From the IMG/VR virus record IMGVR_UViG_3300025121_000014, positions 32,001 through 96,000 of that record: a DNA stretch of 64,000 nt. The stretch is one strand, 5' to 3'. Every line of letters begins with the position of its first letter. Within the stretch, counting starts at the first letter, position 1. This document shows, piece by piece, positions 1-64,000 of this stretch. Below the pieces are notes generated by a model. It worked only from the letters and a program-made list of their open reading frames with translations, was not told the origin of the DNA and ran no database searches. The position numbers and the translations under genes were made by a program. Source of the stretch: a virus (taxonomy: Duplodnaviria; Caudoviricetes).

Positions 1-603
1 GTTTAGCAAAATCAACAGCATCTTTATATTGGTTTGCTTGCGCACCGCCTTCTTCTTCTGTTGTTTTATCATAAATATATATGATTTTATTATTACCAGA
101 AATTTTAAAATCTATAGATTTTGTTGATAATGATTTATCATAATTAAGGTTATTAATATACATCAATTTACCATCACATAAATATAAAGCATCATTTCCT
201 TTATCTGGTAATTTTACAATATTATAACCGTTATATTCTATAAATGATTTTTTAAAACTTTCACAAGTGTTTTGCTTTTTAGTGTTTTTAATTAAAATTG
301 ACATTATAATTTCATCAGCTTCAGTTAAATCATCTATTCTATCGTATGAAATTATTCTATCTATAAAATTATTACATTTAATTTCAATGTTATCTTTATC
401 TAGACCACTATTATATAATATACTATCTAATTTTTGAATATATTCACTTTTATTTTTTTCTTTTGTATTGATTTAAAAACTATTTTTAATTTATCTTGTA
501 ATTTTTCTACAGATAAATATCTTACTACCTTATTTAATTCTAATGGTATTTCACCATTTATTATACTTTCATTAACTTTATCAAAATTGATATTATTCGT
601 CAT
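1..603 (-). pseudogene. PD-(D/E)xK restriction-endonuclease-like gene, runs off the window edge, apparent frameshift near 460
   Basis: ATG at 603 reads MTNNINFDKVNE... and stops at TAG (428-426). A second frame, open from about 472 to the edge, carries KNTKKQNTCE...KSIDFKI...YDKTTEEEGGAQANQYKD, a REase-like KSxDF/GGAQxNQ signature. The switch lies in the A-rich run CAAAAGAAAAAAATAAAAG. Confidence 0.45.
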
Positions 604-755
604 CTCCGAATCACATATTATTTTTTAATCCTTTTTAACGGATTAATACTTATATATGATTTACTAAAATTAGTTTGTTTTTTTATTTTAGATTTCATAT
701 TTTTATTTTTCTATAAAATATAGTTTAAATCAAACAAATTGTTTAAAATTAATAT

Positions 756-805
756 ATGAACTATCCACTAAACTGAAGAATTAACTGTTTTCTTTTATAT
801 GTCAT
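756..805 (-). mobile_element. 50-bp non-autonomous IS200/IS605 mini-element (PATE/MITE-like, fused left and right ends)
   Basis: Minus strand reads TTTAT|atgacatata-AAAGAAAAC-agttaattcttcagtttagtgga-TAGTTCAT. It has the same target spacing, left-end motif, hairpin core (tcttcagttt) and right-end TAGTTCAT as the two full TnpB elements. Confidence 0.7.
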
Positions 806-881
806 ATAAAAAATTCATAATGAAGAAAACATTAAATGAATTTAAAAATTAATATATAGTTTTAAAAATAATATTAATCAA

Positions 882-1688
882 ATGATAATAAAGTTTAATG
901 AATATATATTGGAAGCAAAATTAACAGAAGGTTATGATGATTATATACGTCAATTTAATAGTATATATTCTTTAATTAAAGACATTGGTGGTACAGTTAA
1001 TCCAATTGAGTTGAAAGCTAAAAAATCTTTTTTAAAAAAAGATATAGATGCTTTTATAGAAAGAATAACAGAAGATAATATATCATCGACTGATATAGAT
1101 AAAATTCAACAATATATTAAAGATAAAAAGAAATTACTACATAAAAAATTATTTAATTTATTTGAAAATTTAGATAATATTAAAAGAGATATTAAAAGAA
1201 AAAAATTAAGAAAAACACAAGAAAGATTTGTCGAAGATAATCCAATAATTAATGGATTAAATAAAATAGATACATTAGAAAGTTTTTATAATAACATAGA
1301 GACTTTATTAAAAGATAATAGTAAAACTGATGTTCTATTTTTCTTATATGGTTTATTAGCATACTTCAATAATAATTCATTAAGTCGTGTAGATTTATTT
1401 AGTTTTATTTCTATGCATGATGATGAAATGACAGGAAATCTTATTAGAAATTTGAATTGGGAAATGGCAACATGGGATGATAAAAAATATGACCAATGGC
1501 ATTATATTGGTGGAGTTATGAATCAATTATTTAGGGGAACTGATAAATTTACAGATACAGATTTAAAAGAAGAAAATCCATATACTGATAGAGAAAATGC
1601 TATTTATGAAATATCAGATGAATTCTATTCATATATAAAATCAGTCTTAGTAAAATTTGTGGAAACTGGACAATTTGATTTAATTTAA
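882..1688 (+). CDS. Hypothetical protein with capsid-targeting-like N-terminus (MIIKFNEYILE)
   Basis: 268-aa ORF with TTAATATATA upstream at 849-858. It ends 7 bp before the CRISPR array. Confidence 0.75.
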   Translation: MIIKFNEYILEAKLTEGYDDYIRQFNSIYSLIKDIGGTVNPIELKAKKSFLKKDIDAFIERITEDNISSTDIDKIQQYIKDKKKLLHKKLFNLFENLDNIKRDIKRKKLRKTQERFVEDNPIINGLNKIDTLESFYNNIETLLKDNSKTDVLFFLYGLLAYFNNNSLSRVDLFSFISMHDDEMTGNLIRNLNWEMATWDDKKYDQWHYIGGVMNQLFRGTDKFTDTDLKEENPYTDRENAIYEISDEFYSYIKSVLVKFVETGQFDLI

Positions 1689-1695
1689 ATTATTA

Positions 1696-2325
1696 GTTGT
1701 ATCTACCTATCATTCCAAGGTTATATCCAACATTGGTAGTATAAATAGGGATGATTGTTATGTTGTATCTACCTATCATTCCAAGGTTATATCCAACGAA
1801 ACAAGTTTTTTCTGAATTACAGACACTGTTGTATCTACCTATCATTCCAAGGTTATATCCAACTAATTATAAAAATGAAAAGATAATGTAAGGGTTGTAT
1901 CTACCTATCATTCCAAGGTTATATCCAACACTGAATATTTATGGTATTCCGTCTGAAGCGTTGTATCTACCTATCATTCCAAGGTTATATCCAACTCGAT
2001 GGTAAATGCCTTAAACGGTATTAGAGTTGTATCTACCTATCATTCCAAGGTTATATCCAACCATAATCTAATAATGGAATATTACTCCCTCGTTGTATCT
2101 ACCTATCATTCCAAGGTTATATCCAACATATTGGGAAGGTGAACTATTAGCAGGTTCGTTGTATCTACCTATCATTCCAAGGTTATATCCAACGTATTAT
2201 GTGATACTTTTTGTTCTTTATCAGTTGTATCTACCTATCATTCCAAGGTTATATCCAACAAATGATATTTTTAATATACCTATGAACTTGTTGTATCTAC
2301 CTATCATTCCAAGGTTATATCCAAC
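1696..2325 (-). CRISPR. CRISPR array: 10 identical 36-bp repeats and 9 spacers of exactly 30 bp
   Basis: Repeat GTTGTATCTACCTATCATTCCAAGGTTATATCCAAC (+ strand) starts at 1696, 1762, 1828, 1894, 1960, 2026, 2092, 2158, 2224 and 2290 (66-bp period). Minus orientation is inferred from the adjacent effector and tracr-like region, not proven. Confidence 0.98.
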
Positions 2326-2476
2326 CTATGACCATTTAAATACTTAGTTTAAAGATAGTTAGTGAGTGCTTACTGAAATTAAAATATATAATAAAAATAC
2401 AAATGAAACATAAGTCTCTTTATTTTTTAATTTCTACCTCACCGTAAGGGCATACAATTGCCCCATCTAAATATTA
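2326..2476 (-). ncRNA. Candidate tracrRNA/leader between cas12f and the array
   Basis: Minus strand has the hairpin GGGCA-AUUGUA-UGCCC (2448-2463) and a 10/12 anti-repeat CTAACTATCTTT (2351-2362). Position and length are as expected for Cas12f1 tracrRNAs. Confidence 0.5.
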
Positions 2477-3739
2477 TCAAAGAACTTTTTCTTTATTTTT
2501 TAATTTATAATATTGTGTATTTTCATATTTATCAACATATAATTTTGATTTGGCAATATTATATGCTGCATTATAATCAGAATCTATATTTTCATTGTGT
2601 ATTTTACACTTATCATTTTGACATATAAATGTATCCCCATTTCTTTCCCCTATTTCCCCACATATAGAACATATTTGACTAGTATGATAAGGATCGACAA
2701 ATTTCAAGTTTATTCCATAAGAATCTACTTTATATTTTAACTTGTCTATAAAATTAGAAATTGGCCAATATCTAGAAAAAAATGAATTCTTATCAATATT
2801 TCTATTTAATAATTCCATATTAATCTGTTCTACTTTATACTTTATACAAAAATCAATAACCTGTTTACTTAATTTATGTAAAGCAGTATTAGTAAAATTA
2901 ATTTCTTTTTTTCTGATAGTGTCTAAATATTTTAATTTTCTATTTCTACCGTGTCCACCTTTTGCCATAACCATAGATTTCTGGTATTCTCTTCTTTTCT
3001 TATTAATATCCATCTTTACACGGATTAAATCATCAGAATGAATTGATTTTTGTACATGTATATTATCATTTAATCTTATTGATACAAATCGTCTAACACC
3101 TAAATCGATGCCACATACTCTACCTTTTACTTTTTCGTAATCTTCAGATTCTGTTTCATATGTAAATATTATATAATAATGTTTGTCTCTTTTATTGTAT
3201 GTTACGTTAAAAACTCTATTAATATTTAGTGATTTATCATTTTTATCCATTAATCTTTCTAATAGTTTTTTGTTACCACTTTTATCTTTACCAAATAATA
3301 GTTTAAAATCTAATCCATTTTTTATTCTTAATATGATATCATCATTTACATTATGAAAATTTGGATTAATCCCACCACTATTAAATTGGTATATAATAGG
3401 TGCTCCATATTTATATAATCTAGGTGTTCGTTTACCTTTAAATAATCCGTTTTTTATGTCATTAGAAAAATCTTTCTTAACCCTATGACATATATTAGAT
3501 AATATAGCTGTTGGGAATGTTGGATGCAAATCTCTTACAGAGTGATATACTTTTGTTGTTTTTGCAGATTTTACTGGAATAATACTTTCTGACAATTTTT
3601 GTTTTATAAATACCCATTCGTGTGAATATGCATCATTATATATTTTATTTGTTTGATACATTAAATTATTTATATAATCAAATGTATTTTTATTTAATGG
3701 CACTATTCTTATTTTTACTGCGGATATGTATTTATTCAT
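2477..3739 (-). CDS. cas12f: Miniature type V CRISPR effector, Cas12f1-like (TnpB-derived RuvC nuclease), 420 aa
   Basis: RuvC-I GIDLG, RuvC-II INMELL, Zn finger TSQICSICG...CQNDKC and RuvC-III DSDYNAA. The segment AKGGHGRNRKLKYLDTIRKKEINF resembles AsCas12f1 ARGGHGRDKRIKPIEQLRDKIANF as recalled. Directly adjacent to the array. Confidence 0.85.
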   Translation of the reverse strand: MNKYISAVKIRIVPLNKNTFDYINNLMYQTNKIYNDAYSHEWVFIKQKLSESIIPVKSAKTTKVYHSVRDLHPTFPTAILSNICHRVKKDFSNDIKNGLFKGKRTPRLYKYGAPIIYQFNSGGINPNFHNVNDDIILRIKNGLDFKLLFGKDKSGNKKLLERLMDKNDKSLNINRVFNVTYNKRDKHYYIIFTYETESEDYEKVKGRVCGIDLGVRRFVSIRLNDNIHVQKSIHSDDLIRVKMDINKKRREYQKSMVMAKGGHGRNRKLKYLDTIRKKEINFTNTALHKLSKQVIDFCIKYKVEQINMELLNRNIDKNSFFSRYWPISNFIDKLKYKVDSYGINLKFVDPYHTSQICSICGEIGERNGDTFICQNDKCKIHNENIDSDYNAAYNIAKSKLYVDKYENTQYYKLKNKEKVL

Positions 3740-3758
3740 ATTATTGTTTCTTTAATTA

Positions 3759-3790
3759 TAAAGATAAACTAAAAAATAATAAAAACCAAA
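3759..3790 (-). promoter_or_regulatory. Bacteroidota sigmaA-like promoter upstream of cas12f
   Basis: Minus strand TTTG-N20-TATCTTTA, one mismatch to the -33 TTTG / -7 TAnnTTTG consensus, about 20 nt upstream of the ATG. Confidence 0.5.
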
Positions 3791-3837
3791 TATTTTATAA
3801 AATATTTTATATATAGATGTAAAAATAAAAACATTAA

Positions 3838-6800
3838 ATGTTAGACTTTAAATTATTCGAAAATGTTGCTCAGGCTAAGTCTTTTTTAAGACAAAATAAT
3901 ATTCCTGAAACCGATTCATTATACCAATTAGTAAGAAAATCATTTAAAGGTAAAGAAGGTTATGTCGGTTGGATTACTAAATTAATATATCGTATGTTAG
4001 CTTTTGAATCTAACGGAAAATATTTGGCACTTGATAAAAATTCTTTGATTGATAGTACAGTTAATAGTAGTAATATTATTAATAATACTTTAAATCGCGC
4101 TAAAAGACAGTTTGATATATTACTTGATTATTTATCTGAAAAAGAAGTTATAGATAAATTAGAAAAACCTGTAATTGAATATGAAACATTCGAACAATTT
4201 GTTGATGCCTTTATAATTGCTGAAGATAAACTTAAAGCTAAAAGAATTTATGATGAATTTCCTGCTGAGCAAAAGAAATTAATTAATATAAACATTGATT
4301 ATAAATTATTAAAACAATTACATGATAAAAAAAATAAAAAAATATTTATTAAAAAAATATCATCGTATCATGATAGAAAAAATTTAATATCTAGAATAAC
4401 TGCATTTATTAATGAAGTAATCGATGATAATTTTAATAATAAAATAAAATATTTAAAAAATAATAAATTAGAAATTGTTCACCAGAGTGAAAAAGATAAT
4501 ATTATTATTGCTAAAATATTTAACTACCAACAATGTTCAATAGTAGGTGCTGAAACATCTTGGTGTATAGCAAGAGATTCTAATACTTATAGTAATTATA
4601 TAAAGAACGATTTAGATAGACAATATATTATTTATTTAACTGATAAACCACCAACAGATAATGAAAGTATTATTGGTGTTACTTTTAAATTAAATTCTTA
4701 TTATACTGCACATTATAAAGATGATGCATATTTAACTGAATCAAAACTTAATGAATTGTTTGAACAAAGAAAAGTTGATAAAAAAATATTTAAAATTAAA
4801 AAAAGTGAAATAAATGAACATAATATTAAAAATGTTAATCCATATGGTTTATTTAAATTAGGATTTACAAAAGATGAAATTATAAATAAAAAAGGTAAAG
4901 AATATTTAACTGGAATGCAAATTTTATTATTAAAAGAAATGGGGTTTACAAAAGATGAAATTAAAGAATATTCTCATTTTAGAGATCCATTAGAAGATAT
5001 AAAAAAAGTTGGATTTACAGAAGAAGAAATAGAAGAGTTGGTACCTAATTTAAAACAAAAAAATATTGAAGAATTTATAGAAGCTAAATTATCAAAAGAA
5101 TTTATAATGAAATATATAAATTTCGATACTTTATATGTTCATAGTTTATTACATATGTTTACAAAAGAAGAAATTTTAAATAATAAACAAGTATATGTTG
5201 AATCAGAATTAGATAGTTTTAATCAAGAACAAATAAAAAAATATGATTTAAATAATAAAGTAAGATTAGATGGTTATACAATTAGTGTAGATGAATTAAA
5301 AAAATATATTAAAACTGGTGAAATTTATAAAATTATAAATAGATTAGAACCAAAATCAATATATTTATTTAAATTAATTAATGCTGGTTTAAATTTAAAC
5401 GATTTACAACAAATAAAGAATCTTTATGAAAAATTAATTGATATTGATCGAGATTTTTATAAAAAACATTGTTATAAACCAAAAGAAGAAACGAAAACGA
5501 ACGAATATAGAATATATAGTTCGAATACATTTTATTTAGATCATACTATAAAAAAATTAAAAATATATAATATTACACCAGATGATATATCATTAGAAAA
5601 ATTAGAATATGTGTTAAATGGAATATCACATTTGGCGGTTCCAAGAGTTGTTAACTTTTTAATAGAACAAGAATATTCTTATACTGAACAAGAAATTAAA
5701 AATTTTTTACTTAAAATTATACATATTAATGTTGATAAAAAAGAACTATTTAAAAGTGGCATAGAAGCTGGTATAAATTTTTATCCAGAATTAATGATAT
5801 TTTATCTTGAAAATAACGATGTAATTGATCCACGTGAATTTGATACCGCTAAAAATCTTCTAAGCGAAAAATACCCAGATAAATGGGAAATTATTGAAGA
5901 TAAACAAAAAAAAGCTATATTTATTAAACATACATTACGTCAAGCAGGATATTTGGCTATAGGTTCACAATATGATGATTTTGGTGATTGGGATACTGAA
6001 CGCAAAGATTATGCATTAAACTTAAATTGGAAAAATGAAATGAAAGGTGAAAATGAATATTTAGCATATGTAGCAACAATAATAATTTTAGCATTAAATG
6101 ATGATTGGGAAAGTTTATATAAATTACCACAATGGGATTGGGGAGATAATACAACTAATGTTGGTGATAGTTTAGATAATTATAAAGTATATTTATCTTA
6201 TTTAGTTAGAACTATATTAGGTGCAAATGTTACAAAATCATATTCAAAATTTAGAGAAACAGACGAATTAACAAAAAATCAAATAAGTAAAATATATACT
6301 TGGATAATGAATTATGTATGGCCAACTATTGAAAATAAAGAACAACAAGAACCAGAATTACAATTAGCTTATTATCTTCTTGATAAAAAAAGATGGAATG
6401 ATTATTTACAAAGAACTAAAAAGAAAAAAATGAATTATTTTCGTAAAGATAGTTATTGGATATCATACTCTGATAAAAAAATCGGAACAAAAGAAATAAA
6501 AATGACATATAGATTTTATAACATTGCACAAGTTGTAGAATATTTATGTAATGATAGAAAATATATAAATTCACCATATTATAAAAGTATTCCTAAAACA
6601 AATATGGAATTAGATAAATTATTATTTGAATTCACAGATGGAATAACAATGGGTAAAAAAGAATTAAAAAAAACAATATCAACATTATATCGAATAAATA
6701 TTTGGAATGATAATAAAGATAGAACAAAAATAATAAATGATATATTTAATAAATATATTCCTATAATAAATGAAAGTATAATGACCAATTATGATAACTT

Positions 6801-6846
6801 TATATATAATTTAAAATTTAATAATCCTAAGAATGTTAGACTTTAA
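3838..6846 (+). CDS. Large hypothetical protein (1002 aa) with an SWCIA (PcfJ-like) motif and CTS-like N-terminus
   Basis: Long ORF containing CSIVGAETSWCIARD...QYIIYLTD. N-terminus is MLDFKLFE. Confidence 0.8.
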   Translation: MLDFKLFENVAQAKSFLRQNNIPETDSLYQLVRKSFKGKEGYVGWITKLIYRMLAFESNGKYLALDKNSLIDSTVNSSNIINNTLNRAKRQFDILLDYLSEKEVIDKLEKPVIEYETFEQFVDAFIIAEDKLKAKRIYDEFPAEQKKLININIDYKLLKQLHDKKNKKIFIKKISSYHDRKNLISRITAFINEVIDDNFNNKIKYLKNNKLEIVHQSEKDNIIIAKIFNYQQCSIVGAETSWCIARDSNTYSNYIKNDLDRQYIIYLTDKPPTDNESIIGVTFKLNSYYTAHYKDDAYLTESKLNELFEQRKVDKKIFKIKKSEINEHNIKNVNPYGLFKLGFTKDEIINKKGKEYLTGMQILLLKEMGFTKDEIKEYSHFRDPLEDIKKVGFTEEEIEELVPNLKQKNIEEFIEAKLSKEFIMKYINFDTLYVHSLLHMFTKEEILNNKQVYVESELDSFNQEQIKKYDLNNKVRLDGYTISVDELKKYIKTGEIYKIINRLEPKSIYLFKLINAGLNLNDLQQIKNLYEKLIDIDRDFYKKHCYKPKEETKTNEYRIYSSNTFYLDHTIKKLKIYNITPDDISLEKLEYVLNGISHLAVPRVVNFLIEQEYSYTEQEIKNFLLKIIHINVDKKELFKSGIEAGINFYPELMIFYLENNDVIDPREFDTAKNLLSEKYPDKWEIIEDKQKKAIFIKHTLRQAGYLAIGSQYDDFGDWDTERKDYALNLNWKNEMKGENEYLAYVATIIILALNDDWESLYKLPQWDWGDNTTNVGDSLDNYKVYLSYLVRTILGANVTKSYSKFRETDELTKNQISKIYTWIMNYVWPTIENKEQQEPELQLAYYLLDKKRWNDYLQRTKKKKMNYFRKDSYWISYSDKKIGTKEIKMTYRFYNIAQVVEYLCNDRKYINSPYYKSIPKTNMELDKLLFEFTDGITMGKKELKKTISTLYRINIWNDNKDRTKIINDIFNKYIPIINESIMTNYDNFIYNLKFNNPKNVRL

Positions 6847-6997
6847 ATTATTAGAATATTTAAATGCTTATAAAATAGATTATATTAATGATAATGATAG
6901 AAAAAGAAAACTTAAAAATATAGTTAATAATATATTCCAATTAAAAGAAAATACTATATCTAATTTTAATTTATTTAAGCATAAATTATTGATTTAA
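6833..6997 (+). CDS. 54-aa ORF starting with a copy of the preceding gene's 5' end (not in ORF track)
   Basis: Reads MLDFKLLEYLNAYKID...HKLLI*. Bases 6833-6852 are identical to 3838-3857 (atgttagactttaaattatt). Confidence 0.5.
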   Translation: MLDFKLLEYLNAYKIDYINDNDRKRKLKNIVNNIFQLKENTISNFNLFKHKLLI

Positions 6998-7324
6998 TTT
7001 TTTTCTTGGTATATAAGATGGTTCTTTTATACCATATTCTATAATTGATTTATATATCGGATTATTAAATTTATATAAAGTATTATCAGTATCAAATTTA
7101 GTTGTAATATATTTTTGTATATATACAAAATCTCTTTGAATATATGTTAATCTTTTATAATTTAAACTTATAAATATACATACAGGATAGTAAGAATTTG
7201 CTCTATTTCCGGAAAAACCAAGCCAATAAAAACCCTTATTAATAAGATATTTTTGTAGTTCATAATATTCATATTCATTAAAACACACAACTGCAATTGA
7301 TCCATATTCATATTTATATATCAT
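6986..7324 (-). CDS. Small paralogue 3 of a tandem family (C-terminal P-x-Y-x-P-R motif)
   Basis: MIYKYE...EPSYIPRKKLNQ, with ATGA overlap with the upstream paralogue. Confidence 0.75.
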   Translation of the reverse strand: MIYKYEYGSIAVVCFNEYEYYELQKYLINKGFYWLGFSGNRANSYYPVCIFISLNYKRLTYIQRDFVYIQKYITTKFDTDNTLYKFNNPIYKSIIEYGIKEPSYIPRKKLNQ

Positions 7325-7662
7325 ATCTTATATCTTGGTATATAATTTGGTACTTCAGTACCATATTTCAATATATGTTTAAGAATATTAATATTATTTT
7401 TATCATATATAAAAGTATTTATAAAATAATTATTATTTCTATTTCTGAAATTTATATATTCTCCTATATTTTTAAAAGAACTACCTTGCATGACGTGATA
7501 TGTAACAACTTTTTTATTTAAATAAATTAATAAATAAATTGGAAGTACATATGGAGTACTTAACATAACTGATATATTATTATCTACGAGAATGTTTTTA
7601 ATATAATTATAATCGATTATATCTATAACATTATATACTATAACATCATATTTAAATTTCAT
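7321..7662 (-). CDS. Small paralogue 2 of a tandem family
   Basis: MKFKYD...EVPNYIPRYKI, with ATGA overlaps on both sides. Confidence 0.75.
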   Translation of the reverse strand: MKFKYDVIVYNVIDIIDYNYIKNILVDNNISVMLSTPYVLPIYLLIYLNKKVVTYHVMQGSSFKNIGEYINFRNRNNNYFINTFIYDKNNINILKHILKYGTEVPNYIPRYKI

Positions 7663-8036
7663 TTTCTTTTACTTCTTGGTCTATAATCAGGAGTAGCAAT
7701 TTTAATACCTAAATTTATTATGTTTTTTAAAATGCTTAAATTATTTTTTTTATTAATTTTTTTATAAACAGTAGGATCTATATTATAATATATAATATTT
7801 CCATGTTCGTCATTAAATGTTGAAATTTTATTATTTCGTAAAAAATATCCATATATTGGATAATATATCGATATTTTTTTAACTATTTTAATTTGTAAAA
7901 AAATTACTAAATAATCATTATTAGATTCATAATTAGAAGTAAAACGATATCCTTTATTTATAAGATACGTTTTAATATCTTGAAAATCATCGTAATCTCT
8001 TGGTTTATAAATTACTACATTGTACTTATATTTCAT
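7659..8036 (-). CDS. Small paralogue 1 of a tandem family
   Basis: MKYKYN...ATPDYRPRSKRK. Confidence 0.75.
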   Translation of the reverse strand: MKYKYNVVIYKPRDYDDFQDIKTYLINKGYRFTSNYESNNDYLVIFLQIKIVKKISIYYPIYGYFLRNNKISTFNDEHGNIIYYNIDPTVYKKINKKNNLSILKNIINLGIKIATPDYRPRSKRK

Positions 8037-8088
8037 TCTTTCTTTTTTGACTTATGTGATGGTATCATAATATTATATTTATATATTG

Positions 8089-8119
8089 CAAAGATAGTAA
8101 AAAATAATAAGCATACAAA
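8089..8119 (-). promoter_or_regulatory. Consensus Bacteroidota sigmaA promoter
   Basis: Minus strand TTTG-N19-TATCTTTG(CA), an exact match to the -33/-7 consensus, upstream of the three-paralogue operon. Confidence 0.75.
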
Positions 8120-8137
8120 ATTGTTTATATTTAACTA

Positions 8138-9037
8138 TCATTTTAATCTATATCCTTTTTTAGTTTTTTCTAATATATTACAAATTGGTGCATTATTTTT
8201 AGCAAATTCATATCCATCTTTCCATAATTTAGTCATTTCTTTTTTATTAAAATTTAATGAATTTAAATTTGGAATATATGGAATACGATAAATATTTAAT
8301 TGTATATTTCTTTGTGTTCCTTCTAATTTACTTATTGATATATCATTGTTATTTATTTCAAAATTCATTAATGATATTGTTTTACTTGCAATATCAAATA
8401 TATTTTTAGATTTTTTGGTATCTTCTCTATATTCTGATGATAAAATAAAAATGTCGATTACATCACATTTTTCATCTATTGCTTTTTGAACTGGTATAGG
8501 TTCTAATATCCCACCATCTAAATATTCACATTCATTTTTTACAACAATATCAAAAGCAATAGGAACACTTGCTGATGCTAACATCCATTCACAAAAATCA
8601 AAATATGTTTCACGTCCTAATTTTTTATATTCTACTATCGATTTAGTCATATTAGATACCGTAATAAACACATCTTTACTATTTAAACTATAATAATCTT
8701 TTACGGTTAATATTTTTTTTATTTCTTTTAATAAATTAGATGCATCACCTAATGATGTTTTACCTAAAATTATTCTTTTTATTGCATTGAAAACTTTTAA
8801 TTTACCTTTTGAATTGTAAGGCACTACACTAAAAATATCACTATTAGTAACATTTGTATATTTATCTTTTAATTCATCTATTTTTCCAAGTGATATAAGA
8901 GGAATTAATAACGCTCCCGTACTTGTCCCAACCAATACATCCCAATCCATATTTTTTTCTTTCATAAGATATTCTACACAACCACCTGCAAATGAACCTT
9001 TTACCCCTCCCCCTGAGATTACTAATCCTCTTTTCAT
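8138..9037 (-). CDS. Patatin-like phospholipase
   Basis: Intact GGGVKG, GTSTG (GxSxG nucleophile) and DGG motifs. Confidence 0.92.
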   Translation of the reverse strand: MKRGLVISGGGVKGSFAGGCVEYLMKEKNMDWDVLVGTSTGALLIPLISLGKIDELKDKYTNVTNSDIFSVVPYNSKGKLKVFNAIKRIILGKTSLGDASNLLKEIKKILTVKDYYSLNSKDVFITVSNMTKSIVEYKKLGRETYFDFCEWMLASASVPIAFDIVVKNECEYLDGGILEPIPVQKAIDEKCDVIDIFILSSEYREDTKKSKNIFDIASKTISLMNFEINNNDISISKLEGTQRNIQLNIYRIPYIPNLNSLNFNKKEMTKLWKDGYEFAKNNAPICNILEKTKKGYRLK

Positions 9038-9276
9038 ATTAATATTATTATTTTAATATTATATATTAAATTAAAAAACTTTATATTATTTTGATAATAT
9101 AAAATTTAATTATTTAAATGCGATAATTTCAATCCAAATAATTTAAAAAAAGATAACTTCAATATGAAAACAATTAACAAAGTCAACTTAAACACAACAA
9201 AAAATCCTTTAATCTTTTAATAGAAGATATAAACAATTACTTAGAATTAAAATTCAAAACTTATAATAATCCATCA

Positions 9277-9933
9277 ATGTTCAATTCAATACATTGGTAT
9301 GATATGTTACAAACAATGAGTGCTATATTAGATAGATACTACAATATAGAAGATGTTATAGATGATTTTTATTATAATTCAGCAGTAACATATAGTGGGG
9401 GGTTTGTAGCATTATCTGATAAATATAAAGAAAGATTTATAAAAGATGTATATGAAGTATATATTATAACTTCATATCCACAGAGGATAAATAAATTGAT
9501 AAAGGAAAATAAATTATGGTTTAGTGATAAAAAATTAAAATATATTTATCATATATTATATGAACACACTAATTATGGTATATTAAGAAAATTATTTATT
9601 AATTATACTTATGGTTTAATAATATCTAAAAAATCAAAAATATATTCAAATATAGATTTAGGATTAGAAGTATCTGATTATTATAATAAATTATTCAAAA
9701 AAATTAGTGAAGAAGTTGATTATATCTATATCGATACTGATACTTTTTATGTAAAAGAAAGTGAAGTAGAAAAAATTATAAATCTTTTTTTAGATAATGA
9801 TATTATTAATTACGAATCAGATGGACCTTATAATTATATATTTTTTAGGAAAAAATCATATATTAAATTTGATAGATATACTATTCTTAGAAAATGTGGA
9901 ATAGAAGAAAAAGAAAATCCCCGTTATTATTAA
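9277..9933 (+). CDS. Minimal, probably inactive family-B DNA polymerase palm-like protein
   Basis: Motifs in PolB order: YSGGFV, ITSYP (motif A without Asp), RKLFINYTYG (motif B), YIDTDTF (motif C), KKSY. The frame is open from 9178, so the real start may lie upstream. Confidence 0.6.
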   Translation: MFNSIHWYDMLQTMSAILDRYYNIEDVIDDFYYNSAVTYSGGFVALSDKYKERFIKDVYEVYIITSYPQRINKLIKENKLWFSDKKLKYIYHILYEHTNYGILRKLFINYTYGLIISKKSKIYSNIDLGLEVSDYYNKLFKKISEEVDYIYIDTDTFYVKESEVEKIINLFLDNDIINYESDGPYNYIFFRKKSYIKFDRYTILRKCGIEEKENPRYY

Positions 9934-9947
9934 AGAGGATTTTTTAA

Positions 9948-10652
9948 TTATTTTTCTAATTCTTTTAACATTTTTATTAATTCAGGTTGTGGATGGCAAT
10001 CTGATTTATCTGATCTGTAAGAAGTATGTCCCCAAACACCAGATTTTCCTAAAAGAGCATCTCTTGAAATATCCCACATATCATCATTATAAGTTAAAGG
10101 AATATTAAATTTATCTTTCCAAAACAATAATAATTGTCTTGTAGTTTCAATTTGTTCATCTGTATATTTTTCAAAATATTTAAAACCTCTAAATGGTTTA
10201 TCATATATTTGAATATTATTAATATCTTTATATTCTTTATTATATGCATCATAATATTTACCATCATCTTTTAATACAAGTGGTCCTAATGAATCTAATT
10301 CAACACCAATAGATGCTTGATTAAGTATTTCATTATTAGCAATATACTGTCTTCCGTTACTATTTGTTTTAAATATAAAATCAATATCATTAGCTTGAAA
10401 TACAGGAACTTTTACACCTAAATGATGAGCCCATGCCGAATTTGTAGAATAACATTGGTATGGAATACCTTTCCAATCAATAATAATATGTGTTGATACT
10501 CTAGCATCATCACTTAACCACCAATTTATATCACCTTGTACTCCTCTATAACTAACCGTATGATGCAAAACAATTTGTTTTTTTTCTGTTCTTTCTTTAT
10601 AATATTGTTCTTCAGGATAATCCACACTTACAATTTTATCTAATATGCTCAT
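9948..10652 (-). CDS. N-acetylmuramoyl-L-alanine amidase (Amidase_2), probable endolysin
   Basis: IVLHHT, STHIIID, AWAH, SIGVEL and GH...KSDCHP Zn-amidase motifs. Confidence 0.88.
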   Translation of the reverse strand: MSILDKIVSVDYPEEQYYKERTEKKQIVLHHTVSYRGVQGDINWWLSDDARVSTHIIIDWKGIPYQCYSTNSAWAHHLGVKVPVFQANDIDFIFKTNSNGRQYIANNEILNQASIGVELDSLGPLVLKDDGKYYDAYNKEYKDINNIQIYDKPFRGFKYFEKYTDEQIETTRQLLLFWKDKFNIPLTYNDDMWDISRDALLGKSGVWGHTSYRSDKSDCHPQPELIKMLKELEK

Positions 10653-10669
10653 TATATTTTAATTATTTT

Positions 10670-11182
10670 TTATATTATCTTAAATTTAGATAATTTTTCT
10701 TTTATATTTTCATTATATTTAATTCTAATTAATTTAATATTATTATCTTTACAAAAATTATTTTTAATATTATCTAATTTTTTTCTATATTTAAAATCTT
10801 TTTGACCTCCCCAATGTTTTATAGGTTTAAAATGTTGTTCTCCGTCAAATTCTATACACAAATTATCTTTTGGTAAATAAAAATCAAACGGTAATATTCT
10901 TTTATATTTACATTTACCAAATTTTTTTTGTGTTTCAAATAGAATGTTATTATTATTTAATAAATTTTTTATTTCTCTTTCTCCCTTACTTTCATTACAT
11001 ATAGGGCATCCTGATCTATTTAAATGACTATTTGGAGTTTGTTCAAATTCTCCATGTTCTTTACATATAATTTTAATTTTAGTTTCGTTATTTTTATAAT
11101 TTACTAATGAGTAATCATATTTATTACTATGTATATTTTTAGCTCTTTCTACAATTTCTTTTGTAGTTAATTTTTTTGACAC
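10670..11182 (-). CDS. Homing-type endonuclease: DUF723-like Zn repeat plus PD-(D/E)xK domain
   Basis: YDYSLVNY...IICKEHGEF...HL...GCPIC, followed by LPFDFYLP...IEFDGEQH...LIRIKY. Confidence 0.8.
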   Translation of the reverse strand: MSKKLTTKEIVERAKNIHSNKYDYSLVNYKNNETKIKIICKEHGEFEQTPNSHLNRSGCPICNESKGEREIKNLLNNNNILFETQKKFGKCKYKRILPFDFYLPKDNLCIEFDGEQHFKPIKHWGGQKDFKYRKKLDNIKNNFCKDNNIKLIRIKYNENIKEKLSKFKII

Positions 11183-11189
11183 TTAATTT

Positions 11190-11714
11190 TTAATTATTTT
11201 TTTGTAAGAATTTCTTTTTTATTTGTTTACGATATTCTTCTCTTGATAATGTTTGATCAATAGAATATCTTTTGCCATTATTTTTTTCATCAGTAGCAAT
11301 CCAATTTTCTTCATTTTTTAATTGTTCGTTAATAATATTTTGATTTTTGTCTTCTGTTTGTTTTTCTTCAGTTTCAAAGTCATCTATTTTTCTAAGAGTT
11401 TCTAAGATATAATTTTTTAAATCCACAATATCTTCTTTTTTAAAAGTAATTTCATAAATATCATCATCTTTAAATATAATATATGAATCATTTTCCATTC
11501 TTACATCTTCATAAAAATTTATTCTATCTCCTATTCTACCGAATTTTAATATATCACGATTAAATAATCTTTTATATTTAATTGTGAAATCGTCTAATTT
11601 CCTAAACTCGTCTTTTGTGGATCCTACTATTTTTCGGGATTTACCAAAATCTAATGTAAAGAAATCCAATCCACGAAGATTTCTCAGAAAGTAAGTACTT
11701 GATACTATTATCAT
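11190..11714 (-). CDS. Hypothetical protein
   Basis: 174-aa ORF in the minus-strand operon leading to the amidase. Confidence 0.7.
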   Translation of the reverse strand: MIIVSSTYFLRNLRGLDFFTLDFGKSRKIVGSTKDEFRKLDDFTIKYKRLFNRDILKFGRIGDRINFYEDVRMENDSYIIFKDDDIYEITFKKEDIVDLKNYILETLRKIDDFETEEKQTEDKNQNIINEQLKNEENWIATDEKNNGKRYSIDQTLSREEYRKQIKKKFLQKNN

Positions 11715-11732
11715 ATGTAATTTATTATATTT

Positions 11733-12212
11733 TTAAAATGTTGATGAGTCTTCTAAATCACTATCAGAATCTGGTAATGTTTTAGCTGTTGCTTCCTCAC
11801 TTGTTTCTGAGTCTAATTCAGAAAATAATTCAAGAATTTTATCTTCGTTTATATCTTTTACATTAACATCTTTTCCTAGTGTTCTATAAAGATTTCCATC
11901 GCTATCATATTTTTTAACTTTAATGTAGCAATCTGTTAATTGGTCTTGTGCTACATCTTTTAATGAAATAATTATATATACTTGATAATGAAATTGATCA
12001 TCATCAAAATCAAACACTAAATTTTTATCTGGTTCATTTAAATTACTAATATTAATATCCCCTAGTGTAGCTCCATTAAGTGATAATGATCCATTTATAA
12101 ACCAATCATTAATATTTTTCGTTAATTCTTTAAAGAAAGATTGAATCATATAATCAGGTGTTTCAATATATTTCTCATTAAGGAATTCAGAATATTTTTT
12201 TATATTTTTCAT
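11733..12212 (-). CDS. Acidic hypothetical protein with CTS-like N-terminus (MKNIKKYSEFLNE)
   Basis: 159-aa ORF with the shared N-terminal motif. Confidence 0.75.
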   Translation of the reverse strand: MKNIKKYSEFLNEKYIETPDYMIQSFFKELTKNINDWFINGSLSLNGATLGDINISNLNEPDKNLVFDFDDDQFHYQVYIIISLKDVAQDQLTDCYIKVKKYDSDGNLYRTLGKDVNVKDINEDKILELFSELDSETSEEATAKTLPDSDSDLEDSSTF

Positions 12213-12302
12213 TTATTAATATTTTTGTTTGATTATATATATAAAATTGTATTTCATTAATTTATATATAAAAAAAATAGACTTAAAAAAAATAATATTT
12301 TT

Positions 12303-12506
12303 ATGAAAAAACAAGAAAGAAAGAAAGTAGAACATTATAGCATACTTAAAATGATATTACGAATTTTAACACTTGCAATTGCAATTTGGGCATTAGTCAT
12401 AGCATATCAAGCTAAACAAACAGCCGAATGGGTGAATATTAAACAAGATAATGTTATTGAACAATTATTATTTAATAATAATTCACCAATAATTAAAAAA
12501 AATTAA
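12303..12506 (+). CDS. Small single-pass membrane protein
   Basis: Basic N-terminus followed by hydrophobic ILRILTLAIAIWALVIAY. Confidence 0.65.
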   Translation: MKKQERKKVEHYSILKMILRILTLAIAIWALVIAYQAKQTAEWVNIKQDNVIEQLLFNNNSPIIKKN

Positions 12507-12519
12507 GTTTATAATAATT

Positions 12520-12885
12520 ATGAAAAATATAAAACAATTTGAACAATTTATTAATGATAATTTTAATAACCCGTTTAAAAGAAAAAACATAATTAGAATA
12601 ATTGAAAATCCACCAAAAGGTTCAATATATTCTGAACCACGAGAAAACGAGTTAGAATTTATTAAGTTAACTAATTTAGATAATGGTAGATGGAAAATAG
12701 AATTTAAAGATTATACTATGGAATATGGTTGGGGATTTTTTATTTATAATCAATTAGATAATGAAATTGAAGATATTGAAAGATATGGCTATGAACAACA
12801 ACAAATACCACATTATTTAGAACCAACAGAAGATACAATTATAGATATTAAAAAGATTATTCAAAAAAATAAAAAGAAGGTATGA
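12520..12885 (+). CDS. Hypothetical protein with CTS-like N-terminus (MKNIKQFEQFIND)
   Basis: 121-aa ORF with the shared N-terminal motif. Confidence 0.7.
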   Translation: MKNIKQFEQFINDNFNNPFKRKNIIRIIENPPKGSIYSEPRENELEFIKLTNLDNGRWKIEFKDYTMEYGWGFFIYNQLDNEIEDIERYGYEQQQIPHYLEPTEDTIIDIKKIIQKNKKKV

Positions 12886-13352
12886 AAAATATAAAAGGTT
12901 TTAATCAATTTTTAAATGAAGATGGTTCCACAACTGCTGTTGTAGGATCAGGAACTGCCGTAAGTGGTCCATCTTTTTCAAGTGTATCTGTTGCAGGAGT
13001 TAGCATAGACGGTGGGCATTCAACACAAGGGAGTAGTGGTGTATCTACATTAGGCAATGTATCTGGTATGGGAGATGTTGTTTCTGCTCAACCATCTGAT
13101 ACACCAGGTGATGTTGCTGGTAGTACTAAAGGATCAGGTGATATTGGACAAACTTTAAAACCATTTACTAAATCATTTCCTAATACAAGAAAGAAGAAAA
13201 AAGAAAAAAAGAAAAAAACTAATTCTGAAAAAGGAGCACAAATAGATAAATTTTACACTTCTAAATATTCAGAAAAATATATAAAATCTGGAAATGTAAT
13301 TCAAGATTGGAAAACATTTAATAAAGAAAAAAATGGTAATAAAAAAGTTTAA
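12882..13352 (+). CDS. G/S/T-rich low-complexity protein with CTS-like N-terminus (MKNIKGFNQFLNE)
   Basis: 156 aa with a G/S-rich middle and Lys-rich tail. ATGA overlap with the upstream gene. Confidence 0.7.
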   Translation: MKNIKGFNQFLNEDGSTTAVVGSGTAVSGPSFSSVSVAGVSIDGGHSTQGSSGVSTLGNVSGMGDVVSAQPSDTPGDVAGSTKGSGDIGQTLKPFTKSFPNTRKKKKEKKKKTNSEKGAQIDKFYTSKYSEKYIKSGNVIQDWKTFNKEKNGNKKV

Positions 13353-14467
13353 TATTTTTATAAATGAAAATATAACTAGTTTACTTAAAGGAAAATCTAA
13401 TGATGAAATGATTAAAGCATTAGAAGGTTTATCAAATAATAAGAAAATAGAATATATAATTGCATATCAATTAGATTATGATTTATTACCAAGAGATAAA
13501 AATGGTAGATGTATTTATCATAATAATGAAGATGAATATGGTGCTTATAGTTGTAATCTAACTGGTTATGGGATAAAAAAATTACCTGATAATTTAACAG
13601 TTCATGGTAATCTGATTTGTAATAATAACCCAGAATTAACTGAATTGCCTAAAGGATTAATCGTTAATGGTGATATGTATTTTTTTGATTATCCTAAAGA
13701 ATTAAAATTACCACATGATATACAATTAAGTGGAAAATATTATCATAGTATTAAAGGTAAAAAATTAATAATAGAAAATATAAAAGATTTACTTAAAGGT
13801 AAATCAGATGATGAAATTGAAAAAAAATTAAAAGTAAGTTCTGACGAAAATATAGCTCGTGGTGTGTTTAGTTATAATTTACCACTTAAATATTTACCTA
13901 AAAATTATGATAAATTAGTAAAAGATATTATTAAAGAAATAAAAGAACTTGTTAAAGAATATGGTGGTAATATTACTGTATATGATTTGGGTGTAGAAAG
14001 TATTGATTATGAAGGTGAAACACATTATTATGCAATATCTGTATTAACTACTGATTATGTATGGGTAGAGGAATATCTATTAACTGATTTTACTAAAAAT
14101 AGAACATATGAAGCACCATATGAAGAATTAAATTATTATCAATTAAGTGAAATAAAAGAAACAATAGAATGGGCAATTGGATCAGGAAATTTAGAACATA
14201 AATTATATGAAAGTGTTAAAGATTTATTAAAAGCAAAATCATATGAAGATGTTGAAAAACAATTAATTGGTTTATCGGATTTAGAAAGAATTATAAAAAT
14301 AGAAGAACACGATTTACCAAAAGAATATTTACCAAATAATTATAACGATATTAAAAAAATACTTATAAATGGTATTAAAAGCAAATTAAAACAGTTTAAT
14401 AATGTTTTAAATTTTTTAAATGATTTTGATTTACAAGACGAATTATATTTATACCCATATATTTTAT
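13333..14467 (+). CDS. 5' part of a modular LRR-containing CTS-like protein, interrupted by the TnpB element
   Basis: Three xE-(N/S)(I/V)xxLLKxKS modules and LPDNLTVHGNL repeats. It rejoins 15764-16308 in frame when the IS is removed (559 aa total). The annotated ORF runs on into the IS left end to 14562. Confidence 0.7.
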
Positions 14468-15763
14468 ACATCTTGTCAAAGAAAACCACCAAATCTTCAG
14501 TTTGGTGGATGAATTTGACTTCCAAAAACGGAAAAAACAGACTTTTAACTTTTAATATATAATTTAAAGGAAAAATAAAATATCTTTAAAAATGTTAAAA
14601 TCATATAAATACAGAATATACCCAAATCAAGCCCAAAAAGAACTTCTTTCAAAGATTTTTGGTCAAGTAAGATTTGTATATAATCTTGGTTTAGAAACTA
14701 AAATAACAGCATATACAGGAAACAAAAAAAATATTGATGTGTTTGATTTAAATAAGCAAATTAAAGAATTAAAAGATAATGAATGTGAATGGTTAAAAGA
14801 AAGCCCATCACAAGCACTTCAAATGAGTATGTCTAATCTAGATAATGCTTATACAAATTTCTTTAGAGGAAAAGGTTTTCCAAAATTTAAGAATAAATAT
14901 TCAAAACAATCATTTCAACTACCACAAGGTGTTTGGTTATCAGATAATAATAAACAAATTTTTATACCGAAATTAAAATTCACCGATATAGATTTACATC
15001 GTGAATTTAAAGGCGATATTAAAACTGTAACAGTAAGTAAATCAATAACTAATAAATATTATATATCAATTTTAACAGATAATTTACAACCTAAACCAGA
15101 AAAAAAACCAATTAAGTTAAATACAACAATTGGAATTGATTTAGGGATTAAAGATTTTGCTATCACTTCAGATGGAAAGAAATTCAAGAACCACGATTTC
15201 TTTAAATCTGCTTTAAGAGAACTAAGGGTTGAACAGCGATCTCTTAGTAGGAAAAAGAAAGGATCAAACCATTACAATCAACAAAAAATGAAAGTCGCTT
15301 TAATACACGAACACATTAAAAATCAAAGAGAAGATTATTTACATAAAATCAGTAAATATTTAGTTGATAATTATGACACTATATGTATTGAAAATCTTGG
15401 TGTATCTAATATGATTAAAAATCATAAATTATCTAAAGCAATATCAGATATGGGATGGAATAAATTTAAATCTATGCTTGATTATAAATGTGAATGGTAT
15501 GGTAAAAATTTAAGTGTGATTGGTAGATTTGATCCGTCAAGTAAATCATGTAGTTCTTGTGGGACAATAAATAAAGAATTAACATTAAAAGATAGAGAAT
15601 GGGTTTGTAAAGAGTGTGGTGTTAAACACGATAGGGATATTAATGCTGCAATAAATATAAGAAATTTTGGGTTGAGGAACCAACCTAGCGTCACACAAAG
15701 TGAATGGTTGCATTGTGCTTGTGGCGTAGAAACACACAAATCTTCAGTTTGTGTGTAGTTCAT
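14468..15763 (+). mobile_element. IS200/IS605-family TnpB-only (IS1341-like) element, 1296 bp
   Basis: Preceded by TTTAT (14463-14467). Left-end hairpin gtcaaagaaaaccaccaaatcttcagtttggtggatgaatttgac; right-end hairpin gaaacacacaaatcttcagtttgtgtgtagttcat. No tnpA. Confidence 0.85.
14592..15758 (+). CDS. tnpB: TnpB RNA-guided endonuclease
   Basis: N-terminal YKYRIYP HTH, GIDLG, ICIENL, CSSCG...CKECG and HDRDINAA. The stop codon lies inside the right-end hairpin. Confidence 0.95.
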   Translation: MLKSYKYRIYPNQAQKELLSKIFGQVRFVYNLGLETKITAYTGNKKNIDVFDLNKQIKELKDNECEWLKESPSQALQMSMSNLDNAYTNFFRGKGFPKFKNKYSKQSFQLPQGVWLSDNNKQIFIPKLKFTDIDLHREFKGDIKTVTVSKSITNKYYISILTDNLQPKPEKKPIKLNTTIGIDLGIKDFAITSDGKKFKNHDFFKSALRELRVEQRSLSRKKKGSNHYNQQKMKVALIHEHIKNQREDYLHKISKYLVDNYDTICIENLGVSNMIKNHKLSKAISDMGWNKFKSMLDYKCEWYGKNLSVIGRFDPSSKSCSSCGTINKELTLKDREWVCKECGVKHDRDINAAINIRNFGLRNQPSVTQSEWLHCACGVETHKSSVCV

Positions 15764-16308
15764 CTACTATAAGTAAAATTGTTAAAATAAAACAATATGG
15801 TTTAGATAAAAAATATATGCCATCAAAAGATGAAATTAAAAAAGAATTTGATAATTGGGGTAATAGTATACATAGTACAGATTTAAAAATTTATCATATA
15901 ATTATATTAGAATTACCATTTGATTTATTACCTATAAGAAAAGAACCGAGTAAATTAAAAACAATTTATAAAGGGAATAAAAATAAAATTATTTGTAGTA
16001 CAGAGTTAGATGTAAGTTATAAAAATATAACTAAATTGCCAGATAATTTAGTTATTTATGGTGATTTGAATTGTAGTAGTAATCAATTAACTGAATTACC
16101 AAAAGGATTAGAAGTATTTGGAAATTTAAAAGCAAGTTATAATAATTTAACCGAATTTCCAGATGATACAATAGTACACGGATATTTAGATATAACTGGT
16201 ACTAAAATAACTAAAATACCTAAAACAGCAGTAATTTGGGAAGCTATATATTCTGATTATAAGTTAAATTATTTTAACCCAAAATCTGATGAAGAACATA
16301 TATTATAG
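15764..16308 (+). CDS. 3' part of the IS-interrupted LRR protein
   Basis: STISKIVKIKQYGLDKKYMPS matches the helical module of neighbouring paralogues, and ITKLPDNLVIYGDL-type repeats follow. The annotated GTG at 15751 lies inside the IS end. Confidence 0.7.
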
Positions 16309-16311
16309 AAT

Positions 16312-17016
16312 ATGAAAACATTTAAACAATTTATTAATGAAAATGTAAAAGATTTACTAACAGGAAAATCTGATGATGTTATTAGTAAAGAATTAGATAA
16401 ATTAAAAATACAAGATAAATTAAGATATATTCAAAAATATGATTTATCTGATAAATTTATGCCATCTGATAAGGAAATTAAAAATTATTTAAATAAATTC
16501 AGCACATATCAAATTATTGATAAAATACATTATTTAAATTTACCTAAAAAATTTATGCCAACTGATGAAGAAATTAAAAAATTAAAACCTTCGAAATTAT
16601 TAGAATTTATATCAAGAGGATGTATTTCTAAAAAATTTGAACCTACAAAAAAAGATTTAAATACATTTATGGAAAATATACCTAATGATATTAAAAATAT
16701 ATTGCAAATATATATTGATGCTGACGATAATTATGAATCAACAGGATTTTTTTTAAATTTTATTGATCAATTTACTACTTGTAAAAATTATTATAAATAT
16801 ATAATAGATATTGTTAATACTCACATAGAAGATTATTCTGACCATGAACCTAATCCATATTCACATATTAAATCTGATCAAGAAAAACTAAATTTTATGG
16901 ATTCTGATTTACTAATAGAATTTGTTGGTAATGGTATTTTTTATATTGATAGTAACACATATAATCATTTTATAGAAGATTTGAAAAAAACTAGTTGGAA
17001 TGATATAGTGGAATAG
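16312..17016 (+). CDS. Hypothetical protein with CTS-like N-terminus (MKTFKQFINE-NVKDLLTGKS)
   Basis: 234 aa. This is the closest match to the T4 IPII/IPIII CTS MKTYQEFIAE. Confidence 0.8.
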   Translation: MKTFKQFINENVKDLLTGKSDDVISKELDKLKIQDKLRYIQKYDLSDKFMPSDKEIKNYLNKFSTYQIIDKIHYLNLPKKFMPTDEEIKKLKPSKLLEFISRGCISKKFEPTKKDLNTFMENIPNDIKNILQIYIDADDNYESTGFFLNFIDQFTTCKNYYKYIIDIVNTHIEDYSDHEPNPYSHIKSDQEKLNFMDSDLLIEFVGNGIFYIDSNTYNHFIEDLKKTSWNDIVE

Positions 17017-17053
17017 ATTTAACAAGTTAACGAAAATATTTATTAATTTTTTT

Positions 17054-17091
17054 AAAAATCTATTTTTAATATATATTAAAAATAGATTTTT
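17054..17091. repeat. Perfect 38-bp palindrome centred on a TTAATATATA motif
   Basis: aaaaatctatttttaatat|atattaaaaatagattttt. Confidence 0.9.
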
Positions 17092-17095
17092 TGCA

Positions 17096-17539
17096 ATGAT
17101 TTATAAATTTAGTGAATTTGAAAGATTAAATGAGGAAACAAAACCAAGTAAAATATATAAAAATGTTATGTTTGATGATTACGAAATTAGAATTGGTCGT
17201 AATAGTCAGGTCAATGATATATTAACATTTGAATATGCTAATGATAATGATTTATGGTTTCATGTTAGTGGATACCCTGGTTCACATGTTGTAATAAAAG
17301 TTAAGGAAAATCAAGAAACACCAAACAAAGTTATTTTAGAAGCTTCTAGATTAGCTATTTATAATTCTAAGGCAAAAGGAAAAGGATTAGTTAAAGTAGT
17401 CTATACAGAAAGAAAAAACGTTACTAAGACCGATAAACATAATCCAGGGCAAGTTAGTGTTGATTATAGTAAATCAAAATTTATAAAAATAGAAGTTTTA
17501 AAAAAATATAATATAAATGAAACATATAAAAATATTTAA
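17096..17539 (+). CDS. Stand-alone NFACT-R (DUF814, RqcH-type) RNA-binding domain protein
   Basis: IRIGRNSQVNDILTF...DLWFHVSGYPGSHVVIK...ASRLAIYNSKAK...VVYTERKNV. CTS-like N-terminus MIYKFSEFERLNE. Confidence 0.85.
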   Translation: MIYKFSEFERLNEETKPSKIYKNVMFDDYEIRIGRNSQVNDILTFEYANDNDLWFHVSGYPGSHVVIKVKENQETPNKVILEASRLAIYNSKAKGKGLVKVVYTERKNVTKTDKHNPGQVSVDYSKSKFIKIEVLKKYNINETYKNI

Positions 17540-18050
17540 AGAATTTTTTGATAAAGAAAAATTAGATAAAATACCAAATCAATATTTAAATACAATTAAT
17601 GAAAATGTAAAAAATGTTCTTCTACCTAAATCAGATGATGAAATTAAAAAAGAATTATCTAAATTAGATGTATACGATAGAATAGAAGTTATTACTAAAA
17701 ATAATTTATCACCAGAATATTTACCATCAAAAGAAGAAATTGCAAAAGCACATGAAGAAAAATATAATTCATATAGCGATAAATGGTCAAAAGGATATTT
17801 TAATACTGAAACACTTAAAGTTAAAACACCATATTGGAATATTTATATTCCAAAATGTAAAAGTTGTGATGAAGTTACCGAATTAAAAAATTGTTTTATA
17901 GACAGACAAATGATAGGAAATGTTTATCAAACATTATGTAATTGTAGTAAATGTAATAAATATATATTACTTGACGAAGACAAATATGATGATTTAATGA
18001 GATATATAGAAAATAATAAAGAAGTAAAAGGAAATAATGATAAACTATAA
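17517..18050 (+). CDS. CTS-like protein with a C-terminal Zn-ribbon
   Basis: MKHIKIFKEF...INENVKNVLLPKSDDE; CKSC...CNCSKC. Confidence 0.75.
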   Translation: MKHIKIFKEFFDKEKLDKIPNQYLNTINENVKNVLLPKSDDEIKKELSKLDVYDRIEVITKNNLSPEYLPSKEEIAKAHEEKYNSYSDKWSKGYFNTETLKVKTPYWNIYIPKCKSCDEVTELKNCFIDRQMIGNVYQTLCNCSKCNKYILLDEDKYDDLMRYIENNKEVKGNNDKL

Positions 18051-18084
18051 AAGGTTTAAATAAATTAAAATATTAGTATAGTTA

Positions 18085-19140
18085 ATGAATACATTTAAAC
18101 AATTTAATGAAAATATAAGAGATGTTCTTTTACCTAAAAGTAAAGAAGAAATTGGTAAAGCATTACAAAGATTTACAAATAATGATGATTTAATAAGATA
18201 TATAATAAAATATAAATTGCCATATGAATTTTTACCTAGAAATGAAGAAGGTAGATGTGTTATTAATAAAAATCTTTATTATGCTTCTTCAAATATTGAA
18301 ATATTACCGGATAATTTTACTGTTAATGGTATGTTAGATATATCATATTCTTCAATAAAAGAATTACCAGATGGTTTAATAGTTAGAGATGATTTATGGT
18401 GTTTAGATACAGATATAACTAAATTAAAAGATGATACAATAATTGGAGGTAAAACATTCTTTAAAACAACTTATAAAGTATATGAAAGTGTAAAAAATGT
18501 TCTTCTACCTAAATCAATTGATAAAATTAAAGATGCAATGAAAGGTAAAAATATTTATTCTAAAATATATACAATTAAAAATACACCAGATTTAGAAAAA
18601 ATTTTTAGATATCCATCTAAAAAAAAATTATATGATGTAATAAATAAACCATTTGAAAATTATGAACAAGTTTATAAAGATATAATAGATGATAAAAAAA
18701 TCAAATTTAGTAAAGTAAGAATGAATGATGTAGAATATTTTCAGTTATATCAATTAATAGTTGATTATATTAAAGTAATATGTAACACCGAAAAAAAAAT
18801 ATTTGAATTTGCACCTAATACACATGTTATTAGAGTTTTTGGTGTAATTTTAAATCATTTGGAATCTGAATATATATTTAAACCTGTTTATAAGGAAAAC
18901 GGATTTGATATTTTTAAATTAGCAAAAAAAATTTTTAATAGAGATTTATTATTGCAAAACGGTCATATAGAAGTAAATGATGCCTATAAAAAATATACAA
19001 AAAGTCAAATTAGAATAGATATTAATTCAATTAACTATAAATTTAGTGATATAACTTCACCATATTGGTCAAATTTACATGGTTGGGAGATAGAAAGAAA
19101 ATATGTTAAGAAACACGAAAGAAAATTCGGTAAAACATAA
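18085..19140 (+). CDS. Two-module CTS-like protein with LRR repeats
   Basis: MNTFKQFNENIRDVLLPKS, IEILPDNFTVNGML repeats, and an internal second module YESVKNVLLPKS. Confidence 0.78.
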   Translation: MNTFKQFNENIRDVLLPKSKEEIGKALQRFTNNDDLIRYIIKYKLPYEFLPRNEEGRCVINKNLYYASSNIEILPDNFTVNGMLDISYSSIKELPDGLIVRDDLWCLDTDITKLKDDTIIGGKTFFKTTYKVYESVKNVLLPKSIDKIKDAMKGKNIYSKIYTIKNTPDLEKIFRYPSKKKLYDVINKPFENYEQVYKDIIDDKKIKFSKVRMNDVEYFQLYQLIVDYIKVICNTEKKIFEFAPNTHVIRVFGVILNHLESEYIFKPVYKENGFDIFKLAKKIFNRDLLLQNGHIEVNDAYKKYTKSQIRIDINSINYKFSDITSPYWSNLHGWEIERKYVKKHERKFGKT

Positions 19141-19172
19141 TTAATATATAAATAAAAAATAATTGTGTTTTA

Positions 19173-19565
19173 ATGAAAAATATCAAAAACTTTGACAAAT
19201 TTATAAGTGAAAGTATTACTAATTTATTAACGTCTAAACCAAACGATGAAATCATTAAAAAACCTATAGGATATATGACATATAGAATATTAAAATTCGT
19301 TAGTGAACATCCAGAAGGTATTAGACGTAAAGATTTAATAAAAATGATATTTGATATAAAATACGAAGACACTTTAATAACTTATGATACAAGTAAACAT
19401 TCTAGGTTTTATAGTAGTTTCTTTTCTAATACTAATTTATTAAATAAAACAGGTAAAGGAAATAATGCTAAATGGTATATAAACGCAAATGGTTTAGATA
19501 AATTAAAATATTATGAAAAAAAATTTAAAGATTATGATATTGAAAAAATTAAAAAAATAATTTAA
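19173..19565 (+). CDS. CTS-like protein with a possible winged-helix domain
   Basis: MKNIKNFDKFISE; ILKFVSEHPEGIRRKDLI...WYINANG. Confidence 0.7.
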   Translation: MKNIKNFDKFISESITNLLTSKPNDEIIKKPIGYMTYRILKFVSEHPEGIRRKDLIKMIFDIKYEDTLITYDTSKHSRFYSSFFSNTNLLNKTGKGNNAKWYINANGLDKLKYYEKKFKDYDIEKIKKII

Positions 19566-19570
19566 ATATT

Positions 19571-21079
19571 ATGTTACTTAAAAAATATAATGATTTTATG
19601 ATTGACAAATTACTTTTAGAATCATTAAATGAATTTAAATTTATTTTATCAGGTCGTTTAAAAAATATATTAAAAAATATAAATAGTGAAATATCTGATG
19701 CATTACTAGCATTACATAATGATGATGATTATAAAAGTAAAAAAACGTTTATAGATATTAATGAAAGAGATGATGAAACTTTAACATTAATTCAAGCAAA
19801 TAAAGCTACTGAAATATTAAAAATAGATAATCAAGAATATTTAGATAATAATCCTTATTCAATACAGCGATATAAAAAATTAAAATCTGATCATGATGTA
19901 TATAATAAACATAGAATATCCGTAAGAGTAGGTCGTTTAATTAATTATTTATTTCCTAATAGATTTCCTAGTGCTTCACCAACAGATATTACCAAAAAAT
20001 CAAAAGATATTGAAAATTTTGTTAGAATGTATAAATCTATTGTTTTTCAAAACGAAAGATTTAAATTATTAGATTTGGTAAATGGTGATAATATATCATA
20101 CTGGTATGATTGTAATAATTATGATAGTAGTGATTCTGGATCATTAGGTAGTTCTTGTATGGCAAGTGTATATGAAGAATATTTTGAAATATATGTTAAT
20201 AATCCAAATACTATACAATTATTAATATTATATTCTGATAATTCTAAATCATATATATCTGGAAGAGCCTTAGTTTGGACATTATATGAACCAGAAAATG
20301 GTAGAAAATATATGGATAGAATTTATACAAATGATAGTTCAGATGAACAAGTATTTATTGATTATGCTAAAGAAAATGGTTGGTTATTTAGATCATCACA
20401 AGGTTGGAATAATACTGATATTGTTGATTCATTAACAAATCAAACTATTAATACGAATTTAATGGTTCGTACAACTAAAGACGATTATAGTTATTATCCT
20501 TGGATGGATACTATGTGTTATTATAGTCCGGAACTTGGAATTTTATCTAATAAATCAAATAATTTACGACTATATCTGCAATCACAAGATGGTTCAAGTT
20601 CAACAAATAGTGATTATTATGAAAATGAAGATGATACTTATATATTTAGTAAATATGAAGGGGAAGATATACTTCGAAGAACCGCAGTATATTGTTATTA
20701 TGGAGATGATTGGGTTCATACATCAGTAGCCAAAAGAGTATTTAATGCGGGATTAGTAACAAATCCAGATGGGACTAATAGAATTTATTCTATTCCTGTA
20801 CATCCTGATGTTGTTAGATCATATATTCCTGATATTAATTATGATAAACATTTTCCAAAGAAAAAATGTATTTGGTCAATTTATTTAAATGCTTGGATTT
20901 TTAAAGATAGTAAAGTAAAAATATATCTAGATGTAAATAGAGAAAAATTTGGATATGACCACAAAAAACGTAAAGATATAAATTTTGGAAAAGTAGGTAG
21001 AGTTCATTATGTAATTGAATTACTTGAAAAAAATGAAAATGATCAATGGAAATTAAAAAAAGAAAATGAAAAAGTTTAA
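19571..21079 (+). CDS. Phage hypothetical protein with SCM/RALVW/MDRIY/YPWMDT motifs and CTS-like N-terminus
   Basis: 502 aa. Motif set recalled from large-phage hypothetical proteins; function unknown. Confidence 0.75.
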   Translation: MLLKKYNDFMIDKLLLESLNEFKFILSGRLKNILKNINSEISDALLALHNDDDYKSKKTFIDINERDDETLTLIQANKATEILKIDNQEYLDNNPYSIQRYKKLKSDHDVYNKHRISVRVGRLINYLFPNRFPSASPTDITKKSKDIENFVRMYKSIVFQNERFKLLDLVNGDNISYWYDCNNYDSSDSGSLGSSCMASVYEEYFEIYVNNPNTIQLLILYSDNSKSYISGRALVWTLYEPENGRKYMDRIYTNDSSDEQVFIDYAKENGWLFRSSQGWNNTDIVDSLTNQTINTNLMVRTTKDDYSYYPWMDTMCYYSPELGILSNKSNNLRLYLQSQDGSSSTNSDYYENEDDTYIFSKYEGEDILRRTAVYCYYGDDWVHTSVAKRVFNAGLVTNPDGTNRIYSIPVHPDVVRSYIPDINYDKHFPKKKCIWSIYLNAWIFKDSKVKIYLDVNREKFGYDHKKRKDINFGKVGRVHYVIELLEKNENDQWKLKKENEKV

Positions 21080-21140
21080 ATAATTTATAAATGAAAATTT
21101 AAAATATAATAAGTATAACTTAAAAATAAATGAAAAATAA
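21066..21140 (+). pseudogene. Degenerate CTS stub (MKKFK*FINEN...)
   Basis: Near-identical to 21404ff (MKKFKQFINEN) but with CAA changed to TAA. Total 25 codons. Confidence 0.55.
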
Positions 21141-21395
21141 ATGAAAAGCATAAAAAAATTTAATAATTTCTTAAATGAAGGATTAAGCACAAGTAATAAA
21201 TTAGAAATAAAATATGTTAATATACATGGTGAAGAAATGATATTAAAATATGATGGAGTAGAAAGTACATTTTTTCATAGTGACATAACTGACATACCTA
21301 TTCCCTTACGATCTACTACTTTAGATGATTTTATTTTAAATAATGAAGAACAAAAAGTAATTGATTGTTTTTTATCTTTAGTGGATATAAATTAA
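21141..21395 (+). CDS. Small CTS-like protein (MKSIKKFNNFLNE)
   Basis: 84-aa ORF with the shared N-terminal motif. Confidence 0.7.
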   Translation: MKSIKKFNNFLNEGLSTSNKLEIKYVNIHGEEMILKYDGVESTFFHSDITDIPIPLRSTTLDDFILNNEEQKVIDCFLSLVDIN

Positions 21396-21403
21396 AAAAG
21401 AAA

Positions 21404-21934
21404 ATGAAAAAGTTTAAACAATTCATAAATGAAAATATTAAAGATTTACTTAAAGGTAAAACAGAAGAAGAAATAAATAAAAATATAATTAATTTAAGTT
21501 CTTATGAAAAATTAAAATTAGCAAAAAAATATGAATTTAAATTATCAGATGTCGATGAAAAAGATGCTATTAAATCTGCGCTTATATATAATCCTGAAGA
21601 ATTAATTTTAGATTTAAAATATGATTATGATGATTTATCTAAAATAGTTTCTGATGAAGAAATTAAAAAAGGATTAAAAAGTATTACAAAACGTTTATTT
21701 AACATTATGAAAGGTAATAACAGAGAAAATGCATTTGAAGAATTAGAAAAAGTAGTATTTTATCTTTTTAAAAATGGATATCTATATGATAACACAGATA
21801 CACTTGGTAATTTATGGTTTAAACATAAAACATATGATAAATATAAAGGTGGTAGCACTACTTGGAATGGATATAATACATTAAGTGATGCGATAGATTA
21901 TGTTACTAGGATGCAAAAATTAAATAATTCATAA
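21404..21934 (+). CDS. CTS-like protein (MKKFKQFINE-NIKDLLKGKT)
   Basis: Start moved from the track's TTG at 21365 to ATG 21404, where the motif begins. Confidence 0.75.
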   Translation: MKKFKQFINENIKDLLKGKTEEEINKNIINLSSYEKLKLAKKYEFKLSDVDEKDAIKSALIYNPEELILDLKYDYDDLSKIVSDEEIKKGLKSITKRLFNIMKGNNRENAFEELEKVVFYLFKNGYLYDNTDTLGNLWFKHKTYDKYKGGSTTWNGYNTLSDAIDYVTRMQKLNNS

Positions 21935-21984
21935 ACGATAATATTAATAATTCATTTAATCTACATTTTTTAATATATAATAAT

Positions 21985-22068
21985 AAAAAATATTGTAAAG
22001 ATAATAATATAAATCTTTTAAGAATTAAATATGATGAAAATATAAAAGAAAAATTAAATATTGTTTTA
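21985..22068 (+). pseudogene. C-terminal remnant of a DUF723/PD-(D/E)xK homing-type endonuclease
   Basis: Reads KKYCKDNNINLLRIKYDENIKEKLNIVL, against FCKDNNIKLIRIKYNENIKEKL in 10670-11182. No start codon. Confidence 0.65.
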
Positions 22069-22096
22069 AAAACAAAAAAAACAAAAAAGATAAAAA

Positions 22097-23413
22097 ATGA
22101 GTAAAATGATTAAATTAGATAACAAAATAACAGAAGAAGAATTTATACAAAGTTTATCTGATAAAGAACTTATCATCTATGAAGATATCCAGGGATCGAA
22201 AGTTTACGTGAAGTTTGATGGAGATAGATTTATTATAAAACCACGAAGTTTTAAAAATGAAGAATTAAATTTTGTAGATTTAGCAGTACAACGCTATTAT
22301 AATATGATTTTCGCGTTCTTCCATTCACTTCCACGATATATTACAGATATTATAAATAGAAACTGGTGGTTCTGCTTTCAGTATCTTTACGATGAATCTG
22401 GAAGCCATACTAAATATAATAAAATACCTAAAAATAATTTAATATTAACATCAATAGTAAAAGGTAGTAAACATAAATTTAATTATGATGAAATAGTAGA
22501 ATATTCTAATTTATTTGATGTTGAACCATTACCTGTAATTTTTAAAGGTGAACTATTACCAAAACAATTAGAAGTTATTGCATTATTTTTAAAATCAAGT
22601 GTAGAAGATTTAAAATTTGTATTTGGTGATGATAATTTTGCAAAATTTTTCTATAATATTTTAAATGTTAAAATAGAAAATTCTTTTTTAATGGATAATA
22701 ATTTTAATGATAATTTAGAAAAAATTATTATTAGAATTGACGGTGATGATAGATTTTCATTTGAAATATTGAACCCGTTATTTAAGAAAAATTTAAGTGA
22801 TAATGCAACTGAATATGCACAAATATTTAGTTTAATTATTGTTAACTTTTTAGAATTTTTACAATTAAAAAATATTAAAAAATATAAACCAAAAGGATTA
22901 ACAAAAGATGAAATGTATATTAATTTAATATCTATAATTTTTAATGAATATATGGATAATATTAAAGATGATATTAAAGATTGGGAAATATCTATTCCTA
23001 AATTTATTAAAGATGATAAATTTAAATTAAATACAAATTTAATTAGAAATAAAATAACAAAAGAATATGTTCAATCTAGTGAAAAAATAGAATATCTTTT
23101 TAAAATAATTCTTGGAAATTTTAATAGGTATCGTAATGAGAATAAGATTATGGGTGTCTTTACAGAAAAAACTGTTGAATTACTTAACAAAAAAGTTGAA
23201 GAAATTAATAAATATTTAGAAGAACAACTTAAAATATACAGAGATTACCGCTTCCAACAGATTGATTTGCTGAACTTTAGGGATTACTTTGATTTAAAAT
23301 TTGATAAAGATGCTTCGGGAACCATATATCCAGATATTTCGGTCGAATTTGAAGATGAACAAGAAACTGAAACAAGTAAAAAGGGAAAGAAAGGTAAGTG
23401 GGAAAAAAAATGA
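22097..23413 (+). CDS. RNA-ligase (Rnl2-type nucleotidyltransferase)-fold protein, probably catalytically degenerate
   Basis: YEDIQGSK (motif I with Lys replaced by Asp), FCFQY, PLPVIFKG, LEKIIIR and FEILNPLF occur in ligase motif order. Confidence 0.5.
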   Translation: MSKMIKLDNKITEEEFIQSLSDKELIIYEDIQGSKVYVKFDGDRFIIKPRSFKNEELNFVDLAVQRYYNMIFAFFHSLPRYITDIINRNWWFCFQYLYDESGSHTKYNKIPKNNLILTSIVKGSKHKFNYDEIVEYSNLFDVEPLPVIFKGELLPKQLEVIALFLKSSVEDLKFVFGDDNFAKFFYNILNVKIENSFLMDNNFNDNLEKIIIRIDGDDRFSFEILNPLFKKNLSDNATEYAQIFSLIIVNFLEFLQLKNIKKYKPKGLTKDEMYINLISIIFNEYMDNIKDDIKDWEISIPKFIKDDKFKLNTNLIRNKITKEYVQSSEKIEYLFKIILGNFNRYRNENKIMGVFTEKTVELLNKKVEEINKYLEEQLKIYRDYRFQQIDLLNFRDYFDLKFDKDASGTIYPDISVEFEDEQETETSKKGKKGKWEKK

Positions 23414-23599
23414 TAATTTTAAAAATTATCTTTTAAGTTAATACCCCTTTTAATCAAATCATCTTTTATTAAATTTTCAATATATTTTGATTTAGTACTA
23501 TAATACCCATTTAGATAATATTAATGTATATACGATAGAAAACATTTGTAAATTAACAGATGAAGAAGAATTTATAAGTTATAAAAATTTTATTTAAAT

Positions 23600-23615
23600 T
23601 GTTCCACGTGGAACA
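23600..23615. promoter_or_regulatory. parS (ParB/Spo0J-binding) site
   Basis: TGTTCCACGTGGAACA inside a perfect 24-bp palindrome at 23596-23619. Confidence 0.8.
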
Positions 23616-23620
23616 ATTTT

Positions 23621-23650
23621 AAAAAGGTCAGTTCAATTCTGACCTTTTTT
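23621..23650. terminator. Intrinsic terminator, probably bidirectional
   Basis: aaaaaggtcag-ttcaatt-ctgacctttttt. Confidence 0.75.
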
Positions 23651-23702
23651 GTTTATGCTAATTTTAAATTTAATATATAGAAATAAATTTAAAATATTTT
23701 AA

Positions 23703-25100
23703 ATGTCAAATCAAACAATTAGGATAGCAGAGATACTTAAAAACCTTAATTTATCAAATGTAAATATACCATATGATTCATATTCTTTAACAAAGTTGAA
23801 ATTAAATACAACTACAACAACAAGAACTATAAAATATGGATTTTTAGGTGATGATATAACATTCTTATTATTAAAAATTACTTATGATGATCAAAATCCG
23901 TTTTCCATAATTGAAGAAAATCAAAATATAGAATATTGGTTTGAAGATGAACCAACAATAATAAGAAAAGCACATAAACTATTACTTTTTACAGGAAATT
24001 CAACACATAGAATTCCACAAATTTATTTAAAAAATACTAGTGGATTAAAAGTTGATATTGATATTTTAATGGCTAATTTATCACAATCAGATATAGATAT
24101 TTTAACATTCCCTAATAAAATTATTACATATTCAGGATTATATTATAATTCCATTCGTTCAAATACATATTGGAATGCAACCGCAAATGTTAGTGGATCG
24201 TCACAATTTGAAATATATGATTTAGATGATGTTAGATTATTATCATTACCTTATTTAGATTTACCAACATTCAATTTAAGTGGTAAAAAAATTACTATAA
24301 TATTAACAGGTACAACATATATTTTAGATTTTGTTAATGAATTTGAAATGTATCAAGCAAATAGTAGAATGTTATGGGTTATGGAAGAAGAATATATTAG
24401 ATATTTATCTAAAACTAATCCTACATTAGATATTATTGAACCTACATTTATTTTAAATAATAATATAACTCCATTAGATTTAACTGGTAATACATATATT
24501 TATCAATATATTACAGGAACTACAATAATTAAAGACGATATATTATTCCACTTTATAAGCGGAATTATAGATAATAGAGATGGTATTATAAATATAAGTG
24601 GATGTACTGTTGAAATTTATGATAGTAATATGGTTTCATTAACTGGCATTACAGAAAGTGGTGATTATAATATTATAATTTATATAAAAGATAATGCTAA
24701 TAATATCATATTAGTAAATTATATTTTAAAAGTAGGTGCATATGTTATTATTGTAGAAAACGAAACATATATATTACCTACTGAAAATACTGAATTAAGT
24801 GTTATATATAGTGGTAGTGAAAATACAACATCTAATTTAGTTATAAGTGGAACAACAATAATAATATCTAATTCTGGTGGTAGTTTTGTTTGGGATTTAG
24901 GTGGTATTGATCAACATATATTTACATATATCGGAGAAACTATAATAGTTACTATTTCTAGTATAAACTATACTATTACTTGGAATGGATATGGTAGTTT
25001 AGTATTTAATTTAAAAATGATTACTGACTGGTTATTGAGTTCTGGTTATTGGGATAGTTCTAAAATTTGGGATAGTGACGAATATTGGATTAGTGCTTAA
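23703..25100 (+). CDS. Putative virion structural protein, paralogue of 27847-29565
   Basis: Shares LLKITYD...KLLLxTGNSTxRxPQIYLxN...FEMYQAxSRxLW with 27847. C-terminal GYWDSSKIWDSDEYW. Confidence 0.7.
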   Translation: MSNQTIRIAEILKNLNLSNVNIPYDSYSLTKLKLNTTTTTRTIKYGFLGDDITFLLLKITYDDQNPFSIIEENQNIEYWFEDEPTIIRKAHKLLLFTGNSTHRIPQIYLKNTSGLKVDIDILMANLSQSDIDILTFPNKIITYSGLYYNSIRSNTYWNATANVSGSSQFEIYDLDDVRLLSLPYLDLPTFNLSGKKITIILTGTTYILDFVNEFEMYQANSRMLWVMEEEYIRYLSKTNPTLDIIEPTFILNNNITPLDLTGNTYIYQYITGTTIIKDDILFHFISGIIDNRDGIINISGCTVEIYDSNMVSLTGITESGDYNIIIYIKDNANNIILVNYILKVGAYVIIVENETYILPTENTELSVIYSGSENTTSNLVISGTTIIISNSGGSFVWDLGGIDQHIFTYIGETIIVTISSINYTITWNGYGSLVFNLKMITDWLLSSGYWDSSKIWDSDEYWISA

Positions 25101-25143
25101 ACTACAACCAAATTAAAAATAATATAAAAAAAAATAAAATAAA

Positions 25144-26661
25144 ATGGCAAAAATAAATCAATTCGTAGATGGTGAAATAGGTTCATCTATATTATCTAAA
25201 ATAAATGAAGCAATGAAAACTGTCGAAATATCTGGTGATGTTTTATCAGGAGATGGGACTAGTGGAAATACACTTACGGCGGATTCTTATACAAAATCTT
25301 ATATAGATAATGTATTAACTGTATCTGGCGGAACAACATATACTAGTGGAAATGGAATTACAGTAACAGGAACAACTATTAATTTGGGTGGCACATTAGA
25401 TGAAGGATCAACATATATATTAGGACAATCTTTTAATAGTTCTTTAATTATAGGTGATGAAATAAATGCAAGTCAAAGGTTAAGTTATTTTAATGTAATT
25501 ACTGATCAAAATGATATTAGTTATCAAAAATTAACTCTAGATGAATCTGGTGTTAAATTAACAGATATAGATTTATCTAGTGATGAATATAGTCGGTTAA
25601 CAGTTAAAGATCACGGAATTTATGCAAATACATCTAAAATAATAGGAATTAAACCTAATTTTCAAATTGGTGAGTCTTCATCTAGCACTAGATTTAGAAA
25701 TTTTAATTTTTATGGAACTTTAGTTGGTGGTGATTTATATGTTGATTTTGGAACAGATGAAAATGCTGAATCATTTTATGTTAAATCTGGAAATAATATA
25801 AATTTTAATGATAAAAAATCTAGCTTGGAAATGCTAATTGATGAATTAACATTATCAGTAAGTAATTTAACATCAGAAAATAGAGTTACTTTAGCTTTTC
25901 ATGAAACTAGTCTAGATATATATACTAATAGTGGTACTACATTCGGTGGTATAAAATATCTATATGATTATTCTGATAATTATACAAACAGATCTTTAGT
26001 AGATAAATCTTATGTAGATACTGCTATTTTTAATTCTGGTGGAACTTCATATACTAGTGGAAATGGAATTACAGTAACAGGAACAACTATTAATTTGGGT
26101 GGTGATTTAACAGCAAATACTATAATAGAATTAACGGGAAATGAGTATACATTAATAATACATACTATAGTAGATCAGTATTATACCAAGTTTAGAGCTG
26201 GTGAAATTGATGTATCGTCTGATGATGAATCACTTAAAGCAGTACATAATATATTAGGATTTTATGTACAAAGTAATAATTATAATATTCAAATAAACAA
26301 TAACCAGATACAATTTGGTAATAATTATACTAGTTATTTAACTACGAATATAAATTCTAGTTCTATTATTGTTAATAGTGGTAATCCTACTTTTTCGGGA
26401 TTGACGTATTCATCAGATTATTCTGCTAATTATACAAATAGAAGTTTAGTAGATAAATCTTATGTAGATAGTTATTATATATCTGGATTTACAGATGATA
26501 TTCCAACAAATGCAGAAATAGTAGCAGTATTAGGAACAGCTTCATCTAAAGGTGCAGGTTTTAAAGCAACTCTTAAAGATAATACAGGTACATCATTGAC
26601 ATATTTTGTTGTATCTGATGGTACTGATTGGTATTATTATACAGGAACAAAAGCGGTATAA
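25144..26661 (+). CDS. Tail-fibre-like protein
   Basis: MAKINQFVDGE N-terminus is shared with 50611 and 54930. YTNRSLVDKSYVD repeats. Exact 55-bp internal duplication at 25337-25391 and 26048-26102. Confidence 0.7.
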   Translation: MAKINQFVDGEIGSSILSKINEAMKTVEISGDVLSGDGTSGNTLTADSYTKSYIDNVLTVSGGTTYTSGNGITVTGTTINLGGTLDEGSTYILGQSFNSSLIIGDEINASQRLSYFNVITDQNDISYQKLTLDESGVKLTDIDLSSDEYSRLTVKDHGIYANTSKIIGIKPNFQIGESSSSTRFRNFNFYGTLVGGDLYVDFGTDENAESFYVKSGNNINFNDKKSSLEMLIDELTLSVSNLTSENRVTLAFHETSLDIYTNSGTTFGGIKYLYDYSDNYTNRSLVDKSYVDTAIFNSGGTSYTSGNGITVTGTTINLGGDLTANTIIELTGNEYTLIIHTIVDQYYTKFRAGEIDVSSDDESLKAVHNILGFYVQSNNYNIQINNNQIQFGNNYTSYLTTNINSSSIIVNSGNPTFSGLTYSSDYSANYTNRSLVDKSYVDSYYISGFTDDIPTNAEIVAVLGTASSKGAGFKATLKDNTGTSLTYFVVSDGTDWYYYTGTKAV

Positions 26662-26724
26662 AATAAAAATTATAATATAATTATATTTAATATATAGAAT
26701 ATAAAAATACATATGTAAATATAA

Positions 26725-26892
26725 GTGATATTACAGATAATTTTTCAAATTAATGATGTATGGAATAATATTGAAGAAAATCCAAAAATTGATTTAAGAT
26801 TTACAAATATAAATCCTATATATTTAGTTAATCTTGGTGAAATGGTAGATGCCGATTTATTAACAGACACATTTAATAATAGTATTTTATAA
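26725..26892 (+). CDS. Possible 55-aa ORF or truncated gene
   Basis: GTG-started open frame downstream of TTAATATATA (26687-26696), ending where the convergent nuclease ends. Confidence 0.25.
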   Translation: MILQIIFQINDVWNNIEENPKIDLRFTNINPIYLVNLGEMVDADLLTDTFNNSIL

Positions 26893-27792
26893 AATAGAGA
26901 TTTTTGATAATTTATCTTTAATATTTTCATTATACCGGATTCTAATTAATTTAATATCATTATTTTTACAATAATCAGTTTTAATTTTATCATTTATTTT
27001 TAATTTCTTAAATGTTTTTAAACCACCAAAGAATTCTATAGGTTTGAAATGTTGTAATCCATCAAATTCTATACATAAATTATTTTCTGGTAAATAAAAA
27101 TCAAAAGGTAAAACATTTATATTTCTACAATTATTAAATGTTTTTTGAACTTCATACTTTATATTGTTTTTTTCTAATAATAATTTTATTTTTAATTCAC
27201 CTATAGATTTTTGACAATCTGGGCATCCATGATTATTTAAATGTTTTGTTGGTTTTTGTTCAAATTCACCGTGTTCTGGGCATATAATTTTAATTTTAGT
27301 TATAATATTTATGTAATTAACTAACGAATAGTCATATTTAAATCCTTGTTTTTCGTTAGCTTTTTTTATAAACGATTTAGTATCATATTTACCAACTCCA
27401 CCGCAATCAGGACAACCATTACCATTTAAATGTGAATTTGATATTTGTTCAAATATACCATGAATAGGACATATAATTTTAAGTTTGGTATGATTATTTT
27501 TATGTTCTTTTATTAATGAATAATCATATTTATTACCATGAATTTCTTTAGCTTTTTTTATAAATACTTTTTTAGTTAATGCTAATTTACTTGCTTTATA
27601 TTTTATTGCACATTTTGGACAACCTTGACCACCTATATGACATTGTGCTTTTTGTTCAAAACTTCCATGTATAGAACAAATAACAATTATTTTTGTTCTC
27701 ATATTAATATATTTTGTTAAATCATAATTGTATTTATTATTGTGGATCTTAGAACATTTGTAAATAAAATCTATTTCATTTAATCTTTTCAT
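26887..27792 (-). CDS. Homing-type endonuclease with three DUF723-like repeats and a PD-(D/E)xK domain
   Basis: Three YxYxx...IICPxHGxFEQ...H...GCPxC repeats, then LPFDFYLP...IEFDGLQH. Likely start is ATG 27792. It lies antisense within the structural module. Confidence 0.8.
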   Translation of the reverse strand: MKRLNEIDFIYKCSKIHNNKYNYDLTKYINMRTKIIVICSIHGSFEQKAQCHIGGQGCPKCAIKYKASKLALTKKVFIKKAKEIHGNKYDYSLIKEHKNNHTKLKIICPIHGIFEQISNSHLNGNGCPDCGGVGKYDTKSFIKKANEKQGFKYDYSLVNYINIITKIKIICPEHGEFEQKPTKHLNNHGCPDCQKSIGELKIKLLLEKNNIKYEVQKTFNNCRNINVLPFDFYLPENNLCIEFDGLQHFKPIEFFGGLKTFKKLKINDKIKTDYCKNNDIKLIRIRYNENIKDKLSKISIL

Positions 27793-27846
27793 ATATTGAA
27801 AATTAATTTTAATATATAAGTATATATTAAAAAATAAAATGTAAAT

Positions 27847-29565
27847 ATGTACATCCAACCAAACAAAATGTTAAGTAATTCATCAAGAGTAATTAGACCA
27901 TTTAAATGTAGCTTTTTAGCAACAGAAGGACCAAACATTTTAGGAAAAATAGATTTAGCAAATATAAATATTTTATATGAATCTCAAGCAACTGCTAGAA
28001 TGATATTAAATCCACAATCTGTAAATCAACCAATTTTATATGGTAGTTTAGGAAATAATGTTACTTTTATATTATTAAAAATTACTTATGATGAAACTGA
28101 TCCAAAATGTCAAATTGAAGAAGAACAATATATTAGTTATTGGATGGAAGGTGAACCAAATATTATTAGATATGCACATAAATTATTATTATTAACTGGA
28201 AATTCTACAAATAGAGTTCCTCAAATATATTTAAATAACCCTTCTGACTATACTATTTATATAGATGTTCTAATGGCTAATTTAACACAATCTGATATTT
28301 CATTTGAAGATGTTACTAATGAAATTGTTAATATTACTGGACTTTATTTTAGTAATGTTATTTCAGATACATTTTGGAATACTGGAGAAAGTATTAGTGG
28401 TTCTACAATGTTTACAATTACTGATATTACTGATGAAATACAAGTTAGTATACCATATACTGATATTCTTACATATACATTAGATACTACTAATTTTGAT
28501 ATATTAATTACAACTACTGGTAAAACTATAACATTAGATTTCTTATCAGAATTTGAAATGTATCAAGCACATAGTAGAATATTATGGGTACAAGATAATC
28601 CAACAATTAGATATTTAACATCTACTGAACCTACATTGGATTTAATACCACCTGTATTTACTATGAATAGTGGTGCTACACCTACTACTCCTAGTGGAAG
28701 TACTTATGTATTTCCAGTAACTAGGGATGGTAGTGGTAATGTTAATATATCATCATCAACAGTATTATACTGGTTTATCAGTGGAATTACAGATAATAGA
28801 GATGGTATTTTAGCTATATCTGACGCAACAATACAAATAAGAGAATCTGGGTTGGTTTTACCATTAACTGAAATAATTGAAACTGGTACATATGATATAA
28901 TAGTTTATATAAGTGATAACGCAACAAATAAAACATTAGAAAATTATATAATTTTAGTAGATGATATTGGACCAATTATTACATTTACAAGTAAAGGTAG
29001 TGGTGTAACATTTGATATGACTATTCCAGATGATACACAAATACCAGCATCTGGTATAACTATTGATGATATTATTAGAGAAACAATTGATTCAGTATAT
29101 GATGCAGTAGATGGTACAATACCAAATTCTTCTGTTAGTATAATTATATCAGGTGATACAGGTATAACATATGTATTTGAACCTGGTCAATATAGTATAA
29201 ATTATTCTGTTACTGATGCTTCTAATAATACAACAACATATGATAAGACTATGGTAGTAACAGGTTCTATTGTAATAAATAGTGGAGAAACTTATACATT
29301 AGGTATGGCTATTACTGGTACGTCATTTATATTTAATGCACCTAATACTGGTGATACTGCTACTATAATAATAAGTGGAGAAACTAATGTAATTGCATCT
29401 AACTCTGGTGGAAGTTTTGTTTGGGATTTAGGTGGACTATATGAATATACATTTACTACAGAAACTGAATCTACAAGTGTTACAATCCAAGGTTCCGATT
29501 ATACTATTACATATGATGGATCAGGAGTTGATACATTATTATTTACAATTGATAAATTAACATAA
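27847..29565 (+). CDS. Putative virion structural protein with Ig-like C-terminal repeats
   Basis: Paralogue of 23703-25100. Contains DxxxPxxT...DxxDG...YSVTDASNN Ig-like patterns. Confidence 0.7.
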   Translation: MYIQPNKMLSNSSRVIRPFKCSFLATEGPNILGKIDLANINILYESQATARMILNPQSVNQPILYGSLGNNVTFILLKITYDETDPKCQIEEEQYISYWMEGEPNIIRYAHKLLLLTGNSTNRVPQIYLNNPSDYTIYIDVLMANLTQSDISFEDVTNEIVNITGLYFSNVISDTFWNTGESISGSTMFTITDITDEIQVSIPYTDILTYTLDTTNFDILITTTGKTITLDFLSEFEMYQAHSRILWVQDNPTIRYLTSTEPTLDLIPPVFTMNSGATPTTPSGSTYVFPVTRDGSGNVNISSSTVLYWFISGITDNRDGILAISDATIQIRESGLVLPLTEIIETGTYDIIVYISDNATNKTLENYIILVDDIGPIITFTSKGSGVTFDMTIPDDTQIPASGITIDDIIRETIDSVYDAVDGTIPNSSVSIIISGDTGITYVFEPGQYSINYSVTDASNNTTTYDKTMVVTGSIVINSGETYTLGMAITGTSFIFNAPNTGDTATIIISGETNVIASNSGGSFVWDLGGLYEYTFTTETESTSVTIQGSDYTITYDGSGVDTLLFTIDKLT

Positions 29566-29588
29566 AAATAATTTTATTCTTATAAAAT

Positions 29589-29621
29589 GTGTATTTTTTT
29601 AATAAAAGTACACTTTTTTTT
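29589..29621 (+). terminator. Intrinsic terminator
   Basis: gtgtattttt...aaaagtacac stem followed by a T run. Confidence 0.55.
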
Positions 29622-29672
29622 ATTTTAGACCACATTTATATAATATATAAATAAAAAACAAATTAAAAAATT

Positions 29673-30137
29673 ATGAAAAATAGAAATTTATACGAATATC
29701 TTGAAGCATTAAATTCTGTATCAGAATTAAAAGGGGTGAAATTCGCATTTACTGTTATTAAAAATAAAAAGAAATTGGAAGAGGAATTAAAAAATTTAGA
29801 AGAAGCAATTAAAGCATCAGAAGAATTTACATCATACGAAAATCAAAGAATTCAATTATGTAATGTACATAGTGAAAAAGATGATAATGGACAACCAATT
29901 ATAGAAAATAATAGATTTAAAATAATAGATTTAAATAAATTTGATGAAGAATTAAATTCATTAAAAGCAAATTATTTAGAAATTATTTCAGATAGAGAAA
30001 AACAAATTAATGAATATAATCAGTTATTAAATGAAGATTGTTCTTTAGTTTTATCTAAATTAAATTTTGAAGATTTACCACAAGAAATTACGACACAACA
30101 ATTAGAAACAATTGATTTCATGATTAATTTTGATTAA
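29673..30137 (+). CDS. Acidic coiled-coil hypothetical protein
   Basis: 154 aa, E/K/N-rich, flanked by a promoter-like motif and a terminator. Confidence 0.75.
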   Translation: MKNRNLYEYLEALNSVSELKGVKFAFTVIKNKKKLEEELKNLEEAIKASEEFTSYENQRIQLCNVHSEKDDNGQPIIENNRFKIIDLNKFDEELNSLKANYLEIISDREKQINEYNQLLNEDCSLVLSKLNFEDLPQEITTQQLETIDFMINFD

Positions 30138-30160
30138 CACCTATTTTGAAAAAATTTATA

Positions 30161-30194
30161 AAAAAGACTAATTTTAAAATTAGTCTTTTTTTTT
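30161..30194. terminator. Intrinsic terminator (perfect palindrome)
   Basis: aaaaagactaatttt|aaaattagtcttttt followed by additional T. Confidence 0.75.
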
Positions 30195-30246
30195 ATTTTT
30201 TAATTTGTAATTTTTAATATATAAAGAAAAATATATAATAATTACA

Positions 30247-31149
30247 ATGGGTAATTTATCAGCAACCGAACAACAAAAATTATCATATTTTCATGCATTA
30301 AGCAAAAGTTTAACAGAAGCTACGCAAAATGTATATGAAAGTAAATATAAATCATCACATAATGTTTCATTAAATGATGTATGGAATAGTTCTATTAATC
30401 CTGCATTTACTTATACAGATGCTATAACAGAAGCAAGTGCTAATTACGCAGTTACTGCTTTTGTTCAAGTAGAATTAGATATGATTTATGGATCAAATGG
30501 ACAAGCATATACTTATATATCTGGTGGTACATTTAAAGATAATTCTTATCCAGTTGAACAAAGAGGTCAAGTTACAACAGGTGGTAAATTTATTAGACCT
30601 TGGATTTCTCCAGTTGATGTACCAGAAGCATTAACAAATGAACCTAGTTATGGTTTTCAATTAAGATTATTTCAAGGGAATGGTACAGAAATATATCAAA
30701 CACAAGGTGCTTGGACAGTAGATTATTATTCTGGAATAATTCATTTTTCAGAAGGTTATACACCTACTAATATGGGATGGGGTAGTATTAAAGCTACTTT
30801 TTTCCAATATACAGGAAATTATGGTGTATCTGTTTTAAATGATGGAAAATTATCAGGTGCAAATATTGGAATGACAGCAAGAAATACATCAGTAGTAGCA
30901 CCAAAAGCAACTGATATAAAATTATTACAATCTAATGTAACAGGTTCAGCAGTAAATGTTTATGTTAATGGTGTACAAATGTTAATAGGAACAGATTGTT
31001 ATTTTTCAGCAGATGGATTTACAGAGAAAACACCTGGTCAAGAAGCAATAAATGATAGTTTATATTGGAAATATACTGGTTCTATTCCAAATGCAGGATT
31101 TGAATTAACAACTTCTGATAAAATTTCATTTGTTTATATTAATAAATAA
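30247..31149 (+). CDS. Putative virion structural protein
   Basis: 300 aa. GxWxVDxxSGxxxF...FxxYxGxxG segment is shared with 32907. Confidence 0.7.
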   Translation: MGNLSATEQQKLSYFHALSKSLTEATQNVYESKYKSSHNVSLNDVWNSSINPAFTYTDAITEASANYAVTAFVQVELDMIYGSNGQAYTYISGGTFKDNSYPVEQRGQVTTGGKFIRPWISPVDVPEALTNEPSYGFQLRLFQGNGTEIYQTQGAWTVDYYSGIIHFSEGYTPTNMGWGSIKATFFQYTGNYGVSVLNDGKLSGANIGMTARNTSVVAPKATDIKLLQSNVTGSAVNVYVNGVQMLIGTDCYFSADGFTEKTPGQEAINDSLYWKYTGSIPNAGFELTTSDKISFVYINK

Positions 31150-31206
31150 GAATTGAAATGAAATATTTATATATAATAAAAAAAGACAAAAAATAATTAA
31201 AACAAA

Positions 31207-32880
31207 ATGCCAAAAATTCAAGGAAAACAAATAGCAGATAAAACAATAGATCAAGCAAATATATTATTGACTACACCAACGATAACTGATACGTTATCAG
31301 CAGTAACAGTAGAATATGTAACTACTGCTATATCAGCAGTTACTAGTACAAGTGGTATACTTGGTATACCTACTGACGGTTCATATTCTGATGGTATATT
31401 TACTGATTGGACTAGTGGTACAACAGTTGCTAATATGGCTGATGCTGTTAACGAAATGCTTTTATTATTGGCACCTTCACCTCCTTTAACAAGTTGGGAT
31501 AATGTTTTTAGTAATTTAAATATTGGTGGTACTTTATACGAAAGTATGAAAATAGCTGGTGGAACAACAACAACAACATCTTCTATAACAACAAATACTA
31601 CACCCGATATATCAGTTAGTGTTATTAGTTTAACAGGATCAGCAGCAAGATCAAGAGATGGTGGTATTTTTACTCTAAGTGATACTGTTCATAGTACCAT
31701 AGAAACAGTAACTTTAACAACAAGTTCTGTTACTAAATCTAGTGGATGGATTAGATATACAATAGCTGATCCATATTATGGGATAGCAGGTCAAGCTGGT
31801 TTTTGGACGGGTGTTACCGCATTCAGTTTAACTGATAGTACAAGTGCATTTACACCAAGTGCTACTTTAAGAACACTAACTTTTGCTCATCCTGGTACAG
31901 ATACACCAGAAACAAAAAGTTTTTATGTAGATGAAGTTGCAAGTACAGTAGTAGTAACAACTAATAGTGAAACTATGCCTACTATGTCATCTTATATATC
32001 AGGTATTCCAACTTTATCATATGGACAAAGTATTACAAATGTTGATTTTGATATTGCAGGAGCAGTTAAATGGTTTTATAATCCTACTATATGGAAAATA
32101 AATGGATCATATGTAGTAGATACTGGATGGTCTGTACCAACAGGTGTTCCAGCAGCAAATGTAACATATAATGAAACAGGCGCATCTGTAAATATTGCAA
32201 ATAATGTATTTAATGATAATAGTTTTTCGTATACTTTAAATGGAAGAAATATACAGGGAACATCTGATACAGATGTAGTTACAAAATCTACATATAGAAT
32301 TGATACAAAATCTGTTGAAACTAGTAGAAAATTATCTGGTACAGGTCCATTTCCTACAACTGCTTTATCTAATTATTATTATGGTACTTGGGTATCTTCA
32401 TCAGATTTAACCACAGGAGATTGGGTTAGAGAATTAATGATGAAAGAAGGAAAATATCAATGGCCAGGTAGTATTGATTATTCCGCTTATGGAGGACCTA
32501 ATTATTTATCTGTTACTGGTGGTGACACACATGTAGATTCACTTAATTATAGATGGGCTTGTTTTAGTGTTGGTTCAGTATCAAATGATACTAATTTTAC
32601 ATTTACTATAAATGGTGTAGAAAATTTTGGTTCAACAAATATAATAACTGGTATAAAATTATATGTAAGAGTAGTTGGTGCAACTGGTACAGCCTGGTTA
32701 GATGCTAATGCTGCTTGGGGTGGTGCTACTGGTGATAGTGATGGAGATGCTATGTTGGTGTTTGGTGAATCAACAGTAACAACAAGAAAAGTTACATTTG
32801 GATCAGTTAGAACAGGTACAGTATATGTTAGAATCGGTTTACAATCAGGTAGTACAAAGAAATTTACAAGTATAAGTTAA
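31207..32880 (+). CDS. S/T/G-rich putative virion structural protein
   Basis: 557 aa. MPKIQGKQI N-terminus, beta-rich composition. Confidence 0.7.
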   Translation: MPKIQGKQIADKTIDQANILLTTPTITDTLSAVTVEYVTTAISAVTSTSGILGIPTDGSYSDGIFTDWTSGTTVANMADAVNEMLLLLAPSPPLTSWDNVFSNLNIGGTLYESMKIAGGTTTTTSSITTNTTPDISVSVISLTGSAARSRDGGIFTLSDTVHSTIETVTLTTSSVTKSSGWIRYTIADPYYGIAGQAGFWTGVTAFSLTDSTSAFTPSATLRTLTFAHPGTDTPETKSFYVDEVASTVVVTTNSETMPTMSSYISGIPTLSYGQSITNVDFDIAGAVKWFYNPTIWKINGSYVVDTGWSVPTGVPAANVTYNETGASVNIANNVFNDNSFSYTLNGRNIQGTSDTDVVTKSTYRIDTKSVETSRKLSGTGPFPTTALSNYYYGTWVSSSDLTTGDWVRELMMKEGKYQWPGSIDYSAYGGPNYLSVTGGDTHVDSLNYRWACFSVGSVSNDTNFTFTINGVENFGSTNIITGIKLYVRVVGATGTAWLDANAAWGGATGDSDGDAMLVFGESTVTTRKVTFGSVRTGTVYVRIGLQSGSTKKFTSIS

Positions 32881-32906
32881 TAAAAAATAAAAAATAATAA
32901 AATAAA

Positions 32907-34946
32907 ATGGCAATATCAGAACAACAAATAGCGGAAAAATTATATAAAAAGTTAATAGGAGTAGCTGACACCGAATATCCATTAACAACTAGAAATTTTA
33001 ATGAAGAACCGTATCAAAGTTATTATAAAGTATTACCTGATCAAATATGGGCTCAGGCTGATAGTATTCCTAACACTGCACCAGTATTAGGAGATTTGGT
33101 AACATTAGGAGTAGTAAAATATTTCGATTTATTACAATTAAATGGTATTTCTGGTTCAGATGTTGGTTTCTATCATGATGATTTAAAAGATGCCATTCCA
33201 TTTAATTATGGTGATGGTACTTCATATTTTTATTCGTTATTTGCTAGTGATGGAACAACACCTATTTATTTCGGTGATGGTGATTGGATTGTTGATGTAG
33301 AATCTGGTGTCTTGACATTTTATAGTACTCCTAGTGTTACTGTTGGTTATTCTTCTCCACCTAGAATTCGATTTTATAAATATGTGGGTACAAAAGGTTT
33401 ATCAAGTGGAAGTACATCTGGAACAGGTGCAGCCATTACTGTTAAAGATCCCGTTACATTAGCATCTACAGTTAATATTACTGGTTATACGAATGGTAAT
33501 AGTGGGTTTACTTATTTACCAGAAACTATTGATGGTATAAGTACTTCTACTTTACCAGAAGCAGGTAGAATATTATTAAAAAATCAATCAAATTTACAAC
33601 AAAATGGTATTTTTCAAATATCAGGTACAACTTTAATAAGAGCAACTGATTCTGATGCAACTAGTGGAGAAACATCTATAAACGATTATGTTTTTGTTTT
33701 GTCTGGTGATACTCTTACAGCATCATCTTGGATATTGGCAACAACAACAGCAGTTGATATAACTGACATTAATCCATATGTAGATGAACAAACTTGGAAA
33801 TTATTTTCTAGTGGTGTTCAATATACAGCAGATGGAAATGCATTAAAATTATTAGGTAATCAATTTTATGTTGAATTGGATGAAGTAACATTAGGAGATT
33901 CTGGTTTACAACAAGGTGTGGATGGATTAAAAATTGAAACATCTATATTATCTGACATAAATACCATACCAGATTTAACAAGTGATATATTAGTGGTAAG
34001 TGGTTATACAACAGCTTTAAGTGGTTGGACTGGAAACTTATCAGCCGATATTGTTACATTAAGTGGTTGGTCAGGTAATTTAGCATCAAGTATATCAACT
34101 AATATTACTAACATATCTAATTTAAGTGGATGGACAGGTTCTATAGAAAGTAGAGTTACTATTAATGAAAATGATATTACAAGTAATGATTCTGATATTG
34201 CAGAATTAAGTGGATGGACAGGAAATTTAGCATCTAATATCGTTTCTTTAAGTGGATGGACAGGTTCTATTAATACACAAGTAGAAACTAATGTTATAGA
34301 TATTGCTGCTTTAAGTGGATGGACAGGAAATTTAGCATCTAATATTATTTCTTTAAGTGGATGGTCTAGTGTTTTAGCGGCAGATATTATTATTAATGCA
34401 AATAATATTTCATCTAATACTGGTTCTATTAATACAAATATTACAAACATATCTAATTTAAGTGGATGGACAGGTTCTATAGAAAGTAGAGTTACTATTA
34501 ATGAAAGTGATATTCTAGAATTAAGTGGTGCAACAGTAGATTTAAGTGGTGTAGCAGGTTCTGGTTTAACATATACATCAGGTGATGCAAAATTAAATGT
34601 AAAAGTAGACGATTGGACAATTAAAATAACAACTAATTCAGGACTAACAACACCTATTATATGGATGCAAGTAACTAGTAGTGCTACTATATCGGGTGTA
34701 GCAGGTTCAACAGGTATAGCATTAAATTATGATCCAGTTGGTTTTGTATCAGCTTATATAAATGGTATAGAATATAGAGTGAATCCTACAACAGCATCTA
34801 GTACTACTAATATACCATTTTATTTCGATACTGGTATTCCAGCACAAGGAAGCATATTATGGTTTAATCCAGTCGAAGCAGGATTTGATGTAGTAGCAGG
34901 AACAGATTATATTGTAATAAAATATAGTTATTTAATGGATTTATAA
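32907..34946 (+). CDS. Tail-fibre-like protein with an LSGW(T/S)G repeat shaft
   Basis: VKDPVTLASTVNI...GRILLKNQ...NGIF fibre motif. About 10 LSGWxG repeats, with an exact 61-bp repeat at 34110-34170 and 34446-34506. Confidence 0.75.
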   Translation: MAISEQQIAEKLYKKLIGVADTEYPLTTRNFNEEPYQSYYKVLPDQIWAQADSIPNTAPVLGDLVTLGVVKYFDLLQLNGISGSDVGFYHDDLKDAIPFNYGDGTSYFYSLFASDGTTPIYFGDGDWIVDVESGVLTFYSTPSVTVGYSSPPRIRFYKYVGTKGLSSGSTSGTGAAITVKDPVTLASTVNITGYTNGNSGFTYLPETIDGISTSTLPEAGRILLKNQSNLQQNGIFQISGTTLIRATDSDATSGETSINDYVFVLSGDTLTASSWILATTTAVDITDINPYVDEQTWKLFSSGVQYTADGNALKLLGNQFYVELDEVTLGDSGLQQGVDGLKIETSILSDINTIPDLTSDILVVSGYTTALSGWTGNLSADIVTLSGWSGNLASSISTNITNISNLSGWTGSIESRVTINENDITSNDSDIAELSGWTGNLASNIVSLSGWTGSINTQVETNVIDIAALSGWTGNLASNIISLSGWSSVLAADIIINANNISSNTGSINTNITNISNLSGWTGSIESRVTINESDILELSGATVDLSGVAGSGLTYTSGDAKLNVKVDDWTIKITTNSGLTTPIIWMQVTSSATISGVAGSTGIALNYDPVGFVSAYINGIEYRVNPTTASSTTNIPFYFDTGIPAQGSILWFNPVEAGFDVVAGTDYIVIKYSYLMDL

Positions 34947-34964
34947 TTAAATATTAACATTTTT

Positions 34965-34997
34965 AAAAAAGGGAAGATTAATCTTCCCTTTTTTTTT
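34965..34997. terminator. Intrinsic terminator (perfect palindrome)
   Basis: aaaaaagggaagatt|aatcttccctttttt followed by T. Confidence 0.8.
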
Positions 34998-35046
34998 AAA
35001 TAAAACCCTACTTAAATAATATATAAATTAAAATTTAAAACTAATT

Positions 35047-36144
35047 ATGAATGTTGCGATAACTTTTGGTGTAACAAACCCTAATTTTAGTGTTTGGAGT
35101 AGTGGTGCATTACAAAATGTATTTTTCTTATACATGATATTAAAAAATATTAAAGATATTAATGTTTATCTTGTTAATTTTGGTATTCCAATTGATGAAC
35201 TTAATGGAGATGAAATATTTAATATAAATGAATTCGAATTCACAAAATGGGATGATATTAAAAATAAAGTAGATTTATTTATAGAAGCAGGAATAAAAAT
35301 TAATGTAGAAATAACTAAAGAATTAAGGTTACGTGGAACTAAAATTGTTATGTATCGTATAGGAAATGCTTATATTTTAGATAATGAAGATATTCTTTTT
35401 AATCCATCTAATAACGAAATTTATAGTGATATTTATGATGAAATCTGGACATTACCACATCACGAAAAAACAAGTAAATTTTATTTAGAAGAAATTTATA
35501 AATGTCCTGTTAAAATATTACCTATGATATGGGATACATATTTCATCGATAAATATAATTTAAGTTTAAAAGAAAATGGTATGAATCCTTTTTTCAAATT
35601 TGAAGGATGGATAAAAAATAAAAAAAATATAACTATTTTTGAACCAAATATAAATGCAATTAAAACATCTATTTATCCAATGTTAATTGTAGAAAGGGCT
35701 TATAATAAAAGACCTGAATTATTTGGAAAAGTTAGAGTATTAAACTCTATGAAATATAATCAAAATAAAAAATTTGTTTCCTTAGTAAATAAATTAAATA
35801 TTAAAAGATATGGCATAGCCACATTTGAAGATAGATTTAATACACCATATATTTTATCTAAATATACTGATATTGTAGTTTCTACACAATGGGAAAATGA
35901 ATTAAATTATTTATATTTTGATGTTCTTTATAATAAATATCCATTAATTCATAATTCACCAAGAATTAAAAAAGCAGGATATTATTATAAAGATTTTGAT
36001 ATCGAAACAGCAAGTGACCAATTAATTAAATGCATTATAAAAGATGATAGTAAATTAAACGAAAGACGAACTAATAATTTATTAGAAGAATTCTCTATTT
36101 ATAATATTGAAAATATAACTGCTTATGAACTACTACTACACTAA
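35047..36144 (+). CDS. DUF2827-like (GT-B glycosyltransferase-like) protein
   Basis: IFEPNINAIK...YP, VVSTQWENELNYLYFDVLY...PLIHNS...GYYY. The last 5 codons come from the IS right end. Confidence 0.7.
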   Translation: MNVAITFGVTNPNFSVWSSGALQNVFFLYMILKNIKDINVYLVNFGIPIDELNGDEIFNINEFEFTKWDDIKNKVDLFIEAGIKINVEITKELRLRGTKIVMYRIGNAYILDNEDILFNPSNNEIYSDIYDEIWTLPHHEKTSKFYLEEIYKCPVKILPMIWDTYFIDKYNLSLKENGMNPFFKFEGWIKNKKNITIFEPNINAIKTSIYPMLIVERAYNKRPELFGKVRVLNSMKYNQNKKFVSLVNKLNIKRYGIATFEDRFNTPYILSKYTDIVVSTQWENELNYLYFDVLYNKYPLIHNSPRIKKAGYYYKDFDIETASDQLIKCIIKDDSKLNERRTNNLLEEFSIYNIENITAYELLLH

Positions 36145-37508
36145 AGATGTAGTAGTTTCTGGAACATAATGTTCCTTCTCTTTAAGCGTTTCACAGATTA
36201 CGCCAGATTTCTCTAGTCTTATTTGGTCTCCGCGCTCGTAATCAGTCGTTCCAACTGATATATTTATTCTATATCCTTCGTTGAGAATATTAGTTGCTGC
36301 GTTAAAATCTCTATCGTGTTTTTCACCACATTTGGAACAAATCCAATATCTATCTTTGATTGTTAAATTATTGTTTATCCAACCACATTTAGAACAGGTT
36401 TTAGATGAAGGAAAGAACCTATCTATATGAACTACAGATTTATCATTCCATAATGATTTGTAATCTAAAACTTGAACGAATGTTCCCCAACTAACATCAC
36501 TAATTGCTTTTGATAGTTTATGATTTTTCATCATTCCTTTTATATTTAAGTCCTCCAAGTAAATTGTATCAAATTGTTTGATTAAATTAATGGTTGTTTT
36601 TTGTATTAAATCCATTCGTGAGTTAGTAATTTTTTCGTGTATTCTTGCTATTTTAATTCTTTGTTTTTCATAACGAACTGATTTAATGGTCTTTCGTGAT
36701 AGATATTGTTGATTTAATTTTAAAATCCTTTCGTAATGTTTTAGAAATCTATGGTTCTTGATTTTCGTTCCATTAGACAACACTAAAAAATCTTTTATTC
36801 CTAAATCTATTCCTACTGATAATCCTGTTTTATTAACTGAATTGTATTCCATTTCAGTTAAAATCGAAACAAAGTATTTTCCAGTAGGTTTTTTTAATAT
36901 AGAACAATGTTTGATTGTTCCTTTTATTTTTCTTTCCATTATCATTTCAATACCATTTCTAAACTTTGGTATGATTAGTTTATCTTTCTTTACTGAAACA
37001 AATTGGGGTATAGTAAATGAATTTTTCGATTTCCTTGATTTAAACTTTGGAAATTGTGTTCTTTTTTTAAAAAAACCATCATAAGCAGTATCTAAACAAT
37101 TTAAAGAAAATTGAAGTGTCTGTGAGTTTATTTCCTTCAACCATTTCTTATCATCGATTTTTTTTAATTGTGTTAGTTCTTTTGATTGGTCATAATAATT
37201 TAAAGTTTTCTTATTGTTTAAATATTCATCTTTTCTTTGATTTAAAAAATAATTATATACGAACCTCACTGAACCAAAGTGTTTATTCAATAACACTTGC
37301 TGTTCTTGTGTTGGTTCTAATCTAAACTTATATGTATATTTAATTGTTTTCATCTGTTTTTATGTTAAATTTTATTCTAACATAACTATATATAATTAAA
37401 AATATATTACTTTTTTCCATTTTTAAAAATGGTTTAAAATAATTAAAGAGTTAGGTGTCAAATTCATCCATTAAACTGAAGATTTAACGGTTTTCTTTGA
37501 CAGATTAA
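36125..37508 (-). mobile_element. IS200/IS605-family TnpB-only element, 1384 bp
   Basis: TTTAT target at 37509-37513 (minus strand). Left end gtcaaagaaaaccgttaaatcttcagtttaatggatgaatttgac; right end gaaactactacatctttagtgtagtagtagttcat. Confidence 0.85.
36136..37353 (-). CDS. tnpB: TnpB RNA-guided endonuclease
   Basis: YTYKFRLEP, GIDLG, IYLEDL, CSKCG...CSKCG and HDRDFNAA. Confidence 0.95.
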   Translation of the reverse strand: MKTIKYTYKFRLEPTQEQQVLLNKHFGSVRFVYNYFLNQRKDEYLNNKKTLNYYDQSKELTQLKKIDDKKWLKEINSQTLQFSLNCLDTAYDGFFKKRTQFPKFKSRKSKNSFTIPQFVSVKKDKLIIPKFRNGIEMIMERKIKGTIKHCSILKKPTGKYFVSILTEMEYNSVNKTGLSVGIDLGIKDFLVLSNGTKIKNHRFLKHYERILKLNQQYLSRKTIKSVRYEKQRIKIARIHEKITNSRMDLIQKTTINLIKQFDTIYLEDLNIKGMMKNHKLSKAISDVSWGTFVQVLDYKSLWNDKSVVHIDRFFPSSKTCSKCGWINNNLTIKDRYWICSKCGEKHDRDFNAATNILNEGYRINISVGTTDYERGDQIRLEKSGVICETLKEKEHYVPETTTSLV

Positions 37509-37668
37509 ATAAATATTTATAAAATGTTGATTGTATATTTTTTACATATAATTCATCGTATTTAATTCCCATTACAATATATTTCTCTATTAACATAATT
37601 AATTATTTTTATTTAATTATTGTATATTTTTTTCGGTTAATAATTTTTAATATATAATAAAAAAATAG

Positions 37669-40455
37669 TTGTTCACAATGTCATCTAAAAGAATTAAAAA
37701 TAAACAAATTTTAGTATCATCTAATTTTGATTTTAACAGTAATAGAATTATAAATTTATCAGAGCCAAGTGGAGTTACAGATGGTGCAACTAAAAATTAT
37801 GTTGATACAAGTATATTAGAATTTGCTGCAATACCTCATGAACCAACTGGTTTTCAAGTTAGTCAAAAGGAAGCATCTACAATATATGTTTCTGGTAATA
37901 CTTTTTATATTATGCCTATTGCTGAATCTTTTGATTATTATATTGCAGGTCAAAAGTTTACAAGTACTGGTGATACTATAACAATTACTAACGTTGAAGG
38001 TAATCATTTCTTTTATTTTAATGATGACGTTTTAACACAAACTACAACATTTAATAGTGATATTATTTTTACATACGCTTATGTTGCTGAATTATATTGG
38101 AATGTATCTGAACAAAGAGTTATTCATTTAGGTGAAGAACGACATGGATTAGTTATGGACGGTACTACTCATGCATATTTACATAATAAATTTGGAACAA
38201 CTTATATATCTGGTTTAGGTCTTGGTGATTTTACAATTACTGGTGCTGCAGCTTCATTAGATGAACATGCACAATTTTCTGTATCACAAGGTCAAATTTG
38301 GGACGAAGATATTATACATATAATAGAAGATAGTGCAACACAACAAATATCATTTCCTTTAAATTGTCCTGTATTTTATAGAAGTGGGACAACTTGGAAT
38401 TCATATACTGGTGGAACTTATGCAACTGGTAATACTTTTGCTATTATTAATTATGATTTTAATAATGCTAATTTATTAGCTTATAATTTAAATACTCTTG
38501 GTGATTGGTCATTAGTCGAAGTAGGTAATAATCAATTTGTTTTATCACATATATTTGCAACTAATGATGTTAATACACCAATAATTGCAATATTAGGTCA
38601 AGAAACTTACGCAACCGCAGGTGATGCTAGATCAGGAGCTAATGTAGAAATGGGTAATTTAATTACAAATGGGTTATCATTCCAAGAATTTGTACCAATG
38701 GCAACAGTAATATATCAAACTGCTTCTGCTTATACTAATACACCAAAAGCAAAAATTGTACAAACAGATTTAGGTGATAATTATGTAAATTGGTTAGGTC
38801 AATCATTATCACCAACTTCTGCACCATCGGATCACGGTTCATTAGGTGGATTAAATGATGATGACCATTTTCAATATGCATTATTAGCTGGTAGAGGTAA
38901 TGAAACATTAACTATCGATAAAGTTTCTGGTTTAGCTAATCCTACAAATGATACTGATGCTGTTAATTATGGATTTTTTAAAGATAATACTGTATCATCT
39001 GTAAGTGGAGGTACTTTTTTATCAGGTGTAACAATATTAGGCGATTTTCATGTATCAGGCACAACAACATTTGTAAATACACAACAATTAAATGTTGCAG
39101 ATAATATTATAACTATTAATAGTGGTGAAACTGGTGCAGGTGTTACTTATACACAAGCTGGTATTCAAGTAGATAGAGGTTCATTAGACCCATATATTTT
39201 TATATTTAATGAAGTAAATGATACATTTAGAATTGGTCAAGCAACTATAGATACACCAAATACATTTGATTTAACTGATACACAGGCTGTTGCAACACGT
39301 GAAGATTTACCAATATTAGGTGGTATTCCTTATTGGAATTATGATATATCTAGATATGATACAATAGGTGGATTTAAATATGATATTAATAATGATTTTA
39401 TATATTTAGGAAACTCAGTAAGTCCATTGACAGGTATTAGTATGTATACATTAAATACTACTATGGTTGGTAATATATGGTTAGATAATAGTGGAGTTAC
39501 ATTAAAAGCCACAAGTACATCTGCAACTAATTTTGCTATGACTAATACAACTATGATAATTAGTTCTGATTATGGTTCATTTGAAGGTATTAAATATGAT
39601 ATAGATTATTCAGCAAATTACACATCAAGAAGTTTAGTTGATTATAATTGGTTAACAACAACATTTTTATTAGATGGTAAAGGTACTACTGCTAATAATA
39701 GAACTATCGATTTAGGGGGAAGTATTACATCAGGTGAAACATTTATTATAACTTGTAATACAGAAAATAATTTTACCACAACGTTTACTTTAGGTGATAG
39801 TGGTAATGATCAAGCTAAAATGAATTATGTTATAAGCGGTGTTCATTCAGATGATCCAGAATTATCAGTATTAGCATATACTACTGAAACAGGTGAAGAA
39901 ACAAAATATCAAGTAATTAGTCAAGAACGTCAAGATAGCCCAGTATTATATAGAAATATTATTGAATTAGCAGCGGGTTCTGGTACAACATCAATGTCAT
40001 TTATTGTTGGTAGTGGTAATTTTAAAATATATGATAATAGAACTAGTGATACAAGAGGTATCGAATATGATTCCGATTATTCACCTTATTTTTCAAATAG
40101 ATCATTAATCGATAAAGATTATGTAGATGGCTTAAATACATTTATATTCCAAACACAAAGTGGAATTACAGGTAATACTATATTAGAATTTCAATGTCCA
40201 TTAAAATATAGAATTACATCTATTATAGCGGAAGAAACTATAGGTTTTATTGCAGGAAATGTATCAATAGGTATATCTGCTTGGTCAAATGAAATTGTAA
40301 ATAGTGAAACTATTGATGCTGATGATGTAATTGATTTACCGATTGGTCAAAAATTCTTCTCATTAGTAGCTAATACGGATATTTATGTTAGTTCTACTGC
40401 ATTTGGATCAGGTCAATTATCTCTTTATTTTAAATTTGAAAAAGTTGTAGAGTAA
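37669..40455 (+). CDS. Tail-fibre/virion protein
   Basis: DGATKNYVD, HGSLGGLNDDDHFQY and ADNIITINSGE...AGIQVDRG fibre motifs. C-terminal domain is shared with 40582 and 50611. Confidence 0.75.
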   Translation: MFTMSSKRIKNKQILVSSNFDFNSNRIINLSEPSGVTDGATKNYVDTSILEFAAIPHEPTGFQVSQKEASTIYVSGNTFYIMPIAESFDYYIAGQKFTSTGDTITITNVEGNHFFYFNDDVLTQTTTFNSDIIFTYAYVAELYWNVSEQRVIHLGEERHGLVMDGTTHAYLHNKFGTTYISGLGLGDFTITGAAASLDEHAQFSVSQGQIWDEDIIHIIEDSATQQISFPLNCPVFYRSGTTWNSYTGGTYATGNTFAIINYDFNNANLLAYNLNTLGDWSLVEVGNNQFVLSHIFATNDVNTPIIAILGQETYATAGDARSGANVEMGNLITNGLSFQEFVPMATVIYQTASAYTNTPKAKIVQTDLGDNYVNWLGQSLSPTSAPSDHGSLGGLNDDDHFQYALLAGRGNETLTIDKVSGLANPTNDTDAVNYGFFKDNTVSSVSGGTFLSGVTILGDFHVSGTTTFVNTQQLNVADNIITINSGETGAGVTYTQAGIQVDRGSLDPYIFIFNEVNDTFRIGQATIDTPNTFDLTDTQAVATREDLPILGGIPYWNYDISRYDTIGGFKYDINNDFIYLGNSVSPLTGISMYTLNTTMVGNIWLDNSGVTLKATSTSATNFAMTNTTMIISSDYGSFEGIKYDIDYSANYTSRSLVDYNWLTTTFLLDGKGTTANNRTIDLGGSITSGETFIITCNTENNFTTTFTLGDSGNDQAKMNYVISGVHSDDPELSVLAYTTETGEETKYQVISQERQDSPVLYRNIIELAAGSGTTSMSFIVGSGNFKIYDNRTSDTRGIEYDSDYSPYFSNRSLIDKDYVDGLNTFIFQTQSGITGNTILEFQCPLKYRITSIIAEETIGFIAGNVSIGISAWSNEIVNSETIDADDVIDLPIGQKFFSLVANTDIYVSSTAFGSGQLSLYFKFEKVVE

Positions 40456-40581
40456 AACTATGATTAAGATTTAATAGACAATATTTACCGATAAAAATTT
40501 TTATTATTTTTTTTGCTGTATTAATAATTTAATTTACTGATGTTATTATTTTAATATATAATAAAAAAGAAATTAAATCCA

Positions 40582-41160
40582 ATGGCTAAGAAAACCTATC
40601 CTATAATACATTTAAAAGATTTGTCAGATACACCTTCACCTACACCACCAGTAGGTTATGTATTTATTTATAGTAAATCAGATAATAGATTATATTTAAA
40701 AGATTCTGATGGTATAGAATCATTAGTTAGTGGTAGTATACAAAGTGCTTTAGATAGCGAAATGTCTGGGCTAATTGATAATGATATTATTAGATTTGAT
40801 GCCACTTTACAAAAATTTGTTAATGTTGCAGCATCTGAATATGATGGTTTATTAAGAATATCTGATACTAATATTTCAAGTGATAAACAATTAACAATTA
40901 TTATTCCTGCTGGTTATGTAATTGATGAATGTATTATTGTAGAAACATCTGGTTATACTGCGGGTAATATTTCTTTAGGTACATCAGTTGGAACAACTGA
41001 AATAATAAATAATTATACTATTAATGCTAATGATGATAAAATTGTACCAATAGGACAACAATATTTTAGTAGTGTAAATACTACAAATTTATATATTAGT
41101 AGCACTGCCTGGGGAGATGGTATTATTAATATTTATTTGTTAATAAAAAAGATACTATAA
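40582..41160 (+). CDS. Small virion protein made of cassettes shared with fibre genes
   Basis: C-terminal half (KFVNVAASEYD...AGNISLG...PIGQxYFS...LYISS..WG.G.INIYLL) is nearly identical to the C-terminus of 50611. Confidence 0.75.
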   Translation: MAKKTYPIIHLKDLSDTPSPTPPVGYVFIYSKSDNRLYLKDSDGIESLVSGSIQSALDSEMSGLIDNDIIRFDATLQKFVNVAASEYDGLLRISDTNISSDKQLTIIIPAGYVIDECIIVETSGYTAGNISLGTSVGTTEIINNYTINANDDKIVPIGQQYFSSVNTTNLYISSTAWGDGIINIYLLIKKIL

Positions 41161-41168
41161 AATAACAA

Positions 41169-44100
41169 ATGGCTGTATTATTAAATAATAATATTTCAAC
41201 TAATCAAAATGAAATAGTTTTAAAACATAATAGGGGAGTTGAATTAAGTGGGGGTACTGATGTAGTCACTTGGTCTTCTATTGAAACTGGTTGGGTATTT
41301 AAACAAGAAACAGAAGCCAATAGACCTACTTATAATGATACAGAAAAAGCAATTGAATTTAATGTTGATATTACACAATATTTGAGAGCTAATAAATCAT
41401 TTGATTATTCACAAAATTTTATATTCGATGGATATATAAAACTAAAACAAACTGGTTATACTATGGTATTCATATGGCAATATGATGATCCATATACAAA
41501 TAATTATATTGATTTACTTTATTTTTCACTTGGTTATTTTAAAGTAGGTGTATTAGGACAAGTAGTAAGATATCAACAAGCATTCGCTATTATACCAGAT
41601 TATTGGTATCATATATTAATTCAATATGATAGTGTTTCGTATACATTATTTGTAGATGGAAAATTTTATGCTTGTTATGAACTTGCACCTAGTGGTTATG
41701 CAACTGAAATGCCATTGGAAATTGGTAGAAGTAGCACCCCTTCACAAAGACCTGATTGTTATATTAGTCAAATATCTATAAAGAACGGATATAAAGATAT
41801 ATTTAGTGGTTGGAATGGTTCATCTCTAAATTATTCTGGTGGTGAACAAGTATTTACACCACCTCTAAGAATGGGAACAATTGTACCTATATTAGATTTA
41901 AAATCAGAACTTTATAAAAATCAAAATATTTTATATACAACTGGAAATTATGTTTACCAATGGAAAGATGAAGATGATAATATGGCGCTTCAACACGAAA
42001 TTGGTTATCAACCAATATATAATTTAACAAATGGATTAACATTTGATGGTGTAAATGATTTTATGTCAATTACACATAATGATAATTTTAATTTAGGTAC
42101 AAATGATTTTACTATAATTACTAAATTTTATATTAAATCATCTGCAAAATTAGATTATATATCATTATTAAGTAAAAAATTAAATAATAATAATTTAGGT
42201 TGGTATTTATATTTTAGAAATCAAAATGATGTAGATAGATATAAATTAGGTTTCGGTTATAGTGGGGAAACATATACAGATATTTTATCTTCTGAATTAG
42301 CTTATCTTGATACTTGGCACGAAGTATTAGTACAAGGGGATTCATTATATTTATCAATATTTGTTAATGGTTATTATGCAGGTAATATAAATAGAGAAAA
42401 AATATATGATTCTACTACTAATTTATTAATCGGAAAACACGATAGTACAAATGTAAGATTATTAAATGGTTATATTGATGAAATATCAATATTTCCATAT
42501 TATAGATACGATATTAGTGGTTTAACAGAAGGTGATTTTGTTTATGAACCATCATTAAGACAAAGTGCAGTAGCACCACCACCTAATTCAATAACATTTA
42601 TAACTAATAAATTCGGTAATTTTGAACCAGTCATTACTACAAATGATGCAAGTATAGGTACTTGGCAAGTTTTTGGTGTTGGAACACAAACATCTAATAA
42701 TCCATCATTTACATTAAATGGTGTGGATAGAACAGTATCTTTAACTATTGCAGATTATACAAGATTAACAAGTATTATTTGGGATGATGAAGCAATTAAA
42801 GGAACATTAGATATTTCTTATTTAACTGCTTTACAAGATACTATAAAATTAAATGATAACCCAACATTATCTACTATAATTTGGCCTACACTTTCACAAA
42901 ATATTACTACATTTTGGTTAAATGGTTGTGCTTTTGAAGAATTAAATTTAAGCAGTTTAACCACAATTAGAGGTGATTTAAGACTATGTAATAACCCAGA
43001 CTTATCTTCTATCACATTACCTCCAATAACAGCGTCAGTGATACGATTTGACCTTGATAACTGTAATTTCACTACTATTAACATAGGTAATTTACAAAAT
43101 TTAAGTGGAATACTTCAAATTCACGAAAATAATAATTTAGTTGGTATAACATTACCTTCAAGTTCTAATTTATTCTCTTTATTTAGTGCATATAATTGTA
43201 ATTTTACATCATTAAATTTAAGTAATTTAACAAATTTAGGAGGACAATTATTATTATCTGGTAATACAAGTTTATCGACTTTAACAATGCCTACTTATAG
43301 TGCAGTATTTACTGAAATTGATTTATCATATACAAGTTTAGGTGTAATTTCATGGGAAAATTTTACAGCAGATAATAGTAATATATTAATTAAAGTTAAT
43401 GATTGTTCATTAACACAAGATGAAGTTAATGAAACATTAGTAAAATTAGATACAGAAGGTTGGACTGGTGGAACATTATACATTGATGGAAACAATGCAG
43501 GACCTGATGTTGTTAGTGGTGGATTTGATGGAGTAGCTGCTAAAATTAGTTTAAGTGGAAAATCTTGGAATATTTATATAAATCCTGATAGAATACTTTT
43601 TGAATTTACAACAAATAAAACTGGTTCTATTACACCAGAAATACAAACTACATCTGATACTAGTAATTGGTATTTAAATGATGAATATTATCAAACAAAT
43701 AGTCCATCATTTACAGGATTAACTGGTGTTGAATTAGATGGTATAATGGAATTAGATGATTATAGTGTAGTTACTTATATTGATGTTAATAGTGATGATT
43801 TAATAAATCAATTAGATTTTTCTTTATTAACAAATACATCACAATATCGTTTTTATAGTAATAGTAATTTAACTGGTGTTACTTTTCCAATAACAAACAC
43901 TACTATAACTTATTTATATGGTTATTCTTGTAATTTAACTGGAACTTTAGATTTATCTACATTAACTGGATTAGGTGGTGATATTAAACTATATTCAAAT
44001 CCAAATTTAACTGAAATAATAAATCCTGTTAGTTCAGGATTAATTACATTCTATTATGCATATTCATGTAATTTAACTGGAACTTTAGATTTATCAGGAT

Positions 44101-47100
44101 TAACTGGATTAGGTGGAAGCTTTAGCGTTTATTTAAATGCTAATCTAACTGAAATTATAAATCCAGTAAGTTCAAAAACTTTTACAATATATTATGCATT
44201 TTCATGCAATTTAACTGGAACATTAGATTTATCTGGATTAACTGGATTAGGGGGTAATTTTAGAGTTTATTCAAATGCTAATCTAACTGAAATTATTAAT
44301 CCAGTAAGTAATAGACTAATAACTTACTACTATGCATTTTCATGCAATTTAACTGGAACTTTAGATTTATCAGGATTAACTGGATTAGGTGGTCAATTAT
44401 CTGTACGTTCGAACCCAAACTTAACTCAAATAATTAATCCAGTAAGTTCAAAAACTTTTACAATATATTCTGCCTATTCTTGCAATTTAACTGGAACTTT
44501 AGATTTATCAGGTCTAACTGGATTAGGTGGGAGTTTTTATGCATATAGTAATCCCAATTTAACTGATATTATTTTTCCATATACTGAAAATTCATTTACA
44601 AGTATAATGGCATATTCTTGTAATTTAGGATTATTAAATTGGGAAGTATTAGCAACAGGTGATACAAGTAATTATGTAGATATACAGTTACAAGACAATA
44701 ATATGACTACTACTGAAGTAAATGGTAATTTAGCTAAATTAAATGAAACTGGTTGGTTAAGTGGAATTTGTTATATTGATGGAACAAATGCTGGTATTGA
44801 TACTATATCTGGTGGTTTTAATGGTGTTCAAGCAAAAATAGATTTAGAAGAAAAAGGTTGGACTGTTTATACTAATGCCGAAATACCTACATTAATTCTA
44901 TATACTACAAAAACCGGAACATATTCACCATATATAACAACAGGTACTACTAATACTGCAACTTGGTTCTTACAAGGATATAATTCACAAATAACTAATA
45001 ACCCATCATTTACTGGTTTAACTGGACAATTTTTATATTCAGCCATACAAATATCTGATTTTAGTTATATTACTGGTTTAACAGCAAATAATCAAAACAT
45101 ATCAGGAACTTTAGATTTATCATTATTAACAAATTTATCATTATTTGATTTCGGTAATAATAATCAATTAAATAGAGTAATATATCCAAATGATACACAA
45201 CAAATTACTTTATTTGATTTTAGTTATTGTAATTTATATGGTGATTTAGATATTAGTAGTAATACAACAGGTATTATAAATTTAAGTGGTTTAACTGGAT
45301 TAAGTGGAGATATAAGATTTATATCTAATAATAATGTAATTGATATTATTTTTCCTGTATCATCAGAATTAATAACAAATCTAAATTTAAGTCAATGTGA
45401 TTTTACAAATTTAAATTTATCTAATTTATCTAATTTAAGTGGTGATATAAACTTATTTGGAAATGAATCATTAAGTGGATTAACATTACCTTCTACTACA
45501 CAAACTATAACATCAATTGATTTATCATATTGTGATTTAGGTATTATAAATTGGGAAATATTATCAAGCGGTTCAACTAATGATGATATTATTATTAGTA
45601 TGCAAAATAATAATATGTTATCAGAAGAAGTAAATGAAACATTAACAAAATTAGACATTTTAGAATGGTCTGGTGGAACATTAAATTTAGGTGGAAATAA
45701 TAATCCTATTGATTCTTTCTCTGGTGGTTATGATGGAATAATAGCATATAATAATTTATTAACTAAAAATTGGACAATAACTGTAAATACAGTATTATCT
45801 TTTACTACAAATAAAGTAGGTACATTTAGTCCATCTATTGTTATAAGTGGTTCAAGTATATCTACTTGGGGTTTAAGTGGTTATACATCACAAACAGGTT
45901 CAACAGCATCATTTACTGGTTTAACTGGCGATGAATTAAATGGATCATTATATATTAATGCATTTCCAACTATAACAGAAATAGATTTATATAATGAAAA
46001 TATAATAAATACATTAGATATAATTAAATTAACAGATACTACAATATTTAATTTATCATTTAATTCTGGTTTAACAAATATAAATAATCCTTCTAATAAT
46101 CAATCAATTGAAATATATTATGCTAATGATTGTAATTTAGAAATTTTAGATTTAAGTTCATTAATAAAATTAGGAGGTGATGTAAGATTACATAATAATT
46201 ATACTTTAAGTGGTATTACATTTCCTTCAAGTTCAGAAGCATTTACTAATTTACATCTTGATAATTGTGATTTCAGATTATTAGATTTAAGTAATTTAAC
46301 AGGATTGGGTGGTTCTGTTATATTAACAGGTAATACTAATTTAACAGGTGTTACATTTCCTAGTTCAAGTGAAGCATTTACATATTTATATTTAAATGAT
46401 GTTGATATAAATAGTACATTATTTTTAAATGATTTAAATGGATTAGCAGGTGATATTAGATTACAAAATAATAGTAATATGACTGCTGTTATTTTCCCTG
46501 AAAGTTCTGGTGTTACTACAAATTTATATATTGATAATTGTGATTTAACAGGATTATTATATTTAGATGGAATGACAGGATTAGCAGGTGATATTAGATT
46601 ATATAATAATTTAAATTTAACAGAAATTATATTCCCTATAAGTTCTAGTGTTATTACAAATTTATATGCTTATAGTTGTGATTTAACAGGAACATTAGAT
46701 TTAAGTACTATGACAGGATTAGGTGGTCTCATTAGATTCAATAATAATATTAACTTAAATAGTGTTATATTCCCTATATCAAATGAAACAACACAAAACC
46801 TATATGCTTATGGTTGTGATTTAACTGGAAATATAGATTTAAGTACAATGACAGGATTAGGTGGTGCTGTATATTTTCATAACAATACTAATTTAACAGG
46901 TATTACTTTTCCTACATCAAGCCAGTCTTTATCTTTATTATCTTTATATAATTGTAATTTAACAGGAACAATAGATTTAAGTGGATTAACAGGCTTACTG
47001 AGTGCATTTAGATGTTATAATAATCCATTATTAACAGATATTAATTTACCAGTAGTAACTGCGGCATTTACAACATTTGATGCATATTCTTGTGATTTAG

Positions 47101-50100
47101 GTGTAATTCAATGGTATAGATTATCTGGTGGAACATCAAATAATATAAATATCCAGTTACAAGATAATAATATGATTAGTGCAGAAGTAAATGAAAATTT
47201 ATATTTACTTGATCAAACAGGTTGGTTAAATGGTACTTGTACTATTAATGGCAATAATGAAGGTGCTGATACAAATTCAGGAGGATTTAATGGATTAGCA
47301 GCAAGGGATAATTTAGTAGCAAAAGGTTGGACAATAACAATTAATGCACCAAATGAAAGTGAAATTTTAACAATGACTTGGAATGTACCTTCTGGAACAT
47401 CAGTATCTATTCCTCAATTAAATGGGTATAATTATGATTATTATATTGATTGGGGTGACGGTAGTTCAGAAGAACATATAACAACATATGATGGCACAAG
47501 CCATAATTATACAGAAAGTGGTTTAACAGAAATTAAAATAGTAGGTACATGTGAAACATTATATTTTAATAATATTGCTACTGAAAGAACTTATGTTTCA
47601 GGTATTACACATTGGGGAAATACTCAGTTAAAAATAGTTAATTTTTATGGATGTAGTAATTTAGCAACATTACCAAGTGGTACAACAGAAGAAGCTAAAT
47701 TAACAGAAGTTACAACATTTACTAATTTATTTAGAGATTGTTATGCATTAACAGAAATACCTAATTTAATATTTAGTGGATGTACAATACCAACTGATTT
47801 TTCATATTTAATAAGAAATTCTGCTATTTCATCATTACCAAGTGGATTACTTGATGATTGTGTATCAGCTACTAATTTTTATTATGCATTAAGTAATAGT
47901 AGTTTAACTACTATTCTTAGTGGATTATTTGATAATTGCCCATTAATTAATAACGTTGCTAGTTTATTTCACGATGGTTCATCATTTACAACAATACCAT
48001 CTGGATTATTTGATAATTGTCCATTAATTACTAATTTTAGTTTTACTTTTTATAATACAGCAATAGATTGGATTCCTTCTGGTTTATTTGATAATAATCC
48101 ATTGGTTACAACTTTTTATAATACTTTTACTAGTTGTAATGCTTTAACGGGTATTACAGAAGGATTATTTAATAATAATGTTAATGTTCAAAGTTTTGGA
48201 TCTACATTTTATGGAAATATTGGCATATTGAGTATTCCTGATGGATTATTTGATTATTGTACAGGTGTTACTACTTTTGCATCAACATTTCAAAGTTGTG
48301 GAGGTTTAACAAATATCCCTTCTGGATTATTTGATAATTGCCCATTAGTTAATACTTTTGATTCTACTTTTTATTATGCAAATGGTATAACATCAATACC
48401 TACTAATTTATTTGATAATAATCCATTAGTTACAACTTTTGTGGCTACTTTCTTTTATTTACCATTAACATCAATTCCAACTGGATTATTTAATAATAAT
48501 CCTTTAGTAGAAAATTTTGGATCTACATTTTATGAATGTCCATTAACATCAATTCCAAGTGGGTTATTTGATAATTGTTCTGGTGTTACAACTTTTGCTG
48601 CAACATTTTATGGAACTAATATATCAATAATACCAACAGACTTATTTAATAGTCAAACAGGTGTTACTACTTTTGAATCAACATTTCAAGATTCAAATTT
48701 ATTGACTACTATACCATCAGATTTATTTGATACAAATTTAAATGTTGATACTTTTTATAGAACATTTTACTCTTGTGCAATTGTTTCTGGTGATGCTCCT
48801 GATTTATGGATAACACATTCAGGTGCAACTGGAACAGAATGTTTTGCAACTGATATAGAATTATATAATTATGAATTTATACCTACTGATTGGGGTGGAT
48901 TAGGTTATGAAGTAGCAGTATCATATACAACAAATGCACCAAGTACATTTACACCAAGTGTAACTTCTATTCAGACAGTGAATTGGAGTTTAAGTGGATT
49001 TAGTGACCAATTAACAAATAATGCAAATTTCACAGGATTATCTGGTGCAACTTTATATGGTGAATTATCGAATTCTAATATAACTGGAATTACTACAATT
49101 GATATGGCTGATGAATATTTAGTTGGAAATGTTAATTTAGTTGGTTTAACAAATGTTACTGATTTTGTGTTTTATGGAAATAGTGAATTAACAGGATTAA
49201 CATTTCCATCTACTAATGTAGTTATTACTAATATTCAATTATCTGGTTGTTCTCTTGGTGTATTAAATTGGGAAGATTTATCAGGTCAAACTTGTGATGA
49301 TATTATTATTAATATGGATGATAATAATATGACAACAGCCGAAGTAAATGAAACATTAGTATTATTAGATCAAACGACTTGGACTGGTGGTACAATTAGT
49401 TTAAGTGGTGCTAATGATGGTTATGATTCAGGTACAGGTGGTTTTGATGGTACTACTGCAATAGCTAATTTATTAGGAAAAGGTTGGAATGCAACTATAA
49501 ATCTAGCACATGTTGTAGAAATGGGTTATTGGAATGATGATGGTTTTTGGGTTGATACAAGTCCTTGGTTAGATGATACTTACGATCTTATTGAAGAATA
49601 TAGAACAGTATATAATTCAATGACAACTAAACCTAGTGAATCAGTTACATTAGCACAAAATACATTAGTTGAAAGTTTAGTAAATGCTGGGGTTTGGGAT
49701 AAATTAGATGTATTTTATAATTTTGCAAATGAAATTAATACTGCAGGTGAAGCACAAATAAATTGGAAAACTCCAGGTACACGTAACGCTACTTTGGTTA
49801 ATTCACCAATATTTACATCATTAGCAGGGTTTTCGACAAATGGTAGTAGTTCTTATATAAACACTAATTATACACCTAGTACACATCGTGTAAATTATTC
49901 ATTAAATAGTGCTTCTATGTTTGTATATCCTACAACAGTAACAGAACCATTAACACAATCTATGTATGATATTGGTGTGTTAGGAGGACCATCATCTGGG
50001 TATATTTCGGCTAATTTTTATAGTGATAATATGGCCAGGGTTGAATTAAATACAAACGTAGATTGGACTGTTTCTTCATCACAGTATACAGGATTTTTTG

Positions 50101-50348
50101 TTCTTAATAGAACTGCTTCAAACTCAACAACATTATATAGAAACAAAACATCATTAGGTTCAACTTCAGCCGCTTCAGCAGATTATCCTGCTACAACATT
50201 GTATGTGGGGTGTTTGCACCATTATTTTTCTGGTGCAACAAGTTTTGCTAGAAAAAGATATGCATTTGCTGGTGCAGGAGCTAGTTTATCCGTTGATGAA
50301 ATAACAGTTTTAACAGATGCTTGTAATACATATTTATCATCTACATAA
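41169..50348 (+). CDS. Giant 3059-aa receptor-binding/virion protein: LamG domains, 46-aa LRR arrays, PKD-like domain, BspA-like IPSGLFDNCP repeats
   Basis: LTFDGVND...WHEV...LNGYIDEI (LamG), CNLTGTLDLSGLTGLGG repeats, YIDWGDGS (PKD-like) and IPSGLFDNNPLVTTF repeats. Confidence 0.85.
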   Translation: MAVLLNNNISTNQNEIVLKHNRGVELSGGTDVVTWSSIETGWVFKQETEANRPTYNDTEKAIEFNVDITQYLRANKSFDYSQNFIFDGYIKLKQTGYTMVFIWQYDDPYTNNYIDLLYFSLGYFKVGVLGQVVRYQQAFAIIPDYWYHILIQYDSVSYTLFVDGKFYACYELAPSGYATEMPLEIGRSSTPSQRPDCYISQISIKNGYKDIFSGWNGSSLNYSGGEQVFTPPLRMGTIVPILDLKSELYKNQNILYTTGNYVYQWKDEDDNMALQHEIGYQPIYNLTNGLTFDGVNDFMSITHNDNFNLGTNDFTIITKFYIKSSAKLDYISLLSKKLNNNNLGWYLYFRNQNDVDRYKLGFGYSGETYTDILSSELAYLDTWHEVLVQGDSLYLSIFVNGYYAGNINREKIYDSTTNLLIGKHDSTNVRLLNGYIDEISIFPYYRYDISGLTEGDFVYEPSLRQSAVAPPPNSITFITNKFGNFEPVITTNDASIGTWQVFGVGTQTSNNPSFTLNGVDRTVSLTIADYTRLTSIIWDDEAIKGTLDISYLTALQDTIKLNDNPTLSTIIWPTLSQNITTFWLNGCAFEELNLSSLTTIRGDLRLCNNPDLSSITLPPITASVIRFDLDNCNFTTINIGNLQNLSGILQIHENNNLVGITLPSSSNLFSLFSAYNCNFTSLNLSNLTNLGGQLLLSGNTSLSTLTMPTYSAVFTEIDLSYTSLGVISWENFTADNSNILIKVNDCSLTQDEVNETLVKLDTEGWTGGTLYIDGNNAGPDVVSGGFDGVAAKISLSGKSWNIYINPDRILFEFTTNKTGSITPEIQTTSDTSNWYLNDEYYQTNSPSFTGLTGVELDGIMELDDYSVVTYIDVNSDDLINQLDFSLLTNTSQYRFYSNSNLTGVTFPITNTTITYLYGYSCNLTGTLDLSTLTGLGGDIKLYSNPNLTEIINPVSSGLITFYYAYSCNLTGTLDLSGLTGLGGSFSVYLNANLTEIINPVSSKTFTIYYAFSCNLTGTLDLSGLTGLGGNFRVYSNANLTEIINPVSNRLITYYYAFSCNLTGTLDLSGLTGLGGQLSVRSNPNLTQIINPVSSKTFTIYSAYSCNLTGTLDLSGLTGLGGSFYAYSNPNLTDIIFPYTENSFTSIMAYSCNLGLLNWEVLATGDTSNYVDIQLQDNNMTTTEVNGNLAKLNETGWLSGICYIDGTNAGIDTISGGFNGVQAKIDLEEKGWTVYTNAEIPTLILYTTKTGTYSPYITTGTTNTATWFLQGYNSQITNNPSFTGLTGQFLYSAIQISDFSYITGLTANNQNISGTLDLSLLTNLSLFDFGNNNQLNRVIYPNDTQQITLFDFSYCNLYGDLDISSNTTGIINLSGLTGLSGDIRFISNNNVIDIIFPVSSELITNLNLSQCDFTNLNLSNLSNLSGDINLFGNESLSGLTLPSTTQTITSIDLSYCDLGIINWEILSSGSTNDDIIISMQNNNMLSEEVNETLTKLDILEWSGGTLNLGGNNNPIDSFSGGYDGIIAYNNLLTKNWTITVNTVLSFTTNKVGTFSPSIVISGSSISTWGLSGYTSQTGSTASFTGLTGDELNGSLYINAFPTITEIDLYNENIINTLDIIKLTDTTIFNLSFNSGLTNINNPSNNQSIEIYYANDCNLEILDLSSLIKLGGDVRLHNNYTLSGITFPSSSEAFTNLHLDNCDFRLLDLSNLTGLGGSVILTGNTNLTGVTFPSSSEAFTYLYLNDVDINSTLFLNDLNGLAGDIRLQNNSNMTAVIFPESSGVTTNLYIDNCDLTGLLYLDGMTGLAGDIRLYNNLNLTEIIFPISSSVITNLYAYSCDLTGTLDLSTMTGLGGLIRFNNNINLNSVIFPISNETTQNLYAYGCDLTGNIDLSTMTGLGGAVYFHNNTNLTGITFPTSSQSLSLLSLYNCNLTGTIDLSGLTGLLSAFRCYNNPLLTDINLPVVTAAFTTFDAYSCDLGVIQWYRLSGGTSNNINIQLQDNNMISAEVNENLYLLDQTGWLNGTCTINGNNEGADTNSGGFNGLAARDNLVAKGWTITINAPNESEILTMTWNVPSGTSVSIPQLNGYNYDYYIDWGDGSSEEHITTYDGTSHNYTESGLTEIKIVGTCETLYFNNIATERTYVSGITHWGNTQLKIVNFYGCSNLATLPSGTTEEAKLTEVTTFTNLFRDCYALTEIPNLIFSGCTIPTDFSYLIRNSAISSLPSGLLDDCVSATNFYYALSNSSLTTILSGLFDNCPLINNVASLFHDGSSFTTIPSGLFDNCPLITNFSFTFYNTAIDWIPSGLFDNNPLVTTFYNTFTSCNALTGITEGLFNNNVNVQSFGSTFYGNIGILSIPDGLFDYCTGVTTFASTFQSCGGLTNIPSGLFDNCPLVNTFDSTFYYANGITSIPTNLFDNNPLVTTFVATFFYLPLTSIPTGLFNNNPLVENFGSTFYECPLTSIPSGLFDNCSGVTTFAATFYGTNISIIPTDLFNSQTGVTTFESTFQDSNLLTTIPSDLFDTNLNVDTFYRTFYSCAIVSGDAPDLWITHSGATGTECFATDIELYNYEFIPTDWGGLGYEVAVSYTTNAPSTFTPSVTSIQTVNWSLSGFSDQLTNNANFTGLSGATLYGELSNSNITGITTIDMADEYLVGNVNLVGLTNVTDFVFYGNSELTGLTFPSTNVVITNIQLSGCSLGVLNWEDLSGQTCDDIIINMDDNNMTTAEVNETLVLLDQTTWTGGTISLSGANDGYDSGTGGFDGTTAIANLLGKGWNATINLAHVVEMGYWNDDGFWVDTSPWLDDTYDLIEEYRTVYNSMTTKPSESVTLAQNTLVESLVNAGVWDKLDVFYNFANEINTAGEAQINWKTPGTRNATLVNSPIFTSLAGFSTNGSSSYINTNYTPSTHRVNYSLNSASMFVYPTTVTEPLTQSMYDIGVLGGPSSGYISANFYSDNMARVELNTNVDWTVSSSQYTGFFVLNRTASNSTTLYRNKTSLGSTSAASADYPATTLYVGCLHHYFSGATSFARKRYAFAGAGASLSVDEITVLTDACNTYLSST
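43929..44630 (+). repeat. 138-bp tandem repeat array (46-aa LRR units) inside the giant gene
   Basis: tg(t/c)aattta... unit starts at 43929, 44067, 44205, 44343, 44481 and 44619. Confidence 0.9.
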
Positions 50349-50369
50349 TAAAAAAATAAATTTTAAAAA

Positions 50370-50579
50370 ATGATAATATTAGACGAAACACAAAAAGATC
50401 AAGTGAAAGGTAATTATGGACAATGGAAAGCATTAGATCCAATTGAAATACAGGGTAATTTGTGGATATTACCTGAAGAAGTTTTAGAAGATAATGATTA
50501 TTCAAGTATATTTGAAATATTAAATTATTGTGAACAAAGAGAAGTATTAGAAAGTGAACTAATCATATATAATATTTAA
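50370..50579 (+). CDS. Small acidic protein following the giant fibre gene (possible assembly partner)
   Basis: 69 aa, LDPIEI...LWILPEEVL. Role inferred from position only. Confidence 0.65.
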   Translation: MIILDETQKDQVKGNYGQWKALDPIEIQGNLWILPEEVLEDNDYSSIFEILNYCEQREVLESELIIYNI

Positions 50580-50610
50580 ATTTAATATATAAATAAAATA
50601 TAAATAGACA

Positions 50611-52302
50611 ATGGCAAAAATAGATCAATTTACGAATGGTGAAGGTGGATTAAGTGTAAGAACTAAATTAAACGAAGCTATGAAAACAGTAGAAGTTACT
50701 AGTGGATATTTCACTGGTGATGGTACTGTAGCTACACCTCTTGTTGGTCATTGGTCGGGTGATACTACAAGTATTACATATACAGGATATTTACAATTAT
50801 CAGGTGTTTCAGCACCAAGCCCTATTGTTGGTAGATTATATTCTGGTGTTGATGGACATTTATATTATTCTTCTGGTAGTACTTTTATTCAAATTGATAA
50901 TCCTGGTGTTGATTGGGGTAATGTTAGTAGTGATATAATACCAGATACAACAAGTACTTATACAATAGGTTCTACTACTAAATTATTTTCAATAGTTTAT
51001 ACACCCAAAATAAAATATGAGTCTACGGGAACATTAATACAAGCTTTTGGATCTAATAATTATTTCATTGGAAGAGGAGGAAATGAAACTCTAACAGGTA
51101 CCGATAATATAGTAATAGGTTATTATGCAGGAAATAATTTAACATTAGCAACTCATAATATAGTAATAGGTTATTATGCTGGAAATGATATTACAGAAGC
51201 AGATAATAATATTCTTATTGGTAGACTTGCAGGTGATATTATTAATACAGGTGGTGATAATGTTATAATAGGTGCATATGCTGGTAGAAAATTAACAACC
51301 GATATTGGTGCTGTAATGGTAGGTCATGAAGCTGGTTCATATGCTTCAGGAAGAAATGATTTTTTTGGGTATCAATCTGGAAAAGGTGTAGATGGTCAAA
51401 GTACAGGTTCTAATAATGCTTCTTTTGGTTATAGATCATTATTAAATTTTACTACTGGTGTTCAAAATGCTGCGTTTGGTGGATATTCATTATCTAGTAT
51501 TACAACAGGGAATTATAATACTGCAATTGGATATCAAACATCGTACTTATTATCAGGTGGATCCTATAATACACTACTTGGTTATAAAGCTGGGTATGAA
51601 TCATTAGTAGGATCTAATAATATATTTATAGGTGCAAATGCAGGTTATAATGAAACAGGAACAAATAAATTATACATACATGCACAAAGTACATCTTCTT
51701 CTGATTCAAATACATCATTAATTTATGGTGAATTTGATAATTTATTTATTAAAATAAATGGTCATTTAAAATTAAAAGCAATTTCCGAGCCAACAGCAGA
51801 AAATGGTTTATTATATGTAAATTCTACTGATTCACATTTATATTATTCATCTGGAACTACTTATATTAAATTATCTGATAATATTATAAATTCTGATAAC
51901 TTATCTAATTTACAAGAAGGTGATATGTTATCTTATGATTCTACTACTGGTAAATTTATTAATGTAGCTGCAGAAGAATATGATGAATTAATTAGAATAT
52001 CACAAACAAATATATCAGGTAATACTCAGTTAAATGATTATGTATCAGCAGGTTATGCTATTGATTTTTGTGTTATTAAAGAAACATCTGGAAATTCAGC
52101 AGGAAATGTTTCATTAGGATTAGTTCAAACTGGTTCAACAGAAATAATTGATAATTTTTCTGTTACTGCAAATTATAATGGAGAAATCCCATTAGGTCAA
52201 TTATATTTTAGTGATACAGTTAATACTGACTTATACATTAGTTCTGATAATTGGGGTACAGGTAAAATTAATATTTACCTATTATTAAAAAGAATAATAT
52301 AA
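50611..52302 (+). CDS. Tail-fibre-like protein with 14-aa NxxxGxxA beta-roll repeats
   Basis: NIVIGYYAG/NTAIGYQT repeats, with N- and C-terminal cassettes shared with other fibre genes. Confidence 0.8.
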   Translation: MAKIDQFTNGEGGLSVRTKLNEAMKTVEVTSGYFTGDGTVATPLVGHWSGDTTSITYTGYLQLSGVSAPSPIVGRLYSGVDGHLYYSSGSTFIQIDNPGVDWGNVSSDIIPDTTSTYTIGSTTKLFSIVYTPKIKYESTGTLIQAFGSNNYFIGRGGNETLTGTDNIVIGYYAGNNLTLATHNIVIGYYAGNDITEADNNILIGRLAGDIINTGGDNVIIGAYAGRKLTTDIGAVMVGHEAGSYASGRNDFFGYQSGKGVDGQSTGSNNASFGYRSLLNFTTGVQNAAFGGYSLSSITTGNYNTAIGYQTSYLLSGGSYNTLLGYKAGYESLVGSNNIFIGANAGYNETGTNKLYIHAQSTSSSDSNTSLIYGEFDNLFIKINGHLKLKAISEPTAENGLLYVNSTDSHLYYSSGTTYIKLSDNIINSDNLSNLQEGDMLSYDSTTGKFINVAAEEYDELIRISQTNISGNTQLNDYVSAGYAIDFCVIKETSGNSAGNVSLGLVQTGSTEIIDNFSVTANYNGEIPLGQLYFSDTVNTDLYISSDNWGTGKINIYLLLKRII

Positions 52303-52380
52303 TAACAACCCTATTATTAAAGCAGTGTTTAAAATATATCTTATGATATTTTATATATAATTAAAAAAATATAATTAAGA

Positions 52381-54909
52381 ATGTCATTTGTAAAGCAAAT
52401 TTATCCACGTATAAGTAATGTTTCTGTCAACAATCAAAGTGTAGAATATTTAGACTTAAGTGGTTTAACCGAACCATCAAATCCATCAATAGGTGGTAGA
52501 ATATATGTAGGTATTGATAGACATTTATATTATTCTAGTGGTACTTCTTTTGTTCAACTTGATTCATCTACTGTTAATTGGTCTGATTCATTAACATCAA
52601 ATCTTATCCCAGATACTGATGATGCATACGATTTAGGTAATGGAACTTATAGATTTAGAGATATTTATTTTAGTGATAATATTAAAATAGGAAATGATAG
52701 ATTTTTAACATACGGTGTAACAAACACAAATATTTTTTTAGGATTAAATTCAGGTAATTTAACAGGAACTGGTGGAAATAATGTTATTTTAGGTAATGTT
52801 GCAGGAGTTGCTTTAACTGATGGTACAAATAATGTATTATTAGGTTATCAAACAGGTGATGCTATTCGAGATGGTATAGGAAATATTTTTATTGGTGGTC
52901 AATCTGGTTCTGCTGTTGTAAGTGGAAATTATAGTGTAGGTATTGGATATCAAACATTACTTCTAAATAAAAGTACATCAATTATTGCTATTGGTGAATC
53001 AGCAGCTAGAGATACTATTGCAAGTGCTTATGGTATATTTATTGGATATCAAGCTGGATTAGGTAATGGTACAACTACAAATGGTCAATTTAATATTTCT
53101 ATTGGTGCTGAATCAGGTAAATTAGCAACATCTGCACATAATAATATTAATTTTGGTTATAAAACTGGTTATTCTAATTTAACAGGTTCATATAATATTA
53201 ATATTGGGCAACATGCAGGTTATAATGAAACTGGTAGTAATAAATTATATATTCATTCACAATCAACTACAACAGCAACAAGTTTAACTAGTTTAGTTTA
53301 TGGTGAATTTGATAATCATTTTTTGAGATTTAATGCTTCTATTGTTATATCTGGAATGACTGCACCTAGTCCACAAACTGGATTATTATATGTAGATACA
53401 GATAAACATTTATATTATTCTTCTGGTGATACATTTTTTCAACTTGATACAGGTGGTGATTTTTTATCTATAAATAGTAATATAATACCGAGTATAAATA
53501 ATACATATAATATAGGATCATCTAATTATGCTTGGAAAGACTTATATTTAACAGGAACTACATACACTAATACTATTATGGAATTTAACACAGATTTTGG
53601 TGTTACAATAGATTATGTATTATTAAAAGATAGTGGAATTACATTAGGTACAGGACCTGCTGTAAATACAATACAAACAACTATATCAGATTCAGATACA
53701 TCTATACCAACATCAGGCGCTGTAATTGATGCTATATCACAATCTACATTAGGATGGATTAATGCTTCTGGAACTCCATTAGTTAATCAAATTGCAATGT
53801 TTATTGATACCAATACGATAGAAGGTCAAAGTGGATTGACATGGAATGGTTCTACATTTATTGTCACTGGAACAACAAATACTGATACATTAGTTGCAAA
53901 TAATTATTTATCTATAACTAATACGGAAGGTTATTTACAATTTGCCGGAAATACCGTTAGAATTGGATATGGTATATCAACTAATACTGGTACAACTAAT
54001 TCTATTTTAATAGGTTATAATACTGGTGTTATTTTAAACGAAGGTGATAATAATATAGCTATTGGTACAAATACATTAAGTCAATGTGATAATTATTCAA
54101 ATAATGTTGTAATTGGTTATGGTGCAGGTACTTATGCTAATGCATCTAATAATACTTTTATTGGTTATCGTTCAGGATTAGGTGTAGATTCGTTAACAAC
54201 TGGTGATAATAATACAGCAGTCGGTTATGATACATTATACACATTAACAACAGGAACACAGAACACAATATTTGGTGGTTATGCTGCTACTATATTAGAA
54301 GACGGTTCATATAATACTATAATAGGTTATCAATCAGGATTTTTTAATACAGGTGGAACATATAATGTAATGTTAGGTTTTCAATCTGGTTATAATAATG
54401 AAGGTAATTTAAATGTATTTATTGGTAATCAAGCAGGATATAATGAAGTTTATAATAATAAATTATATATTTCTAATTCAAATGCTGATTCAACAGGTGC
54501 TTTAATTTATGGAGAATTTGATACACCACTATTAAGAATAAATGCACCATTAATAGTACCTACAATTAGTGGAAATGTTGGATTTAGTGATGTGGTAACA
54601 TTCAGTGGTCAAACTACTTATGTGTTAGATACTTTAAATGATACAGGTATTAATACAAATTGTAATAATGGTAATATTCATACAGTTACTTTAACAGGAA
54701 ATAGTATATTAAATTTACCAACAAATTCATTAGTTGGTTCAGTTCATCAATGGATTATTACGCAAGATGCTGGTGGAACAAATACATTAAATTTAACAGC
54801 ATTTACAATTATCGGAACAACAAAAACAATATCTACTGTATCAAATGCTATAAGTTTATTAATTGCAGTTTATAATGGTAGTAATTGGATAATGACAATA
54901 TCCACATAA
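52381..54909 (+). CDS. Tail-fibre-like protein with two beta-roll repeat blocks
   Basis: Two blocks, each ending GYNE..NKLYI...LxYGEFD. C-terminal domain is paralogous to that of 54930. Confidence 0.8.
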   Translation: MSFVKQIYPRISNVSVNNQSVEYLDLSGLTEPSNPSIGGRIYVGIDRHLYYSSGTSFVQLDSSTVNWSDSLTSNLIPDTDDAYDLGNGTYRFRDIYFSDNIKIGNDRFLTYGVTNTNIFLGLNSGNLTGTGGNNVILGNVAGVALTDGTNNVLLGYQTGDAIRDGIGNIFIGGQSGSAVVSGNYSVGIGYQTLLLNKSTSIIAIGESAARDTIASAYGIFIGYQAGLGNGTTTNGQFNISIGAESGKLATSAHNNINFGYKTGYSNLTGSYNINIGQHAGYNETGSNKLYIHSQSTTTATSLTSLVYGEFDNHFLRFNASIVISGMTAPSPQTGLLYVDTDKHLYYSSGDTFFQLDTGGDFLSINSNIIPSINNTYNIGSSNYAWKDLYLTGTTYTNTIMEFNTDFGVTIDYVLLKDSGITLGTGPAVNTIQTTISDSDTSIPTSGAVIDAISQSTLGWINASGTPLVNQIAMFIDTNTIEGQSGLTWNGSTFIVTGTTNTDTLVANNYLSITNTEGYLQFAGNTVRIGYGISTNTGTTNSILIGYNTGVILNEGDNNIAIGTNTLSQCDNYSNNVVIGYGAGTYANASNNTFIGYRSGLGVDSLTTGDNNTAVGYDTLYTLTTGTQNTIFGGYAATILEDGSYNTIIGYQSGFFNTGGTYNVMLGFQSGYNNEGNLNVFIGNQAGYNEVYNNKLYISNSNADSTGALIYGEFDTPLLRINAPLIVPTISGNVGFSDVVTFSGQTTYVLDTLNDTGINTNCNNGNIHTVTLTGNSILNLPTNSLVGSVHQWIITQDAGGTNTLNLTAFTIIGTTKTISTVSNAISLLIAVYNGSNWIMTIST

Positions 54910-54929
54910 TAAAAATAAAAATAATATCA

Positions 54930-57900
54930 ATGGCTAAAATAGACCAATTTGTAAATGGCGAGGGTGGTTTAAGTGTAAGAACTAAAATTAATGAAGCTAT
55001 AAAATCAGTAGAAGTTGATTCAACTTTAAGTGGAGATGGAAATATTGCTAGTTCATTAGGTGTTGTTTGGAGTGGTGTTAATTCTGATTTTTTACCTACA
55101 TCTGATTCTACTTATGTAATTGGTTCTGGTAATACTGCTTTTAAAGATATTTATATTAAAGGTCGTTTAAATATTAATAATGAAACAAATTATAATACTG
55201 ATTACGGAATTTGGTTTAATGATATTACAGGATTTTATATGGCTGCTGATGATATAATTTATTTATCATTATCTGGTGGTACAAAAACAGTAAGAATTAA
55301 TCAATATGGTATAGGTTATAATGTTACACCAACTGCTACTTATAATAATTATTTTCTAGGTACATTAAGAGCAACTACGAATATATCAGCAGGTGGCACT
55401 ATTACATCATTCGGCACTATTTATGCAAATGCAGAAATAGCAATAGGTGGTACAATAGGTGAAGGTAATTTTATTTGCCAATCTAGTACCGATAAAATAT
55501 CTATTTTAACAGGTGGTTTAGATACATTATCAACTGAAAATATATCCGGAACGGGTTTTACTTATATTAATAGTGTTTTAGAATTATCTGGAACAACTGA
55601 ACCAACACCAGGTGCTGGTAGATTATATTCTAATATAGACGGGCATTTATATTATTCATCTGGTGATACTTTTATACAAATTGATAATCCTGCTGTTTCT
55701 GTTAGTTGGGATGCTGTAGATGGAAATTTAATACCAACTTCTGGTAATACAATAGATATTGGTTCTGGTGATACTGCTTTTAAAGATTTATATTTAGAAG
55801 GAATAGCATATGTCAATAATATTACGGAATTTAATATAGGTTCTGGTATTACATTCGGTGGTAATTTATATAGTGATAAAATTATAATAGATCAAAATCA
55901 AAATTATGGTATAAATACTGGATTATGGTTTGGTGATGGTAATACTGGAATTTATGAAAGTGAAAATGATACATTAATCTTTACTACTAATACATTTCAA
56001 AGATTATCTATTAATAATTCTGAAATAGTAGCTAGTGTAAATTTTTATGCTGATGCTTCAAATCAATTAAATTTAGGCACAACAACAAGAAATTGGTTAA
56101 ACTTATATTTAGGGGGTTCTATATATAATGAAACCACTGAAATTATTAATATAAGTGGATCTTCAAATGTAGATTTTAAAATTCCAATTAGAGTAAATAC
56201 AATTAATGAATTAGATATTAATTCTGGTGTTACAATAGAGGGAGTTGAATTAAAAGATGGTGATTTAACATCTACTAAATCAGGTGGTGGATTAATTCAA
56301 TCAGTTGATAGTGATACTGGACATGTAGTTAGTTTTAAAGCACAAGGTGTTAATGAATATGTTAGAGCTGCTTTTCTTTTAGGTGATGAAGATAATAATA
56401 TTACTAATGGTGCTTTATGGGTTGCACCTGCTGGTACTACACAAGAACCAATATCATTAGAAGCATTGACAAATACTGATACCGTTGGGAATAATTCTAC
56501 AAAAAGAATTGGATTAAATATTACTACTACAAAAGGAGTTTTATATACAGGTAGGGCAGAAGGTAATGATGGTGATATACCATTAATATTTACTACACAA
56601 GGGGCAGTAGGAAGTTCTGCTATTTCAATTGATGGAGATACTAATCAATATGTAAATGTGCATACTAGATTAAAAACAGATTACATTTACGAATATACTG
56701 CTTCACAAGGAATTATTATTGGAAATGATGTATCAATATTACAAAATTTAACAATAGCTGGAAATATATCAGTAACTGGAACATATTTTACAAGTAGTGC
56801 AGAAACCTTTTTAGTAACAGACAATTTAGCTGTAATTAATTATGGTGAAACTAGTGCTGGTGTTACATTAGGTTTTGCAGGATGGGAAGTAGATAGAGGA
56901 ACATTAACACCTTATAGATGGGGATTTAGTGAATCTTCTGATACATTTGAATTAGGTGAATATTATATACAATTAACAACAGGTACAATAACAGGAGGCC
57001 CGTTTACTATTCAAGAAGAAATTTTACAAGAAAATACAGGGGCAAGAGGATACATTTATTCTTCTGATCAATCTACATTTGTAAAGATAAAAGGAACTTT
57101 TGGAACTTTTGATACTTCTAATGTTATATCTGGTTTAACATCTAATGCAACTTTTACACCAACGTTAGTTACTATTAATGATAGTCTTCAAGCTGTTGCT
57201 ACAAGACAAGATACACCTACTGATACTGGTGTAGCTTTTTGGAATTCGACCACTACTAGTTTTGAAACACATTCTGGACTTAAATATGTTTATGAAACAG
57301 GCATTTTAAATGTAAATATAATTAATGAATCTACGGATACATTAGGTGTTACAATAGAAGGAGTTGAATTAAAAGATGGTGGAATTAAATTAGTATCAGG
57401 TTCTACTATTAATACAATAGAAACAATATTAACAAACGATAATACACATATACCTACATCTAGTGCTGTTGTCGATGCAATTGCACAAACTTCACAAGGA
57501 TGGGTTAATACAACAGGAACACCTATAAATAATCAATTAGCTATATTTACAGATGATAATACAATTGAAGGTGTTACTGGATTAACATTTGATGGAACTA
57601 ATTTAGGTGTAGGAGTAGATTTTTCTACTAATAAAGGATTATATTTAATAAAAAACAATACAACTGGTTCTGAAATATATAGTTATGGAGCAGATATTAG
57701 ATCAACACATACTAATGAAGATACAGATTTAAATTGGTTAATTGGAATATATGCATCTGCTGAAATATCTGGTGTATCTAATGTAACAAATCTTGGTGCA
57801 ACCGTTGGTGGATATTTTTATGCTAAAAACTTAGGAACAGGATATTCAGATGAATTAATAGGTATATATGCTAAAGTTGATAATAATAGTAATAATGCAT

Positions 57901-60900
57901 CTAATAATAATCTTAGAGGTCATGAAGTTGCCGTATATAATTCAGGTGTTGTAAATAGAATTGTTGGTGCTCAATATTGGATAGAACAAGACGGTTTGTC
58001 AGCAACAGCAGATTATATTTCAGGTGTTCAAGTAAGTTTTAATGCTAATAAAGGATCAGTAACAAATCTTTATGGCATTGAACTTGGATTAGAACATAAT
58101 TGGACAAATAATGGTGGTACAGTTGATAATTCATATGCTATTTATATTGATGAATCTACTAATATAGGTAATATTTTAAGTTATGCTATATATTCAGCTA
58201 GTACAGGAACTTCTTATTTTGCTGGTAGTATTACAGGTTCTACTTTTGTAAAAACTGGTGGATTGTCTACTGAATTTTTAAAAGCAGATGGTAGTGTAGA
58301 TACAAATACTTATTTATTAAATGAAACTGATACATTTACAGGTACTCTAACTGTTGAAGGAATTGTTTCTATTAATCCAAGTGTAACTCCATCATCTGCC
58401 TTGCACGTTCAACCATCTACCGCATCAACTGATTTGGCTAGATTTTTTAATAGTGATTATACGACTGGTGTTGGTTCTGGTTTAAGAATTTATTCAGGTG
58501 CAATATCTGGTGATACATATATGAATATTCAAGTTTATGATGCTGGAGCTACTTCTACAAATAATTTAATTTTACAAGGTATTGGAGGATATGTAGGTAT
58601 AGGAACAACTGCACCAGAAAGAGCTTTACACGTACTTAATAATTCTTTTAATTTACAAGCTATATTTGAAAGAACATCAGCTAATTCTGATGGTGCAGTT
58701 GCTTTTAGAAATGATGCAACAAGTTGGACTATAGGAGTAGATGGTTCTGATAGTGATAAATTTAAAATCAGTAATAATTTTGGATTAGGAACAAATGATT
58801 TCTTAACTATTGATACAACTGGATATGTTAATATTAGAGGACTTACAGCACTATCTCCATCTAGTACATTATTTGTAGGTGGAACTGGTGTCGTAGTTCC
58901 TACTGTATCAGGAAGTAATTCTCAGTTTTTAATCACAGGAAATAATAATGCGATAGAATTTGGAACACCTGACATCATTAATGCTGGTTATGCGTGGATT
59001 TTGGCAAGACATAGACAAGTTGCAGCATCAGGTGGGTATTATTCAACTCTCCATTTACAACCAGTTGTTACAGGAACAATAACTGATTATGAAGGTGTTG
59101 CTATTGGTTATGACCCTACGACTAAATTAGCAAGTACAGTAGGATTGGCTGTTGCGTATAGGTTAGGTGTAGGAATGACTGCTCCTAATAATATGGTTGA
59201 TATTACAGATACTAATTTTGTTGCAGCCACACAAAATGCAGGATTAAGTTTAAGAGGTGGTAGTAGTGGTTCTGGATTATTTAGTTCTGCCATTGGATTT
59301 AGGATGTCTAATACTTCTGGACAAAGAGCAAGTATAGCAGGAGTTCAAGGAACTTCTGATGATGATCAAATGGGTTTAGCATTTTTTATTCACCCAAGTT
59401 CAACAGGCACAGATGCACAAGTTGAGGCAATGAGAATTAGTTATGATGGTAAAGTCGGAATAGGAACTACAGATGCTACGTCACCTTTGCATATATATCA
59501 AGATGATACAGCCACTACTGCTGGTGCAGGTTTAACTATTGAACAAGACGGAACAGGAGATGTAGTAATTCAATTTTTATTAACAGGACTTAAAAGATGG
59601 GTAGTAGGGGTGGATAATTCTGATGGTGATAAGTTTAAGATTGCCAGTAGTATTGATTTGGATACAGATGATCGTTTAGTAATTGATACAGATGGTAAAG
59701 TTGGAACAGGAACTTCTACACCATTTGCTAAAAATCACATAGTTGGTTCAAATGAAACATTCAGACTAAGTTCAGATAATGCAAATGAAGCTATAAATTT
59801 TAGATTTACAGAAGCTAAGGTAAATGATAATTACCAAGGGGCGTTTATAAATTATGATGGTGTTAATAATATATTAAATATTGGAGTACATCAAAGTTCT
59901 GATGCTTTAGTTGCAAATGATGTTAATGCTATAAGTATAGATAGAACAACAGGTAGAGTAGGAATATTAACCACAGGTGCTACAACTGCTTTAGATGTTA
60001 ATGGAGTAATTACAGCCACAGACGGAACATCTACTCAATGGAATACAGCATATACAAACAGATGGGAAAAAAATGGAACAGATTTATATTACACAGAAGG
60101 TAGTGTAGGAATAGGAATATCCGGTTCAACTTATCCTAAAGGATTAGATCTTTATATTAATGATAATTCTTCACATTCATATGGTGCATATTTTCATAAT
60201 TTTTCTACTGGTTCTAATAATTATTATAGATATGGGTTATATAGTAAAGCAGAATATTCTGGAACTACTACACAAACAGTAAATTATGGTGCATCTAATT
60301 ATTCAATTAATAGAAATAGTGCTAGGATAGAATTTGGATTAGGAACAGATTCTAGAGTTTATAGATATGATAACGGAACAGCTAATAATTTATATGGAAC
60401 ATCATCTACAATTTATGCTTATGGGACAGGTACAATAGATGACGCGTTTGGTTATTTTACAGATGTACAAACAATATCAACATCATCTAGTAATATTACA
60501 AGAGCAAGAGGATTATATATTAAAATAACTAATGCAAGTACAACAAATACTATATCAGAAGCAACGGGTATATCTGTAGGTGCAGCAGAAGCAGGATCAA
60601 AATGGACAAATAGTGGAACAGTCACATTATCACAAGGTATTTATATTGATAATTCAATTGATATTGGTATTACTAAATATGCAATTAATTCTCAAAGTTC
60701 AGGTACAAGTTTTTTTGCAGGTAATATGAATTTTGGTGGTCAAACTTATTTTAATTTGGATACATTAACAGATGCTGCTTCAATTACAACTGATTGTAAT
60801 AAAGGTAATTACCATACTGTTACTTTAACAGATAATAGGATATTAGCAGCACCGAGTAATCCACAAATAGGAACACATATATGGAAAATAGTTCAAGATG

Positions 60901-61040
60901 CAGGTGGAACAAATACATTAGATTTAAGTGCATTTACTATTTTAGGTTCAACTACTGCAATAAATTTAACTGGTAGTTCTGTATCTATTCTTACTGGTTT
61001 ATATGATGGTTCTATTTGGTATATGACAATTTTAACATAA
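54930..61040 (+). CDS. Long tail-fibre-like protein (about 2036 aa)
   Basis: Start moved to ATG 54930 (MAKIDQF). VGIGTT/LHV repeats and WxxGVDxSDxDKFKI modules. Confidence 0.82.
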   Translation: MAKIDQFVNGEGGLSVRTKINEAIKSVEVDSTLSGDGNIASSLGVVWSGVNSDFLPTSDSTYVIGSGNTAFKDIYIKGRLNINNETNYNTDYGIWFNDITGFYMAADDIIYLSLSGGTKTVRINQYGIGYNVTPTATYNNYFLGTLRATTNISAGGTITSFGTIYANAEIAIGGTIGEGNFICQSSTDKISILTGGLDTLSTENISGTGFTYINSVLELSGTTEPTPGAGRLYSNIDGHLYYSSGDTFIQIDNPAVSVSWDAVDGNLIPTSGNTIDIGSGDTAFKDLYLEGIAYVNNITEFNIGSGITFGGNLYSDKIIIDQNQNYGINTGLWFGDGNTGIYESENDTLIFTTNTFQRLSINNSEIVASVNFYADASNQLNLGTTTRNWLNLYLGGSIYNETTEIINISGSSNVDFKIPIRVNTINELDINSGVTIEGVELKDGDLTSTKSGGGLIQSVDSDTGHVVSFKAQGVNEYVRAAFLLGDEDNNITNGALWVAPAGTTQEPISLEALTNTDTVGNNSTKRIGLNITTTKGVLYTGRAEGNDGDIPLIFTTQGAVGSSAISIDGDTNQYVNVHTRLKTDYIYEYTASQGIIIGNDVSILQNLTIAGNISVTGTYFTSSAETFLVTDNLAVINYGETSAGVTLGFAGWEVDRGTLTPYRWGFSESSDTFELGEYYIQLTTGTITGGPFTIQEEILQENTGARGYIYSSDQSTFVKIKGTFGTFDTSNVISGLTSNATFTPTLVTINDSLQAVATRQDTPTDTGVAFWNSTTTSFETHSGLKYVYETGILNVNIINESTDTLGVTIEGVELKDGGIKLVSGSTINTIETILTNDNTHIPTSSAVVDAIAQTSQGWVNTTGTPINNQLAIFTDDNTIEGVTGLTFDGTNLGVGVDFSTNKGLYLIKNNTTGSEIYSYGADIRSTHTNEDTDLNWLIGIYASAEISGVSNVTNLGATVGGYFYAKNLGTGYSDELIGIYAKVDNNSNNASNNNLRGHEVAVYNSGVVNRIVGAQYWIEQDGLSATADYISGVQVSFNANKGSVTNLYGIELGLEHNWTNNGGTVDNSYAIYIDESTNIGNILSYAIYSASTGTSYFAGSITGSTFVKTGGLSTEFLKADGSVDTNTYLLNETDTFTGTLTVEGIVSINPSVTPSSALHVQPSTASTDLARFFNSDYTTGVGSGLRIYSGAISGDTYMNIQVYDAGATSTNNLILQGIGGYVGIGTTAPERALHVLNNSFNLQAIFERTSANSDGAVAFRNDATSWTIGVDGSDSDKFKISNNFGLGTNDFLTIDTTGYVNIRGLTALSPSSTLFVGGTGVVVPTVSGSNSQFLITGNNNAIEFGTPDIINAGYAWILARHRQVAASGGYYSTLHLQPVVTGTITDYEGVAIGYDPTTKLASTVGLAVAYRLGVGMTAPNNMVDITDTNFVAATQNAGLSLRGGSSGSGLFSSAIGFRMSNTSGQRASIAGVQGTSDDDQMGLAFFIHPSSTGTDAQVEAMRISYDGKVGIGTTDATSPLHIYQDDTATTAGAGLTIEQDGTGDVVIQFLLTGLKRWVVGVDNSDGDKFKIASSIDLDTDDRLVIDTDGKVGTGTSTPFAKNHIVGSNETFRLSSDNANEAINFRFTEAKVNDNYQGAFINYDGVNNILNIGVHQSSDALVANDVNAISIDRTTGRVGILTTGATTALDVNGVITATDGTSTQWNTAYTNRWEKNGTDLYYTEGSVGIGISGSTYPKGLDLYINDNSSHSYGAYFHNFSTGSNNYYRYGLYSKAEYSGTTTQTVNYGASNYSINRNSARIEFGLGTDSRVYRYDNGTANNLYGTSSTIYAYGTGTIDDAFGYFTDVQTISTSSSNITRARGLYIKITNASTTNTISEATGISVGAAEAGSKWTNSGTVTLSQGIYIDNSIDIGITKYAINSQSSGTSFFAGNMNFGGQTYFNLDTLTDAASITTDCNKGNYHTVTLTDNRILAAPSNPQIGTHIWKIVQDAGGTNTLDLSAFTILGSTTAINLTGSSVSILTGLYDGSIWYMTILT

Positions 61041-61055
61041 AAAAAATTAAAAAAT

Positions 61056-62012
61056 ATGATACCTGCTCCAATAAGTAATTTTCAGAATTTTAACTAGTAT
61101 AGATTAGCAGCATCAATAGACGACGGAGATGAATATAATGGTCTTTATTATGATGGAACTTATATTTATATAGCAAGATCAGTAACTGGTTTATCAGTTT
61201 ATAGTTTTAATGGGACTGGTTTAACTTTATTAGATACAGATGATGATAGTGCAGGTGTTGATTTTAACGGGGTTACTGGATATGGTAGTTATATTTTTGT
61301 TACAAGTTCAAATTTTCCTAATGCTGCAAAATATAATGGGTTATATGCTTATTCTTTTAACGGAACTACATTAACAAAAATAACAGAAATAACACAAAGT
61401 CAAGGTGGTGATGATACTTATGGTGATGTAAATACTGATGGTACTTATATATATGTTAGTAGATTATATAAAGGTTTTGATGCATACTCTTTTAATGGTT
61501 CAACATTTACATATAAAGATAACAATCAAACCTATTTATCTTTAAACGGAGATGTTTTATGTAGTGGTGGTTATATTTATGTTACAGGAACTAATGGGAT
61601 ATCAGCATTTTCTTTTAATGGAACTACAATTTCAGGAATAACAACAATAGAAAATTATACATTAGCAGATAGATATGTAACATCTTATAGTGATGGAACT
61701 TATATTTATGTTGGTGGATATCTTGATGGATTATTTGTATATACATTTGATGGAACTGGTTTTACATATATTACTGAAAATAAACAAGGATCAAGTGTTA
61801 GTTATAGTGGTGTATATGATGATGGAACTTATATTTATGTCGGTGATTCTATAGGCACTGATACAATTAAAAGATATAGTTTTAATGGAACGACTTTAAC
61901 TTATGTAGATGCTTTAACAAATCCAGGTGGAACTTATTCGTTTTTAATATATGATAATTATATATATGTTAGTGCAAGTTTTACAGGACTTAAAGTATGG
62001 AAAATATTTTAA
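61056..62012 (+). CDS. Beta-propeller (DGTYIYV/YSFNGT repeat, LVIVD-like) protein with an in-frame TAG at codon 14 (missed by the ORF track)
   Basis: ATG in a typical A-rich context, TAG at 61095-61097, then about 300 open codons with roughly 7 repeats, ending TAA 62010-62012. Confidence 0.75.
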
Positions 62013-62059
62013 AAAATAATTAAATATCTCTTGAATAATTAATTTTTATATATACATCT

Positions 62060-64000
62060 ATGAGTAAAATTTTAGAACTTTCAAGTAAATATATTTATAA
62101 TTCCATATTAGATAATAGTAATAGAATTGAAAAATTATATTCAAAATTAAATAATATTTATTTTGAACAAACAGGTTATACATCTAAACCTCAATATGAT
62201 AAAAAATTAGGAATTAATTTTGATAACGAAAACGGTTCTAGTACAATACATCTTATAAGTAATTATAACAGTACATTAAATTTATTAGATAATGATTTCC
62301 ATATAGAATTTTGGGTTAGAATTAATGAAACGTATGGTTATAATGTTTTATTTTCAAGGGTAAATTCTGGCTATACATCATATGCAATTATGTATATAGA
62401 TGAAATATTAGGATGGCCATCTAATTCATTAACATTAGCATTATCAAGTAATGGTTCAACATGGGATCAAAAAATCACATTAGAAAATATTAACAATTTT
62501 ATAACGTTTAAAAAAGAAACACATATCGCAATTTTTAGAAATGGTGATCAAATTAATATAACAATAAATGGTATTTTAAGAAAACAATATGATTTACCAA
62601 CTGACTATATAATTTATTCTAATATTAATGGAGTCCAATTTGCTAAATATGATACTGATGAATATGTAGAAAGCACTACGAAACCAAGAGGTAAATTATT
62701 AAATAATACTACCACATCATCTGGTGAAACATATGTAGTAAATGGTGATTCTTTTCCTCTTTATTCTACTTATGGTTCTATATATTCTCAATATCAGTAT
62801 GAATCAGATACAGAACAACGAACATGGTATGGTTTTATTACAAAAGGTGCAATTTGGGAATATAATATAACTACAAATACAGGAATTCTTTTTGATAATA
62901 CAACAACAGGAATAGGTGGAATTCATCAAGTAAATGGTGATCCATTACCAGATAAAAGTGTTTTGTCGTTTGCATATAACCATATTACAAAAAAATTATA
63001 TGTTGGTCAAACTTATACATTATGGGAATATGATTATATAACAAACACAGGATATATTATGGCATATAGTAATTTTTCAACACATTCATGGAAAGGTATT
63101 TCGATAGATACAGATATAAATAGATTGTATGGTTGTTATTATGGTGCAGGTCTTTTTATTTCAGGTGAAGGAATGCCAAAGTATTTTGATTTAAATATAT
63201 CTTATGATGTTAATAACATAGTAGTTAGTAGTGGTGATGTTTATACACCACATACAGCAAATCAAGTTAATTTTAATTATCAAAAATCTAAAATTGGAAC
63301 AACAAGTGCAGGAGAAAGTCCTGATTATGCTTGGTTATATGATATAGCAACAGAAAATGGTAAAAAATTAAATTATACAAATACAAATATAGGTGGAATT
63401 TATGAAGTAATTGGAGATCCAGCACCAAATACTGATGCAGAAAAATGTGATTGGTATATAGATTTATCCGGAAATTCTGTATTTATAGTTGGATATTGGG
63501 ATACAACTACAGGTGGTATATGGTTTTATAGTGAAATAAATAATACAGGAAAATTATATAATGTTATAAATACTTCACCTATTGGTGATTATGAAGTTAT
63601 AGGTGATCCACTACCTAATAATATAATTTATAATTTATCTGTTATAGATAATATCATATATGCAGGTACAAATTCTGGTATGTGGGTATATAATCCTAAT
63701 ACTAATATTGCTAAAACTTTTACAATAGTATCAACTGGAATAGGTGGTGATTATGAAGTTAATGGTGATGCATTGACATCTGATACAAATAAAGACACAT
63801 ATTTTACATATGTTTCTAAATTTGGTAATACTATTTATAAACCATTAGATACTGCCGATGGACTTTGGATTTATAAAGAATTTTCGGCTTCCTATTTAAA
63901 TGGAAATATTGATGATTTAATAATGTATAATGGAATTACAGGTTCAACTCCTTATAATTCATTAGGTTATAATTTAAACGATCAGATTTTTATACCAACA
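62060..64000 (+). CDS. LamG domain protein with an inserted beta-propeller-like region, truncated by the window end
   Basis: FHIEFWV...HIAIFRNG (LamG first half), repeated GxYEVxGDPLP blades, then YLNGNIDDLIMY (LamG closing strand). Open to 64000. Confidence 0.75.
   Translation, partial: MSKILELSSKYIYNSILDNSNRIEKLYSKLNNIYFEQTGYTSKPQYDKKLGINFDNENGSSTIHLISNYNSTLNLLDNDFHIEFWVRINETYGYNVLFSRVNSGYTSYAIMYIDEILGWPSNSLTLALSSNGSTWDQKITLENINNFITFKKETHIAIFRNGDQINITINGILRKQYDLPTDYIIYSNINGVQFAKYDTDEYVESTTKPRGKLLNNTTTSSGETYVVNGDSFPLYSTYGSIYSQYQYESDTEQRTWYGFITKGAIWEYNITTNTGILFDNTTTGIGGIHQVNGDPLPDKSVLSFAYNHITKKLYVGQTYTLWEYDYITNTGYIMAYSNFSTHSWKGISIDTDINRLYGCYYGAGLFISGEGMPKYFDLNISYDVNNIVVSSGDVYTPHTANQVNFNYQKSKIGTTSAGESPDYAWLYDIATENGKKLNYTNTNIGGIYEVIGDPAPNTDAEKCDWYIDLSGNSVFIVGYWDTTTGGIWFYSEINNTGKLYNVINTSPIGDYEVIGDPLPNNIIYNLSVIDNIIYAGTNSGMWVYNPNTNIAKTFTIVSTGIGGDYEVNGDALTSDTNKDTYFTYVSKFGNTIYKPLDTADGLWIYKEFSASYLNGNIDDLIMYNGITGSTPYNSLGYNLNDQIFIPT

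Follow-up and report, generated by a model that had tools for sequence, protein, structure and literature searches.

A stand-alone family-B DNA polymerase palm of about 250 residues in AT-rich huge phages

Introduction

Family-B DNA polymerases (PolB) are among the best-studied enzymes. The smallest familiar members, those of the phi29 type, have about 570 aa and to our knowledge always carry exonuclease and thumb domains. A much shorter open reading frame in a phage sequence displays PolB signature segments and has a tyrosine in place of the motif A aspartate. The question raised by this locus is whether so small a protein has the PolB fold, and if so whether it is a polymerase, a piece of one, a protein put to another use, or the remains of a gene. 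The DNA analyzed, referred to here as the window, is a stretch of 64,000 nt that represents positions 32,001 to 96,000 of the IMG/VR record IMGVR_UViG_3300025121_000014. The protein and its relatives are called mini-PolB.

The mini-PolB gene and its surroundings

The GC content of the window is about 19-34%, and about 21% around the mini-PolB gene. The window looks like part of a very AT-rich, huge T4-like phage, and among its other contents are giant virion-type ORFs, homing endonucleases, TnpB/Cas12f genes, a patatin gene and an amidase gene. The mini-PolB gene is flanked by a patatin-like gene at 8138-9037 (- strand) and an Amidase_2 gene at 9948-10652 (- strand).

The mini-PolB reading frame is open on the + strand from position 9178 to a stop codon at 9931-9933, and the earliest ATG, GTG or TTG in it is the ATG at 9277. 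This start yields a 218-aa short form (9277-9933, ATG to TAA) that comprises a pre-palm helix, the palm and short fingers and has its C-terminus at the palm/thumb border. The in-frame stretch upstream of the ATG (9178-9276, + strand) has no start codon; its homologue in full-length relatives is the N-terminal helix. It reads QLKHNKKSF... where the closest relative, P0002, has QLAINRKSF..., and it forms a helix (residues 8-28, pLDDT > 90) in the AlphaFold2 model described below.

A scan for sigma-70 promoters around the mini-PolB gene gave sites that are not above chance. An ATATATA[AG]A box recurs 22-30 nt upstream of many + strand ATGs in the window (e.g., those at 3838, 23703, 29673, 30247, 35047, 50611 and 52381) and is possibly a T4-late-like promoter. 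Two sets of related sequences in the window are recorded here as well. Three tandem paralogous ORFs of 112, 113 and 125 aa lie at 6986-8036 (- strand) and have a common C-terminal P.Y.PR.K ending (YIPRKK, YIPRYK and YRPRSK). Several copies or fragments of the phrog_559 homing-endonuclease family are found at 10670-11182 (- strand), 26887-27858 (- strand) and 21991-22062; members of the same family also flank the mini-PolB gene in the related loci L001 and L007.

Homology to PolB and the predicted fold

As a single sequence the window protein has no match in Pfam, PHROG or the PDB. However, a profile built from 19 family members matched PolB structures in the PDB with motifs A, B, C and KxY all in register. 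The E-values are 1.1e-10 for Pfu, about 1e-10 to 1e-9 for Tgo and KOD, 1e-9 for phi29, 6e-7 for Pol alpha and 9e-4 for RB69. The alignment with Pfu consists of two blocks: profile positions 43-114 correspond to Pfu 351-417, which hold the GG hairpin and motif A, and positions 140-253 correspond to Pfu 463-605, with motifs B, C and KxY.

The structure predicted by AlphaFold2 for the 9178-9930 reading, on the family alignment, has a pLDDT of 89.6 and a pTM of 0.85. In a Foldseek search with this model the top matches are all PolB (best E 4.7e-6), and VIA-align also gives PolB as top matches. Model residues 21-244 superpose on Tgo 335-610 with a Z of 11.4 and an rmsd of 3.1 Å over 188 residues, and a similar span of KOD and Pol alpha (about 335-610) is superposed as well. 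The 218-aa form taken by itself also folds in ESMFold (pTM 0.71).

The span covered includes the pre-palm helices, the palm and a shortened fingers hairpin whose first helix is short. The protein begins at the equivalent of Tgo residue ~335 and shows no match to PF03104, and thereby lacks the exonuclease and N-terminal domains. At the other end, the chain stops about 23 residues past KxY, just after a K/R-G-[LIM]-K sequence that is equivalent to the PolB "RGLE" (the RGLE/RRD border, Tgo ~610). This is the palm/thumb border, and the model on Tgo shows no thumb domain. The gathering score of PF00136 is not reached by the window protein, for which this family gives no match; only two of the 19 members reach an E-value of 0.003.

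The original prediction, made from the sequence alone, had described a miniature PolB palm with all signature segments in order within one small protein, with no exonuclease domain and with the motif A aspartate lost. Each of these points is borne out. All the quoted strings were located, the profile comparison and the structure prediction both give PolB (E 1e-10, Z 11.4), the exonuclease domain is missing as described above, and the motif A aspartate position is occupied by Tyr62. The model is a confident one with PolB as its top matches, where failure to predict a PolB fold had been named as grounds for giving up the idea. The resemblance to PolB is beyond chance.

Motifs and their conservation

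In the 218-aa protein a hairpin, YSGGF, at residues 39-43 precedes motif A. The motif A-like strand YIITSYP (9460-9480, + strand; residues 62-68) has Tyr62 at the position of the catalytic Asp, which is five residues before the Tyr of YP, and has the conserved Tyr67 and Pro68. Motif B, KLFINYTYG (9589-9615, + strand; residues 105-113), contains Lys105, Asn109 and Tyr112-Gly113. Motif C, YIDTDT (9727-9744, + strand; residues 151-156), displays Asp153 and Asp155, and the KxY motif KKSY (9850-9861, + strand; residues 192-195) has the nearly invariant Lys193.

Conservation was assessed in 30 members, i.e., 22 database proteins, seven proteins from fetched loci and the window protein. Asn109 is present in all 30, and Asp155 in every member that covers the region. 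Asp153, Tyr67-Pro68, Lys193 and a Lys or Arg four residues ahead of Asn109 are near-universal. Even between members with only about 25% identity these core motifs are conserved. The motif A position is the exception: it is acidic in 12 of the 30 (10 Glu and 2 Asp) and is otherwise Tyr, Ser, Val, Asn, Ile or Thr. A tree inferred by maximum likelihood separates two well-supported groups (95/96). The window protein belongs to a clade of nine members (support 99/98) from which the motif A acid is entirely missing. The other group has the acid in scattered members, which points to repeated loss. The pattern suggests that the motif A carboxylate is dispensable in this family.

In PolB enzymes both catalytic metals are coordinated by two aspartates, that of motif A and the second one of motif C. 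With this motif A ligand missing, canonical polymerization is unlikely for the clade of the window protein. What the family has kept is the DTD of motif C, the K, N and YG of motif B, the steric-gate YP, and KxY. In PolB these residues hold the metal and the incoming nucleotide in place and make contact with the primer end. Judged from the alignment, the nucleotide-contacting residues appear to be under long-term constraint.

Occurrence of the family

An exhaustive phmmer search of 1.84 billion protein representatives found 20 clusters, all of them with sequences of 96-287 aa and none with long forms. P0002, the closest relative, has 257 aa and is 78% identical over the full length of the window protein. 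Members beyond these 20 clusters come from collection scans and megaphage searches. In the collection scan with the family alignment A4 only L001, L007 and L008 were found, and a scan of GTDB genomes with the same alignment gave no match. The window protein alone has no match in IMG/VR or in metagenomes, and no match to it or to P0007 was obtained by tblastn among 50,697 phage records. The nearest neighbours in the ESM Atlas are viral clusters of 219-368 aa.

So far the mini-PolB is found only in very AT-rich, T4-like huge phages. The literature on minimal, thumb-less or stand-alone PolB offered no description of such a protein. The mini-PolB proteins, with about 220-290 aa, make up a small and apparently undescribed phage family.

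State of the window copy

P0002 begins with MKTIKHVGQLAINRKSF (MKTIKHV...). In the window the remnant of the ancestral start is an 18-codon ORF, MKTINKV..., at 9164-9220 (+ strand), which is in a different frame from the main ORF. The frame of the main ORF has a TAA at 9175-9177, just upstream of QLKHNKKSF. Since MKTINKV and QLKHNKKSF are in different frames, a frame change near 9182-9186 has disconnected the ancestral start. There is no homopolymer at 9182-9186. An A_AAA_AAT heptamer is present at 9199-9205 (+ strand), in register with the 9164 frame and within the 40-nt overlap of the two frames; about 0.05 such in-register sites are expected by chance. If a -1 slip occurred on this heptamer, a protein of about 256 aa would be produced. 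Genes in the window have A-rich leaders without a Shine-Dalgarno sequence, so re-initiation at the ATG at 9277 is also conceivable. The product, if one is made, would be the 218-aa short form from this ATG or the -1 slip product.

Short forms with all motifs are found in other lineages, namely P0018 (221 aa), L016 (210 aa) and L015 (216 aa, after an upstream TAA). Thus the N-terminal helix appears to be dispensable, as these natural short forms are without it. A different type of variant is P0005, of 96 aa, in which 51 residues are identical to the window protein and the remainder is unrelated to anything in the window; here either the gene has been disrupted or the contig is chimeric.

Pseudogene decay among homologues had been named in the original prediction as evidence that would count against it, and the finding is a mixed one. 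An apparent disruption is seen in one near-identical variant, N-terminal truncation in several members and the 5′ frameshift in the window copy; on the other hand the core motifs have stayed conserved down to ~25% identity. Some decay may have taken place in the window lineage.

Relation to the split replicative polymerase

In L001, a relative from IMG/VR, the mini-PolB gene lies beside a homing endonuclease, which is followed by an ORF of 506 aa. The product of this ORF comprises the exonuclease domain of a PolB, a motif A with the true DFASLYP sequence, and the first finger helix. Six uncultured phage records of 462-735 kb contain genes that are 33-60% identical to it. Five of the six (LR745206, LR756500, LR756501, LR756502 and LR756504) were examined for polymerase genes. 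All five have an N-terminal PolB half (PolB-N), an open frame of 476-515 aa that has DFASLYP and ends at the finger tip with finger helix 1. All five also have a C-terminal half (PolB-C), which has about 408-572 aa and contains the thumb as well as motifs B and C. In LR756504.1, for example, PolB-N has 495 aa and PolB-C, 280 kb away, has 408 aa, begins at motif B and displays YVDTDS, KKMY and the thumb; the mini-PolB gene is at a third locus. PolB-N and PolB-C together constitute a full-length enzyme of gp43 size without any contribution from the mini-PolB.

With the family profile, four of the five megaphages are found to have a mini-PolB gene, located at a third locus, and the fifth is found to have none, which makes the mini-PolB gene an accessory, non-essential one. 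The protein spans the split point and overlaps parts of both PolB-N and PolB-C. The suggestion in the original prediction that it is one part of a split enzyme is therefore not upheld, as complete PolB-N and PolB-C are present in all five and the mini-PolB is a third, overlapping gene. A recent duplication of the phage's own PolB was also considered and is ruled out, as hhalign of the mini-PolB against the megaphage's own halves gives an E of only 0.03-0.04; the mini-PolB is an additional paralogue with a remote relationship to them. By analogy with these relatives, the phage from which the window derives probably has PolB-N and PolB-C as well.

Two further arrangements were observed in these genomes. 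In LR756500.1, a 462-kb phage, PolB-C matches two open frames of 261 and 317 aa about 2 kb apart (248786-252051, - strand), and this polymerase may be in three pieces. The mini-PolB of LR756501.1, a 735-kb phage (L014, 943-2319, - strand), has a C-terminal extension of about 170 aa with an acidic aromatic tail, DDDLSDLFQGLFEE, which we take to resemble the clamp-binding tails of T4-type polymerases.

C-terminal tags and neighbouring genes

The mini-PolB genes of LR745206.1 (L009) and LR756502.1 (L016) are situated inside arrays of small genes. A C-terminal tag, R..K[IL]..[IL](GI), is found in 10 of 28 listed ORFs in L009 and in 7 of 12 in L016, and never internally. The mini-PolB proteins of these two loci bear the tag themselves (REDKLIELGI and RNRKLDDILC). 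Judged by an R..K[ILV]..[IL] tag in the last ~15 residues, the relatives L015, L016 and P0017 are tagged and about 26 of the 30 members are untagged; a position inside an array of tagged genes is seen for L009 and L016. The window protein, which ends in ...RKCGIEEKENPRYY, has no tag, and its neighbours in the window are untagged too. In L003 (LR756504.1) several listed ORFs also have an R..K[IL]..[IL](GI/LL) ending.

No neighbour is conserved across the family loci that would point to a pathway. The ORF of 1002 aa at 3838-6846 (+ strand) was considered because its homologues are 1-6.5 kb from the mini-PolB gene in L009 (where it has 1284 aa) and in L007. However, the homologue is absent from four other megaphages, including three of the four that carry a mini-PolB, and a conserved functional neighbourhood is not established. 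The 1002-aa ORF itself has no match in Pfam, PHROG or the PDB; it contains a G.ETSWCI..D stretch.

Many ORFs in the 11733-21934 region of the window (e.g., those at 11733 on the - strand, 12520, 12882, 16312, 18085 and 19173) start with MKNIK.F..F[IL]NE, which resembles the T4 capsid-targeting sequence. A T4-like capsid-targeting N-terminus on the mini-PolB was rejected, as MKTINKV and MKTIKHVGQL do not fit this pattern.

Possible functions

The kept nucleotide-contacting residues, together with the missing motif A acid, favour a binder over a replicase. The mini-PolB would be a stand-alone PolB palm with pre-palm helices and shortened fingers that is carried beside the two-piece replicative PolB. 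It may serve as a small, non-replicative accessory protein, its ligand being either a nucleotide-metal complex or the 3′ end of a DNA. In the window copy, a frameshift has cut off the ancestral start, and the short form or the slip product would be expressed. As a whole, the explanation of the mini-PolB as a non-polymerizing protein that binds nucleotide and metal or a DNA end is considered to have an even chance of being correct, and from its sequence the protein is most likely not a processive templated polymerase. A repurposed nucleic-acid-binding protein and a decoy for defence systems, both put forward in the original prediction, are each compatible with the conservation pattern. What counts against the binding explanation are the signs of decay in the window copy (the 5′ frameshift and the P0005 variant) and the lack of a conserved neighbourhood. 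In addition, an invariant DTD would be expected of an enzyme rather than of a mere binder, and may reflect catalysis with an unusual metal ligation.

Such an enzyme could be an active minimal nucleotidyltransferase, i.e., a distributive or template-independent polymerase, a terminal transferase or a small-molecule nucleotide synthase, that uses the motif C aspartates with backbone or water ligands, or with the Glu where it is present. Conservation of Asp153/Asp155, Asn109, Lys105, Tyr67 and Lys193 at ~25% identity argues for activity, as do the acidic residue (Glu or Asp) that 12 of 30 members have in motif A and the tolerance of PolB active sites to variation, piPolB being active without the first motif C Asp (PMC7544198). 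The absence of the dual-metal-ligating Asp from the window protein and its whole clade, the predominance of Glu over Asp where an acid is present, and the lack of a thumb to hold duplex DNA make an active enzyme a rather unlikely, if serious, alternative. The signs of decay lead to another reading, in which the window copy is a decaying pseudogene that no longer has a function. The frameshift between the ATG at 9164 and the body of the protein, the divergence of P0005 after 51 identical residues, the megaphage copy with an upstream in-frame TAA and the megaphage without the gene all agree with it. Yet 218 codons have remained open in a region of 21% GC where stop codons are frequent, every residue conserved in the family is intact, identity to P0002 extends over the full length, and other lineages have intact short forms that start at the same place, so that the pseudogene is judged improbable. 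The least probable alternative, and a very improbable one, is that the mini-PolB is a third piece or an alternative C-terminal module of the fractured replicative enzyme and partners with PolB-N. Its position near PolB-N in L001, with only a homing endonuclease between, is suggestive, and if PolB-N provided the motif A acid, its loss from the mini-PolB would have no consequence. However, the mini-PolB has a motif A strand of its own and so overlaps PolB-N, and it has no thumb. In the four megaphages that carry it, it occupies a place separate from either half, with distances of about 80-510 kb to PolB-C and, in two of the four, of about 360 kb to PolB-N. In all five, including the megaphage that has no mini-PolB, PolB-N and PolB-C together make up a full-length gp43-like enzyme.

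The tagged arrays bring up a further alternative, that the mini-PolB is a decoy or delivered cargo, a mimic of the polymerase core that occupies host immune sensors or factors of rival phages and belongs among the small tagged proteins of megaphages. The mini-PolB genes of LR745206.1 and LR756502.1 lie in such arrays and are tagged themselves, and P0017 is tagged too. But the window copy, its neighbours and about 26 of 30 members are untagged, a mimic need not retain the invariant DTD and Asn, the mini-PolB sequence is nearer to archaeal PolB and phi29 than to T4-type gp43, and no sensor is known; a decoy is doubtful on these grounds. A wider version of the idea, held to be similarly doubtful, is a megaphage-wide strategy of miniature copies of the phage's own essential proteins, some of them addressed by tags to a common site, to which ligands or host sensors of the real proteins would bind instead. 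If this is true, a polymerase-core mimic could soak up chain-terminating or signalling nucleotides or jam a polymerase sensor.

A conserved, autonomously folding palm-fingers core of 200-250 aa would define the minimal natural PolB fold. It would show, as an experiment of nature, which residues of the active site are important once the motif A aspartate is gone. It would also be a polymerase-derived addition to the small proteins with which huge phages are armed, a repertoire that is poorly understood. If the mini-PolB is catalytic, it would be the smallest PolB-type nucleotidyltransferase known to us; if not, it would be a new kind of exapted polymerase module.

Comparison with known systems

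The mini-PolB has the same fold and the same order of motifs (GGF hairpin, SxYP, KxxxNxxYG, YxDTD, KKxY) as the PolB cores of archaeal and eukaryotic type, such as Tgo, KOD, Pfu and Pol alpha, and as phi29. It differs from the Tgo, KOD, Pfu and Pol alpha cores in its size of ~250 aa, in the absence of exonuclease, N-terminal and thumb domains, in the replacement of the motif A Asp by Tyr in the window protein, and in falling below the PF00136 threshold. Among the split, inactivated or minimal polymerases in the literature, no description was found of a stand-alone PolB palm without thumb or exonuclease domain. It should be noted that a survey of PolB discarded sequences of less than 200 aa (PMC7544198).

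Structural look-alikes of similar size were found in BFVD by Foldseek, with E-values of 4.6e-6 to 7.7e-3, and are leads only, given TM-scores of ~0.4-0.5. They are a "divergent family B DNA polymerase" of 290 aa from Dikerogammarus haemobaphes virus 1, a crustacean virus, and uncharacterized proteins of Aeromonas phage 65.2 (241 aa) and Klebsiella phage PMBT1 (291 aa). No sequence link between these and the mini-PolB was found with the family HMM. In Aeromonas phage 65 the HMM detects only an open frame of 393 aa (profile positions 132-209), which is probably the C-terminal half of a PolB.

The phages that carry the mini-PolB split their replicative PolB at the finger tip, as is also the case for gp43A/gp43B of T4-related Aeromonas phages (PMC2988022) and DNAP-N/DNAP-C of PhiKZ (PMC13648687). 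A split at this point is compatible with activity, both in the natural gp43A/43B of Aeromonas phage 25 (PMC2988022) and in an engineered Pfu (PMC3061061). In contrast to the members of these pairs, the mini-PolB is neither half; its sequence extends across the split point and its gene is at a third locus. For T4-like jumbo and mega phages, a pared-down polymerase core beside PolB has a precedent in the minimal split Pol III alpha of the group 2.2 jumbo phages (Iyer et al. 2021, PMC7824862). That protein is from another superfamily (C-family, Pol-beta-like nucleotidyltransferase), and the mini-PolB is not mentioned in that paper.

Proteins derived from PolB that have lost a catalytic residue and have taken on non-polymerase roles, as may be the case for the mini-PolB, include the C-terminal module of Pol epsilon (PMC2669801), poxvirus F12 (PMC4304020), herpesvirus UL8 and archaeal B2 (PMC7544198). 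Structures of UL8 (PDB 9neb_C and 9nn2_C) are among the fold matches of the model. These four proteins have the full exonuclease-plus-polymerase architecture and have generally lost motif C, whereas the mini-PolB is a quarter of their size and has kept the DTD of motif C invariant.

Follow-up and report, generated by a model that had tools for sequence, protein, structure and literature searches.

Exact chromosomal-type parS sites in an AT-rich huge phage suggest possible recruitment of host ParB

The window, by which we mean the whole stretch of viral DNA that was analysed (64,000 nt, GC content 19–34%), contains a gap of 289 nt between two open reading frames (ORFs) on the plus strand, and within this gap lies the perfect 24-bp palindrome that the original prediction had described as intergenic and as a neighbour of a terminator. 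The palindrome, referred to here as site B, was found together with an intrinsic terminator that begins 1 nt past its end, and all three parts of that description held. The features of the region are the following:

22097–23413, plus strand: upstream gene, 438 aa, with 920 homologues and no Pfam or PHROG match
23596–23619, no strand assigned: site B, perfect 24-bp palindrome, AAATTGTTCCACGTGGAACAATTT
23600–23615, no strand assigned: 16-bp parS core of site B, exact match, TGTTCCACGTGGAACA
23621–23649, plus strand: intrinsic terminator that ends the upstream transcription unit and is made up of an A-tract, an 11-bp stem, a 7-nt loop and a T-tract
23703–25100, plus strand: downstream gene, 465 aa, without family match, starting about 50 nt past the terminator
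17054–17091: perfect palindrome with A-tract, stem and T-tract (30–38 bp, as are the next two)
30160–30191: perfect palindrome of the same build
34965–34994: perfect palindrome of the same build
2477–3739, minus strand: TnpB gene (IS605 OrfB/Cas12f-like, as are the next three)
14592–15758, plus strand: TnpB gene
36136–37353, minus strand: TnpB gene
L252 791–1981, minus strand: TnpB gene, bringing the number to at least four in about 83 kb
−13708 to −13693 in window coordinates (L260 2836–2851), outside the window: site A, second exact copy of the core

AAAT/ATTT flanks extend the core of site B to 24 bp, an extension that is specific to this site. With up to three mismatches allowed, site B was the sole match in the 64-kb window (shuffle mean 0.07), and an Rfam search of 23300–23800 returned nothing near threshold. 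Reading TAG as a sense codon left the gap and its flanking ORFs unchanged. As to the predicted location at a junction of accessory and structural modules, PHROG virion and tail-spike matches are present among the window ORFs, and the immediate neighbours are a gene that looks RNA-ligase-like upstream and two genes without family match downstream.

The carrier is a huge, AT-rich phage from groundwater that belongs with the Mahaphage/Lak-like phages. Its only named DNA relatives are 634–735 kb genomes deposited as 'uncultured phage' (LR745206, LR756501-4), which are the largest in the Mahaphage clade and are predicted to replicate in Bacteroidetes (PMC7162821). The host is probably a member of the Bacteroidota, going by this clade membership alone. 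The 438-aa protein encoded upstream of site B is a core gene product of the megaphage clade, with 44–54% identity to its counterparts in four of the 634–735 kb genomes. Features in a protein atlas (RNA_ligase clusters) provide a lead that it is possibly an Rnl2-type RNA ligase; in one relative the neighbour of its gene (L264 11313–11903) is 2H-phosphoesterase/Acb1-like, and the RNA ligase-like and 2H-phosphoesterase/Acb1-like neighbours hint at an RNA-repair module. No relatives of the two flanking proteins were found in scans of viral contigs, and none of the 465-aa downstream protein in metagenome contigs. In one groundwater assembly the downstream gene is split into ORFs of 234 aa and 156 aa (L126 4598–5973), and in another it is called as a single ORF of 465 aa (L127 4598–5995). 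Besides the three TnpB genes, the window ORFs include homing endonucleases, a patatin and an amidase. Two frames (61056–62012 and 15700–17022) are open only with TAG as a sense codon, TAG ends only four of 39 long frames, and the window has no tRNA; the phage may recode TAG in part, in the manner of Lak-type phages. L252 2121–5810 encodes a 1229-aa Mre11-Rad50-like fusion (Metallophos, SMC_N and AAA_23), which in a variant contig (L256 4318–7933) is split into products of 977 aa and 86 aa.

The core of site B is a 16-bp palindrome that fits the parS consensus TGTTNCACGTGNAACA at 16 of 16 positions, and it is likewise identical at all 16 positions to parS2/parS3 of Pseudomonas aeruginosa, which are validated chromosomal sites (PMC4368675). 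The original prediction of a match to the ParB/Spo0J parS consensus was thus accurate. Proper chromosome segregation in P. aeruginosa requires one parS of its origin-proximal cluster of four, and one is enough (PMC4368675). In a collection of species genomes, the exact 16-mer was found across many bacterial phyla, often in two to five copies within a few kb, and the genomes of Flavobacterium soli and Chitinophaga solisilvae carry it between ybeY and gidA/mnmG, the locus at which the Bacteroidota equivalents cluster (seen at L167 6699–6863 and L197 5778–6181). The further claim, that Bacteroidota commonly have the CC/GG form, finds only weak backing: this exact form is present, but in 13 of 201 sampled genomes (about 6%; reversed control 0), and it is in the minority to the TT/AA form, which is dominant in this phylum. 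The pattern TGTTYCACGTGRAACA was present in 73 of 101 sampled Bacteroidota genomes (reversed control 0), and CC/GG and TT/AA forms occur mixed inside single clusters. Many Bacteroidota genomes carry a pair of parS sites about 1.9 kb apart, which is approximately the length of gidA. A parB gene beside parS was not found in Bacteroidota, where parB is far off or on another contig. Given the identity with the P. aeruginosa sites and the ybeY–gidA clusters of Bacteroidota, the 16-mer is, by its sequence, a bona fide chromosomal-type parS. The phage sites differ from the chromosomal ones in that the latter are found close to oriC on a replicon that also carries parAB, whereas no parAB was seen in the phage DNA inspected.

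Walking upstream through identical groundwater contigs extended the phage DNA to 83,116 nt (stitched) and led to site A, which is located 37,308 bp upstream of site B, between two small genes of the same orientation that are 47 nt apart. The flanks of site A are unlike those of site B, and both the extended palindrome and a T-tract are missing there. Two further exact copies of the 16-mer, both intergenic, were found on G206, a related but distinct 84-kb phage contig (22.6% GC) from the same kind of sample, whose similarity to this phage does not go beyond the level of paralogues. One of these follows an intrinsic terminator at a distance of 1 nt and is placed beside an Hc1 histone-like gene, the other in a gap of about 30 nt between two genes, and both are without extended palindrome and T-tract. 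The common part of sites A and B and the two G206 sites is the 16-bp core alone, and all four are intergenic; because the four sites share nothing beyond the core, the core and not the hairpin is the conserved unit. By calculation, about 1e-6 exact copies are expected by chance in 83 kb at 22% GC, compared to the two seen. Two exact copies in 83 kb of such DNA and two more in G206, all intergenic, support the view that the parS core is under selection in this phage.

A possible variant without a G206 site (L272) was set aside, as its left end is GC-rich and likely a chimeric join. The Hc1 histone-H1-like gene (L007 61–247, G206 40860–41045) is situated directly upstream of the terminator and the parS site, and a thioredoxin gene is convergent with it. 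An origin of the sites as the end of a mobile element (IS200/605 hairpin) was rejected, since sites A and B show no flank similarity and the TnpB genes are far off. Scanning metagenomes for the AT-flanked 16-mer returned G206 again, together with AT-rich contigs without similarity to this phage; among AT-rich metagenome contigs, L315 (10993–12462) and L303 show ten exact parS copies, those of L315 being placed within about 1.5 kb and inside a longer repeated unit. The exact 24-mer occurs in IMG/VR in just two unrelated contigs with a GC content of 43–51% (L273 6332–6355 and L274 1317–1340), where the extended palindrome may reflect a flank preference or chance.

Across IMG/VR, the 16-mer was present in at least 120 viral contigs, compared to three for the reversed control, which is an excess of at least 40-fold. 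These sites have diverse flanks and GC contents, and viral parS sites fall in non-coding DNA about three times as often as random positions do. ParB_N was encoded in two of 50 parS-bearing records, and in none of the seven among them that were at least 90% complete.

Taken alone, site B resembles the perfect palindromic terminators of the phage and could pass for a weak one, and the site might be a hairpin acting in RNA or DNA, whether as the leading member of a tandem pair of terminators or as the operator of an unrelated phage regulator, with a coincidental match to parS. In favour of this, the perfect 24-bp palindrome with its AAA/TTTT flanks looks like the three other perfect palindromes listed above, which are likely bidirectional terminators and a house style of this phage; moreover, the hairpin of site B folds as RNA at −10.6 kcal/mol (z = −4.6) and abuts a genuine terminator (−13.4 kcal/mol). 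However, a terminator scan of 23300–23800 gave the one at 23621–23649 as its sole call and passed over the palindrome, because only four T precede an A-run. The build of an intrinsic terminator, a GC-containing stem-loop with a T-tract directly behind it, was not recognised by the scan at site B, and site A and the G206 sites have no T-tract. An arbitrary stem would equal parS exactly in an estimated 1 in 65,000 cases per palindrome, less at this GC content, and this would be needed four times. The original prediction had named an explanation as part of a terminator hairpin as the result that would speak against it; the check did not bear this out, as site A lacks both the extended palindrome and the T-tract, and we regard a coincidental hairpin as very improbable. 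A different possibility is that the sites belong to a complete partition or ParB-clamp system of the phage, with a ParB-fold protein encoded elsewhere in the huge genome and the host ParB uninvolved. The DNA read amounts to about 83 kb of such a genome, and ParB-fold proteins do occur in some phages, as the two ParB_N-encoding records among the 50 parS-bearing viral contigs illustrate. Against this, neither ParB_N nor ParA was found among the 51 window ORFs with Pfam and/or PHROGs, in agreement with the earlier claim that the window holds no parA or parB, and the genes next to site B have no ParA or ParB domain that would indicate a parA–parB cassette. The wider search for a phage ParB that had been proposed along with that claim likewise found neither ParB_N nor ParA in the upstream extension (precomputed Pfam calls), in G206 or in the four complete 634–735 kb relatives. 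We consider a ParB system of the phage's own unlikely.

The 16-mers could also be a non-functional relic or neutral passenger that arose by recombination with the host or by chance drift, an explanation that draws on their distribution among relatives. Conservation in related phages had been proposed as a check, and here the expectation failed: the four complete relatives contain no copy at up to two mismatches, a threshold loose enough to pick up the TT/AA form as well, except for one non-palindromic site with one mismatch in LR756502. No site is present downstream of the orthologous upstream gene in these four genomes, nor, in two relatives with 66–67% identity, within 10 kb of that gene, and in the closest relative, P0002 (84% identity), the next gene overlaps and leaves no gap. 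Copies of the region are present in Rifle-type groundwater assemblies (L126–L128), but they are 100% identical and therefore give no conservation signal. The site is lineage-specific, being missing from the four complete relatives and the two closer ones. This absence from every relative inspected, together with the lack of a cognate protein gene nearby, is what a relic would leave behind. On the other hand, the flanks are AT-rich like the phage and without host-like sequence, four intact 16-mers of 50% GC have been kept in DNA of 22% GC, all of them intergenic, and the 16-mer is strongly in excess over its control in viral contigs at large. In our judgement a relic or passenger is quite improbable, slightly more so than a partition system encoded by the phage itself.

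The reading we prefer, with a probability of roughly 0.6, is that the sites are orphan host-type parS sites that would load the ParB of the host. Exact parS copies, together with the lack of a ParB gene in the DNA inspected, suggest that the phage most likely borrows the host protein, and the interpretation given with the original prediction finds partial support. That the binder is ParB, that this is the host's own ParB, and all consequences downstream of binding are what we infer from these observations. On chromosomes, ParB binds to parS, closes into a clamp with CTP and then slides along the DNA; ParA moves the resulting complex, which can also load SMC. After entry of the phage DNA, host ParB dimers would accordingly be expected to recognise the 16-bp core, close as CTP-dependent clamps and slide onto flanking phage DNA, giving rise to a partition complex. 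The ParA system of the host, and possibly condensin, could then serve to position the very large phage genome, to segregate it or to organise it, for instance in a carrier or pseudolysogenic state. A phage replicating to many copies could, moreover, draw ParB away from the origin of the host by titration. The link from parS to condensin is itself unsettled in Bacteroides (PMC10197239).

The closest known parallel is provided by phi29 and Nf, two virulent phages of Bacillus (Meijer et al. 2005, as summarised in PMC2731898), which also carry several host-type parS sites on the phage genome. In phi29 there are five, and host Spo0J is used to enter the prespore (PMC2731898). The binder in these phages is host Spo0J/ParB and the segregation machinery of the host is exploited, whereas in the phage described here ParB binding is a prediction. 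The two cases differ in several further respects: phi29 has a protein-primed genome of 19 kb, a spore-forming host and entrapment in the prespore, whereas here a huge phage (relatives of 616–735 kb) carries two perfect-consensus sites 37 kb apart and its host is probably a non-sporulating member of the Bacteroidota. The hallmark of the phi29 type, host-type parS without a ParB of the phage's own, was seen within the 83 kb read, and no ParB was found in the relatives, of which the four complete ones lack the site. Bacteroidetes do not sporulate, and since they are the predicted hosts, a phi29-like outcome would have to differ here. The ParABS systems of P1, N15 and actinobacteriophages encode their own ParA and ParB beside family-specific parS repeats. 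They resemble the present case in having a cis-acting centromere on a phage genome, which in their case serves episomal inheritance, but differ from it in that no cassette is present here and the site is the chromosomal consensus of the host.

The placement of the two sites faintly recalls that of origin-proximal parS, since the cumulative GC-skew minimum, at about −5 to +12 kb, falls between sites A and B. The support from skew is weak, because skew tracks gene strand in this region and no such pattern was found around the sites of G206. A broader proposal would be that genome-sized phages copy the layout of bacterial chromosomes, with host centromeres flanking the origin and host ParB, plus any condensin that it loads, folding, resolving and partitioning the genome, and that orphan host parS sites are a widespread, unrecognised phage strategy. 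We put this forward tentatively and consider it rather doubtful.

The principle of a phage using host-type parS is already known from phi29, and the locus alone would be one more instance of it, recognised here from sequence. The IMG/VR count, with the 16-mer in excess and nearly all checked contigs without ParB, points to a general phenomenon. If host ParB loads on the sites, the chromosome-segregation machinery of a non-sporulating host would be at work for a giant phage that is presumably lytic, which would extend the phi29 principle far beyond Bacillus and would provide a concrete handle on how megaphages persist or organise themselves in cells.
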